From assembly GCA_964016885.1 (NCBI GenBank), contig OZ024748.1:10540001-10604000 (forward strand): DNA of 64,000 nt, in the 5' to 3' direction. Under the pieces are notes generated by a model. The model worked only from the letters and a program-made list of their open reading frames with translations. It made no database searches and was not told where the DNA came from. The position numbers and the translations under genes were made by a program. Position 1 is the stretch's first letter; each line of letters opens with the position of its first letter. This stretch comes from Eledone cirrhosa. Taxonomy: Eukaryota. Shown here one piece after another: positions 1 through 64,000 of this stretch.

Positions 1-2797
1 GTCATCTGTAAGAATGAGCCCCACAAATTGGACTGGTTCTTTCAATGTTATACCTTCACTATCCTTTATTTTATAAAACCTGACAGCAAATTTTGAAATG
101 TTTTATGCTTGTTTCCTTTAAAAAAAAGTACATTAATCCCAACATTTTAGTTTTAGATACTGAGTATAAGAATGAAATAATGCAATTTTATCTGTTTATT
201 GAATGTAGTCTTTTGCATATCATGTCTGCTTTGTTGGTGTTTAATTCTCAGTAACATTCATTGATTTAATCCAGTATGAAGGTCTTGCCCTTTTGTTTAT
301 GTTCATTTCTGGAGCTTTATTCCTATGACTGGGGATTCTTTCATTGATCAGTGGGAGAAGTCTTACTCGAAACAGTTGTAGAGTGTCTAACAAAATAGAT
401 CTTCACGATATTAAGTTAAATACCTGCTTCTCTTTCTCTTTACACATACTACAGCATTTCTACCTATAGTATCATACAATAGTATGTATGGTAGAGAAGT
501 CTTATAGAGTCAAATGGTTATTTTATATCATTGGGTATAAGTTTCACCTTTATGTAGCTGGTGCTACTTGTGTGGGTGTGTGTGTATATGTATGTATGTA
601 TGCACAAGGCAAACAGAAATAAGAAAGCAAACAACACGGTACAGTAAAGAAATATATTATTAGTTTTATGCTTGATATAGTATGAAATGAGTTTTAACGT
701 TTTGGATGTTAGTCCTTTATATATATGTTAATGTAAATTATAATTGGTGCTAATTATAGCATCTAATGTGTCGTTTATATTAACATCTTTGCTGTTTGTT
801 AATTCATAACAACATAGTTAAATGTTATACATCCGTGATGTGTGCATTATATATCCATGCACAAAAGTTTAAAGTAGGCCTAGAGGGAATGGACAATAAA
901 AACACTGGTGGAAAATGAACTTGCCTGTTCTTGGTTACCATGCAAATATACTTATTCCCTTTGCTAAGCAAAATGGTTTCACAACTTTTTTGTCTCTCAA
1001 ATTCTTGTTTGCAACAATTCAAACAATATACTGTGTGTTTGTGTGTGGTGAGTGAAGAATATCATTCTGATTGAACTGACAGTTCCATGGGAAGACAGGT
1101 GTAGGGAGGTGTTAAAGAGGAAGGCCACCAAGTACCAGAGCCTGATCCAATAATATATAGAAATGGTGTAAGGACTGGCAGTTTCCAGTTGAGGTTAACT
1201 GCCTGGGTTTTCTGATGGTTGCTCACAGCCTGGGATAGGCTGGAAGAAAGAACCTCTTGTTAGTTCTGAAATAGGTGGTAGAAGTTAAGTTGGAAGCTTG
1301 AAGGGATAAATCATCACAACTGACCTGCCAAATGGAATATGGTGTGGCTTAGGGTCAAAACATCCAAAGAAAATTGAACCCCAGTTGACGACTTTTTCTC
1401 ATGGTTTAATATTAGTCATAATTTGGTCACTCAATGTGTAAGCAACTGTAGTAGATGTATCCTATGATATGATAAATGTTTGTTACATCCACATATACAA
1501 CAAATATATTTGTTAGATCTAAGGGAACCAGGATTACGTGTTCACTGACCAAAGATCGACTATACACATAAACAGATGAAGATGTGACTAATTATGGGTT
1601 AAATTTTGTTACTGTGTTCACAAGAAGGAAATTTGATGTGTTGGCATATTTTTAGCAGAAAGCACATCAAATTCAGTTGTAACTGTTCTTAGGCATCTCA
1701 TCTTAAACTGGTTTTGATATATAGTTGACTAAAAGGCTGGTTGAACCAAATCTTTAGCTTCAATAACTTGTAGCAAAACTTACACACTACCATTTTTCAG
1801 CACTTCTGTGTTTTCTACCACAAAAATAAACAAAACTATATATTTATTATGGTTTGAGAGATTCTTTAAGTTGTGACCTACTATTTGTAGGAGTGTTGCT
1901 AAGTTTTTGTATTTGGTATTCTATATTTTCACATCAGTGAACGTTTTACTCACTATTCATTGAATATTGCATGTACACACTCTTTTGGGTGACTCTAGCA
2001 GAGTCCAAATTGTTGGGAGCATTCCGGCCAGGTCTCCTGTTTGAGGATAACCTTTCTCTCTAAAGGGTATAAAAGAAAAAGGTTGCTATTTAGATGTTGG
2101 GAGTGTCATTCGTGTTATTGTTTCTGAAGATGGAAATAAGTGCAGACAATTTTTCTTTAACCCTTTTGATACCAGACAACCTGAAACTGGCTCTGGTTCT
2201 ATAATATAAAATCTTTCCATCATAATTTTTATGTAAGAAGTTATGTTCCAAACATACTCCAAATTATTTATTTTCAAAATGATTTGAAAATTATAGGTCA
2301 TGTCTTTCACTAGAAATATAGTAATGAACAGGTTAATTAGGAGCAAAATCTTTAAAATAGATTCATTTTACTTTCTGCTATAATCGCTAGTTTATTCATT
2401 GTATTGTGATTTCTTGGTATTTACGTTTTTTTACTCATGTAAAATAAATCTAATTTTTAAAAGTATTCATCTTATTGCTACACACACACATGACTAGAAA
2501 AATTTATTAAACAAAATGTTGTTAAGAGGGCAATGAGAGTGTTTTTATTTTATTTCCTTCTACTTCAAGTGTCTTTCTTATTCATTGCTGTTTCTTTATC
2601 ACTAATAATAATAATAATAATAATAATCTCTTGCTTTTTTCCTAAGAACATAAACATTTTTTTTTTCCATTTCACCCATAATATTTTTAGAGAGCGTAGC
2701 GCACATTTTGTTGACTAAAAAAAATCTGACATTAACTAATGCATGGGTTTGTGGCCTTGAAGAATCTATACTCCATACCTCACTATTAAACATTGCT

Positions 2798-2832
<35 letters not shown>

Positions 2833-3175
2833 ATAATTTGCCCCCCACTACAGCATTTTAATATCATCACTAAAACAAAAAAAAAACTGGTGCAAAATTA
2901 ATTGCATTTTAAAAAAAAAGATTTTTTTTTTTTTTTCGCAATTATTTTTCTTAAATGCTTGGGATACTCCTGGTAAAATCCTTTTTCTTCTCCCTACCCC
3001 ATTTAATATTGAACTTTTTAAAATCATTTTCCGCCCACTCCCTTTTCTTCCCATTAAGTATATAACTAACTTGGCTAATTAATTTATTAAAATGATTAAT
3101 TAATATTGGAGAGCACTGTATTCAAAACATGTTGAGTCTACGTCAATTTTTTCTTTCTCTTTCTATCTCTCTCTC

Positions 3176-3218
<43 letters not shown>

Positions 3219-3748
3219 TTCATCCCTCTATCTACCTCTCTTTCTCTCTCTTTCCCCAACTTTTTTATTTATTTAATTCAAATATATGTCAAACTCAGGT
3301 ATTGAAAAAAGGTGTTGTTTGTTATGTTCTTGTTTCTGTTTTTTTTTTTTTCTGTTTTTTTTTTGTATTTTTATTGTTTTTTTTCTTTTAATTTATTATT
3401 TATTTTCGTTTTTCTCCACAACTCCTTCCCCTCCCTTCTCCCCACAACCCCTTCCCAACTACAATCCATCTAATTAATCCAATTTATCAAAATTTCCACA
3501 CCACCTTCTATTTTCTATATATATATATATATATTTTTCTGTTTGCACCCTTGCCTATTGATGTTGTTTTAGTTATTATTATCATTATTATTATTTTAAG
3601 AAAAATAATTTAAAGCTTAATGTAACTTCTTGCTGGTTTACTTAAAATCACTGCCTAAATCTGAAGATTTAGTGACATGCTGCTGCCACACCCACATGTG
3701 TATATATACATGTGTGTATATATACATGTATGTATATATACACATATG

Positions 3749-3787
<39 letters not shown>

Positions 3788-4727
3788 TTGTGTATCTGTA
3801 GCAGAGAAACAATTATCACTGGACTCCTTTTATTTTTTTAAATTCCTATGGTATTAGGCAAGACTGTATGTGGAGGGAGGGGGGCAGTCTGTGTAATTGG
3901 AAGAATATAGCCCCACCACCACCAACCACTACCATTTACTTACTTTAAACCCAAGCAATTCCCCTATCTACTTCAATGTGTCTCCATAAAGACCCCCACT
4001 CTGTGAACTAATCAAAATCTAGGTCCCTTTAGTAAGTTGACTATTTTTGTTTTTCAAATTACACCTGACTTATGTTTCAGGTTTTGGCTTCTTACATCAA
4101 CTACTAATGCAATGGCTAGCCAGTCTCTTTCTCTCTCTCTCTCTGATATATATCATCTGTCCCTTAAATCTGGAAAGATGAAAGAAACAATTCAATGGTA
4201 CCTTACTTATGAGGCATTCTCTCTCTCATTCACCCACTCTCTCTCTCTTTCTCTCTGTACACAGTGTGAGAGTTTATAGAATTGCAAATACATGTACATC
4301 CTTTGTTAATGCACGTTTTCCACTTGCAAATCTATTTCCAGTAAAACCAATGTCTCTCTCTCTCTCTCTCTCTCTCTCAATACAACCTGCTTGACTTTTT
4401 CTTACACTGGCTAGTTACTGCAGACTGTTGGGTTTTCAGCTTTTTCCCTGAATACCAGTCATGTGATGTAATGTATGACCCCTGAAATGTGTGTGTGTGT
4501 GTGTGTGTGTGTATATAGAATTGTATAACCATGTCCAATGGCCTGACAACAAGAGGGCTGGCTATCCCAGTTTTTGTCGGAGTAGGGGAAATCTCATCAA
4601 ATCCAACAATACACTCGATATAAGGATGTGCTAAATCACTTCTTGATGACCGAAACCCCCCTGAAAAATCACAGCCCCCTTTTTTGGTAACTTCAGAACA
4701 TAACTTGATGTTAAATACAATATTCAG

Positions 4728-4859
4728 GTATGGGACTCTGTAAAGGGCGCCAACCCAGACCTAAAATTATGGGAAATTGGTAAAATCATTGGACAGATGT
4801 GGCGGGAATTGTCCGAAAAAGAGAAACAGGAGTATATGGATGAATACGAAGCAGAGAAG
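4728..4859 (+). CDS. SMARCE1: SMARCE1 HMG-box exon
   Basis: 132-nt exon bounded by ttcag|GTATGG and GAGAAG|gtaatg; encodes [17 protein letters not shown]. Confidence 0.95.
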
Positions 4860-7800
4860 GTAATGTTTTTATAAAATTTGCATACAGCTACTACTACTAC
4901 TACTACTACTACTATACTACTACTACCTACTACTACTACTACTGTCAGTTATATCAACTGATTGCTGTACTATACCGTTTTTGCTTACCTCTTAGAGCTG
5001 TACCACCACCACCACCACCACCACCACTACTACTACTCCCTCATGGTGAACACTTCAACCCTTTTTCTGGCACAGTCCCCACCTTCACTCTTCATTCATT
5101 CAAACAATCACAATATTATTATTTGCGGCTTCCTCCCCTTCCATCCACCCACCATATGAATATGGCAAGAAATTTAAGGCTGGCATATATATATTTTTTT
5201 TTGTTTTTGTTTTTTTTTTTGTGTATATTTTATTTTGATTTTGGCTTTTTTTTATGTAGACACCTTCAACATTAATGGGATAATTTCTATAAATTAAAAA
5301 AGTATTTTTTCAGAAATATTTCAACTTAACCCTTTTGATACCAAACTACCTGAAGCTGCCCCCTGGTTCCATAATACAAAACTGTTTGTTGTAAAGGGTT
5401 TATTATCTATAAACTTTCTATCATAATAATTAATAAGAAAGTTATTTTACTAAATCCCTACAAATTCTTGATTATTGTCAAAATAATTTGAAAATCATAG
5501 GCAGTGTATTTTTCATAGAAATAGGGTAACAAAAGGGTTAAACCTATTTTTATAAAAATTTCAAGTAAACCAGCATATGCAGTCCTTGCTATATGCCATT
5601 ATTATCTTTTGTACAACCTCTTCATGTATATATATATATATATATTATATTTTTTACTAACTTTATTTTAGTATTATTAAATATTTTAAATTTATTTTCT
5701 CTCTCTGAATTTATATTGGAATTCCAAAGAAGAAAATATAAAAATTGTTTACTTTACAAACCTGCCATAACTGAATAAATTACCTCCTGCTGTATTCATC
5801 TAGTTGGGTTTTTAAATAGAAACATCATTTATTTGATTAGCTCTTAACAGCCTGTAATGATTTAGCAGAAAATTTCTATAAATAGTCTTGTTAATTCAAG
5901 TCATTATAGTATGGAAAGATTGCTGTGGAAGTTTGGTGTATTAAACTTATTTTGGATTTGAATTTTTAGTGTGATGTAGTCATAGTGCTGTGTTATACTT
6001 TTGAAGAACTGTCTTGTTAATGCAGTTTGATGTGGTACAGGACGTCGAGAATTAATTAATTAACTAATTAAGCACTAAATAATGTTGACTCTCTGCTATA
6101 TCTGTAGTGTGGTGCAATACTCTGGAGCTATTGTGACAATTGTCAACAAATTCGTCTCTTTTTCTTAATGGACAAGGGAAGAAAATGCATTCACCTGACA
6201 AGTTTCAGAAATCAAATACTTGATTCTCATCAGAGGTAGAATAGTATTTGATCTGTCCACAGACTGAAAGAGTTATAGTTAATATTGTGAACTGCTATAA
6301 CTTTTAATATTTAATTTGCTGAAGGGTCAGGGTTGGCTTTTAAATTTAAACCCATATTTTAAAAATTCTTTTTTTTTCTTTTCTTTTAAATTAATTTTAA
6401 TCATAAAGTTATTTGTTCTTATTAGTTCCTACATTAAGTTTTTAAATTAATTTTACTCATAAACTTATTTGTTCTAATTAGTTCTTACTTACCATAAATG
6501 TATTTTTAATTTCTTATCCCTTTTTATTGTTATATTCCCCTACCCGCCCCATCTTTTAATGTCCCCATAACCCTTTTAACGCCCCCTCCCTCCATATGCC
6601 GATGTTTTTTGGGGGGCGGGGGGCTTTTTTTAAAATTTAGATTGACGAATATTCAACATGAAGTGCCAATTATTTAAATAATTCTTTAAATGCCTGATTA
6701 TTTAGAGAAAGGGTTGAGGAGTTTTCCATTAATAATAACAAAAACCTTAAAGTCCTTATTAAAACAACTAATCATTTTTTTTTAAGGGTTATTTACTAAC
6801 CCTTTTTTTTTTTTTTTTATATTTTTGTAGTTTTACTAACTTAAATCTCTGCTCTCCAAAAATTGCATGCTCAGTAAAATTAACAATAACCCAAATATAT
6901 TAACATGCCAATGAGTTTATGAAGTCAGTGCGCAAATTTGAAAAACCTGTTTGCTTTTCTTATGAAAAGCTGTCCTGATGCATATTACCTATGAAATAGT
7001 TGAATGAGTCTGGTTACTCTTGGACAGAGATGACTGTGGTTATATCCTCCTGTTTTCTCTCACCAAGTCTAATTTATATGACTTTTTCAATTATTCTATA
7101 GTTAAATATGCATTGTGGCAGCTTTTCATAAGAAGAGCTAAATTACTTTTCAATTTTCATGTTTACATGATTGCGTCCATTTAAAACTAATCCATTCCTG
7201 ATCATTAATGTTTACTAATGAGTAACTATTGCAAATTATGGTTGTGAACTTGTTTGAATGAAAGCCAATTTTATCCTAACTCTTTCCTCCTCCTCCACCT
7301 CCAAAAGAACACACACTTGCCTTGTTAGTTTCTCTCTTACTCTCTCTATCTGTCTCTGTCTCTCACACCGGATATCATCCACTCCTCCAATCCTCTTTAG
7401 CACATTCTGTTTATGCTTGAATAAATAATTTAAGAATAAAAAACATTTAATTACACAGGACTATAATCATCTAATTTTTCAGTTTTACATCTTTGTGTAT
7501 ATGTATATAAATAAATATATATTCATATATATATATATTGATATATATATATATATATATATTCATATAAATATATATATTCATAGACATATAAATTCCC
7601 CCTCTACCAATGAATTCATCTAAAATAATTTCCTTGCATGTGGTTTAGTTCTAGTGACTAGTTCTAATCCTGCACAGACTGATATGGTAGCATTTAGCTC
7701 TTTTGAAAGAAAGTTCGGTGTTGCTCTCAGAACTTGCATATTTTCATTAGTTCGTTTGGGCCTAAAACGAATCTCTCCAATATATCCAAACTTAAATTTT

Positions 7801-9387
7801 TTTTATCATCTTCGCATACACTTCCACATTATCATTTCATATGCTTTTGCTTTTTGGCATTATTTTCAGCACTGATTTCTTAGTTTTTGTGTACTTTTTC
7901 TTTTTCACCACACCACACCACACCACATCATCTGCTGTGATGTTCGTTACAAAAGTTGAAGAATTTTCTTACTACAACTATGAGAAGAAAAAAAAAATGT
8001 TGTTTCATAATAGCTCTCACTTTCTTTCTCTGCTTTTTTTTCTCCTTCCTTCTTTCTTTCTTTATTCTTGGTCCACTCTTATCACTACTCTTGGCTTTTT
8101 TCTGGCCACTGAATTAAACTCTTGCTTTGAAATTCTATCCCTTGTACTGTCCTTGTTTGAACTATTAGCTATAATGGAAATCTTCCAGAGAATTCTTTTA
8201 CTGTAGATAGAAACTTTCTGAGAATTTTTTTTTGAATAAACTAGATATGGAAGTCTAGGTGTATCAAGAATATTATATTATGACAAGAATTCAATGTACG
8301 TGAGGCTCATATATCTCCTTTAGATAGTTGCTCTTTCCAATTCCATTGTGCTGTTCTTGGATAGATATTTTTAACACTGTATACACGATTGCTTTTTAAG
8401 TGTCTACTTTTACATAGAAATATATTAGTGGAGTACAATTATGGCAATTAGATTACTACTTAAAGTTTTTGCTTAGAATTTGCTTCATAGAACATAATAA
8501 AATGATTAGGCGTTGCTAGGCTTATCAGTTCCAAATTGTCACCTATTTGATGAGCCTGATAATTGCTGATTGATTATCTTGTAACATACAATTCAGGTGG
8601 TGAAACTTAAAGTAGCAATATAATTGCTGCCTATTCTATTGTACTAATACATAGGGAAAATGGGGGTATTAAGCTCTACCACACTACAAATGCATTATAT
8701 TTATACATGGCATATTATACTTTGTAGTGTGGTGGAAGCTTAATACCCCTGTTTGCCCTATATATATAGATTATATTTATATTTCAGCTTTATATTGAGT
8801 TTTTACTTGTTAAAGTTTTCTCTGTGTGTGTGTGTGTGTGTGTGCGTGTATATATATATATATATATAAACAAATATTGTTTTGTTCAACTAATTTCATT
8901 TTTGTTGGTTTGCCTTTTAAAAAGACAATATATCTCTTCCATGTTTTTTCTATTTCTTTATATATTAAATTATATATTTAGTGTACTCTAGATTGAGCTA
9001 AGATGGCAGATATTTTGATTGAGTTCGAGAGGGACAGATCCATCTGTTCTAAACTATTGTTATTTTTTGGCCAATTGAATTTTTGTTTTTTTTACACTAT
9101 GATCTATTGGGCTGCATTCCACTTACTTGATTTGATCAGTACATTATCATATACTCTCATGTGTGTGTGTATACATACATACATACATACATACACACAC
9201 AGACATGTACATGTGTGTGTGTGTGTATAACATACTTCTATGTGTCTGTGTGTTGTAGTTCTTTCATATTATTTCTCAAGTTTTTATGATTTTATGATAT
9301 TCTGTCCACAGAAGGACTTTTTTTTTAATATAGTGTTTTTTTTACTAAAATACATCTATTCTTTTCTTTTTTTTTCTTTTTTTTTTA

Positions 9388-9440
<53 letters not shown>

Positions 9441-12400
9441 ACACACACACACACACAAACACTCATGGTCAACTTTAAATTTTTATATTTGTTCTGACAC
9501 TGATTCTTAAATAAAGCAAAGAAATACAGAACTTAAAAATATACTTGGAATTTTAACTGAGAATATTTATATAATTATTATTATTATAACAAGCATCCTT
9601 TAAAATTAAATAAGGGAAGTTTCGTTTGGTCTTCGAAAGTTAATTTCTTCGGTTCTTGTTGTTCTTGTTGTTGTTGTTATTGTTGTTAGGAATTTTCTGT
9701 TTGTTTCTTTTCCTATATTTTTTTTTTTTCTTTTGCTTTTTCATTCTTTTTTTAAATTTATTTACTTATTTATAATTTAATTAATTTGCATGCTGTATCT
9801 GTTTCGAATGGCATGGTTTTAGCATGACCTGTTGTTGGTCCCTATTGATGGATGTGCTGACATTAACCTCTTCTTTTTGATTTAATACTATTCTACTCCT
9901 TATTCTAATTCTTCTTCTACTCTTTCTATATTTTTCTCATTTACCCATTCTTGTAATAATAATACCTACAACTACTGCTACTCTCTTGCTGTTTGACACT
10001 TCCATAGGCACCAGTTGCATTTGTAATTTATGATTATCCATATAGATGATATAACAAAGCTTTATTTCTAGTCTTTCTCTGTTCTCTGTAAACTTGATGC
10101 AAGGTCTTCTGTATTAAATTTTAAAAAAAAATGACATCAATATTTTGTTGGACAGCCATTGACTAAATTAGATCATATTTTCTTTTAAATGTATATGCAT
10201 ATTGCTTTAACTTTTCTGGAACATTCTTGGAAAGCTTAATTGAAATAATGGATTAAAATGACAAAAGAAATGCATTGATACAATTATCACTTGAGCTTTG
10301 GATCACGTTTACTTTGAGCCGACATAATTTCTGCTGATCCATGCTTTATATATGCTTCATATAATTTTTAAACTGAAGATCAAATATTTTTTGCTCTCTC
10401 TATAATATATAATATTCACGTGTTATTTAGAAGTCACAATCAACTGCCTTTGTCCTGATCTTAATTTATATTCAGTGAAATAATTAAATTTGAACTTTTT
10501 GATTTTTGTTTTTTTTTAAATATTTTATGTGGGTAGCCCCCCCCAAAAAGAACTGTTTAATAAGTTAATTTTATTAATATATAGTGCTAGGTTATTATAT
10601 TTTTCTGGCTTTATTCGTAAGTAGTGCTAGGTTTTTGATGTTTATATGCTGTATATACTCATGTGTATGTCATGCCAGTAGATAAGCCACTCAAGTTTAC
10701 ATACAGCATTTGCAATATAACATTTTGAATTGAAGTTTTGTAGGTCCAATGGTTGAGTCACTTCCTGGTTTTTCTTATACTTTCGTGAGAAGTGGTGCAA
10801 CCTATACACGAATGTATAACATAGTTATGTTTTACCATAGTAAATATTGCTAGGTCTTTTATATGTATGTTATAGTATGTTTCGTAGAAATATTCAAGGG
10901 TAAGAGCACTCAGTCCATATTATGTCATAGTAGTAACTAATTATATATATATAGTTAAATATTTTACCAATAGTTTACAGCAGTATGCTTCACCACAACA
11001 CCACACAAAAAAATTGATGCCCATGTCCTCATTATAAAAGCATATTTAGAAATTTACTAGTAAAAGAAAAATAGTTTAATAAACAATAACTGTTTTAAAT
11101 ATACAATATTGAGTAAAAAATTACATGTTCTTAGTTTTCTGAATCTCAGTTTAATTCAAATTGCTCCCCTATGAGGTGCATGTTCCACATTTAGATTTAT
11201 TCAGTTCGAGATATGGTGAAAGTAAAGAAACATCTATATCTTTCTCAACATATTGTATGTCTCTTCCTACTTGTCAACTGAATTTTTTGAAATGTCCTCT
11301 GCCCCTGTCTGACTATGCTTGACATGACAAGCACATTCTCTATATTAACTATAATTTCTCAGAATATACTCTTCCTAACTAAAACTAATTTATTCCTTTG
11401 AAACACCACCGCCTGTATAATCGGGGGGCCTTTAGTTGAGTTCACCCCGTTGCAAGCATTCAAACCAGCGTGCTGGTACCTTCCTCTCTTCCTTCCATCA
11501 GTCTTAGATGCTCTGAAAAAGACCATAGGTACTGCCATTTCTTCGCTGACTAAAAAGAGGGGGGGGGGGGCAAAATACTGAAGTAGTTAACATCTTAGCC
11601 TTTACAAATCCTCTGCATTCAAGACCCATGTTTCGCTACTATACAGCATTGCAGTTCATAGACAAGCCTCAATCTACCTTTTACTGTGAAGGAAAATCCT
11701 TTTGTTGCTAACAGAAGGTTCGGCTCATAGGTGTATGATCGGGAGTTGGATTCCCAACAGCATGTTGTGTCCCTCAGTAAAACACTTTATTTTCCCTTGC
11801 TCCAGTCCACTTAGCTGACCAAAATGAGCTGTACCTGTAATTCCAAAGACCCGTTTTATCACACACTGTCTTTCTTGATGAATGTTCAGCCACTTACAAG
11901 TTAATTTCACGGGCAGGTTGATCCATTGTTAGACTAACTGGAAATGATGAAGGTCCAACTCATGATATAGGAAAACAGTTAGTCTAGACCAAACCAGTGG
12001 TTTCCAGATTTACTTTGTCCTTGAAGCTTTATATCATTTAAAAAATTGCAAAACTCCTACCAATATTTTACAGACAGCCCTAATTTTAATATGACATTAA
12101 ATGAAACATTGTTTTATCGAGAGAATTTTGTCATATAACAAAAAGTAACAAGTTTTTCTTAACACTTTTGACACTAACCCACCCAAAACTACTCTTTTAA
12201 AAGACGCTTTACAACATATATTATGTTATGGTACAAATATATCTTAATGATTTTGGTAAAACCTTCCAAATTCTCTTATAAATTAATTCAAATACTGTGT
12301 ATTTCATTAGATATAATTAGCAATGAAAGGGTTTCATTTAAAGACCCCTATCCCCACCATGGAAGCCACTTTTGGCAGTTGAGTGTAGTCACTTAACACA

Positions 12401-15400
12401 AGCCTAGTGTATTGTTTTTATCAAAGGTTGATACATGGAAGACATCAGTCCAAAGGTTGAACTTCATAATTCCTGTTTTTATTATACAAAATTTTGATTT
12501 TATATTTGTCCTGAAGCTGTGTAGTTGGCTGGAATAAGATTTTATGTAATTGATACTTATTCTGTTTAATATGTGGAAGCTTGTGGCATAGTGGCTAGGA
12601 TGTTGGACAATGTCATCGGTTCAATTACTGGACCAGTTCACATTACTCCAGTACACTCAACTGAAAATGATTACCAGTAATAACTAAGGGTTAATCCTGA
12701 AAAGATTGGCATCCTGTCCAGGGGGAGCCTTGTACTCTGTAAATGGTGATGAAATTGGCCTGAGGAGCCTCCAGGCGTGGGACAGACTTTAAGTAACTTA
12801 ACATATCTATATCAAATAAAAGAGTTGTCACTCTTGTAATATATATTGATATGTTCCAAGTTGTCTTTGTGGTATCATAACTCACCACTTTGTGTGTGCT
12901 GTATAAATTACTGAATCTTTTCCTCAGTACTTCTGTCTTATAGGCACTGGAGAGTGGTAATAAATTTGGTGATGTAGGTTCAATATCTACCATTGATATT
13001 CATCTGTGATCATTAGAGCATCAGTATTTAGTCTAGTTCTTTATGTTCTAAGTTTATATCTCATCACGGTCAACTTTGTCTTTCATAAATATAATAACAA
13101 TGTAAAGTTGTGGAGTGGCAGATTCCTTTGTCTTTCATAAATATAGTTACAGTGTAAAGTAGTATAGTGGCAGATTCAATAGAGCTCCAAATGGGGGTAC
13201 TTCAGAGTGTGTTTGGGCTGGGGGGTACTTCAGAGTGTGTTTGGGCTGGGGGGTACTTCAGAGTGTGTTTGGGCTGGTTATTATGTTGGTTCAAATCCTA
13301 CCTCCTTTCATCGGATAGATGGTGATCCAACATGACTGAAGCGCGTATCATTGAATCTCTTGAGAAACCTCTTGTGATATACACACTAAAGAATACCACT
13401 GATTACATTTGGAGGGGAAAATCAATCAAAACCTAGTGTAGATATCAATATTGAAACCAAATTTCAACCTCTAAAGAAATATTCTTTAATAAATGTCTCA
13501 TAGTATGGAAGTAAGATCTATATAACTCTCCACTGAAAGTACTTCTATCAAAATAGATTAAATCTTTTGGTTATAGGGAGTGGATTGATAGGTGTAAATT
13601 ATAACTTACTTTTGTATTTTGTGCAATAGAATAGAAGTTACAGATTAACTTAAAGTTGTTTGAGCTAGCTCTCTCCTGCTTCCCACAAAGGTTTTCTTTC
13701 AATGTGATCTCATTGAGCTGCCAGCCATATTATATATATGCATACATGTATACACAAAACAGTATATAAAAGATAAATTAAGATAGATTTAATATCTGTT
13801 TCACTTCTGTTTATACATCTTACTGAAAATTTTAAGAAATGTAAAAAAAGGTTATTTCTTTGTACTAAAAGAATAACAATGTTTTTTCCCCATTTGTTCA
13901 AATTTTCAGATAGGTTTATAAGCTGTAGTTACATATATTCATATATTCATGTATTGTTCTTTTGCATTGGTGTAGTGTATTCTTGGTATTCTCGCAGAAT
14001 ATATTGGAATTATTAAATCTATGATAGTTTTTGTAGAATTTCGATTGTCATTTCTGATTTGTGTGTGTGTGTGCCGTATGTACTTATGTATTAGTTGCAC
14101 TGTAAAAGTACAGTGTTGAAAAACCAACAAGCAACTTATCTGCTGAACTTACAGAATCTCAGTTCAAAATGTATGGTACATTGTAGATATATGTAAAATG
14201 GAGGTGTGTCTTATACATGAATATATATGATGTATGTATATTATATATCATCAGCTGGTATATATATATATATATATACACACATATATATATATATATA
14301 CATACACATAGTTCTCTATACAAGTGTGTATTTCCATGTATCTGAATATCTATTATATTTTAAGTTGCTATCAGGACGTTCCCAGTTTTTGTGACTTCGT
14401 AATTTCATAATTTAATTTGACTTCAATAAAATAAAATTATACTTGAAATATATAATATATATAAAAAAAAAAGACACCAGTCAGTTTGTAGTGGATCGTG
14501 TATTACGATAAGTGCCAAACCATTGCAGATCCAGTACAACGAAGCAATGAAAGCCTACCACAACTCTCCCGGTTACCAGGCCTGGATTGCTGCAAAGGGA
14601 AGACTCAAAAATATTGGTATGTATTTGAGAGACATGAAATGGGGGATGATGATAGCTTTTGTTCTTAAGGCAAAAAAATTCTTTTAATTCTTCATAGTTT
14701 GTTCTTGAATCTTAAAGGAGGAATATGGAAAGATATATCTTCCTGCTGGTATATAGGACACATATTTATTTTATTTTGAGATTATGGTATATATATTCTT
14801 GAGAATTCTTGGTAGAAAGAATCACCAAAATCTGTAACTTGAACTCTTTATCTATTTTTTTTTAATCATTTGTTCTATTTATTTTTTATTCTCATTAATT
14901 TCTCAACACTTAAATTTCATAATTTTCTTATAACAGCTAAATATTTGGGGCAATACACATAATGCTTATGTTGTTATCATTCTTACTATCAGTATTAGGT
15001 GGTGAGTTAGCAGAACTGTTAGAGCAGTGAACAAAATGCTTTGCATTATATATTTTCGTACTTCCTTCCGCTCTAAGTTCAAATTCCACCAAGGTCAACT
15101 TTGTCTTTCCTCCTACCGAGGTCATTAAAATATGTATCAGTTACATACTTGGATCAATCTAATTGGGCATTCCTCTTTAAAATTTCTGGCTTTGTGCCTA
15201 TTTTAGAAACAATTATTAATAAATACTATCATCAAATTCCTATTTGAAATTATTAGAAAATTAGTGAATGGATCCATTTGAACTTGGTAAGCAGTTGAAA
15301 TTGTGGAGATGGGGATGCTCTTTAGATTTAACTCTTAACATCCTGTAATGATTTAGAACAAAAACTTTATCTAAAAAAAGGGGATTTAATAATTCAAACA

Positions 15401-17634
15401 TGTATAGAGGAGAGGTCGTTGTGAAAATGTGCAATACTAATTTAATTTTTAATGTGATGCAGTTTCGTATTTTTCGAAAATACCTTGCTAATGCAGTTTT
15501 ATGTGGTACAGGATGTTAAGAGTTAATAATAATAATAATAATAAAGTCATTTAAACATTTTTGAAGAGAAAAACAATCATTGACTTGTAATTCTTCCTCT
15601 CACTAGCTGAAACTGAAGATGAAGAACGAGAAAAACCTCGACAACAGGTAAATTTAGGTTTATAATTAATTCAGTCTTTATTTAGTTAGAAAAACATTTC
15701 ACTCATAAATTGTCTTTATATTTCTACTTACATTTTATTATATATGTATATATATATATATATAAATATATGGAGGTGTGTGTACGTATATGTATATATA
15801 TATACATATACATACACACACATACACACACTGAAAGTGATGAATTGGCAGAATTATCAAGACATCAGACAGAATCCTTTACAGTATTCCTTCTGGGGCT
15901 TTGTAACCTCATGGAGTCAATTTTGCCTATCATCTTTTCTGGAGTCAATAATGTAACTGACAAACACTAAAGCTGACTTCCTTTCTCTCTCTCTTGAAGA
16001 CGTTGGTTATGGTCAAACCTGGAAGGGGATGGCTTGACCAAGTTTAAATGCCCAAGAAATTACATCAGGGCTTGGTGATGATATAATATATACATATATA
16101 TATATATATATGTGTGTATGTATTTTTTTTTTTTTTACTTCATCATTTCCTACTGATGTCTTTAGCTTTCCACTTTCCTAATAACATGACACACACACAC
16201 ATTCTCTTTTTTTTTTTTTTTAATACTACATATAGGTGCCTGTGAAAGCATTATACAGCATGTCCCAAAAGCCATCTAAGTATTTAAAAGTCAAATACCA
16301 TGCATGTTCATTAGGTGACTTTTGGCACACCCTGTATGTATGCACATATATATATATATGTAGTCAGTTCCACAACAAATTAACAAACTATACTTGAGGA
16401 CACGCTTTTGACCGGACAGATTTTCAACCCATGTATAAACGGATATAATCTGGTTTTTTACCAATATATATATATATATATAATGGACAAGATACACAGC
16501 ATTTACAATGGTGCAATACATCTAAGTACACATGCACACACACACACACACACACACATTTTTTTACCTGTTTTATCCAGTGGCATAAAAAAATTGGCAA
16601 GACTTGTTTAGCCTGGATATATATGTTACTTCTTCCTTCAAACATACCACTTTTAGTGGGGTTCAAAAAATTTCAATAGTAGTTTGTCCAATATAATATT
16701 TTCTGGTGAAATGTCTATACAATTTGTGCTTCTTATATATGGCCGTTAAAATTATGTCCGGATTTTCTGGGGCTGCAAACCTCAGCAAAATTGAAGGGAA
16801 ACAGATCTGGTTTCCAAAGTCATATCATATACTGCAGAGTTTCTATTCCTTTCACAACACTCAACTCTCCACACTTTTTTCATAAAGTGTTGTTGCATCA
16901 TTACTGAATCTAAAACTCAATGTCTGTTTTATTATCATTGTTATTATTTTGTTGTTTTTAATTATTTTTGTTGTTGTTTTCTGTTGCTATGGTATCCACT
17001 GGACACAAACAACACCAGTGAGTGGGCAACAGTGAATCTGGGTAGCAATGGGAAGCAGGTTTGGGGCATTAGTGTGAAGTGTGGGGTCTCTGGGATTGAA
17101 CAGGTTGCGCTTGGTGCAACTTTTGCAGACCTGTCCAACCCATGTCAGCATGGAAAAATATAAAATCTATGGGAAATATTTTTTTAATCTATAAAACCAA
17201 AACAATGATGATGATATTAGTTAACCAATGTTTTCTCTTTATATTGTTTTTTTAATTTTTTATTGTTTGTTTATGTCAATTGTATGTCAACCTCCATACT
17301 TGTATATATTGCATATATATATATATATCTGTGTGTGTGTGTCTATAATTCTCAATGTTGTTTATTTATTTAATAAAACTTAACAAACTTCTTCCAGAAC
17401 ACTTTGCCAGACAAAAGTAACTTGAATTCCAGTAAAAACGGTTACGATGGGATAATTGAGAAAGAAGTAGCCGGTAGGGGACCACGGCGAGTAAGAGTAA
17501 GTAAATTTTTGGTATTTAGCTTCATTAGTGACCTGGTGGTTAGGGCAGTGCTGGTGCACTATATATGAGATAGATTCTATTTTAACCTGTTGACTGCCGT
17601 GTATATTTTACGCGGCTACAGTTGCTGTGCTGGG

Positions 17635-17665
<31 letters not shown>

Positions 17666-18726
17666 CATTTATTAACACCACATATGAGGCTCAAAAACTG
17701 TGATTGCGTTGTAAGATGGGTTCGACACAGTCAACTGGCCTGTCCCTCCTCATGACAGAGCAATCCAGTCCCACACTGTACATTTGGTTGGTGTTAGGAA
17801 GGGCATCTAGCTGTAAAATACCCGGCCAAATGTATAGTCCTCACCGAAGAAAGCTACGACATGGCCAGATTTACCTTCCGGCATGGACAACTCGTCTAAC
17901 CCATGCAAGCATGGTAGAATTGCCACTAAACGGAAATGATAATGATCTGAATGATTGACAAACATCACATCAATAAACTAGTAACCCCATCTAGCTTTGA
18001 AGTTATGAACTGTTGGAAACCAGTTCAATATGTTAGGACTATTTATCTCGTCTATGGCACTGAAAAGGTAAAATGTGAAAAATACAAATTGAAATTTGTA
18101 AAAAGTTCATACATAACTGTCAAAGTAGGGAAACAACTAAACTAATAATGAAAACATCACAAACTGCATGTTTCTCATTGGTAACTTTGCTCCATTTATT
18201 GACTCAACAAAGAAATATAAAAAAGAAGTTTCTGTATTTTTAATTATCTATATTTCTACTTTATGCTAAATACCTCTTTGGAATAAAATTTTTTAATTAC
18301 GTGCAAATTGAACCAAAATATTTTTACTTGCTTTAAAATGCACTATGAGTATAGAAATGTTTGAGAACCACTGGGTTAGGGTGTTCAACTCATGATCATA
18401 AAGTAGTGGGTTCAATTCCTAAACCAAGGGGTGCACTTTGTGCTTGAGCAAGACACTTCATTTCATGTAGCTTTTCATGATAGACACCCTTACTCTTAAA
18501 ACACTTGAGAAATCTCTCATAAGATGCAACATCTTAGAAGGCTAGTGTTTGATATTGTCTGATCTTTTGTTTTTAACAGCAATCAAAATCTGATTCACCA
18601 AGGATTAGCATACAACCTGCAGATGATGAAGATGGTAGGTTGAACAAGTCTTTTCTGGTTATATATTTTTATTTATTTTCCAAATGAAGCAGTCTTTTGA
18701 CTGGAATAAAAGAAAAGTACTATGAT

Positions 18727-18759
<33 letters not shown>

Positions 18760-21700
18760 AATATTATATATGTGTGTGTATATATATATGATTTTATTTT
18801 TGTTATTTCAGATTTTGATGATGGTCTTTCTGTGAAGCATATTGCCCATGCTCGTTATTTGAGGAACCACCGTCTCATTAATGAAATATTCAGTGAAACT
18901 ATGGTTCCTGATGTTCGCACAGTTATTATGTCTACTCGGATGAGTGTCCTGCGGAAGCAAGTCTCTTCTTTAACCAACCATCAGGTAGAATATGCATGAC
19001 TGAATTTTTCTCTATCCGCTATTTTCTTCCCTTTTCTACTCCTGCCTCCTCCTTTTTTTATCTTTTTCTACTTCTCCTTCCTCTTCCTTTTTCTACCTCC
19101 TTCTACTTATCCCCCCTCTTACTTCCACTACTTCAGTCTTCATTTTCATGTGTATGTTTTAGAAAAAACTGGAATCTGAGTTGAAGTTAATTGAAGACAG
19201 ACATGAAGCAAAGAAGAGGAAATTCATTGAGAGCAGTGAATCTTTTCATGAAGATTTAAAAAAAGTGAGTTTATTTTTTTATTTATTTATTTTACTCTGT
19301 TTACTTGGGGGTAGACAATTTTCACATCAAATTTTTTGGGTAAAATGAAGGTGCATCCTAAACGCCAGAAAATCTGGTGGTTATTTAACTTTTTCTGATA
19401 TTCTTACTTCTATTGTAGCTGTGTGAAAGTAAACCACAGATCACAGATGAAGTGTTTGCTAACATGCTGGCCAAGGTGAAAGAAGAACTGCGTCAACGAC
19501 ATGCACAGTTTCTGCAACAACAGCAGCAGGCCAAGACTGTTGCAGCCTTACATCAGCAACTGCCACTGTCATCATCACCACAGCAACCTCCGTCAACGCC
19601 CACGCCCCCTGTCGGTTCCAGTATGTCACCTGCCACACCTGGTAGCTCGTCAGCAGCGACACCCGGCCCACCAGATTTAGACATGCAGGAGAGCGAGGCT
19701 TCCACCAAATCTAAAGAAGACGAAAAATGCGACACCATCGAAAAAATGGAAATTGAAGAATCCAAGAGCAATCTGGTAATTCTAGCAGTGAGGAAGATAT
19801 CTTGTGATCGTTGTGATGGTCGTTATGTGTTGAAGTGGTGGTGGTTGTTATGTATGTTGTATGTGTTGATGGTGCTCTTGATTGTTATATGTTGGTGTTG
19901 AAGTGCTAGTTGTTGTGTTGGTGGTGGTTTTATTGATGTTTGAATGAGATGGTTGTCATATGTTCTGGAAGGATGAAAATGACTGAATGAGAGGAGTAAT
20001 GGAAATAAATATGGAAGGAAATAGAGGAAGAGAAAGACAGAAAAAGACATGGCTGGGGATAATGAAAGCCAAGGGGTTTGAGAGTGGAGTAGAGGATAGG
20101 GCAAAATGGAGATGTTTATCTAGGATCCTGCAAAGCTATCTCCTGTTTTAGCAGTGAAAATGGCCTTAAAATACGTTGTTGTTGTTGTTGTTATTGTGGC
20201 CAGTGTCAGTAGGGTGATATGGCTCTGTGGTTTTAGGTGTTCCATCCTATTGCATGTCACCTTGGACAAGTGTCTTCTACAACTTCAGACTTGCCAATGC
20301 CTTCTGAATAGATTTGGTAAATGGAAATTGTACTGAAGTACTTCATATCTCTGAGTGTGTTTGTGTGTATAAAGGAATGTATTGAGTGAGATGGTGTCAG
20401 CCAACATGTCTAGGAGGACAATAGCCTCAATTAAATACTGACTTCATCTGAAAGACCTGTCCAACCCATGCCTGCATGGACAGCAGATGTAAAATGATAT
20501 AGTGTGTGAATGTCAGTATTAATGTCAAGACTGTTGGTTTGTTTGTTTGGCTCCCAATATAACAATCTTTGTCAGGCATGTCACTTTGGTGAACCATCCC
20601 TTGTGTTTGTAGGACTCTACATCGAGTGACAAACCTGAACCCTCTGATTTGAAAGAGGAGGAAGAAGAGGAAGAGGACGAAGAAGAATTAGATGAAACAC
20701 CAGAGACACCAGCAGCACCTGCAGCAGTGTTGAAGACGGAAGAACCTGATACACTCCCAGAAGCAAAGAGCCCAGTTTCAACGACAGAGACTACTGTCAC
20801 TACTACAGCTACTGCTAGTACTACTTCCACCACCACTACTCCTGCTACTAGTACTACTACTACTACTGTTACACCTCCTGCGGTATGTATTAACCCTTTC
20901 TTGATATCTCTAATAAAACACACCGCCTACCATTTTCAAATAATTTTGAAAATATTGCAGGAGTTTAGTATAACTTTCACATTCTTAATCTGCTTTTTAG
21001 AACATGATCTTACATAAAATTATGATGAAAGGTTTTTAAATAAATATAAATGCTTTAACCCTTTCATTACCATATTTCTAATGAAAGACACTGCCTATGA
21101 TTTTCAAATCATTTTGAAAATCAAGAATTTGGAGGGATCTAGTAATATAACTTTACGTTTTTAAGTTCAAATCTTGCCGAAGGTTGTATCTATAGAATAG
21201 GTACTAGTCAAGTATTGGCATAAAAGATATTGATGATCTTTGCTTTCATCCTTATGTGGTCGATAGAATAAAGTGCCAGTAATGCACTGGGGTCAATTCA
21301 ATCGACTTTCCCTTCTCCCCAAATTGTTGGCCTTGTGCCTTAATTTGAAACCATTATTATTATTATTTTTTGTTATTTCCCAGCCACCAATGACTGAAGA
21401 AATGTCTTCCTCAAGCACGCCAGCTCCAGATAGTTCTTCTACACCTGCTCCTGATAAAACTGAAACTCCTTCCCAGCTACCTCAAATCACTGAAGTATGT
21501 CATCACAAATTAACAATTTTCTATAATTTCATATTGAATCTGTTGTTGGTTGGGCTGATTGACACCTCAACATTGTGTGGGTCTGTGTGTTCTATGAGAA
21601 CAAATATATTATTTTACTCCTAATGCGCCTGACAACTGTAAAATAATAGCAATTGAGGCATATGGCTTAGTGGTTAGAGCATTGACCTTGCAATCGACAG

Positions 21701-24700
21701 GCTGTGAGTTCAATTCTCAGACCGGGTGATGTGATATGTTGTTTCCTTGAGCAAGACACTTTATTTCACATTGCTCCAGTTTACTCAGCTGTAGAAATGA
21801 TGAGATGATAGGGACTGGGGTCCATATCATTCCACTGCAAAGTGGTCGTGGAGGTGCCACAGCAAAAAAGCACCCAACACTCACTGTAAATGAGGTTGGT
21901 GTTAGGAAGGGCATCCAGCTGTAGAAATCAAGCCAGAATCAGTTCCCGTCCCACCCTTGCAAGCAGGGAAAAACGGACATAAAATGATGATGAGGGGAAT
22001 ATGCTGATGTTATCACAGAATGTGGCATCCAAAGGCCTCATACCTCCAGTGAGTCACGAGAATGGCTGAAAGTAATTTGAAAATCATGTGATCAGTTTGA
22101 AGACTGATTTTGAGTGAGCCCCACACAGCCCTCATTGAAGCCACCCAGATTTCTTTATTTGGGGCTATCTGAAGGATAGGGTGTATTTCAATAAACCCAT
22201 GTCCATCATTGAACTAAAGGAAAACACCAGTGGGGAAATCAAAGCCATTCCTAGATCTCTTTGTAGAGACGTTATGCAAAACTTCACCATGCACCTCAAA
22301 AAATGCGTTGATTCAAATGGGGGTCAGTTAGAACGTGCTGTAACTGGACAGAAACATCACAAGACTGGATTTTTTATGTGTTTGTTGTTGATAAATATAT
22401 TCAGAGTTTTTATCAAAAAATGAAATTCATTTTTTTGAAGATGGGGCCAGTTTTTTTCTTTCTTTTAGTCACTCTGTATAAATATATATATATATATCAA
22501 CTAGAAATTGCTTGACATATATATATATATCTAAAATAAACATATGAAACAATCACAGGGGATAATCTGTAAAAGTGTATAAGCACACACAGCTATGTGG
22601 GTAACTAATTAAAGTTTAACTAGAATTTCAAAAATAGATACCTTATAAATTGATTAATCTTCCTTGTATATATTTCATTAAAGAAATATATTTCACTAAT
22701 TAATCGATTGGTAAACGACAGTAGCTAAATCCTGGATTTTCAACAAGGAAGAAGACTTAACTATCTGTGTTTACACATCAAATTCAAATCTGTGACTAAC
22801 TAATAGCACGTGTTGCATTTAATACAAATACACACATCGCACCAGCTTCGTCCCAGTGGGGTGAATAGGGTTATCGACAACTAGGAATAGCAGTCAAGTC
22901 CTTTCAACTGAGTTAGCTCTACAATTAAGGAGCCGTATTTATCATCATCATCATCATCAACGTTTAACGTCCGTGTTCCACGCTTGCATGGGTTTGGACG
23001 GGGGTAGTCCCACTTGAGGCAAGAGTGATTGTCTTGCTCGCATAGGACTGTCTGGCAGGTTTTCTACAGTTGGATGCCCTTCCTAACACCAACCACATTT
23101 ACAGTGTGGGTCTGGGAGGTTTTTACCGTGTTGCCTACACGGCCACATTACAGCGTGGACTGTGTGTTTTTTTGTCGTGACACCTACACGATCTCATTTG
23201 TTTCGGCCTGGATGGCGCGGCACCAACATAACTTTACATAGAACGGGGTGGTGTGGATGGGGTGGGGGTGGCGGCGGGAGGGGTGTATTTTGTTAGAGAT
23301 GCCTACTGGCAAGGCGGGTCTTCTCTGTTACTGAGTACCGCCAAAGGTCACGGTCCAGTGACATTGTCTTGGAGAGGTGTAAGTGTGTGAGGTCGGAGTT
23401 TATCAGCTCATCCCATGTTTTTCTAGGTCTGCCTATTCCGTGGCTACCGTCTATCTTTATTGCCCTGCACTTTGTAATACAGCTATCGACTTTCATGCGC
23501 ATCACGTGTCCATACCAACGCAGCCTTCTCTCGAGTAAACAACATCTGATCCCTCTTATCTCTAATTTTTTCCTTAGTTCGTTTATGCTTTGCCGTTCAC
23601 GTATATTACTGTTACACATCCAGCGGAGCATGCAAGCTTCGTTCCTCTCTAGTCTGCGTATATCCTCTGCACACAATGCCCAGGTCTCACTACCATGCAA
23701 CATTGCTGTTCGTATGCAGGCATCGTACAACCTGCCTTTCATTTTTAGGGAGAACCCTTTAGCAGCTAATAGTGGTATAAGCTCTCTGAACTTTTTCCAA
23801 CCAGTTCTGACTCTAGCTACAGTACTTTCAGAGCACCCTCCCCCACTGCTGATTTTATCGCCCAGGTAACGGAAGCTGTCCACTATTTCTATAAAACCCT
23901 CTGCGCAATTGAAAGAGCTAGTATTTTGTGGGCACTTGCTGCTACTTATTGCACCAGAACACCGGCCACATGTAAAGTCTATGTTCTTAGTTAGCTTACC
24001 TGTGATCCCACTACATCTTTTATGCACCCATACTTTGCATTTAGGACATAAGATGGAGTTTCTACCTACGCCTTTCCTACATACCGAGCACGACCATTTC
24101 CCAGAAGGGACCGCCGCCTTGTTTTCTTTCCTACAAACTAGAACTTTGGTCTTAGCCAGGTTAATTTTAAGTCCTTTTGACTCTAGGCCGTGCTTCCATG
24201 TTTGGAATTTCTTCTCTAGCTCGGCCATTGATTCCGCTATGAGTGTCAGGTCGTCTGCGTATAGGAGTTCCCATGGGCAGCCTGTCTTGAACTCCTCTGT
24301 TATAGCCTGAAGGGCAATAATAAATAGTAGGGGGCTGAGAACAGAGCCCTGATGGACGCCAACTTTTACGCTAAACTCTTCACTATATTCGTTGTTAATT
24401 CTAACCTTGCTGACTGTTTCTTTATACATGGCTTGTATAGCCCTCACAAGCCATTCGTCAACGCCTAGTTTTCTAAGAGCCCACCAGATAATGGAGCGGG
24501 GGACTCTGTCGAAGGCTTTCTCCAGGTCGACAAAAGCTAAGTAGAGGGGTTTACCTTTAGCTAGGTACTTCTCCTGTAGTTGTCGTACTATGAAAAGAGC
24601 GTCTGTGGTGCTTTTGCCTGACACAAACCCGAACTGCATTTCATCTAGATCAATTCTCTCTCTGATTAGTTGCGCTATTACTTTTTCCGTGACCTTCATG

Positions 24701-26503
24701 ACCTGGTCGATTAATTTAATGCCTCTATAGTTACTCCTATCTAGGGCGTCTCCTTTACCCTTATAACAGTTAACGATGATGCTGCTATGCCAGTCCTTCG
24801 GAACAACCCCATTCTGTACGACTTGGTTAACTATGCGGGTGACCATGGTGTGTCCCACCGTGCCAGATGCCTTCAGCATCTCAGCAACTATTTCCGAAGG
24901 CCCAGCCGCCTTACCAGTCTTCATATCCTTGATTGCCTTACTTATTATACTCCCCTCGACTAACACTGCTGGTCCCTCTATCGGGTCGATATGGGGGAGA
25001 CTGTCTTTCTCCCATTTATTCTCCTCATTTAGTAGCCTTTCATAGTGACACTTCCAAGCTACCTTCTTATCAGTGTCGGTGATTTATATATATCCAAAAT
25101 CTAAATTAAATTAAGGGTGTCATGTCAGAGAGACATGCGCCATATCCACTGTAAAATATGCTCCAAGATTCCAATGAATAGATCCGAACATATATCAACT
25201 AGAAATTGATTGACATATATATGTATCTAAAATAAACATATGAAACAATCATGGGAGCACATTTTACAGTGGATATGGCGCATGTCTTTCTGACATGACA
25301 CCCTTAATTTAATTTAAATTTTGGATATATATATATATACTGTATTTTCCGGCCCCCTCCTCGAGCACGTACCCTAATTTTGAAAAAAAAATAATGAACA
25401 ACTATCGGCCTCCAGGACGGATAGTAGATTTTTGAGACTTATTTTAGGAAAAAAGTAGCCTCTTCAACACCAGGCAATACGGTATATATATGCTTCATCT
25501 CTGCTGTGCTGAGTTCAAATTTGCTTCCTATTGCTGAAAAAGCAGTGATGTGCTCTGCCATGAGTTGTGTCCAGCAGATAGTATCACCAATGGAAGCATT
25601 TTTTTCTTTGTTCCAATTTGACAACCTGTTCGTTTTTATCTTTTTTAAACGTGCTGTTCTCTACATGGTTTGATTTTTCAGGAGAAAGCAGTCGTAGCAG
25701 AACCAGTTGTGGAGGCCCCAGTTGCTGAGAAGGAAGTTGTCCCGGAAGAGAAACCAACTGAGTCTACAGAAGTAGCTGTTGCTTCTGATAGCAGTCCTCC
25801 TCCTGTTGCTTCTACTGTTGTTGCTGCAACTACTACTACTACTACAACTACTTCTACTTCTTCTCCTAATGCTACTAATGCTACTTCTGTTGCCACCCCT
25901 CCAGTAGAGACCACTACTTCTGAAACTACAGCTGCTACTACTACAGCCAGTACTACTACTACAGCCACTACTACTACTACAGCCACTACTGCTGCTACCA
26001 CTGCTACTGCCAGTGGAGACAACAATGTGGAGATGACAGTTGCCAGTGAGAAGACACCTACACCACCACCACCACCACCACCACCCCCTCCGCAACCATC
26101 ATCATCACCACCACCACCACCACCTCCTGCAGTCCTTCCAGCTCCTTCCACTAGTACAACTGCTATCACATCTACCACTACTACTCCAACTGTTGCTGCT
26201 GCTGCTGCTGCTACTACTACTACTTCTACTACTACTGCTGTTGCTGCTACCACCACTACTACTACTGCCGCTGCCACTGCCGCCACCACTTCTTCAACCA
26301 CCACTACTGCCACTGCCGCCACTACTGCTGTTACCACTACCACCACCACCACCACTACTGCCACTGCCACCACAACTGACACCCCTGCTGTTCCTCCACC
26401 TCTTCCTACTGCTTCTTCTGAAGCTCCAGAAACCAAACCTGATACTCCAGCCACCACTACAGGTAGGTCCTTAGTCTTGCACTCATAACCTTCTCATGCT
26501 CTC

Positions 26504-26534
<31 letters not shown>

Positions 26535-27274
26535 CATCGCTGCCACTACAAACAGTTCCTTAGTCTTGCACACACACACTGTTGACAGCCTCTACTTTTA
26601 ACTATTTCTCTATAAACTCGTGTATTACAGATAGGTTGTTATTTGCAAACACACACACACTGTTGATGGCCTCTATTACATCTATTTCTCTATAAACTCA
26701 CTCATAGACAGGTTGTTAGTTACAAACATACTCACACACACTGTTGGTGGTCTCTGCTATCTCTAACTATTTCTCTATAAACTCACCCTTTATAGATAGG
26801 TCAATAAAATAAAGTAGCGGTAATACACGGGTTGATTTAATTAACTTTCCCCTCTCCCCAAATTGTTGTCCTTGTGCCTAAATCAGAAACAGTTGAGTCT
26901 CTACCTTTAACTATCTCTCTATAAACCTATCCATTACAGATAGGTTGATAGTTTCAAACACACACACCTCACTGGTAGCCTCTCTCTCTAGCCACTACAG
27001 ATAAGTTCTTAGTCTTGCACTCAAACTTCTTGGAGTCTCTCTCTCTCTCATATCCACCCACCACAGAGAGGTTCTTAGTCATGCAGCCATAACATTCTGG
27101 GAGTCTCTTTTTCTCACCCCTCCATTCTTCCTTTGAGCTCTCTCTCTACATGTAGGTTGCTTAATAGCACACATGCATATCCTGTTGAGTATCTATCTAT
27201 CTAGCTAGCTAGATACAACTTGTTAGCCTCTCTCTCTCACACACACAGTTGAATATCAGTTTCTCTCTCACTCA

Positions 27275-27315
<41 letters not shown>

Positions 27316-30300
27316 TCAGTTGAGGGTCGATCTCTCTCACACACACACTCAGTTGAGAGTCAGTCTCTCTCTCTCTCTCTCAACTTATCCAACACATTGA
27401 AACTAACCTTTCTCTCAATAACAAAAATGTATGGTTTTCTTATATAACTGAGAAGTTGAATTGAAGACAAACTGGGTTGATTTTTTTTTAAAATAATTGG
27501 CTGTGTGTAAAATATTGTCTGGCTTTCTATTTAAAATAATTAAACCTTGGCTGGAAAAGATGTTGAGCCAGATGTTGGAAATGGTGCGGAAATGTTTTTG
27601 TTACTTAGTATATGTCAAATGGAGAAGGTAGATTGGACTGAACTATGGCCGGTAGAGCAAGATGTGCAGAGAAGAAGTTTTGAGAACTGAATAGTGTGTT
27701 AGTGAGAAATGCCATGATGGCTGATGAATGTGGAGCAGCAGAGAAGGATGAAAAGAAACAGAAAGAAGAATGATTTTGAGGATGATTGTAGTATTACTTA
27801 GAGGAAGAGAAAGAATGAAGTGTTGAGGATGAGAGAAATAAAGCCAGTGATGAATGTTGTGGATAGAAAATGGTATGAAATGCTTAAGTTGTGTGTTAAG
27901 GAAGGATGGAAATAGAACCAGTGATGAATGTTGTGAAAAGAAATGGAATGAGATGCTTAGTTTGTGTGTTAAGGAAGGATGAAAGTGACAAGGCTAAGAT
28001 GAGTGATGAAAATAAACATGGAAGGATGTAGAGACAGGTTTGGAGAGACCAAGAAAAACATTACTAAAGATGATGGAGGAGGAAATGAAAGCCAGGAGGT
28101 TGTTGAAGGGGAATGTAGAGGATAGGGCAAAATGGAGAAGCCTGTCATGGGTCTTGCAAGGCTAACCCCTACTTTAGCAGGGAAAACATCCCTAAAGCAC
28201 TTATTTTATGTTCCACTCCATTTAAGGTAATGTAATATTAAATCATTTCTTGTTCAAAGTTTGACTTTGACACAACTAAATTGTTGTTTACTTTCTTTGT
28301 TATTACAGCTACCAGGCAATTCAAAAATATTCATTCTTTTGAAATGAATTTTTTTCTTAATTTTTTATGAAATATTTTCAAGATTTAACTCATTAATTTC
28401 TTTGTAACCATTTCAATTTATTATTAGTATTTTAGTTAACTAACTTCACTAAACTAAAATAATATTCACCAATACATGGTAAACTTAGAAAAATTGTTTT
28501 TTATGCAACTAAGTTCAGCACATCACAATCTCTAGTATACACTCTCTCTCATAAACACATTACCTTTCTCTCTCCCTGATTACCTCTCAATCAACCTCTC
28601 TATCTCTATTTCTAAATATCTATCTATATATTTATCTACCTATCTATCTCCCACTACTACAATGGTATTGACTACACTAAACTAGAGCAGGCTACTGCTA
28701 CCCCCACCTCACCCAATGCGCTATGTTGTGGTGTACCACTTCCTCTCTTTCCACTTTTCTTATTCCTGCTATCACTGTCTCACTCTTGTAAACACTGTTA
28801 CTACTAAATACTCTACACCCAGTCATTCCTCTCCAAAATATTGGAACATCTACCCATGTCCCCCTCTCCCCTTTTTTGTTTTAAATGTGAGATCCTTCAA
28901 AGACTATGGACATTGCCTCTTTCTCCCCATCATCGGAATTAAATATTAAAAAGGTTGATAAAATAAAATAAAATAAAAAATATTTAAATAAAAATATTCA
29001 AAATATTGAAGTCCTTAACTTAGGAAGAAAAAAATGTTTTGTTCATTTATTTAAGGAGATGAAGTTTTGGGATTTCGGATTTTTAATTCTTGTATGTTTG
29101 TCTTGCACTATTTTTTGCTGCTTTCAGACTTTCAGATAATAAGAAAGACAAAATTTACCTCAACATTAAATTTCTTTGTTTTTTTTGTTTTTTTCTCTGT
29201 ATTTCTCTCTCTTTCTATCTATCTATCTTCTATAATACCCCTTCCCCCCAGAAAAAAAAAAGCGGAAGAATTCTTCAAGAAATCCACCATCATCAGACAG
29301 TTCCTCAATTCAACACCTTGTCAAAATCTTTTACTGTTCCTAAAAATTGTCGTTAATTGTCTAATAAAAAGACAAGCTGAGCTTTCAGCCTTCTCTCATT
29401 CTTCATTCTCATTTCAGAGCTTGACAAAGTTAAGCAGCAGACTAATCTTTCAGCGTTCACCATGAAACTGCAGAGAAGAAATTTTCGAGCCATGATGTTC
29501 CTGCATTACTCGAAAGGGAACAGTGCAGCTGACTGTCATGAAATTTTGTATCGATTATTTCAGGATTTAAGTCCCTCTTACAGTACAGTAAAATTCTGGT
29601 TTGGAGAATTTAGACGTGGTAAAGAAGATCTGGATGATGACCAAAGATCTAGCCGCCCTAACGCTTCAATACTCTCTGAAAATATTGAAGTGATAGAGGC
29701 GATGATGCATAATGATAAAAGAGTAACGCCTAAAGAAATAGAAGGCACCTTAAGCATCGGATCAGGAAATGTCAAATGGATTCTGCAGAACCATTTGCGT
29801 TTGAAACAGCACAGCTGCTGTTGGATTCCACAAACTCTAACCGAAACGCAAAAGCAGGCGCGAGTGGAGTGGTGTCAATACATGCTGAAAAAATTTGAAA
29901 ACGGAGGTTCTCCTAAGGTCTGGGACATTGTCGTGGAAGACCAAATTTGGCTCTATCAATATGAACCAGAGACGAAACGGCAAGCTTCTGTTTATGTCTT
30001 TCCTGATGAGGACCCGCCTTTAAAAGTGAAACGGCCGAGAAGCATCGGCAAAACCATGATGGCAACTTACTTCCAAAGAAGTGGCTACTTGGTAACCACA
30101 CCTCCGACAGACAGGGAAATAGTCAGTGCACAGTGGTATGTGACCAAGTGTTTACCACAGTTGTTTGAAGCGATCAAAACGAAGCGCCCAGACTCAGGCC
30201 TCCGCGGCATTCTCCTGCACCACGATGACACTCGCATCAATACTGCTGCAGCGACACTCGACTTCCTGGCCGAAAACCACGTACAGATAATCTCTCACCC

Positions 30301-31247
30301 GGGCTCTAGCCCGGATTTGTCTCCATGCGATTATTTTCTCTTCTCCAAAGTCAAAGAAAAGCTGAGGGGCATCCGATTTGAGAGCCCTGACGAGGCTGTA
30401 CAGGCGCTGGTCAACCAGATGTCCCAACTGTCCAACTTTGAATGGACTCAGTGTTTTGCAAATTGGTTTAAAAGAATGAAAACTTGTATAGATTGTGAGG
30501 GTGACTACTTTGAAAAAACCTGAGTACTTACTGTACTGTAAATTGTATTTTTTTTTTATTTTATTTTTTTTTTTTTTTGGAGAAACCAACCCAAAAAAAA
30601 AATAAAACCGACCAACCAACAAACAAACAATACAGACAATAAAACCAAAAACACAAAACAGTTTTTTGTTGTAAGGTGTTGAGGACAGGAACTCTCTGAA
30701 TGTTAATTGTACATAGCCCACTATTATTATTATTATTATAGCCTATCATTTTCTATTACCTTAGGCAAATTCATAATATTTATCTATCTTCACCCACATT
30801 TTTTTTTCCATTAATATATAATAATAATAACTAACAACATAGTCGTTTAACCCTTTTCTCTCCCACCACCCTCCCCACCCTCCCTTCACCTTGCCTTTGA
30901 TTAAACAAAAACAAAATATTCATACAAAAACAAAATATATATATATAATATACGAAAGCTACTATATATATTAGAAGTTTTCTCTCTTCCTCGTGAGTTA
31001 GCCGTTTTTCATTAGGGGGTGTCTGTCAACTGACCGACCCTTGAAAATTTACTTTCAACTTGTATTGCTGTTATCTTCTCTTTCAGAATCAGAGGCAGCA
31101 ACAGAGAAAGACACAGCAACCACTGTGTCTTCAAATAATGTCTTGCAACAAGCCGAACAGTGGAACGGTGTGACGGACAGCACTCAGGCTACTTCAGAGG
31201 GAACAGCTGATAGTGAGGAGGAGGAGGAGGAGAAAAGCAGCAAATAA
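4728..31247 (+). CDS. SMARCE1: SWI/SNF (BAF) subunit SMARCE1/BAF57, 5'-partial, multi-exon, canonical isoform
   Basis: Phase-consistent GT-AG exons: 4728-4859 ([47 protein letters not shown] box), 14529-14616 ([25 protein letters not shown]), 15607-15647, 18580-18634 (SIQPADDED), 18812-18984 ([32 protein letters not shown] domain), 19163-19264 ([21 protein letters not shown], coiled coil), 19419-19775, 20613-20882, 21384-21494, 25682-26462 and 31087-31247 (stop). The sum is 2271 nt, divisible by 3. Motifs match vertebrate SMARCE1 as I recall them. N-terminal exons were not found in the window. Confidence 0.95.
5326..5541. mobile_element. piggyBac-type MITE (TTAA target duplication, CCC...GGG ends)
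   Basis: ttaa|cccttttgatacc ... ggtaacaaaaggg|ttaa. Relatives at ~2157-2337 and ~40905-41260. Confidence 0.7.
13192..13277. repeat. Minisatellite, 28-bp unit x3
   Basis: gggggtacttcagagtgtgtttgggctg repeated. Confidence 0.9.
15328..15526. mobile_element. TTAA-flanked MITE with a perfect 16-bp TIR
   Basis: ttaa|ctcttaacatcctgta ... tacaggatgttaagag|ttaa. Relative at ~5840-6055. Confidence 0.75.
17398..17490 (+). CDS. SMARCE1: Candidate in-frame SMARCE1 cassette exon (31 aa; 33 aa if the donor after 17496 is used)
   Basis: cttccag|AAC...CGA|gtaaga/gtaagt. Open frame [31 protein letters not shown]; phase 0-0, matching the flanking exons. Confidence 0.6.
21656..21993 (+). mobile_element. tRNA-derived SINE with an RTE-derived 3' tail
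   Basis: A/B-box head (tggcttagtggttagagc...gagttcaattc). Body and tail are shared with the RTE LINE 3' UTR (gttggtgttaggaagggcatccagctgtagaaa...atgatgatga). Confidence 0.75.
22000..22478 (+). mobile_element. Decayed Tc1/mariner (rosa/maT-like) 3' fragment with terminal repeat end
   Basis: Reads (W)[23 protein letters not shown]...[12 protein letters not shown] with stops; ends ...cactctg-TA. This is a different family from the 29462 ORF. Confidence 0.7.
22941..25082 (-). mobile_element. 5'-truncated RTE-like non-LTR retrotransposon (LINE) in a SMARCE1 intron
   Basis: 557-aa ORF at 23293-24966 with RT motifs ([39 protein letters not shown]) and a C-terminal [11 protein letters not shown]...GRPRKTW. 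Has a 3' UTR and a (GAT)n tail at ~22941-22960; no endonuclease domain is present. Confidence 0.92.
25094..25324. mobile_element. MITE-like element with ~71-bp inverted arms, flanked by (TA)n
   Basis: Arms 25094-25164 and 25254-25324 are reverse complements with 3 mismatches. Confidence 0.7.
25682..26462 (+). CDS. SMARCE1: SMARCE1 Thr/Ala/Pro low-complexity exon
   Basis: ttttcag|GAGAAA...ACAG|gtaggt, 781 nt, phase 0 to phase 1; lies within ORF 25670-26488. Confidence 0.85.
29418..30523 (+). CDS. Mariner (DD34D) transposase-derived ORF; candidate alternative terminal exon of SMARCE1
   Basis: 353-aa ORF at 29462-30523 with an HTH region ([12 protein letters not shown]...SRP) and the motifs WIPQTL (WVPHEL-like), [14 protein letters not shown] and [13 protein letters not shown]; 34 residues separate the 2nd and 3rd Asp. 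The acceptor (ttctctcattcttcattctcatttcag|) lies 44 nt upstream of the ATG and is in frame with the phase-1 donor at 26462. Confidence 0.85.
31087..31247 (+). CDS. SMARCE1: SMARCE1 canonical terminal coding exon (acidic tail)
   Basis: tctctttcag|AA TCA GAG..., phase 1, ends [10 protein letters not shown]. Followed by an AT-rich 3' UTR containing AATAAA motifs. Confidence 0.85.
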
Positions 31248-34200
31248 TATTAAATTATTATTTTTTATTTTTTTGTCGGAATTCAAATCAAATCAAATCA
31301 AAGAAAGAAAGGAAAAATAACACCAACAACAACAGCAACAACAAAATCTTAGTTCTACTACTTCATAATAATAGAGAGATTATTCAAAATTTTTTTTTTA
31401 ATTCAGTATGATCCATCATAAGGATAATAATAATTATTAAAAATTTCAAAATTTTCAAAATTTTAAATTTAAGAAAGAAAAAAAAAAGACGAAAACCATA
31501 AACAAACTTTTATCCTTATTCCCAAATTTCTTGGTTATTTCAGCTTCAAGTTGATAAAAAAGATCTCCCAAAAATATCCTCCTCTTCTTTTTTTATTTTT
31601 TTTATTATTATTTTGGTAGTGTTTTTTTTTTTTTTTGTTTTGTTTTGTATATTTTTTTAAATCTGCAACTTCCAAATGATTTTGGTTGTTTTTCTGTTTA
31701 ATAATAATTGCATGACTATGATTTCAGATGTAGCTCCACTACTACCACCACCACCACCACTACCCAGCTAGCTAGTTATTGTTCCTACTACTACTTGTAC
31801 ATTACCACGGCCATTACTGCCACCTAGCTACTTCTATTTCTACTACTACTACTACTACATTATCATTAGTACCATTATCACTACCATCACCACTACAGCA
31901 TGAACCATTAAATAAAGACTCTTACTTACTGACTAGAAAAGTAGTATATATGTTATATACATATATATTTAACTGGCACATGCATGTATGTATGTATACA
32001 CTATGTATACATACAGACATATGTACATATATGAATACAGACACACGCATACATACATATAGGCACACACGGGCACACAAACAGTGAAATAGTTCTGCAT
32101 GCCATTTAAACACCCTAATAAATAAGGTACCTGAAATTACTTGTATGTATGCATCATCATCACCATCACCTCATCATTATCATCATCTCTAGTACTACTA
32201 AGGACCTTGGTGATTTTTTTTTTTTTTTCCCCTTCTTTAGAGAAATAGGGCAGCTAACTAACTACATCCACTAGTAATAATGATCCTCCTAACTTACGAA
32301 TTACCTTGAAGATGATATTATTTTATTTGAGGGGCTATGTTGTTTTAATATTTCTGAAAGTTCCTGTACTCAATTCCTCTATTATTATTATTATTATTAT
32401 TATAAGAACCATTTCATTGTATTTTTTCAAAAAACACCTGATATATATTTCTTATTTCCTATTGAAATAATTATTATTTTTTATTATTATTATTATGTTA
32501 TGTTACCACTTCACCTGTAATAATAATAATAATTGCTATCAAAATCTGCCTAATTGTATAATTATATTTATCCATATATGTAACACACTTTTGCAGTAGA
32601 TTTCTTTTCTTTTTTTTTTTTTTCTTTTTTTTTCTTCCGGATGTCTTGCCTATTATTCTGTCTGTCATTCCTACCTACAGCTGGAGGAGTTCAAATATTG
32701 AGATATGGAAACGGTGTTGGTATCATTGTTGCTGTGTTGATACTACAGCTACTATTACTACTACCACTAATACTTCAACTACAAACTATGCCTTTTTTCT
32801 TTCTCTCTCTCTCGCTCTCCAAATAAACAATGTCTCTTTAAGCTACACACTGCCCTGGAAAGAAAACCAATTATTATTATTATTATCATGTGAGAGTGGT
32901 CTGTTGGCAGAATTGTTAGAGCGTTGGAAGAAATGCTTTAAGGTATTTATTTGTTCCCGCTCTTAACGTTTCTAGGTTCAAATCCCACCAAGGATTGCTG
33001 GCCTTGAGCCTAAAATTAGAAGCAATTATTATTATATGTTCTGTGTTACTATGTATGATGCTCAAAGATCCTTTATGCACTTTAATATTGACTTAGCCTG
33101 CCAGTAATATTGGAACACTTAAAATAATAATGATAATAAAATCAAGTTTTATTATTGTTATTATTGTTTATTAATTACTTAATCGATCAAACAGTAAAAT
33201 TCCTGTACGCAGGAAAAATTTTAAATAGCCAAACAAAAAAATGATAATTTTAAAATTCTACACACGTTTCCCAGCCTATATATAAACAAACTTGAATAAA
33301 TATATATATATATATAATTACATAAACAACACAATATGATTATTTCATTACCGAAGGTTTGAAGAAGCTAGATGATTCTTGCAAGAAACATCCAGTTCGT
33401 TCGTCAGACTAAATAATTATTGTGTTGTTTATGTAATTAAATAGCTCTGTACAATAAATAGAGCACTCTTTTTTCCTTTACCTTTTCTACAGAAATATTT
33501 AACATATATATATTAGTGGTGGGGAAAACAGAAAGAAAGGTGACAAACTGGCAGTCAATAAGGCATCAGAATGCCTTGTGGTATTCATTCCAGTTCTCTG
33601 CCCTCAGTCCAAATTTCACCAAGGCCAACTATGCCTTCTCAGGGTTCGAATAAACAAAAGTACCAGTTGATTTTTCTTCTCCCTATCTATCTATCGCTCT
33701 CTGGAAGAATATCGGCTGTGATCAAGCCTGGAGAGGGATAAGCACCGCCAGGTTAAAAATGCTCAAGGCACGCCTCTGCTCCCATGTCACAGCTTTTTCC
33801 CATTAGGAGTTATGAGATCAAAAACAAAGGAGGAAGGGGAAAAAGACCCTCAAAACAGCAGAGTAAATGAAAGACAAATTGAAAATTTTTGCCACCATTT
33901 TTTACACTTAGTTGAGAGTACATAAAATATGCAAATACATTTGAAAAAAGTGAAGCTGAACTAGGTTTTGGTTTAAGAAGATATTGCAACACCTTTGTTT
34001 TTAATTATTATTATTATTATTATTATTATTAGAGCAGTGGATTGGATGAAGCATTAGAGCAGGCATGGGCAACCTTTTTCAAGCATTGGGCTCATAATAA
34101 GGCAGACCTCACTACTAAAAAATTCAAGGCAGGCAATTTTGAAATTAGGCATGCCATTCAGAAAGCCAAACAGGCTGCAGTTTGCCCATGACTGCATTAG

Positions 34201-35204
34201 AGCTTTAAACATAATGATTTGCAACTCTTTACATTTGGAATTCAAATCCCACCACAGTTAATTTTGCCTTTCATGCTTCCAGCATCGCTAAAATAAAGTA
34301 CCAAAGTCTATTTAACCAAATTTCTTCTGTTGAAAATGCTAGCCATGTGCCTAAATTTGAAAGTATCTTAATTATTAAGGGCAGTGGATTGGCAGAAATA
34401 AACTTTGAAGTATTTACTCTGGGTATTTATGTTCTGTATTGAAATCCTGCCATGATCAAATTAGCATTTCATCCTTCTGGGGTCAGTAATATAAAGTACT
34501 GTGTTTGATTTAATAGACCTCTCATTCTTCTAAAAGTTGTTGGCCTTGTGACTAAATCAGAAACCAATATTATTAAGGCAGCTGTAGTTTGGCAGAATCA
34601 CAAGACCATTGGACAAATGCTTTGCCATATTTATTACAAGTCTTTAACATTTGTATTCCACAATGGTCAATTTTGCTTTTCAATTTTGCTTTTTGTGGGG
34701 TCAATAAAATAAAGTACCAGTCAAATACCGAGATCAATTTAAATGACTATCCCCTCCCTACTAAATTGCTTGCCTTGTGCCTAAATTAGAAACCATTATT
34801 ATTCTTATCTGTTAAGGGTGGTGAATTGCCAGAATAAGAAGAGTATCAGACATGCTTTGTCCCTTTACGTTCTGAGTTCAAATCCTGCCGAAGTTAGCTT
34901 TGTTTTTCAGAGTAGGTTCTAACAAGTGTTAAGCATTTTGGAGTGTTGGTCTGGTATCATTAGGAAGCTATGCTTTCTTAATCTACCACCTCAATTATTA
35001 AACCCCATAATGCACATTCTATGCAAATATGTATATATACACACACACACCTATCTATATATATATATACTTACGATTTATTACAATTTTTCCAAGTGTC
35101 ATTAAATTTGTTTTTAGAGATGAGGAAATATGTTTTGATATTACATTTAAATTTACATACATCTGAATTTAAAAGTCAGATTAAAATGTTTAAAAATCTG
35201 CTTT

Positions 35205-35235
<31 letters not shown>

Positions 35236-36939
35236 ACATATACACACACACATACTCATAGATAATTTCTGATCTTCCCATGCAAGTAATGCATTTATGA
35301 GACCAGGTAGAATACCATTGGTACTAAGAAAGTGTTAACCTCTCCAGGTACACATGTATCTCGCCTAGGTCATTGTGTAATCAGTATTTTTTTCTCGGAA
35401 AGGTTTTAGGGGAGATTTTTTTTCTAGTCTATAATATTGGAGGATTCTTCTAGTCTGATTTTCTTCAGTCCTCTCAAACAGACTACTACTTCAAAGATTT
35501 ATTGTTGTTCCTGGAAGATTTGGGTCAATGTTTCTAGTTTGACTTTTTTTGGCTGTTACAGAAGTGAATATTGTTACCTCACCATGAAATTTTCTGGAAG
35601 GTTTTAGGAATATCTATATTGGTCTTTTAGTACTACTGTGGCTGAAAAGAAAGTGTGGGAGGGACAGTCTGTATTGTAGAGGTCTTATTTGTTATGGCGT
35701 TGACAATGTTCTCACCAGCTGAGCTGTCTACATTCTGTATTAGTTGGTCAGTTTATGATGTAGAAGACATCATGGTAGCCAACAGAGAGTGTTTATTACC
35801 AGCGGATGTTGATGATAGAGAAGCAATATGCTGTCCTTATCTCCATTTTTATATTGATAAAGTCACAAGTGATTGATGACTGTGTTGTAAAGCTATTTGG
35901 ATTTTTTGTCCAGTTTATAGTGATGGGATGTGAGTCTTATTTTCTGCTGCCTCTAAATATACCTACTACTACTATACTGACTTAGGCTTCCAACTGTGAT
36001 TACCTAATCAAACTACTGCTGCAAAGGTGAATGTTGTTTTGTCATAATGTTTCCTGGAAGATTTGGGGGGCATTTTTGTTGTCTACAATTTTCTATGCAA
36101 AGATAGCTCCACAAATTCTGTACAGTTCTGCCAGTATGGTTAATAATATCATCTCTTGTTATGTTGAATAAGATTCAAGGAAACGGTTGCATGCTATATA
36201 CCAAGAACACTTCTCCAGATTTAAAGTATTTCCCTTCTGTATTTGCCCTCTTTCTGCTCGAACAATCACAATAATTGACACTGCCCTGTTTTTATTTCTC
36301 AAGCTTTCCAACAATTATACAATTATATTGCCGTCAAATAATGCTGCCAGCTTTGATGTCCTGCATTTTTCTCACTGTCTTTGTAACTTAATTTCCACTT
36401 TCTGCTGGAACAATCATCATAATTGAGACATCATTATTCCTATTTCTTCAACCTCTCAACAATTAAATTGTTGCTTAACCTTTAGCATGCTAGAAATTTA
36501 TATGAATTGCTTCCCTTGACACTGCATTATGTATTAAAGAGAGATTACTCTATTGGCGACATAATGCGCTTGGAGCATCCAGACGGTTACCAGCTTTAAT
36601 ATCCTTCCCACCCTGTTTTTTTTTCACCATCTCTAACTTTATTTTCACTTTGTATCACAACAATCACCATTATTCAGACATCTTCTCTGTCTTTAATTAA
36701 CTCCATTCTTTAGCAATGCTGACAGCTTTAAGGAGTCGACAAGATCCCAGACCTAATTCTTGCATCAAGTGGGGTGAAACAATGTTTCCATTTGTCTTTC
36801 CGTTTCTGATACTATCTACTGCTTGCAACTCTTGGCTTTAATATCTTGCATTATTCTCACCATCTTTGTCACTTTGGTCCCTTTTTCTATTAGTCACTCA
36901 ATCACGAGTTGAGTTTCCTTTGTCTTGATCCAGTATTAT

Positions 36940-37190
36940 CACTCCAAGATCCATTAAATTTCCTCAAGTGTCATTACATAACATCCAGATATGTTGTTGC
37001 AGGACGACCTCTACTTCTATGCCCGTGCACAGGCTTCCATAAAGGAATACAGCTGACGCACTCGGTTTTTGTTCTGCAAAACATCCTTCTTAGATGAACA
37101 ATATCTGACATGGGAGGACTATCCAGATAGAGTTCTCTGTTTGTGACTCTGTCGCCAAGATATGTTGAAAGCGTGCCTCAGGAGTCTCTA
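36940..37190 (-). mobile_element. Degenerate RTE-like LINE C-terminal fragment
   Basis: The minus strand reads LLRHAFNISWR / VTNRELY / LWKPVHGHRSRGRPATTYLD, with frameshifts. Confidence 0.6.
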
Positions 37191-38792
37191 TTGCAATGGT
37201 AACCATAATTTAGGCATCCCCTTTGTATCCATTAACTGACCTCCCAACACTTACAGTATTGTTTCCCCTATGTTGCCAGCCATCAATCTCCTGCATTTTT
37301 CTCACCATATTTTCAATTTTGCTTTCCCTTTTTATTGCAATAATTACCATAATTGAGACCCTCCTCCTTTTTATTTTATTTAGCCAACCACCTAACAATT
37401 ACAATATTATTTAACAAGCTGCCAGCTTGAAAATCCTTCATTTATAATTTATATTCCTTCTTTCTATTAATGATCACCATAAGTGAGACATCCCTCTCTT
37501 TTCCTTAATTTATCTGATCTCCCATCATTTTACATTGTTACCATACCATATTATTGCCAAACCTTCATATGAATGGAAAGCTGTCAGGTATGATGTCCTC
37601 TTGTCAATATTTTCTTCTCACCAACCACCACCATTAGATGAGCTGTCTAGATCTGTATCAGTTGATACATCAAGTAATGTAGAAAATACAACAATCACTA
37701 ACAATGTATTTTTACTGGCAGATGTTTGTGATACAGAACTGCTATGACTTCTACCTTTGCTCCCCTCCTTGTGCTGCAGCCAACCTATTCGGTCAAGGGA
37801 TGCAGCAAATCACAAGTAATTGGTCTGAGGCAGTGTGTTAGATTCCCCAAGAAGCCTTTATTACTATCATTTGTTGGTCATATCATATTAGCAAAATTGT
37901 GTTAGAGCAGGGAATTAAATGTCTCAACTTCTGTCTGGGAGGTCAGTAACTCCACTTCAGTATTGACTTGGTCTGTGAAGACCCATCCAACCATTGCAAG
38001 CCAGGAAAGCAAACATTAAATGATGGTGGTGGTGGTGAGTGTTTTATTTGTCCTGGCTCTGTGCATATCTTGCTGAAGTCAACCTTTGCGTTTTCATCCT
38101 TTTGAAGGTTGACAAACGAATTCCTAGTCCAAGGATAATGGACTGACAGAATTGTTAAAGAGTTGAATGTAAGGCATTGCAGTATATCTGTTCCAGCTCT
38201 GTGTGCATTCTGAATTCAAATTCCCTCCTTGCCATTGGTAAAAAGGTGACACTTCTGCCAGGAATTGTACAAGTGACAAATTGTATCAGTAAGAAAGACC
38301 AAATAAAAACATTGTTTCTTCGGTCTGATTTAACAATGAACTCCTTTCCTTTCCATTTTTTTGGAAGGTAGGGTATCATCTCAATCATCTATCTGCCAAA
38401 GAACCCCCCCCCCCCCCCTCTTTTTTTTAATCAGCTCCTCAGATAACTGCTATGTGATGTCATCTTTAAATTAGTTTATATATATTATAATAATATGGAC
38501 GAGGTGTCAAATTTTCATTACATTTATTGAGGTGTGACGTCCGTTTTGCAATTGATCAGCTGAAGGTTCGATCTGCATCAATCGGGTCCCAACTCTGGAA
38601 TTAAAAGCTCATCAGACTTCTGTTCGTACAATGACGGAATGATTCCCGTTCATACACATACATATATGTTTCACTCCATTTTTGTTTGTCTGCTTTTTTT
38701 TTTTTTTTGTGTCTCATGCTAACTTTGCTGCACCGGTCTATCTACATGGAGTAGCATCCATGTCTTATCTTTAGACCGTAAACCTAGTACTG

Positions 38793-38812
38793 TTACTGCC
38801 ACCTAGTGGACA
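38793..38812 (-). promoter_or_regulatory. CTCF-like binding motif
   Basis: The minus strand reads TGTCCACTAGGTGGCAGTA, matching the CCASYAGRKGGCRS consensus. Confidence 0.5.
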
Positions 38813-40432
38813 GTTGACTAAACAAACACACACAAACTAGTGAGATAATCCTTTGTTCATATTGACCAAATATATTTAAACAAACAATAACTGTTAGTCA
38901 TGTGGGGTGGGGGTATTTTTCACCAAATAACCCTTTTTAAAATTTATTTTTGTTGTAAACCTGTTGGATTTTGTGCAGTTTATATAGTGTTGGTAGGGAT
39001 GGTGGGTGAGTCTATTATTTATTTTTTTCTCCTCACCTTCATCTCCACGAAGCTAAATATTTCTACTACTACAGTGACTTTGGATTCCAACTGCGATTGT
39101 CTTTAAGAACTCTCTCTCAACTGTTTCTCTTTTCCATTCTATATCTATTATCACCGAAGCCTATCACTAGAGAAGACCAGGAATGAGGAAGCCACACATG
39201 TATTATTTCTTCAACCATAAATAAATAAAGAAAATAACATTAAAAAAAAATCACTTTGTGTCTTCCTCTGCTAATTCTGATTCTTTTTTTTTCATTCTTG
39301 TTATGGTAAAAAAAAAAACAGCAAAAATGTGAAAGATTGAAGGAAGTGAGTTAGAGTTCTGAGGGTGGGTTCTTTAAATTTTGAACAACAATATTACTTA
39401 CAGCCGAAATAGGATTCCTCTGAAGGGTCTTAGGAGTAACGTTACTCGATAAAGTGCATAACTCGGAGACCAGAGAGTCACTCCAGGTAGAGCTGCTACT
39501 TTTCCGAATTGAGAGATTACAACTCTGATACTATAGACGTGGTTAGAATGTCTCAGGAAAGAATCACTGAATAGATTTTACTGGCAAGATGGTTGGATAA
39601 CATCCAGGAGCTTGGTTGGTCATGCTTGGGGATCCAGCCGGATCAGTTGCTTCTGACAGGACCTGCTGGAAGCAGTGTTTGAGGACTCTGCCCCCACGGA
39701 ATTTACAGCTCATGCCTATGTAGGTTGAGCTGGCCTCCTACAAAGTTGCATCTCATAGTAGGGAATTTCTTGGATATTCTAATGGTAGGGTTTCCAATCT
39801 TATGAAAAGAAAAGTGAAATGAAGTTTCTTGCTCAAGAACATAATGCCCCATGATACAGGAATTGAAACCACAACCTTATGGTTGTGAGTCTAACACTCT
39901 AACCACTGTGCTATGCTCTTTTATATAAGATAGTCTTCTACACAGTTTCCATCTACCAAATGTTACATGGCAATAGTCAAGCCAAGGTTGTAGAACACAC
40001 CTTGCCCAACGTGCTACATATTGGGATGAAACTCAAAAACATGTTACAAAATGAACTTCATAATCAGCACAGCACAGCCATGCCTGTATCTCATCATCAC
40101 TGTTTAACATCCATTTTTCCATGCTAGCATGGGTTAGGCAAGTTGTCCTGTTGTAAGCAATGCCAAGTCAGGTGACCATGTCTTGCTCATACAGCACTGA
40201 TTCTGGCTTGGTTTCTATGGCTGGATGCCCTTTCTAATGCCTACCTCATTTACAGTGAGTACTAGGTGCTTTTTGTTGCGACACCACAGAATATTTTGAT
40301 AAGAAAAAGAAAAAAAAAATGAAAATAACTCTTAAAATTTAGATTTAAAAATTTATTCCAAAAATGAACTGTGTTGATCTTTTCTTTTTTTTTCATTTTC
40401 TTTTCAAGAGAAATGTGATGAAATAATGAGAC

Positions 40433-43400
40433 TCAATCATCAAAATATATTTTGGTGTTTTTAGTGTTAATTTTCTCCATTTTGTCAATCAACTGAAAAT
40501 AAAGAAAAGAATGAAATAAGTTTTCATTTAGATTTACAGATTTCATGCAATTGTGGTTAGAATGTCTCAGGAAAGAATTGCTAGATAGATTTTACGGGCA
40601 AACCCAACTGGCAAGAGACCCAGGTGTAGACCCCAAGGAAGATGGTTGGATACCATCCATGAGCTTGATTGATCTCGCTTGGGGATCCAGCTGGAGGTGG
40701 TTGCTTCTGACAGGACCAGTTGGACTCTGCCCCCATGACCCACTCAGGTATACCAGAGTTTAATAGAGGCACACTAATCTTTTGTAGTTTATATATATGA
40801 TGTTTATTTTGTGGAGTGAATCAACCACGTTATATAGAATGGAACAGCCTGCTCATTAAATTAATGAGTGGCTGAGCATTCCTTAATGTAATTCTTAGGG
40901 AGAATTTTGATACCAACCCTCCCCAAATCGTCCCTGGTTCTATGAAACAAAGGCACCTGTTTTAAAGGGCTCCTATTTAAATCATTGTCTCCAAACATAA
41001 TTTTATATGAGAACCATTTGTTAAGTTACTTTACAAATACCATCTTAATGAAATAATTAAGTGTAGTAAATACCTCCAAATTCTTCATTAATTAATTCAA
41101 ATATTGTGTTTCATTAGTAATATAATAACTAAAAGGTTAATATTAAAATAATAATTACCATCTTAATTAAATAATAATTTTAGAAAAAACCCACGAAATT
41201 CTTCATTAATTAATATAAGTAGAGTGTATTTTATCAGAAATATGGTAACAAAAGGATTTTAAGGATTAATTAAGTGTGTCTCAAGCCCAGAAGCTCATTA
41301 GGCTGGTACTTATCCTGGTTTCCATGGTGTAAAGCAACTGAGAGTACAAGATTTTCCCCTGGACAGGACACCAGTCCAGGGTTAAACCTCCCAGCTATTG
41401 CTGGTACTCATTTTCAACTGAGTATACTGGAGCAACATGAAATGAAGTATATTTGCTCAAAAACAGAACATGTAACCTAGTCCAGGAATCAAACCCCTGA
41501 CATTATGATTGTTAGTTCAACACCCTTACCACTAGGGCATGCACCTCCACATAAGGGTTAGTAACAAAACAAAATACTAGAATGAGAGAAAATTTGTTAA
41601 CGAACCTTAAGAGTGCCTCTTTTCTTGAGACGATGTTTAGAGTTGATTTTACTCTCTCTGTCTGCCTTTAGTTTATCCCAGTAACATTTCTCCTGTTCAC
41701 CTGAATAATAATAGGATATGAGAAAGGAATAAGTAGGAGCATATAGTGTGTGCAGTGTGTTCATCCCTGTTCCTTTATACCACCCACTTCATGGTGACCC
41801 CAAAATAAATGCTTACAAACCAAATTAACTATATTTAACTTAAAGAAGGAGAATATTTGGAAAGACCTTCATCCCTTCTCCTCTGAGCCACCTACCGCCT
41901 GATGGTGACCAAAAATAAATGCTTACAAACCAAATTAACCATATTTACCTTGAAGAAGTGAAACAGCTAGTGTATCAAAGTTGGCACTGCATATTTTCTG
42001 TGCACTTGTTTCATTCTTACACCGCACGAACGCCTGCGTATCAACTTCCTTCACATCGATGTATGCAATGTCACCAAGTGGCACCAGCTTTTCCTGTGGT
42101 AACAACAACAATAACAATAATAATAATTGTTTCTACTTTTGGCACAAGGCCAGCAATTTGAAGGGGAGGGGAAAGTCAATTAAATCACCCCCACCCACCT
42201 GCCCCAGTGCATTACTGATACTTTATTTTATCAACCCAGTAAGGACGAAAGGCAAAGCTGACCTCAGCGGGACTTGAACTCAGAATGTAATGGGTCATAA
42301 CTCTATGCCGCAAAGCATAGTATCTAACACTCTACCGATACTGCCAACCCACTGCCCTAACAATAATAACACTAGTTTCAATGCACATTAATCTACTTTA
42401 GACAAACATTGTGATACACTGTGCTTAGTTTTGGTAGAATCAACCCCAGCGTATTACAGTCAGCTTTTATAGACATGGTGCTTAGTTTTGGTAGAATCAA
42501 CAATAGCGTATTACAGGTACTTGTCACAGTCATTATTTATAGATACGGTTGATTGGCAGTATCGGTAGAGAGTCGGACACCATGCTTTGAAGCAAAGAGT
42601 TACGTCCCTTTATGATCTGAGTTCAAATCCCGCCGAGGTTAACTTTGCCTTTCATCCTTACGGGGTCGATAAAATAAAGTACCAGTAATGTACTGTGTAA
42701 TTGCTGGCCTTGTGCCTAAAATAGAAACAATTATTTATAGACACGGTGCTTAGTTTTGACAGAATCAGCCCTAGTATATTACAAATACTTGTTACACTGT
42801 CAGCTTTTGTAAATGTCTTTACAGCCCTAGTGTATTACAGGTATCATACTTTTGTGTCGTAGATAAAAAACACACAACAATAAAATTAACATGGTGATTG
42901 CCAGAATCAGAAACTTACTTTCAGTTCCTTCACATTTAATACCGTCTCAGACTTAATGTTGACAATCACATTGGGAATAAACTTGTAGTTCTCTTTTGAA
43001 GAATTTTCTGCTACTTTACTTCCTGAAGAGAGAAACAAACGAAATAGAAAATGGAAACATGCAACATTGGTTTGAGGATATATACCCTTGTTAGCAAAGA
43101 AAGTGGACATTAAAACAACAATGAGGATGATCATGATGATGATATATATATATATAAACTTAGGAAACTTAAAGAGATGACAAAACAAATGGAAACAAGG
43201 CAAAATGAAAAACAATTTTTTAAGGGGAAACTGTAACAAATTATTTAAAAAAAAAAAAAATACAAATGAAGGACACAGAACTTCAGAGTCATCGGCCGTT
43301 GAGATGGACTTTGTCAGTTTCGGCCGCTACCAACGGTACTGCTGGTCCACCCGGGGTCACAGTGTGTGACATAAGCCAAATGCTGTCCAAAGGAGTGAAA

Positions 43401-43483
43401 GATGAAAGACAAACATATATATATAGTGAGGTGTCTCTATGTCTCTACTATATATATATATAGTTGAGACAGAGACACCTCAG

Positions 43484-43514
<31 letters not shown>

Positions 43515-45643
43515 GAGACAGAGACACCTCAGTATATATATATATATATATATATAGTAGAGACAGAGACACCTCAGTATATATATATATATATATAGTG
43601 AGGTGTCTCTGTCTTTACTATATATATATATATATATATAGTAGAGACATAGAGACACCCCACTATATATATATATATATATATATATTTGTAGCTTAAT
43701 GGCTATAAATTACTGTTTGTCTTTCATCTTTCACTCCTATATATATATATACAGCAAGGTACCTCTACTGTATATGGTATAGAACAAAGACCAAACACGT
43801 ACCTTGATTCTTGTTCATTTTGATGAGCATCTGTTTCATCCTGGACATGTTGGACCTCTGTCTGGCCAGGTACTCACTTTTGTACTTCAACCATTCCTTC
43901 CTGGTGTGGAAAAACAACAACAACTGAAACATCATCATCATCATCAATGAGACAACAATAGGGAAATTGGTAATTTTTCTAGGTTGTTTCCGTTGATTTT
44001 AAAAAAAATAGAATTAGTTTAGTTTACATATTGAGACCCCAACCCATCCTATTTATTTTACTTATTCGAAACCCAAGAGTAGATAAAAACAAAGGAAGAC
44101 AACTCACTTTGAAATGACACGTAAGTGCGGCAATTGTTTGGATCGTTTCCGATTCTTATGACGCCGTTTCTTATTATAATCTACAGAACAATCCCGTTGC
44201 ATACTGCTGTCAATGGAATCTTCTGCTCCGATGTATTTTATACGTTTTGGTACATTCTCCAGATCACTTCCAGCGGCGCTATCGATACTATCTTTCTTCC
44301 GTTTCCTCTTAGATCTTTTACTATCCTTTGCAGTAGAATCGGCTCCTTCATCTGCAGACAGATTTTCCGACCTAGATTCACTTGTTTCAATAGGGGCTGT
44401 CTTTTCTTCTTGTACCGATGCCGGAGTCTCGGTCGACTCCTGCTCATCTGAGGCTGGCTTTACGTCTGCCTCGGACTTTTCAGCTAGTCTGTCTGTGAGT
44501 TCGATATCACTTAACTTTGGGTTGCTGCTTGACCGACGCTGGAGCTTGCACTTCTCTGGAGAGAAGACGTCATTGGAGAGTTTGCTGCAACTGTCCGACC
44601 TGTGTCTTTTCTTCTTCTTTTTCTTCTTCCAACTGCGGTCTTCGTCTTCTGACTTGGTGCCACATTCCTCTGTTGTCGGAGTTTCAAGCTTCACATTCGT
44701 TTCGTCAGAGTTTTCCCCACACAAAGAATCCAGCTTCCGGTGTTTGGCTGGTCGGCCCAGATCCTTTGCCTCGGAACAGCTACTGTGGCGTTTTCGTTTA
44801 TGCTTGTTGCAAGCTTTGATCTTTGGACTGTCATTGCTAATGAGATCAGATTCCGGTTTCTCCTCATTCATGTCAATGCCGTCTAAAGAAAAAAGAAAAA
44901 TGAAAAAATAATAAAGAAAAAAGGAACATAAAGTCAGGGGTTTTTTTTTTGTTATATAAAATCGTCTTAATTCCTATTTCTAACAGGCATAAGGCCAGCA
45001 ATTTTAAAGGAAGAGAAAAGTTAATTAAATCAACGCCAGGACTTTTCAAGTACTTATTTTATCTACTCTGGAAGGATGAAAGACAAAAGTGACCTCAGCA
45101 GGATTTATACCTTCCTATATATATATATATATAAACATATGTTGGTAGATGTATTAATTCTCTATATATATTTATATATATAGAGAATTAATACATCTAC
45201 CAACATATGCGTACAGATGTACACTAATACTAGTAAATATATAAGTTATGTCAAAGTACCTAGGTGGTTCAATGCAGGGGGATGCAGAACAATTATATGA
45301 AAGACGTAAAATAAGAAAATTTTAAAAATTAAAAATTAACTTACTAAAATTTTCACTCCAACTAATTTTACGTCTTTCATATAAATATATATATATATAC
45401 ATAGACTCTTTTCCTAATATATCAAGCGTAAAACTAATAATATATTTTTTCATTGTACTGTGTCATTTGCTTTATTTCTGTTTGCCTTTTGCATACTTTA
45501 TATATATATATATATAAGTTTATCCCGGGTTCACTCGGGGGTAGCCACAGTAAGTAAGGTACTCAATACAAAGCAGAGTATATATATATATATATATATA
45601 TAGGTATACAAACATCACCACTCACACATACATCCACACTCTT

Positions 45644-45678
<35 letters not shown>

Positions 45679-48600
45679 GCCAGCCCATCCATCTATTCAC
45701 CTACCATCTGTTTGGACTTTCTTCTTCAATTGGTTCAAGGCTTTATTATTCTTGGGGAACTTTCCAGGTTTATTCACAGTTTCAATTGGCGGCCGATTTA
45801 ATTCCTACAACAAAAACAACAATCACAAAATAATTCCATTTTTGCTGTTTCAGATCCATTCTTCTCAATTAGCAAATCAATCTTCATCATAATTATTTTA
45901 TGTCTGGCATATTTCCATGTTGGCATGGGTTGGACAAGTTATCATGGTCAGAGAGAGAGGTTGTATAGTCAAGGTGTATAGGCATGGTGTTCCTACAGCT
46001 GTATGCCCTTTCTAATGCAATCCACTCTGCCATATATAGTCTCTGTTTAATCACCAACCACTTTACAGAGTGTGGCATCAGCACTACAGAGGTTGTCATG
46101 CCAAGAACAGACAAAAACACAGAGAAGATGAAAGAAGGAAACAGATGAAAGGACACAGAAGATGAAAGAATAACAGATGAAAACACACAGAAGATGAAAG
46201 AAAGTAACAGATGAAAGGACACAGAAGATGAAAGAACAGGAGATGAAAGGAAGGTGAAAGAAGAACAGATGAAAAGACACAGATAAAAGAAGGAGACATA
46301 AATACTTACTTTACAAGCTCTTTGTGCTCCCTCAATTGTTTCAAACTCAACAAAGGCAAACTGTTTGAGGTCACCAGTGGTCTTGTAACGTGGAAGACTT
46401 ACATAGGTGACCACTCCACATGAGGAGAACACATTCTTGAGCCAGTCATGATCAGTGTTGGCTGGCAGCAGTTCCTGAAAATATGGAATCACAACATTGT
46501 GTATGTATATATATCATCATATATATATATATATATATATACAAATGTGAGGAATCAAAATATATAAAATGTGTTAGATAAAGTCTATTGAGCTTGTTTA
46601 TTGAGAAGTACAAAAATCTCTGAGAATGTGAGGGTAAAGAGAGAGAAAGAGAGAAGTGGAGGGTGCCGGAGAGAGGGGGGAGAGAGAGGAATAATTCAAA
46701 CAATGTCTCACCACATAAACTGTTCTGTCATCGACATCTTTAGGCTCCGTGTAAGGTGCGACACGACACACACTGTTCTGATCTTCACTTAACTGGAGAG
46801 AAAGACAATAAAAATATGTTTAAAAAATAAGAAAAGACAAATATCTATGTGGCTTAGTGGTTAGTGAGTGGACTGCTCATGATAAAAAGGTTGTGAGTTT
46901 GATTCTCTAATGACTCAGCCAATCTGCCACCTATGTACATATGTATGTGCTCCGTTCATTGGTGTGTTCTGGGGAATTATAGAAAGGATATATGACACCA
47001 AACCTGTTAAAATGTTTTCTTACCTTTAAAACGGTAGAAGTTGACAGTGCCTTACGTATGACAGACAGATCTTCAGTTAGAATCTTGATACGGTTAAAGG
47101 TTAAAAATAACGATAAATCAATATCTGAAAAACAAAATATGAAAAATAAATAAATAAAAACAACAGTCAAGTCTTCAAGAGGATGTGAAGGTTGTGGACG
47201 TCTTCACCAACCTTGGAAGCTCTATCAACAGAAGTGGGGACATAGTGAAAGAAATTAATTGCAGGATAGGCAAAGCTTTGCCTTTAACTCCTTAGCATTT
47301 AAAATGGCTGTATCTGGCCTGAATTTTCTCATCTCTTCCTGTTCAAACCAGCTGTAACTGGCCACTCATACTTATGTTAACCCTTTAGTATTTATATTAC
47401 TCTATATTTACTATTGTATTTTCACAGTAAAGGCTTTATCTAACATAATTATCTCACATAATATCGAAGCCACGGGATTTTGATGTTATTTATTTTGAGA
47501 AAAGTACCTTAACATTGGTACAAGTGGCCGATTATGGCTGGTTAAAACAGAAAGAGGTGAGAGAATTCTGGCCAGATACAGCTGGTTTAAATGTTAAAGG
47601 TTTAAGATATTGTTCTCAAAATAAATAATATCAAAATCTGATAGATTTGATATTATGCGAGATAAAGCCTTTACTGTGAAAATACACTAGTATATATAGA
47701 GTAATGTAAATGGTAAAGAATTGAGCTACACAACAGGATCTGGAGAAGCAAAAAACTTTCACTTGGTACCAAGATGAGATTTTACAATAGCAAACAAAAG
47801 TTGGAATGATGTATTGATAGATGCAACTGACCGTGGTCATTGGAGCACTTCGGTTGCTGGAACATAGAAGATTTTAGTCAAAAAATATATGTATCTTCAC
47901 CATCTTCATTATCATTATTTTTATGGTAACCTTTCCATGCTGGTAATGGTGAGATGTGACTTTTTAAAGGAATTATTCTATGACTTGATGACTTTCTTGA
48001 CATCAATCTATTATATTTAAACAAAGTTTTTTTTTCAAGGTATGATTTATGTTTGAGATAAACCCACAAATAGAAGCATAAAAGTTGGAAACACTCGATT
48101 CTGATTTCCCACTATACTGTTGCCATGACAAAATACATAAAGCCTACCCTGTATGCTGATCTGGTGCCACAACAACAAAAGCACCGAGTCCACCCTATAA
48201 GGTAGTCATGTCTGTGACACGAGAAAAAGCACTCAGTCCAACCTATAAGGTTGTCACGCTAGTGACACAACAAACAGCTCCTAGTCAAATGAGTGAGATC
48301 GTCGTGTTGATGACACGACAAACAGCATCCAGCTGTAGAAACCAAGCCAAAATACAGATCCACATGAGCAACACAAGGTCTCCAGACCTGACTTGTCTCA
48401 TAACCCATCTAACCCATGCAAGCGTTGTAAATAGATGATGATGATGATATATAATAAATAAACTTACATCCATCTTTATCTTTATCAATTTGTTTCTTAA
48501 AAAACCGATCTTTGTGTAAATTTGAATTACTGAAGTAAAACTCCATCTGAAGTTAAAATGGGGAAAACAACATTTAAAAATAAAAATAAAATATAATTAG

Positions 48601-50244
48601 TATTATTAATGTGCATACGATGATGATAATGAACGGAAAAACATGAATGAGCTGAGAGAGAGTAAATACAAGAGGAGTCGAATTTACTGTGCAAGAGAGA
48701 AGACTGCACTAGTAATGGCTGTATAATGATTGTTGGGTGAAGAAATCACCAGGAGATCCAAATGAAGGAAAACTGTAGTAGAGGAAAAAAAAACAAAGAA
48801 AAACTGAGCAGAAGTGATGAGAGCAGATCTCAAAACACTGTACTTCACTGAGGAGATGACAAATAAATGAAATGGGTGGTGAGAAGTTGAGCTAGAAATA
48901 CCAATCCAAATGATGATGATGATGAATGGCAAATGGACAATCATCAGGTCAGACCACAGAAGCCATGTTTTTATTGGTATTTCCATTGCTGATAATATTT
49001 TCCAGTTGTAACACCTCACAGAAACTTTATATCAATACATCCATGTAAGGTGGTAGTGCTGGTACCACAACACAAAGCAGCTTTTGTTCACTTTGTTCTT
49101 GTCCTCAAGTGGTTGAGTGTCTTCAACTGATCCCACAGTGGTTCTGAACTAGAATAACAACAACCCAAAGCACTCACTGTAACTTGTTAGAAAATAACAC
49201 TAAACAACATCTAACCCATGCTAGCATGGAAAATAGATGTTAAACGATCATCATCATCATTATCATCAATTAATGTCCATCTTCCACGCTAGCATGGGTT
49301 AGATGGGTTTGTCCCACTTGAGGCAAGATTGCTCATATCTCGCTTGTACAGACTGTTTTTGACAGGTCTTCTATGGCTGGATGCCCTTCCTAACACCAAC
49401 CACATTTACAGTGTGGACTGGGAGCCTTTTTGCCGTGTCTCCTACACGACCATTTTACAGTGTGGACTGGGTGCTTTTTGTTGTCACCTACACGACCACT
49501 TTACAGTGGACGGAAGTGGAAGAATGGAGTAGGGGATGTGGGGTGTATATAAGATGATGATGAAAATCTACAAGTGATGATAGCCTTCACAACATGTGCG
49601 TACCTGTTCTTTTATCTTAACACAGAGAGCTTTCACACGTTTCTTGGCTGGTTTTTTCTGTTCACTCTTGACTGATTCCATGTCTACAAAGAGAAGATCA
49701 GATAATACAGATCAATAAATCAGACAATACAGATCACTATGACAGTTCCCATGACTTTCGGAAACATTTATTTCAAGCTCAGAGTTGCTGAAGCATGGAA
49801 CAAACTATCTGCATCAGTTGTTAGCTGTCAGGACACTGTCTCCTTCAAAACTTCCATGCTTCCTGAAATTCACCAACACTAAACCTGATATTCCCTCTCG
49901 ATACACACGTACGCATGTGTTTGTGTGTATAGCATGACTCATACACTGTCCACTTTCCTCACATTTGTACATTATTCTATGTACTAGACACGCTCATTTG
50001 ATGAGTTGTAGTGCATCTGAGCACTGTACACAATAATTTACATTATTATCAATACATTGAACAGATCAATAAACAACAAGATATCTTCATTTAACTGTAA
50101 CTAATTTAATTTTTAATCATATCTTCTCAATTATCATTGGTCTAGTGGTCAGGGGGGATATATATAGAAGTGGTTACACAACAGTTAGTTCACCATACCA
50201 AGAACAATTGTTTCACCTTAGTGGATCCTCAGCTCGTATATATA

Positions 50245-50292
<48 letters not shown>

Positions 50293-52414
50293 GAGGTTAT
50301 ATTTAATTTGTTGGGATACAACAAGCTTCACTATCCAGGAAGCTCCAACCGTTAAGGTAGTCTTTTTTCAGGGTATGTCAATATTTATTTATAAAACTAA
50401 TCTGTATTGTATTTTATCTGATGAAAGCGCACCATAATTTGCCTTGGTGGCCCTTGAAATATGTATAATAAAATAAATATGGTTTTATAAATATAGTTTC
50501 CATTTGTTAATATATTGTATATATATATATATATATTATATATTTCGTTTCTGAATTTGTTTAGCAAGATTCTTTATCTGAAAACGTGTGTTGAAACCAA
50601 TATTGTTATACTTTGGGAGGGTCATGTTGCCAATAAGAAACACACGCACCAGTTGCTTTCACTTCAATTTATTATAATAAATTTATAAATTTAGGAATTT
50701 ATAAATTTCCAGTTGGTTGGTTGGTTCCACAACCAGATGATTGTTTATATATTGTCAAAGTTCTTTCGTCACACATTCTGTGACCTCTTCAGTGACTGGG
50801 CATTCTTTTCTTTGTTTTTGTGCCTCTCCTTTGTTCTGTCCTACGCCATCTTGTTTTTCTGTGTGTGAACACACACAAAAACAAGATGGCGTAGGACAGA
50901 ACAAAGGAGAGGCACAAAAACAAAGAAAAGAATGCCCAGTCACTGAAGAGGTCACAGAATGTGTGACGAAAGAACTTTGACAATATATAAACAATCATCT
51001 GGTTGTGGAACCAACCAACCAACCAGAAATTTATAAATTTATTATAATAAATTGAAGTGAAACAACTGGTGCGTGTGTTTCTTATTGGCAACATGACCCT
51101 CCCAAAGTATAACAATATATATATATTTATATATATATCATTTTTTTTTTCATCATCATCATTTTACGTCCGCTTTTCCCTGCTTGCAAGGGTGGGACGG
51201 GTCTTATTCAGCACAGCATCTCTCCACTCGTCACAGTCCTTCGTCATCTCCACCCTGAGCTTCCATGATCTGAGGTCTGTTCTCACCACCTCCGCCCATG
51301 TTTTTCGTGGTCTACCTCTACCACGTCTTCCTTCAACTGGCATTTCCTGGCACTTCTTCACCCATCGGTCATCCTCCATGCGCATCACATGTCCATACCA
51401 CCTCAGTCTCCTCTCCCGTACATTACATTCTATCCCTCTCAGACACAGTTTCTCTCTCAACACATTTATGCTGGGTCGTTCACGCACATTTACACTGCAC
51501 ATCCAACGGAGCATGCTTGCCTCATTTCTCCCCAGCCGTCGCATATCCTCTGCAGTTGCTGCCCATGTCTCACTACCATGCAGCATCGCGCTCCTCACAC
51601 AGGCATCATACAACCGGCCTTTCGTACACAGGGAGAAACCCTTCTTCGTCAACAGAGGAAGCAGCTCCCTAAATATATATATATATATATAGTTAGTTAT
51701 AGCTCTGGTTCATCCGAACCTTCAGCAAGACTTTTATTTCACGTACCAGTTCACTCAGTTGTAGAAATGAGTTCCAACGTCACTCGTGCTAAGCTGTATT
51801 GGCCATTACCTTTCCCTTGGACACCATTAGTGGTGTGGAGAGGAGACTGGTATGCATGGGGGTTACTATTCTTCCTCAAAAAACATATATATACGCACAA
51901 ACACACACATCTGGCTGACTTAAGAGGGAATGGGAAAATTTGAAATGTAGTCGTTTCAACGCAAATGATTGTAATAATAGAAAAATTCTAGTAAATACCT
52001 ACCCCAGGAGACGCAAAGTTTGGATAGACGGGACTGCGAGGAATCGAACCCCGCACCTTGATTCGTCGCAGGCGACTCAGATAACTATTTTTCCACGTCG
52101 CTAGGGGGTATTTTACTCGACTTTCGTAACTGTTATTTATAGTGATCTACTATTGTATATAATCATCTGCGTTGGGACGACCACATTTCGAATTTCACAC
52201 ATATATGTCTAACCCATGCATGTGTGGAAAATAGACGTTAAACGGCGATGATGATGATGATGATATATATAAAGCTACACCCATCTTTTAACAAACTGAT
52301 AAAGCGATAGCTTGAATTTCTGCAAAATACCATTATGTTTTTTCCCTCCCTTTCTCACAAATTGATCCTTACACTATATCATTTATATTAAAATCTTAGC
52401 CGTTCACAGACACA

Positions 52415-52475
<61 letters not shown>

Positions 52476-52969
52476 CAACTCCTTCAGATACTTGTAAATA
52501 TTTACAAATACATGAAGGTGTTGGCGTGTTTACGACCACGAAACCACCGGTAATGCATAAATCAGTCAATTATTTATGTTTATATATATATACACAACAT
52601 GATGCAAGCAAAATGTTCTTGCATTAGTTTATTTGGCTTGCATCTTCTCCCTTTTGGAGACTTTGGCATAAGTTAAACTGTGTTTATAATATATATATAT
52701 AAATACATATACGTATGTATGTGTGTGTGCGTGCGTGCGCGTATAATCCTTGACATTTGTATACTTGGCTATTTGTGCATTATATATATATATATATATA
52801 TATAACGAATTAAGAGTGAATAACCAATTTAGACTTATAAATCTGTATATGTGATGATTATATATATAATTTCAATCGTTGGCAATGTGAAAAGTAAATA
52901 ATAATAAAAACACACAATCAAACAATACAATCACACATACAAGTTCAAGATACACCAACCTTCACTCAT
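40433..52969 (-). CDS. LARP7: La-related protein 7 (La motif, RRM1, basic/acidic linker, xRRM), ~630 aa, 13 coding exons
   Basis: Minus-strand exons: 52969-52960 (ATG AGT GAA G; least certain), 49683-49604, 48546-48468 (MEFYFSNSNLHKDRFF), 47124-47024 (YIDLSLFLTFNRIKILT), 46792-46712 (DDRTVYV), 46474-46310 (ELLP...YVSLPRYKTTGDLKQFAFVEFET), 45804-45705 (KPGKFPK), 44882-44108, 43900-43803 (KEWLKYKSEYL), 43022-42919, 42093-41949 (IAYIDV...AFVRCK), 41700-41606 (EKCYWDKLKADR...KKRGTLK) and 40492-40433 (LIDKMEK...IYFDD*). The sum is 1893 nt and all phases are consistent. Confidence 0.93.
42549..42732 (+). mobile_element. tRNA-derived SINE, second family (representative copy)
   Basis: ttggcagtatcggtagag...gagttcaaatcccgccgaggttaactttgcctttcatcc...ggtcgataaaataaagtaccagt...gcctaaaatagaaacaatt. 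Related copies at ~14995, 34380-34900, 42125-42360 (-), 56825, 57915 and 61225-61630 (-). Confidence 0.75.
43391..43738. repeat. Foldback-like repeat: inverted ends around a compound minisatellite
   Basis: aggagtgaaagatgaaagacaaaca / tgtttgtctttcatctttcactcct flank tandem agagacagagacacctcag(TA)n units in both orientations. Confidence 0.8.
44108..44882 (-). CDS. LARP7: LARP7 large low-complexity linker exon
   Basis: Covers ORF 44104-44871; K/R/S/E-rich and ends LRVISK|gtgagt. Confidence 0.9.
46115..46285. repeat. ~30-bp purine-rich minisatellite in a LARP7 intron
   Basis: acacagaagatgaaagaa..acagatgaaa repeated ~5 times. Confidence 0.85.
49750..50050 (+). mobile_element. Degenerate CR1/L2-like LINE 3' fragment
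   Basis: Reads HDFRKH..LRVAEAWNKL.ASVV...SFK, typical of a CR1-group ORF2 end. Confidence 0.55.
50410..50475 (+). ncRNA. Minimal type I hammerhead ribozyme-like motif (Penelope-type)
   Basis: Stem I tattttat/ataaaata, CTGATGA core, stem II aag..cacca/tggtg..ctt, GAAA, short near-palindromic stem III atatgtat, predicted UA cleavage site at 50466-50467. Confidence 0.5.
50600..51118. repeat. Long near-perfect palindrome (~250-bp arms, 2-nt loop)
   Basis: The arms are reverse complements around 50868-50869; mirror-image ORFs at 50741-50980 (+) and 50755-50994 (-). Confidence 0.95.
51148..51670 (-). mobile_element. 3' fragment of a related RTE-like LINE
   Basis: ORF 51164-51652 ([20 protein letters not shown]...[12 protein letters not shown]) is homologous to the 23293-24966 ORF; (GAT)n tail. 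Confidence 0.9.
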
Positions 52970-53560
52970 GATTCTGTTTGATGTATTGAGAAGGTTTCTA
53001 GTAGGAAAACACAACGAACAGCACTAACCATTAGGTTAAACAAAAACAGCGTGTCTTGATGGCGATAATAAATACTGGTCCTGTTTCAATTATAGCTGCA
53101 GTTTAAAACAGCTATTTAATGGTGGTAGCAATAATAAATAGCACTATATATTACCCCAAGGGGTAGTATATAAAGCGGTTAACGCGTTTGCGTATATATA
53201 ATTATATATAGATACCTAGACGGGTAGATATAGATAGGTGAAATAGAGAGATGATATATAATTGATGCTAACAGGAACAAGCTTCCATAACGACTGTTGT
53301 ATCTTATAAGATAAACTGGAAGAGAGTCGTCTTGTGACATGGCCTGTGATTGGTCGGTTCCGACCAATGAGTTGATTTCTTGCAAACAGTTACGTGCTTA
53401 GATGTTGTAATGTGACGGAGCGGCGTGGTGGAAATAGTGGTTCAATTCCCAATGTAAGAAAGGACAGCAGCGGCAAAAAGAATAACTGCTAATTAATCGA
53501 TGGCAGAAGGAGAGAGTGATAGATAGGGAGATCGAGAAAAGGAGAACGAAACGTACGTGA
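52970..53560. promoter_or_regulatory. Putative bidirectional promoter between LARP7 and the ankyrin gene
   Basis: Head-to-head genes with ATGs ~880 bp apart. Locally CpG-richer sequence and a palindrome attggtcgg-tt-ccgaccaat (53349-53368) carrying a CCAAT box on each strand. Confidence 0.6.
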
Positions 53561-53846
53561 CTGGGAGAACCTCTTAGTGTCAGAAAGAGAGAGAGAGAAA
53601 GCTATATACACACAAACATATTTGTATATTTATACATCGATAAACGCAAACGCACTATATACACACACATACATACCCATACACACACATATATATGTAT
53701 ATATATATATACATATACAGCTTTATGTATTTATTATATGTCAAGATGTTTTGGTGAAATGTCAATGTTAGCTAGCTAGAATGGTGCTTATTTGCTAGAT
53801 GAAGTTGTAAAGTCAAGTGTTAACTGAGGTAAAAATCTGTGTGGAA

Positions 53847-55125
53847 ATGGCAACAATTTCCAGTCGAATGGATCGTCACGAGGAATTAGTCAGTGCTAAA
53901 GATGCTGTTGGCAACACATCAGCAGAATATTCTATGTTGATGCATGGAATCAACACTTGTGCAGCCCCTCTTGTACATCAGATAGTCCGACAAAACCCAC
54001 AATTAGTCCACCAAAAAGGTCTGTTTTACGCTTATTTTTCCTTTATTACCTATTTCATCCCTGAAAAAAAAAAAAAATGAAAATTAAACGCCCTCGTCCT
54101 TTTTTCATCTTCTGATCTTTTTCTACTTTTACTCTCTTTTTCTGTTTCCTTATCTCTTTCTTTCTCTTCATCTTTTCTCTTCTGTTTTTCTCTCTCGTCG
54201 TCCTTTTTTCTCCTTTTCCTTTCTTTATCTTATCTATTCTATACTCTCTCTCTCTCTCTTTCTCTCTTTTCTTCCATTTTCTATTTTTCTTTATTTCCGT
54301 CTCCTCCCTTTCTCTCACTCTTCTCGTCTTTTCTCTTTCCTTTCTTCACCTTTTCTATTTTATTTATCTTTCATATAGCTCTCTCTCACTCTCCCGCTTT
54401 TTCTTTTTCTCGCGCGCTCTCCCACTCTCTTTCTTTCTCTTCGCCCTCTTTTCTCTCACTGTGTTTTTATCATTATCAATCTCTCTCTCTATTTCTCACC
54501 AGACATACATATAGAGAAATATAAGACAACTAGCAAGTAACTATACGATTAACTATCAAATACGTATAAACACACACACATGCATGCGGATGTATACACA
54601 TATATCTCTCATCTTGATTTATTTTATTAAGAAATATATCAATTTTTGGTTTCTTTACCCACCAGCCCTTATATTTTTGTTTTTATTTATTAGCGTCTCT
54701 TTCTGTCATTCCATTAGTTAATTAGTCCTTCATACGCACACATTTTCTCTCTCACCCTCACTTAAATTAGCTAATTAAGCGATCACACGTTCTCGAACTG
54801 GTTTGGTCTTTCCCTTACTTTTCTCTCTCTTCCCATCTTTCCTTATTTTACTTTCTTACTTTCCTTGTCACCTTCCTTTCCTTTTTTTTATATCTCCCTC
54901 ACTTCTTTTCTACATATGTTTCTCTCTCTCATCTCTCCCCTTTATCTATCTCACTCTCTCCTTTAAGTGTTTCGCTTTCCCTTTCTCTCTCTATTCATTA
55001 GTCTGTTAGATCTTCTCTACGTTACTTTATTATTCACTTTCTCTTTCTTACTCTATATTAGTTAATATCGTTTTTTGGTCGCCCTCTTTTTTAATTATAT
55101 ATTACTTTTTTTTCTCTCACTTCCC

Positions 55126-55180
<55 letters not shown>

Positions 55181-58100
55181 ACATAACAAACAACAGGTAG
55201 AGTAAAACCCAGAGGAAACAATAGTAATAGTAGATGCTATTGCCGGAAATGTTGCCCAAACGAATCCAAAGACCAAGTTTTCGGTGACACGACATAGCTA
55301 ATGATTTCTAACCTAGGCTCAAAACCAGCCATTTTAATCGATGATATTCAATCGACCACAATACTCGACGGGTACATGTTTTATCGACTTCGGAGAGATC
55401 TGAACCCCAACGTAAATAGCCGTTACTAAAATACTATAATAAATATAGTCCGGTGCTCTACCGATTCTACCATACACAAACTAGTTTATTTATGTTAGTA
55501 TAAAGCATGGCAAAAGTCATGGGCGAACCGCGGACCGTTTGGCTTTCTGAATGGCCCGCCTAACTCTAAAATGGCCTTGAATTTTTTAGTAGTGCGGCCC
55601 GCCATATGATAAGCCTCATCCTATGCGGCCCACTGCTCGAAAAAGGTTGCCCACGCCTGGTATAAAGCTTCAGTTTATTTTAGGGATTTTCTTTTAGCGA
55701 CACCGTGAGGGAATAAAAGGCTATATTGTTGCTCTGGTCCTTTATCCCTTATGCAACCCAACTAACTACAAGCCTGATTTCAACGTATGTATGTATATAT
55801 CAGACATGTCAAACTGAGTATCCTCCGAGGGTCACATATGAGTTGTCTGAGAACCACACACGACAGTTAATTGATCACGTTACAACTCATTTTTTAAATT
55901 TCATATTATGAAGATAAAACATGCTCGCGCTGTAAAAACCTTTATGCGGGCCGCATGTGTGCTTGTAAAGGGCCGCATGTGTGCTTGTAAAGGGCCGCAT
56001 GCTTGACATGCCTAGTGTATATGTAGGTGTGTATGTTTGTATGTACCCGTAGCTCCCGGTGGAGTTGTAAGAGCGCCTTAGTGACTTACGGTGTTCCTGG
56101 GGTATTTTAAACACGTTTAGAATAAATTATGCTCCTTTGATATTGAGTTCAAATCCCGCCTAGCTTAGCCTTGCCTTTCATTGTTATAGGGTCGTAAATA
56201 AAATAAAATATCAGTAACGTATTGGGGTTGATTTAATCGATTTTTCCCCTTTCTCTTCAAATTGTTGATCTTGTGCCCCAAAGTAGAAACAATTATTAAA
56301 CTAAGAGTGGCTTTGAACCTCTACCTGTGTTGGTTGTGGTATAGGGCCAGTACATTGATCCTGGGATGGGTGTGGGTGCAAGGATGGGATCCGTGAATAT
56401 CTGATCTCTCCCCCTCCATAATGCCTCATAACTCCATTAAAAATTCCTCCAACCAAGCCACCCGGAATCAAAACCTGTCTTGTTTCGCCTTGCAACATTT
56501 TTCTCACGGGCCCCTGATGACTGGTGCAGTAGCATGGCCACAGCCAAATGACTGAACCTAAACAACAACAAAAGTACTGGAGTTATTGTAATGACTGGAG
56601 CTAAAGAACAACAACAACAAATTAAATGCAGGAGTTATTGTAATGTAACTGGTGGTGCTCCAATATGGCCAGTCCAATATAACAGAAAGCCAGTAAAAGA
56701 ATAAAGAGAACATTCCATCTGTTTACCAAATACCAAAGATATATATATATAATATATATTTATAATAATATATATATATTATGTATATATAATATATACA
56801 TAATATATATATTATATATATTAAGGGCGGTGGATTGGCAGTATCAGTAGAGGGTCGGACGCCATAGTTACGTCCCTTTACGATCCCGCCGAGGTTGACT
56901 TTGCCTTTCATCCTTACGGGGTCGATAAAATAAAGTACCAGTAATGCACTGGGTAATTGCTAGCCTTGTGCCTAAAGTAGAAACAATTATATATATATTA
57001 TGTATATATAATATATACATAATATATATATAGTCATCATCATCATCACCGTTTACGTCCGTTCTTCCACACTAGCATGGGTTAGACGGGTTGTCCTGTT
57101 GTGGGCAGTGTCTGGTCGGCTGACCATGCCTTGCTCATACAGGAACTGATTTGGCTTGATTTCTACAGCTGGATGCCCTTCCTAACACCAACCTCATTTA
57201 CAGTGAGTGCTGGGTGCTTTTTCGTGGCGCCTACACGCCCACTTTACAGTGTGGGCTGGGTGCTTTTTTGCTGTGGCACCTCCATGACCACCTTGCAGTG
57301 GGAGGGTGTGGGGGCATATTGTCTATATGCTTCAGCTTGTACCCATGGGAGGTCGGGTACTCTGTATTACTGCGTGACGCCAGAGGTCATGGTCGTGTGC
57401 CATCGCCTTGGAGAGGTGTAATTGGGTAAGGTCGGCTTTTATCACCTCATCCCTGGTCATCTTGGGTATATATATATATATATATACACTGAATTCTACT
57501 TATACATCCTTTTCCTTGATTTCCCCGGAGTTTATGAAATTATTGATTAATTGTTCAGAATAGATGTAAAACTGGACAACTATAGACTGGATGAATTAAT
57601 ATTGTTTATAACGGCAACAGCAGCAACAATTGCTTTCTTTTTTTGTTTTGTGTGTTTGTATGTGTAAATATGTGTGTGGAGTTAAGGAGTTCGTTCTGCA
57701 ACCATGTGGATGTGGTTTCCAGTTCGGTCCCACTCACTGCGTGTTATCTTGGTCAGGGTTGAGATAATTTAGAAGAGAGGACCTCTGAGGAAACCACTAT
57801 GTGTGTGTTTGTTGAACTCACTGTCATTCACTCCATAATCATGTGGTTTCCAGTTTGGTCCCATTGACTACTTGATACCTTAGGCAAGTATTTTCTACTA
57901 ATACTGTGGATTGGTGAATTGGCAGAGTCATTAGAACATCGGATACAATACTTTCTGCTCTCAAATCCCGCCGAGATCAACTTTGACTTTCAGCTATTTG
58001 TGGTCAATAAAAAAAAGTACCAGCAAAATACTGGAGTCGATTCTTCCTCTATATCTCTTTCTCACTTCCATTTTCTCACTCTCTCTATCCTTCTTTGGAA

Positions 58101-61100
58101 GAAATCTTCTATATTCAAACTTGGAAAGGAGATGGACTCTACCAGGTTTTAAAATACCTTAGAAACACTATGTCAATACGGCACTGCTACAACTCCACTA
58201 TGAGTTATGGGACCATGCATGCAGGTTGACCAAGGCTATTGCGTGTATGTGACTGTATGGATGTGTATCTGTCTCCATGCATCTTCATATTGACAATGTT
58301 TAACCCTTTAGCCTTTACATTACTCTATATTTACTATTGTATTTCCGCGGTAAAGGCTTCACCTCACATAATTATCTCACTTAATATTGAATTTATGAGA
58401 TTTTAATATTATTTATTTTGAGAACAATACCTTAACATTAGTATGAGTGGTCAGTTATGGCCAGTTTGAACAGAAAGAGATGAGAGACGCCTGTCTGGAT
58501 ACAGCTGGTTTAAATGCTGAAGGGTTAAAGCAAACAGTAATGTGTTTTTTGTTCTGTCCAACAGCTTATCATCTCAAAGTAGGTTAAATTTGCTGGTATA
58601 GATTGAAACATATGGCTATCTGTATTGACCTACTTTGATCTGTAATGACATTGATCTTTAATGACCTACTTTGATGTGTAATGACTTGCTTTCATCTGTA
58701 ATGACTTACTTTCATCTGTAATGACTTACTTTCATCTGTAATGACTTACTTTCATCTGTAATGATTTACTTTCATCTGTAAGGACTTATTTTCATCTGTA
58801 ATGAATTGCTTTCATCTGTAAGGACTTATTTTCATCTGTAATGAATTGCTTTCATCTGCAATTACTTACTAATGGACAGAACATTGTAAAGAATTTATTT
58901 TTCTTAATGTGAAGCAGTTGTATGAGCAGTTTTGTGCTTTACTTCAAAACCATCTTGCAAATGTGGTTGCATGCAGTACAGGATCTTCTTGTCGTGTCCA
59001 CAAGATTGTCAGTTACAAAGCTTGGCTAGATGTGGTTCTGTCACAGCTGAACACATTGCTGTCCTTTCTCATTAAACTCTGCCAAGTCCAATGCTGTGCA
59101 GGGCTGTTCCAGTAGGGGGCATATCAGGAGTTGCTGCGTAGCTGGTGGTTCAAGGCCGCAGTCACACACAACGTCCCCATCCTTTAAATATCCCCATTTT
59201 GCAAGATTGACAGGATGTCAAGAGTTAAACAATGATTTAAATTTTTTCACATTTCCATTCTGTTTATCCAGGCTGGCATTCTCAGACTCCATTGCATAAA
59301 GCATCTCTTGGAGGTGACTGGACTATAATCTACCTACTGTTGGAGGCTGGTGCTGACCCAAACACATGCAATGATTTCGATGAAACACCACTGCACTATG
59401 TGTGTCGCCGAGGAATTGCATCCAATGTGCACCTAATGTTGCAACACAATGCAAACATCCAGCTGGCGGACAAACAAGGACGATCAGCAGTGCATCATGC
59501 TGCACAAAGCGGAAGTGTGTGCGTATTACATCATTTCTTTTTATATTGCAGTTGTAATCCTGTGTATTACATTTATGATTATCATATTGTCAGACTATTT
59601 TTTTCTTTTTTAATCCTTTAGCTTTTACATTACTCTATATATACTATTGTATTTTCATGGTAAAGGCTTTATCTCACATAATATTAAATCTACAAGATTT
59701 TGATATTTATTTTGAGAACAATACCTTAACATTGGTATGAGCGGCCAATTACAGCTGGTTTGATTAGAAAGAGGTGACAGAATTCTGGCTGGATTCAGCC
59801 AGTTTAAATGCTAATTGGTTAAATATTAATTATGCAGTTCTCCCCATGTAAAATATCTGGGGATTGAACAGAGAAGATATAGGGTAGAGAAGGTTTTTTA
59901 GTAATGTTGAGTGTATGACAATCTCTCCAGTGTTGAGGCCATGATAAAATTCACCCAGTACACTCTGTAAAGTGGTTGACAATTGAATGGAGCCAATGTA
60001 GGATAGAGAAGATTCTTTAGTCTGGCTGAGGTCATGATGACCTCTCTAGTGTTGGTGCCATAATAAAAATATATAAGTATTATTTTAGATAAAATAAAAG
60101 TACCAGTAATGCACTGGGGTATTGCTGGCTTTGTGGCAAAAGTAGAAACAATTATTGTTATAGTGTGTTAGATATATTAATGTAACAAAGTGAAAGGCAT
60201 TCCATCTGTGACCATCCCATTACTATATTGTCAAATGTAGACCTATCTTTTGTGACACGATGTCACCCATTCACCGTTTATCATGTTGTTTATCACAGTA
60301 TTAGGTCAGCAATCTGCTTTCACTCTCTTCCTCTCTCTCACTCTCACTCTCACTCTCTATAGTTTGTGTGATGTTTTACAGGTGAGACATAATGTTATTT
60401 AACCCTAAGTTAACTCTGTTTGATTAAACATCTACCATAACTTTCTTCCAAAATTGGTGCCGACTTATAGGGTGAGAATGAAGTGTGAAACTTCACTGCT
60501 GAACTTAGAACATGTAAAGCTGAGCTCCTAACAACCACTCACTCCACTCAACTAACTGTAGCCCCAGCAAGTTACCACAGATATTTCAAATTAAAAAACC
60601 AATGGACTTATTTAACTCTTTATCTAACCCTTATTTAACTCAATAGCTTTGTCCTTAATCCTTTAGCATTTAAACCAGCCATATCCAGCCAGAATTCTCT
60701 CACCTCTTTCTGTTCAAACCAGCTGTAACCGGCTGCTCATACTTATGTTATGGTATTGTTCTCAAAATAAATAACATCAAAATCTCATTGATTCGATATT
60801 ATGTGAGATAATTATGTGAGGTAAAATCTTTACTATGAAAATACAATAGTATATATAGAGTAATGTAAATACTAATGTGTTAATGCTTAATGTTCTATAT
60901 AACATGAAACCACATTAACAAGACATTATTGAAAAGTATAACACATTAGCATGACTGCAGCACATTAAAAATTGAAGTCTTCAGTATGCTGCATATTTTC
61001 ACAGCATTCATTCAGTCATTCACAATTAGCAAACCTGTTTTTCAATATTTCCTGCAAAATCATTACAGGTTGTTAAGAGTTAATGTATTTAAGAGACTAC

Positions 61101-62380
61101 TGCTTTATATAAGATGGTAATGATTTTTTAATTTAGGTTCACGGTCAGAAGTTTTGTAAGGAAGGGACAGTTGATTATATTGACCCCAATACCTGACTTG
61201 ACCTAGCAAGGGGGATATAAAATAATAATTGTTTCTACTTTTGGCACAAGGCCAGCAATTACTCAGTGCATTACTGGTACTTTATTCTATCGACCCCGTA
61301 AGGATGAAAGGCAAAGTCAACCTCGGCGGGATTTGAACTCAAACCGTAAAGGGACGTAACTATGCTGGAAAGCATGGCGTCCGACCCTCTACCGATACTG
61401 CCAATCCACCGGGATATAAAATAATAATGGTTTCTGATTTAAGCACAAGGCCAACAATTTTGAGGGAGGGGAAAGTTGATTAAATCAATCCCAATGTATT
61501 ACTGGTACTTTATTTTATCGACTCCGTGAGGATGAACGGCGAAGTTAACCGCGACAGGCGTTGAACTGAGAATGTAAAGCAATGTAACTCTATGCCATAA
61601 AGCATGTTATTCAACTCTCTTACCAATACTAAGGGACTTAAATGTTAATTTCATGAGCAGGCTGCTCCATTGATCAAGCAACTGGAGCATGCATTGTTGA
61701 AATATTCCATATAATCCTTAAGACAGCCATCAACAAGAACAACTACAGTAGACTCTATCATATATTTGGACATTGAAATTTATGATAAATATGGCTCTAA
61801 CACACGACTTTGACTTTAAAATCTTTGGATTGACTTGTATGCTGTAATGTACAATCTGTTGTTGTTTTTATTGAGACATGATTGAGCAGATGTTGTTGTT
61901 CAGCCTTGATTGAGCAGATGTTGTTGTTCAGCCTTGATTGAGCAGATGTTGTTGTTCAGCCTTGATTGAGCAGATGTTGTTGTTCAGCCTTGATTGAGCA
62001 GGCATTGTTGTTTTTGTTGCTTCTGTTGAGCTGCAATTATACAAATGTCATTGATATTATTGAGTCTTGATTGAGCTGACATTGTTGTTGAGCCATGACT
62101 GAGCAGATGTTGAGCCAACCTTGTTGCTATTGAGCTGTGATTATACAGACATCATTGATATTGATGAGTCTTGATTGAGTTTACCTTTTTGTTGTCGAGC
62201 CTTGATTGAGCTAACCTTCTTGATGTGTGTTTTCCCATTTCTTGTAGATGTGTTCTCCATTACCTGACCAGTATCCATAATTTGAGTCTTCAAGTGATGG
62301 ACAACAACCTTCAGACTCCCCTCCATATTGTCTGTCAAATGGGTCACTTGGAAGCACTGAAATATCTTACCAAAAACCAG
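53847..62380 (+). CDS. Ankyrin-repeat protein, 3'-partial
   Basis: Exons 53847-54018 (MATISS...LVHQK|G), 59272-59518 (GWHSQTPLHKASLGGD...ETPLHYVCRRG...GRSAVHHAAQSGS) and 62248-62380 (QTPLHIVCQMGHLEALKYL). Phases 1 and 2 are consistent and there are multiple TPLH ankyrin motifs. No stop codon is reached; orthology cannot be assigned from this part. Confidence 0.85.
57033..57465 (-). mobile_element. Short 3' fragment of an RTE-like LINE (3' UTR plus ORF end)
   Basis: Similar to 22941-23420, with a (cat)n tail, ggatgcccttcctaacaccaac and cttggagaggtgtaa. Confidence 0.75.
58300..58527. mobile_element. TTAA-flanked MITE, third family
   Basis: ttaa|ccctttagc ... gctgaaggg|ttaa. Relatives at ~47284-47605, ~59611-59822 and ~60655-60883. 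Confidence 0.7.
58627..58870. repeat. Minisatellite, 20-bp unit
   Basis: aatgacttactttcatctgt repeated ~10-12 times. Confidence 0.9.
61879..62000. repeat. Minisatellite, 28-bp unit x4 with degenerate copies to ~62215
   Basis: tgattgagcagatgttgttgttcagcct repeated. Confidence 0.9.
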
Positions 62381-64000
62381 GTTCTTGCATTTGTTCTTTT
62401 CTTCTTTCATCATCATTAAACACATGCTAGCAAGGGTTGGACAGATCATCAACAGACCAGGTCAATACTAAAAGGGGGCTACTGAACTCTCGCATGAGCT
62501 GGAGGCCTCCATCTCACTTACATTTATTACTGCCCTCTACCAACTGCTCAGATATGGCTGGGGAGAGGGGCACATCTCGTTTACATTTGCTATCAGCCTC
62601 TACAGACCACCACAGATTGGTTAGTGGTCTACGTCTCATTTACATATTATATATTCCCACCTTCTGCCAAGTGACAGATGAGCCAGAGGCCTGCATCTCT
62701 TGTGTGCATCTTATGGCACCAGCACTAGGTTTTTATGTCTGTGATACAACTAAAGAATCATTCCTGATCCTTTCAATATTTTTGTATTTACTATTATTGA
62801 TAGCACTGATTTTGACAAAACCTGTAGAATGACATAAAATATTGCTATGTTGTGTTGAGTTACATTCGTTTATATTCTGTGTTGACAGTGTGGATGTGAA
62901 GATGTATACACAATACATGTATACATACACAAATACATATATACATGCAAACACACATACATATATATAGATCCACACATACATATACATAGATACACAC
63001 ATATATATACATATATGATGGCTGCAAACTCACACAAACTCATTGCAATTGTTTGTCAAATTCACATGGGCGACGCTCGGGTATATCTTTCAAGCCTGCC
63101 AGAGACTTGAACTCCTTGGCACATTGACAACAACTATCGATCTCCTTGGCATTAGGTTGCCTGTGAACTTTCACATGCTGCTTCAGTCCTGCTATAGATC
63201 GACATTCTTTGCCACATTCATTACATATATACATACATACATACATAGACATATATATACACACATAGAGCCCAATTAAATTAGCACTTACCACTCACAG
63301 CTAAAGTGTGAGTGGTAAGTGTCGTTGTTCATTACATGATGACTGACTTCGGCTTTCATCTTTACAAATTGGGGCTGGAAGCAGCTTTTCTGATCACTTT
63401 AGAATAGAGCCTTATAATTTACAATAACTCACTGATAACAAGATCAATAACCGGGTGATAACATTAAGCAAAGGATATAACAGTAGAGTGTGATTTGAGG
63501 GAGACTTGGCTCTTGTTTTTATTATATCCAGTGATTTCATCCGGGGGGTCTTCGTATGACGCGGTTTTTAGGACGTTTTTTGTTTGTTTTCGAAGTAAGC
63601 AAAGCAGTTATCTCCCTTGTATTACTTATTCTGAGAAGATATGTAGTTAGACGTATTTAGATATTCTCAGGTCTCGTATATAATGCATTCCCCCCTCCCC
63701 CTAGCTAATCTATTTCCTGCGAAATTTTATTTTAAGTGGTAACATACATGACAAAAAAAAGTACATTACTAGAAATCTCAAGTTATAAAATAAATAGGAT
63801 GGGTTGGGGTCTCAATATGTAAACTAAATGATTAATTCTGATTTTAAAAAAAATCAACGGAGACAACCTAGAAAAATTACCGATCCCCCCCCCCCCCTTT
63901 GCTTATTCCAACTCTCCCTATTATTTGGGACCAATGAGTGTGTGTATGTATATGCATGTATGTATATATGTATAACTTTGATAGGTATTGGCCCAGGCCA

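Follow-up and report, generated by a model that had tools for sequence, protein, structure and literature searches.

The last intron of the SMARCE1 gene in this octopod carries an intact mariner transposase ORF in the sense orientation, and the question that this arrangement raises is whether the transposase is a passenger or a part of the host gene. An earlier note on the window (the entire 64,000-nt stretch of DNA analysed here) interpreted the locus as a domesticated SMARCE1-mariner fusion that is produced through an alternative terminal exon and could tether the SWI/SNF (BAF) remodeller to dispersed mariner terminal inverted repeats (TIRs). The fusion part of this interpretation stands, and the tethering to TIRs is so far unsupported; that SMARCE1-mariner is a real, conserved fusion isoform appears highly probable.

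Two last exons of SMARCE1

The host gene is SMARCE1, with the HMG box, the NHRLI domain and the kinesin-like coiled coil all present. Its exons, canonical and shared, are as follows.

L003:4910-4982, upstream of the window: HMG exon preceding 4728..4859
4728..4859, + strand: exon encoding the C-terminal portion of the HMG box; its peptide has matches in SMARCE1 of O. bimaculoides and Argonauta
14529..14616, + strand: exon with the end of the HMG box, by homology
15607..15647, + strand: exon, by homology
17398..17496, + strand: 99-nt exon, apparently overlooked in the earlier note; peptide in P0001 and P0153
18580..18634, + strand: exon, by homology
18812..18984, + strand: exon with the NHRLI motif, by homology
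19163..19264, + strand: coiled-coil (KLCC) exon, by homology to P0153 and P0002
19419..19775, + strand: end of the coiled coil and start of the low-complexity linker; 92% to XP_014783170.1
20613..20882, + strand: linker exon, acidic and Thr-rich; partial homology
21384..21494, + strand: linker exon; partial homology
25682..26462, + strand: penultimate exon, Thr/Pro/Ala-rich; both X21 joints leave from its donor
31087..31247, + strand: canonical last exon, 53 aa, acidic end, phase 1; joint in X21, approximate joint in X1

The mariner-derived exon and its surroundings comprise the following features.

29293..29319, no strand: weak 27-nt inverted repeat, left arm (right arm at 30673-30699); perhaps the remnant of a TIR, no better than chance
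29418..30523, + strand: coding part of the mariner-derived alternative last exon, with paired HTH, AT-hook linker and RNase H-like DD34D domain
29418..29461, + strand: in-frame coding leader from the acceptor to the old transposase ATG; similar peptide in the Argonauta fusion and the C12 paralogue
29474..29623, + strand: HTH_48 (Mos1-type first HTH), Pfam, E 1.8e-9
29939..29941, + strand: first catalytic Asp, D160 (counted from the ATG); motif context TGDE changed to VEDQ
30224..30226, + strand: second catalytic Asp, D255; family-motif residues N256, A257 and H260 altered
30329..30331, + strand: third catalytic Asp, D290, 34 residues after D255
30601..30643, + strand: two AATAAA sequences, candidate poly(A) signals of the fusion transcript

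The mariner ORF extends from the ATG at 29462 to the TGA at 30521-30523 (353 aa) and is present as the earlier note described it, preceded by a polypyrimidine tract and the AG at 29416-29417. The phase-1 donor after 26462 is common to both last exons: upon re-translation, its junction with 29418 leaves the frame open through to the mariner stop, and the canonical last exon at 31087, also of phase 1, is interchangeable with the mariner exon, just as had been claimed. The two reported AATAAA sequences (30601 and 30638) are there as well, but the copy at 30601 falls within a run of A, so that both are candidate signals only. Two other claims require correction. The visible coding sequence, given as 3216 nt, amounts to 3315 nt including the stop (1104 aa), the shortfall of 99 nt being apparently due to the overlooked exon 17398-17496, the peptide of which is also found in O. 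bimaculoides SMARCE1. The proposed swap of the acidic tail is correct insofar as the last exon is replaced but is overstated: just 53 aa are exchanged, so the mariner module sits on the retained low-complexity linker of ~470 aa, which is rich in Thr, Pro, Ala, Ser and Glu.

Transcripts pick either acceptor 29418 (mariner) or acceptor 31087 (canonical). In X21, a public run from the same organism that lacks an RNA label in its record and may stem from the study that produced the assembly, the GT..AG junction 26462->29418, which the earlier note had suggested looking for, was found beside the canonical 26462->31087. The mariner junction comes from one contig in this one run, out of the four examined (X1, X10, X18 and X21), and its short side measures 26 letters (plus 3 ambiguous ones), less than the 31-letter bridging mark; the anchor of the canonical junction has the same length. 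The joint 26462->29418 does not appear in X1, X10 or X18 among the 15 of 25 joints listed, and for X18 no contig over the mariner exon is among those listed, a gap in cover that proves nothing. The run search returned none recorded as RNA that contains the exon, which is neutral evidence. Contig depths of the mariner and canonical exons (13.8 vs 92.9 in X21, 49.5 vs 141.4 in X10 and 10.8 vs 399.7 in X1) are unfit to rank isoforms, so the status of a minor isoform is not established for the fusion.

Conservation and origin of the mariner exon

The protein sequence of the mariner exon is constrained along its whole length. A rough estimate of dN/dS, a check that the earlier note had proposed, gave ~0.10, far below 1 and indicative of purifying selection; 27 of the 40 listed differences are synonymous, and 29 occupy third codon positions. 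The alignments with X1 and X10 are gapless over 911 and 1115 nt, respectively, and the latter begins at 29415, covering the leader. The Argonauta hians gene model GAB1609329.1, a pipeline prediction with a slightly different junction peptide, is a complete SMARCE1-mariner fusion of 1243 aa that combines HMG_box, HTH_48 and the mariner part in a single chain. In O. bimaculoides, the ORF is 93% identical and is located on the same 57,421,550-base contig as SMARCE1, a synteny that holds at the contig level only. Together, these observations are favourable, if indirectly, with regard to the presence of the exon at the orthologous locus, and we propose that the capture of an ancient mariner as a terminal exon of SMARCE1 predates the Argonauta/Octopus split. 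No decapodiform orthologue with 51%-93% identity was found among 2513 candidates, a weak negative given that 50% clusters could conceal such proteins, and the mariner query retrieved no longer fused proteins among 2785 candidates, which is weak evidence as well because the Argonauta fusion surfaced later as a cluster member. The protein collection contains no exact entry for the window ORF or the C12 ORF.

The exon shows none of the hallmarks of an active mariner, namely, TIRs, a TA duplication and multiple near-identical copies. It is single-copy, both DNA matches having been scored and the second being a 115-nt scrap, so the genomic count yielded no near-identical, TIR-flanked copies. A 27-nt inverted repeat with 22 of 27 positions matching does flank the ORF (29293-29319 and 30673-30699). 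However, 12 of 283 random window pairs equal its score and its motif occurs nowhere else at up to 1 mismatch, so it was rejected as a demonstrable TIR, and the earlier statement that TIRs are lacking holds in practice. The reading as a recent or still mobile mariner with fortuitous splicing, which the intact ORF and the DD34D triad would fit, is effectively refuted by the single copy, the lack of a clear TIR, the orthologues in two other octopods and the purifying selection.

No sister elements were detected among the 115 best of 10132 candidates, where short or frameshifted fossils could escape, and a search of metagenomes for a closely related free element bearing TIRs reached a best identity of 39% (80 best of 484). 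The closest relative of the mariner exon is another intact exon of mariner origin, at C12:35188527-35189611 on the minus strand, which has the same acceptor and leader. The acceptor may have come with the ancestral transposon, but the metagenome search gave no DNA of a close free element. Upstream of the C12 exon lies an eIF1A-like first exon with its ATG at C12:35200060, to which splicing is a candidate only; the apparent host part is 5 codons, and further exons upstream may exist. That the C12 copy sits within the first coding intron of eIF1A was considered and rejected, since a canonical first exon of the MPKNK type is located downstream of the copy. Among 231 proteins, none was an orthologue of the C12 copy, and a 332-aa ORF in L038 had no Pfam match and no link to the C12 exon.

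These comparisons bear on whether the selected product is the fusion or a stand-alone domesticated transposase of 353 aa that would be translated from the ATG at 29462, via its own promoter or an internal start, with the fusion as a by-product. The transposase ATG is shared by every orthologue as well as the C12 paralogue, NCBI annotates a separate 353-aa gene in O. bimaculoides, and the host part of the C12 paralogue is minimal, as noted above. Nevertheless, this possibility seems improbable: the X21 contig that covers the ORF has its start in the SMARCE1 exon upstream rather than in the intron, and the leader ahead of the ATG stays in frame, with similar counterparts in Argonauta and the C12 paralogue.

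Putative functions of the mariner module

The module belongs to the mariner (DD34D) group by its paired HTH and its RNase H-like domain with DD34D spacing, and its predicted structure resembles the catalytic domains of Mos1 and Metnase (target-normalised TM 0.82-0.85); a homodimer prediction, with a score of 0.01, gave no verdict and carries no weight either way. Among the 4 orthologous sequences, HTH1 is the most conserved part (95-96% identity), and HTH2 (86-88%) is less conserved than residues 151-353, which form the catalytic fold (91-95%). All 4 retain the DD34D triad as well as R62 and R65, which align with the AT-hook R392/R395 of SETMAR. By contrast, 20 of 105 family-conserved columns are altered, with the changes clustered at catalytic and linker motifs and including T158, G159, E161, N256, A257, H260, P281 and Y282, near the first two aspartates and in YSPDL. 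The motifs TGDE, HDNA..H, WVPH and YSPDL, which we take to be those of active mariner, are not all intact in the octopod exon when conservation is assessed over 29 relatives. Apparently, the neighbouring transposition motifs have decayed while the DD34D triad and the AT-hook arginines persist.

The explanation that we favour, by a modest margin of confidence, is that SMARCE1 recruited an ancient mariner from its last intron as an alternative terminal exon, yielding an isoform of ~1200 aa that would replace ordinary SMARCE1 in BAF. The BAF57 regions resolved in the available BAF cryo-EM maps are reported to be NHRLI and KLCC (PMC9170682), both of which the fusion retains along with the HMG box, so the fusion isoform probably enters BAF. 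There, the mariner module would act as a transposition-dead DNA-binding arm on the flexible ~470-aa linker, binding through the paired HTH and the AT hooks while the RNase H-like domain serves structurally or contacts nucleic acid, and would steer some BAF complexes to particular DNA sites; recognisable transposon ends would not be required today. Whether DNA binding is the main service of the module appears evenly balanced. Dispersed cognate TIRs are unlikely targets: no such TIR family or sister element was found, which leaves the tethering proposed in the earlier note unsupported so far, and conservation in the catalytic half equals or exceeds that in the HTH half, which is more than a pure DNA tether requires.

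This last observation is relevant to a different, rather unlikely reading of the same fusion in which the RNase H-like domain is the selected part, binding DNA ends, single-stranded DNA or forks, perhaps retaining some nuclease activity of the type reported for Metnase/SETMAR, and coupling BAF to repair or replication restart instead of fixed sequence targets. The retention of DD34D in all 4 sequences, the higher conservation of residues 151-353 compared with HTH2 and the fit of the model to the Mos1 and Metnase catalytic domains are all in line with such a role, and a repair role has been described for the DDN form of Metnase (PMC4036204). Conversely, residues beside the first two aspartates and in YSPDL are altered, three retained aspartates are unremarkable at ~90% overall identity, and HTH1 surpasses the catalytic fold in conservation. 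Still less probable is a regulatory isoform, that is, a splice sink or dominant-negative form that sets the level of ordinary SMARCE1, with the mariner protein devoid of a targeting role. The two last exons do compete for one donor, but an acceptor with a poly(A) site would suffice for a sink, which has no need of 353 codons at omega ~0.1.

Returning to the DNA-binding arm, we tentatively consider a stronger version, on balance doubtful, in which the transposase arm of SMARCE1 defines an octopod-specific BAF class that combines sequence-specific binding with a working or half-working DD34D and could be partnered or tuned by the domesticated-exon family represented on C12.

Known host-transposase fusions and significance

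The transposase exon is distinct from the host exons and in frame with them, is spliced to them in the short-anchor joint of X21 and in the Argonauta gene model, and is conserved in multiple species under purifying selection. The octopod case is a host-transposase fusion of the SETMAR/KRABINER kind in a new type of host. The closest parallel, KRABINER (ZNF112 + Mlmar1), likewise involves a mariner in the last host intron that alternative splicing recruits via an acceptor lying shortly before the transposase ORF, with parental and fusion transcripts occurring together and a host that is a chromatin or transcription regulator; the accompanying survey covers only tetrapods, and SMARCE1 is absent from its main text (10.1101/2020.05.07.082677). 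In the octopod, by contrast, a mollusc protein with a structural role in a multi-protein ATP-dependent remodeller serves as host, and constraint extends over the entire transposase fold. SETMAR/Metnase (SET + Hsmar1) similarly joins a full-length mariner transposase to the C-terminal side of a chromatin protein, including the paired HTH and the two AT-hook arginines retained in the octopod exon, but is described with ~5000 TIR targets and a DDN triad, as opposed to DD34D and no cognate TIR family found in the octopod (PMC9062482). In the tree, SETMAR-type sequences (identified as SETMAR by length and sequence) are far from the octopod clade; the two fusions are of independent origin.

CSB-PGBD3 (ERCC6 exons 1-5 + piggyBac) is another alternative terminal transposase exon in a SWI/SNF-related gene, reported to be expressed together with the parental form; it involves piggyBac and only N-terminal CSB exons, whereas the octopod fusion retains all BAF-assembly regions (PMC3459987). 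Binding of CSB-PGBD3 at MER85 failed, in that report, to account for its gene regulation (PMC3459987), which calls for caution in presuming a TIR-tether mechanism. The Drosophila genes CG14478 and CG4570 provide an invertebrate precedent for Tc1/mariner domestication, with dN/dS near 0.1, in passages that do not present them as spliced host fusions; the same paper states that co-option of the catalytic module jointly with the DNA-binding one 'has not been observed' (PMC13548663). In the octopod exon, constraint is found in both halves, with any catalysis putative. In agreement with the earlier note, the literature searched contains no description of a SMARCE1-transposase chimera.

At the least, the finding widens transposase capture by splicing from tetrapods to cephalopods and exposes a case in which annotation pipelines split a fusion into two genes, SMARCE1 and 'SETMAR-like'. 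Existing octopus RNA data and heterologous BAF assembly offer a direct test of the fusion. SWI/SNF complexes generally rely on other factors for reaching specific sites, and a core subunit joined to a transposase DNA-binding/nuclease fold would give them a hard-wired targeting arm restricted to one lineage, that of animals noted for their large brains and reorganised genomes. If the octopod-specific BAF class is real, tissues would redirect the remodeller by selecting one or the other last exon.

SMARCE1 has an alternative last exon encoding a mariner transposase

SMARCE1 makes a choice between two last exons. In the 3.0-Gb genome of Eledone cirrhosa, we rebuilt 11 exons of this gene in the window (G000:C8:10540001-10604000), spanning 4728-26462 and all with AG/GT borders, one of which is 92% identical to O. 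bimaculoides XP_014783170.1; the N-terminal HMG exon lies upstream of the window start. Position 26462 is followed by a phase-1 donor. Linking it to 29418 yields an open frame that runs to the TGA at 30521-30523, with 1104 residues visible out of about 1200 for the entire protein, and linking it to 31087 makes the SMARCE1 frame stop at 31247. The open frame into the mariner sequence claimed in the earlier note stands, but its visible coding sequence of 3216 nt is replaced by 3315 nt in our reconstruction; the 99 nt between them are the exact size of exon 17398-17496. The mariner exon product consists of a mariner transposase of 353 aa behind a leader of 15 residues, and is preceded by a 470-aa linker with 28% Thr; the fusion form exchanges just the 53-aa last exon of SMARCE1. 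The SMARCE1 linker (exon 25682-26462) is Thr/Pro-rich and much enlarged in both E. cirrhosa and Argonauta; the O. bimaculoides SMARCE1 models (548-552 aa) end ahead of the equivalent of this exon and are apparently truncated.

Features in SMARCE1 introns and neighbouring genes
22139-22423, plus strand: intronic fragment that by eye looks like a Tc1-type transposase C-terminus, without a Pfam match
23293-25083, minus strand: intronic non-LTR retrotransposon with a long open reverse-transcriptase frame (RVT_1, PHD-like match)
44104-46513, minus strand: neighbour gene containing an RRM (Pfam) and a Lys-rich exon, apparently LARP7-like
59241-59621, plus strand: ankyrin-repeat exon of a neighbour gene (Pfam)

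The region 26380-31330 was compared with four of 24 public sequencing runs (X1, X10, X18 and X21). In X21, a single run from the same organism that is not on record as RNA, two GT..AG joints leave donor 26462, one to 31087 and the other to 29418, the junction predicted in the earlier note. The first 26 letters of the 1187-letter contig carrying the latter belong to the upstream exon, after which it runs through 29415-30537 with zero differences; this anchor of 26 (+3 ambiguous) letters is below the 31-letter bridging mark, and that of the canonical joint is equally long. A processed copy does not explain the X21 joint because the joined form is absent from the assembly, where the mariner exon is single-copy. 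In X10, from another organism and another study, a gap-free contig matches 29415-30529, beginning exactly at 29415, with unaligned letters in front (15 by own-strand count), equal in number to those of its canonical-exon contig; this start would fit the same branch point. Among 15 of the 25 joint rows, none joins 26462 to 29418 for X10, X1 or X18.

The mariner exon is conserved and has lost mobility features

If domesticated, as the earlier note proposed, the exon should recur at the orthologous locus, evolve with dN/dS away from 1 and lack near-identical copies. The last two expectations hold, and the first is supported indirectly, at contig level in O. bimaculoides and by a fused gene model in Argonauta. 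The mariner homologue P0003 (93% identity) is the sole match above 52% among the best 150 from 1.84 billion representatives, and a further protein search likewise gave one of 34 matches above 52%. Its 90% cluster has three members: the SETMAR-like O. bimaculoides XP_014783185.1, on a contig of 57,421,550 bases, the same figure as for the O. bimaculoides SMARCE1 contig; a 353-aa protein; and Argonauta hians GAB1609329.1, whose 1243 aa are the entire fusion, in the order SMARCE1 N-terminus, HMG box, NHRLI, coiled coil, long Thr/Pro linker, leader resembling that of the window, and mariner part (from residue 891, 89.5% identity). A stand-alone protein from the ORF's own ATG at 29462 appears improbable. 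GenBank records the fusion only as this Argonauta 'hypothetical protein', which we assume to derive from an annotation that merges ab initio, RNA-seq and homology evidence (PMC12682272, excerpt). The Argonauta-Octopus split, with a fossil minimum of about 29 Ma (PMC12682272, excerpt), sets a floor for the age of the fusion. The C-terminus of P0002, a more distant SMARCE1 of 711 aa, is an acidic tail.

The mariner exon is under purifying selection. In the 40 of 156 difference rows used, all within 29648-29995 (116 codons) and 39 of them common to X1 and X10, 27 changes are synonymous and 13 nonsynonymous, with 29 at third positions, giving an omega of about 0.10 (binomial p 5e-10), a rough value because the remaining rows could hold private changes in this interval. 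The gap-free nucleotide differences of X1 (101/911) and X10 (102/1115), set against 6.5% for the O. bimaculoides mariner protein, agree with a low omega. Residues 151-353 are 91-95% identical to three orthologues, HTH1 95-96% and HTH2 86-88%, so selection spans both halves of the module; by comparison, the SMARCE1 core shares 97% identity with that of Argonauta and the next exon 81%. Given this constraint, a splice sink seems highly improbable.

Mobility features have been lost. A DNA search of the genome gave two matches (of two scored), the locus itself and a 115-nt scrap on C13. A protein search returned self, one 47% copy on C12 and 113 at <=33% (best 115 of 7954); with a free relative as query, the same two loci lead (51%, 45%), followed by 113 others at <=41% (best 115 of 10132). 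The weak inverted repeat flanking the ORF is equalled by 12 of 283 control pairs, both genome-wide matches of its motif are its own arms, and no family of cognate ends was found in this motif search or among the best 115 of 10132 candidates.

The C13 scrap (L002:1501-1615; G000:C13:17118674-17118788) is 100% identical to 29786-29900. It lies within a long TA microsatellite adjoining an assembly gap and reflects either templated insertion or an artefact of assembly. Other mariner families in the genome (e.g. loci L008, L009, L013, L014 and L021) are numerous, about 30% identical, with some stop-free frames, and unrelated to the captured exon.

A sister exon on C12

Features on C12
L007:1492-2577 (G000:C12:35188527-35189612), minus strand: second mariner-derived exon, intact 348-aa ORF, 47% identical to the SMARCE1 exon
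L036:8972-9049 and L044:429-444, both minus strand: eIF1A-type first coding exons flanking the L007 exon, 22.6 kb apart

The single-copy L007 exon has a poly-T/AG acceptor in front of it that matches the phase (phase 1) of the SMARCE1 mariner exon, and a similar leader. A 46-row tree groups it as sister to the four SMARCE1-exon sequences (100/99) and places three free-type transposases as the sister of this group of five (99/97). The two exons have five derived states in common, among them R120C and H124Q, which occur in none of 29 relatives; these shared states suggest a joint history after loss of mobility or an unusual common parent. The L007 exon lacks D160, D255 and both AT-hook arginines, and its GC3 is 23%, versus 47% in the SMARCE1 mariner exon.

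About 10 kb upstream lies an exon similar to the first coding exon of eIF1A, closing with an ATG, four further codons and a donor of phase 1; eIF1A proper is downstream. A pattern covering both eIF1A-type exons, designed after both had been seen, has four genome-wide matches (control 1), two of which are these exons. Conceivably, the upstream exon arose by duplication or serves as an alternative first exon, and may drive the L007 exon. L038:198-1193 (minus strand), upstream of the eIF1A-like exon by about 12 kb, holds a Lys/Asn-rich ORF of 331 aa that has a phase-1 acceptor and lacks any Pfam match. A dispersed repeat of ~125 bp (L128:2713-2837; 39 other matches among the best 40 scored, 75-91% identical) ends directly upstream of the polypyrimidine tract of the C12 paralogue.

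Possible role of the fusion

The module contains HTH_48 (Pfam); its closest solved relatives are Mos1 (E 1.9e-30) and SETMAR (seven sequences matched), and its structure model (pLDDT 70, pTM 0.51) best matches the folds of Mos1 and Metnase. The comparison set was 29 relatives from the database, most of them presumably free elements and some possibly domesticated; of the 105 columns >=80% conserved in it, 20 are altered in the SMARCE1 exon. The catalytic D160, D255 and D290 (DD34D) are retained; T158, G159, E161, N256, A257, H260, P281, Y282, R120 and H124 are altered. Use of the catalytic domain in repair appears rather unlikely. R62 and R65 are retained in the four orthologous sequences and align with the SETMAR AT-hook residues R392/R395 (PMC9062482, excerpt).

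We favour, with moderate confidence, the reading that the mariner module is a DNA-binding arm no longer competent for transposition and attached by a long, flexible tether. The isoform would join BAF because it retains NHRLI and the coiled coil, the regions resolved in BAF cryo-EM maps (PMC9170682, excerpt), and the retained HTH and AT hooks would bind DNA. The proposal that the fusion tethers SWI/SNF to dispersed mariner TIRs fares less well: such targets are unlikely, since none were found in the genome searches above and since, in the CSB-PGBD3 precedent, cognate-element binding failed to explain regulation (PMC3459987, excerpt).

Splicing is an established route of transposase capture in tetrapods, with at least 94 events and an acceptor often immediately ahead of the transposase ORF (bioRxiv 10.1101/2020.05.07.082677, excerpt). 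In agreement with the earlier note, no description of a SMARCE1-transposase or cephalopod mariner fusion was found in the literature searched, which covered a minority of subscription papers, and SMARCE1 is not mentioned in the main text of PMC10027918, PMC13282606 and the tetrapod survey. SMARCE1-mariner is a real, conserved host-transposase fusion, newly distinct from those known because its host is a core BAF subunit with all assembly regions retained, its lineage is cephalopod and constraint extends along the whole transposase.

Follow-up and report, generated by a model that had tools for sequence, protein, structure and literature searches.

Host-transposase fusions and domesticated mariners

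Host-transposase fusions of vertebrates, mostly with KRAB, SET or SCAN partners in tetrapods, have reportedly been described by Cosby et al. (2021, Science). The locus discussed here shares with them the capture of a transposase by splicing onto a chromatin-related gene, in this case a core BAF subunit of a mollusc. In the primate fusion CSB-PGBD3 (ERCC6-piggyBac), a whole transposase lying in an intron of the host serves as an alternative 3' terminal exon with an in-frame acceptor, the host is related to chromatin remodelling, both forms are made and the arrangement is conserved across species, as described in the available text of PMC2268245. The transposase is a piggyBac, whereas that of Eledone cirrhosa is a mariner. 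In addition, CSB-PGBD3 is without the ATPase, while the octopod fusion keeps all known structured regions of BAF57 and swaps only a short tail. PGBD3 also has more than 600 MER85 target elements (PMC2268245, available text), whereas the genome search for the octopod fusion returned no repeated TIR or MITE family and hence no target-site family.

In SETMAR/Metnase, the mariner Hsmar1 stands behind a chromatin protein, and DNA targeting has been proposed as its function; the triad is DD34N, with the third D replaced by N, as the first-pass annotation of the present locus had stated, and the catalytic domain drifts (Ka/Ks 0.7 versus 0.1), according to the accessible part of PMC6326780. In contrast, the octopod exon has an intact triad and a catalytic domain whose conservation comes close to that of the first helix-turn-helix (HTH). 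The hosts differ as well: the octopod one is a subunit within a multi-protein complex. The transposases Mos1 and Hsmar1 (PDB 3hot, 4u7b, 5hoo) share with the octopod exon the fold, two HTHs, the DD34D spacing and the W159 equivalent, but differ in that the exon has lost the H122 and Y276 equivalents, has changed D1 and D2 motifs and is single copy, without convincing terminal repeats or TA duplication. Invertebrate Tc1/mariner domestication is also known from Drosophila CG14478 and toy, one a host-domain fusion and one keeping the DDE fold; these retain a DNA-binding or a catalytic module, whereas the octopod exon keeps both, in a SWI/SNF subunit (PMC13548663, accessible text). A search of the open literature returned no report of a SMARCE1-mariner fusion, nor of a domesticated mariner transposase in cephalopods.

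An alternative last exon of SMARCE1

The window is a stretch of 64,000 nucleotides of the E. cirrhosa contig OZ024748.1 (positions 10,540,001 to 10,604,000). The first-pass annotation had described a mariner open reading frame (ORF) in it; the main finding, a context absent from that annotation, is that SMARCE1 has this ORF as an alternative last exon. It sits in the last SMARCE1 intron, behind its own splice acceptor (Table 1). The host gene is single copy in the genome, matches human SMARCE1 at 1e-84 and encodes both an HMG box and the NHRLI/KLCC region, the latter being the BAF57 segment that is resolved within the BAF complex (PMC9170682, available text). Earlier SMARCE1 exons lie upstream of the window. 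The first two introns of the 18580..19775 exon group have GT..AG joints in 4/4 runs.

Table 1. Features of the SMARCE1 locus in the window, with positions counted from its first letter.
Feature	Position	Strand	Basis or remark
SMARCE1 HMG-box exons	4728-4859, 14529-14616	+	tblastn with P0034; Pfam HMG_box; human SMARCE1 match
SMARCE1 NHRLI and coiled-coil exons	18580-18634, 18812-18984, 19163-19264, 19419-19775	+	human SMARCE1 match
SMARCE1 penultimate exon, Thr/Pro-rich tail	25682..26462	+	AG/GT borders; phase-1 donor shared by both last exons
Mariner-exon splice acceptor, pyrimidine tract and AG	29394..29417	+	sequence; used in X24 contig
Mariner-derived alternative last coding exon of SMARCE1/BAF57	29418..30523	+	phase 1; stop 30521-30523; open frame, junction contig
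ATG of the former transposase, start of 353-aa stand-alone models	29462..29464	+	aligns with start of intact relatives
First HTH, Pfam HTH_48	29474..29623	+	E 1.9e-9; best conserved part
Linker motif CWIPQTL (Mos1 RWVPHEL)	29819..29839	+	Mos1 H122 equivalent is Gln
D160, first catalytic Asp, in VEDQIW	29939..29941	+	aligned with Mos1 triad
D255, second catalytic Asp, in HHDDTRIN	30224..30226	+	aligned with Mos1 triad
S282, replacing Tyr of YSPDL (Mos1 Y276)	30305..30307	+	alignment with relatives
D290, third catalytic Asp, in SSPDLSPCD	30329..30331	+	34 residues between D255 and D290
SMARCE1 ordinary last coding exon, short, acidic	31087..31247	+	joined to upstream exon; in frame

The in-frame joint between the penultimate exon and the mariner exon is seen in one contig of one run (X24). 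This contig covers 29415-30537 without differences and carries 26 extra 5' letters, which map in frame to 26434-26459, the end of the penultimate exon; the identical 26 letters precede 29415 in one contig and 31084 in another. The short side of the junction has 29 letters, below the 31-letter bridge threshold. The type of run X24 is not on record, nor is any run covering the stretch on record as RNA, and X24 also has contigs across introns, so a contig over the ORF is by itself uninformative. The ordinary last exon is joined to the upstream exon in runs X24, X1, X5, X12, X2 and X16. Both forms read through to a single terminal stop, which in the fusion form is the only one across 1105 in-window codons. 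Contig depths of 13.8 versus 92.9, depth being a poor measure of expression, hint that the fusion is the minor form. Runs X1, X5 and X12 (85% threshold) had no contig over 29788-30451 and runs X2 and X9 (80% threshold) none over the mariner exon, and these results were not counted as evidence; the word share of 0.10 in these runs may come from a simple repeat after the stop.

Conservation in octopods and the sister copy

The same host gene carries the exon in Argonauta, where the model GAB1609329.1 is a 1243-aa fusion holding SMARCE1 and the mariner exon, with junction residues that differ from those of Eledone. A domain scan of this model showed no SET domain, and the third triad residue in the window is Asp, not Asn, so that the gene is not a SETMAR orthologue; the database label 'SETMAR-like' is a best-match name only. 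Between the two species, 326 of 367 residues of the mariner exon are identical (89%), compared with 258/266 in the structured part of BAF57 and 235 out of 443 aligned residues (53%) in its disordered tail, which bears out the long-term selection on the fold that had been proposed from the letters. Within the exon, the first HTH is 94.5% identical (52/55), the catalytic domain 89.5%, and the linker with the second HTH is least conserved (85%). This near-equal conservation of the catalytic domain and the first HTH is not explained by a pure DNA-targeting role. The only DNA-level test gave a pN/pS of 0.39 over 108 N-terminal codons with 18 listed differences, which indicates moderate constraint. 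The transposase exon, single copy in this genome and at the orthologous locus in the diverged Argonauta, is under purifying selection.

A sister copy (L002) lies on another contig, with a splice acceptor in the same register. Its D1 is Val and its D2 is Ser in 4/4 sister-copy sequences, yet its frame is kept and its catalytic domain is 84-88% identical across octopods. The ~140 kb downstream of it held, among the matches listed, no long host exon on the minus strand. In the phylogeny with mariners that had been called for, the two tamed copies group as one clade (support 100/99). One mariner may have been tamed before the Argonauta-Octopus split and then given rise to this exon and its catalytically dead sister gene, the parent family dying out later. 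Protein searches returned no orthologue in squid, cuttlefish or vampire squid; annotation may be the cause, and the age of capture is therefore only a lower bound. A search for longer fused proteins (E 1e-20, 2463 candidates) returned none, and was blind, since the cluster member P0034 exists.

The product is best read as a fusion of host protein and transposase, comparable to CSB-PGBD3 or SETMAR, which likely targets BAF to DNA. In the preferred reading, to which we assign a probability of roughly 60%, the penultimate SMARCE1 exon is spliced in frame onto the mariner exon, and the fusion enters SWI/SNF and guides it to DNA without transposing. The predicted protein of ~1190 residues would still assemble into the complex, because the HMG box, NHRLI region and coiled coil are all upstream of the junction and only the short acidic tail is replaced. 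Its two HTH motifs would bind DNA and bring the remodeller to particular sequences, while the catalytic domain would have been retained for its fold, as a scaffold that probably dimerises, and not as an enzyme. SWI/SNF is generally held to need transcription factors for finding its sites. If the reading is true, a lineage-specific BAF57 with a transposase DNA-binding domain hard-wires targeting into the complex, and octopod chromatin could have been rewired by the fusion. The case also brings a mollusc, and a structural subunit of a large protein complex, into the range of transposase capture by splicing.

It is unlikely that the main product is instead a stand-alone 353-aa protein from an intron promoter, with the fusion arising in small amounts because the acceptor has been kept. 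Octopus bimaculoides XP_014783185.1 is a stand-alone 353-aa model starting at the equivalent of ATG 29462, an ATG kept in 4/4 orthologous sequences, and the gene model of the sister copy is close to this form, with a leader exon of only 5 residues. Run X16 has an unspliced contig over the 5' part of the mariner exon, with alignable intron sequence from 29291, and PGBD3 transcripts also start at a cryptic promoter (PMC2268245, available text). However, the window, Argonauta and the sister copy all keep the stretch between acceptor and ATG open and similar, for which a stand-alone gene would have no use, and the junction contig exists.

Motif changes and the catalytic domain

The open frame runs from 29381 to 30523 on the plus strand, with 380 codons open and no internal stop or frameshift, as first described. 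HTH_48, an RNase H fold, the DD34D spacing and a tree position nested among mariners place it in the mariner lineage, and the predicted structure of the mariner part, compared with Mos1 as had been suggested, is Mos1-like (pLDDT 85; Foldseek E 4e-23). The three Asp residues and their spacing, reported as intact from the letters, indeed align with the Mos1 triad. The accompanying claim of motif drift stands only in part. In a comparison with 24 intact relatives (out of 33 matches; left aside were the orthologue and 8 matches that were shorter or more distant), nine departures are real: T158V, G159E, E161Q, N256D, A257T, H260N, Y282S, H124Q and R120C. The others are ordinary family variation, with WIP instead of WVP in 7/24 relatives, SPDLSP in 3/24 and the E of WVPHEL variable across all 24. 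In addition, the GRP linker motif is SRP. The ORF had also been contrasted with a relic at 22000-22478. This relic is decayed: each of the three frames is interrupted by stops. Its motif presumably belongs to a different Tc1/mariner subfamily, and the relic is therefore not a like-for-like control.

Transposition was suspected to be lost, and the sequence agrees that it probably is. In Mos1, H122 and Y276 position the strand for cleavage, forming the floor of the pocket that takes the flanking T, and Hsmar1 with H substitutions is hypoactive (PMC4344528, accessible text). The corresponding WVPH/YSPDL aromatic pair is not intact in the mariner exon, which has Q124 and S282; the former is Gln in 8/8 domesticated sequences versus His in 22/24 relatives, and the latter is Ser in Eledone, Phe in Argonauta and His in the sister copy. 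Mos1 is also said to be intolerant of N-terminal fusions (PMC2268245, available text).

Whether the DDD centre could bind metal and nick DNA at remodelled sites, making the fusion a nuclease-bearing BAF subunit, is a separate matter, and we hold this to be rather unlikely. The full triad, D160 included, is present in 4/4 orthologous sequences, the predicted fold is intact, the catalytic domain is conserved as given above, and W163 is kept, whose Mos1 equivalent W159 is needed for excision and strand transfer (PMC5481204, accessible text). On the other hand, of 91 catalytic-domain columns conserved in the family, 71 are retained (78%), so that all three Asp would survive with a probability of ~0.47; retention is thus weak evidence of catalysis, being expected about half the time. 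The residues flanking the triad have changed, with acidic groups added nearby (G159E, N256D), the H122 and Y276 equivalents are lost, and the sister copy's domain is conserved without D1 and D2. The earlier suggestion that the triad signals a retained nuclease is therefore not upheld. A further version, with an octopod BAF carrying its own sequence-specific, dimerising, metal-dependent nicking module and the dead sister as partner or brake, would be quite unlikely. Sister genes with and without the triad form a natural experiment on why a tamed catalytic domain is kept.

Copy number and other mariners

The mariner exon is single copy and lacks the multiple close copies of an active element. 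In each of two genome protein searches, 115 candidates were scored, out of 7953 and 10036. Of the 115 matches in one search, one was the locus itself, one was 47% identical and 113 were at 27-33%. With a canonical relative as query, the same two loci ranked first among those scored. Neither a close parent family nor an active multicopy mariner family with the same motifs, which the first-pass annotation had named as the finding that would count against it, was present among these candidates. A metagenome scan of 3/64 parts returned no relative closer than 39%.

Other mariner copies are numerous in the genome, some with open frames, and host defence has been proposed for CSB-PGBD3 (PMC2268245, available text). 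Repression of these ~30%-identical mariners, through binding to their ends or interference with their transposases while BAF closes them, is nevertheless improbable: the families lie on separate tree branches, and at 30% identity a common end recognition seems unlikely.

An ordinary or recent transposon copy, conserved by chance or horizontal transfer, is very improbable; a 27-bp imperfect inverted repeat (22/27, arms 1.4 kb apart, no TA) flanks the ORF, but it was matched by 5/40 shuffles and found nowhere else in the genome (two matches, its own arms; control three), and the reading is largely refuted by the single copy, by motif changes fixed in several species, by the Argonauta model in the same host gene and the O. 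bimaculoides model, and by the X24 junction contig.

The mariner exon of the SMARCE1 gene

An open frame of mariner origin lies inside the last intron of SMARCE1/BAF57, on the same strand, in DNA with the composition of AT-rich eukaryotic DNA. The Argonauta protein GAB1609329.1, from the same 90% cluster as this frame, is a 1243-residue model with an N-terminal HMG box and a C-terminal transposase; the front part has a 1e-84 match to human SMARCE1, and the exons of that part map to 4728-26462 and further upstream of the window. All 11 host exons in the window have AG/GT borders and, joined to either last exon, read through to one terminal stop each. The predicted ordinary protein would have about 880 residues and the fusion about 1190, including ~89 residues encoded upstream of the window. 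The host exon encoding the NHRLI region is single-copy in the genome.

Features of the mariner exon and its sister copy
Feature	Position	Strand	Remarks
Mariner ORF	29381-30523	+	Open frame; ATG at 29462 gives a 353-residue mariner-like protein
Mariner last exon of SMARCE1	29418-30523	+	In frame after host exons
Ordinary last exon of SMARCE1	31087-31247	+	In frame after host exons
Second tamed mariner	L002:1492-2582 = G000:C12:35188530-35189620	-	Open frame; acceptor in same register as mariner exon
Leader exon of sister copy (5 residues)	L053, C12:35200060		10.4 kb upstream; in-frame stop before ATG

The NHRLI exon (18812-18984) differs by 0-2 bases in three sequencing runs of other organisms, with unusually few synonymous changes, and the exon at 19419 differs by ~13%. 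A 596-codon LINE ORF for reverse transcriptase, which includes a PHD-like finger, lies in an intron of SMARCE1 (23293-25083, minus strand), and a similar fragment follows at 51164-51709 (minus). A neighbouring gene that converges on SMARCE1 has exons at 44104-46513 (minus); they encode an RRM domain as well as a region rich in Lys and Arg.

Evidence for the fusion transcript

Sequencing run X24, of unrecorded type, contains the stretch at a share of 0.92, with GT..AG joints visible in the host gene. One X24 contig covers 29415-30537 with zero differences and carries 26 extra letters at its 5' end; a second contig has the identical letters ahead of the ordinary last exon. Their only match in the window is at 26434-26459, at the 3' end of the penultimate exon, and each join preserves the reading frame. 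The short side of the fusion junction is 29 letters, just below the 31-letter bridge rule; we infer that a shared start of 30 letters would be expected of two contigs that branch at an alternative acceptor in a 31-mer assembly. None of the 8 DNA matches is a spliced DNA copy. The fusion transcript is very probably real and conserved. Contig depths were 13.8 for the fusion and 92.9 for the ordinary junction, depth being a poor measure, and X24 also holds intron contigs at a depth of ~18. A further contig on 30745-31113 may reflect pre-mRNA or a fusion transcript that extends as far as the ordinary 3' end.

Run X16, from another organism, has an unspliced contig over 29291-29773. The intron 5' of the acceptor (29263-29417) can still be aligned there, a possible sign of a splicing or promoter element. 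An imperfect inverted repeat (29293-29319 and 30673-30699, 22/27) flanks the mariner exon, a match reached in 5 of 40 shuffles; it could represent worn terminal repeats, or arms that pair in the RNA and loop the acceptor out.

Origin, copy number and constraint

The ORF carries the marks of the DD34D mariner lineage: HTH_48 (above the Pfam cut-off, with a weak DDE_3 match), an RNase H-type fold match and the DD34D spacing. A confident structure model built from a 30-sequence alignment (pLDDT 85, pTM 0.62) has Mos1 transpososomes and the SETMAR domain as its top Foldseek matches. The Tc1/mariner fragment at 22000-22478, described in the first-pass annotation as decayed, indeed has stops in all three frames; it presumably belongs to another subfamily than the mariner exon.

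A protein search of the genome, with the best 115 of 7953 candidates scored, returned the locus itself, one 47% sister and 113 matches at 27-33%. With a canonical relative as query, the same two loci came first (51% and 42%), the others among the best-scored candidates reaching 34-39%. Therefore, among the best-scored matches, there is no active multicopy family with the same motif variants. An active mariner element was rejected as an identity for the exon, with no set of close copies among the best-scored matches and the equivalents of Mos1 H122 and Y276 lost.

Orthologues of the exon are found in O. bimaculoides (93%), a Logan protein (93%) and Argonauta (89%); the four orthologous sequences may represent three species, since the Logan protein may share its species with another row. 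The Argonauta-Octopus split is calibrated at at least 29 Ma in PMC12682272. Against Argonauta, the mariner exon is 88.8% identical, structured BAF57 97% and the disordered BAF57 tail 53% of aligned residues, in line with the earlier proposal of long-term selection on the fold. The sole DNA comparison, a small sample of 108 codons with 18 listed differences, gave a pN/pS of 0.39, which indicates moderate constraint. Changes private to the lineage of the window include W178Y and L215P. An exact 115-bp copy of 29786-29900 lies within a long TA microsatellite (L032:1501-1615, G000:C13), either an assembly artefact or a small captured fragment.

The catalytic domain

The triad and its spacing are intact as first annotated (D160, D255 and D290, with 34 residues between D255 and D290) and align with the Mos1 triad. 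The reported drift of neighbouring motifs holds in part: 23 of 108 family-conserved columns (shared by 90% or more of 24 intact relatives of 40-51% identity) differ in one or more of the four orthologous sequences, but WIP (7/24 relatives) and SPDLSP (3/24) are family variation. In the catalytic domain, 71 of 91 such columns are kept in all four. Three given conserved residues would survive together with a probability of ~0.47, columns being taken as independent and alike. Retention of the triad is therefore not, as had been suggested, a particular sign of metal-binding or nuclease activity.

For activity count the retained W163, equivalent to Mos1 W159, which both excision and strand transfer require (PMC5481204), and the 89.5% identity of the catalytic domain to Argonauta; in SETMAR, by contrast, this domain is described as drifting, with a Ka/Ks of 0.7 (PMC6326780). 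Against it count Gln and Ser at the equivalents of Mos1 H122 and Y276 (Phe at the latter in Argonauta), and the N-terminal fusion, reportedly not tolerated by Mos1 (PMC2268245). In Mos1, H122 and Y276 form the floor of the pocket that takes the flanking T, and all H substitutions are hypoactive in Hsmar1 (PMC4344528).

Proposed function

Within BAF, the resolved portions of BAF57 are the NHRLI region and the flanking coiled coil (PMC9170682). The fusion would likely assemble into BAF, because both sit upstream of the junction; the transposase would hang from a ~470-residue tether, mostly Thr/Pro-rich, and its HTH domains would target the remodeller to DNA. We give this reading as a whole a probability of about 0.6. 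It has two weak points: DNA-level searches of the genome found no target sites for the mariner part, and conservation extends to the catalytic domain, pointing to a role as scaffold or dimer, or to residual nicking.

The fusion would work like CSB-PGBD3 (PMC2268245) and SETMAR; it is not a SETMAR orthologue. Domesticated Tc1/mariner genes are known from Drosophila (PMC13548663). The octopod fusion bears the marks of a host-transposase fusion that could be tested, and is a further case of this known kind; a literature search, with subscription journals and supplements outside its scope, found no paper on it.

The sister copy

The sister copy has orthologues in O. vulgaris (CAI9721525/6) and Argonauta (GAB1597971), whose models start with the 5-residue leader exon. 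It has Val at D1 and Ser at D2, without the GRP linker; identity across species is 84-88% in the catalytic domain and 94% in the first HTH. In a phylogeny of 39 proteins, from which 6 partial matches and 2 near-duplicates were left out, the seven tamed sequences group together as one clade (100/99), in which the stems are long (0.31 shared; 0.37 and 0.70) and the tips short, and 18 residues rare in relatives are common to 8/8 tamed sequences. One domestication followed by duplication is the simplest reading; two separate captures of one extinct family that carried its own acceptor are possible. Near the leader exon lies a 301-codon open frame (G000:C12:35203643-35204545, plus strand, in region L040), which resembles an intronless cyclin-family gene.
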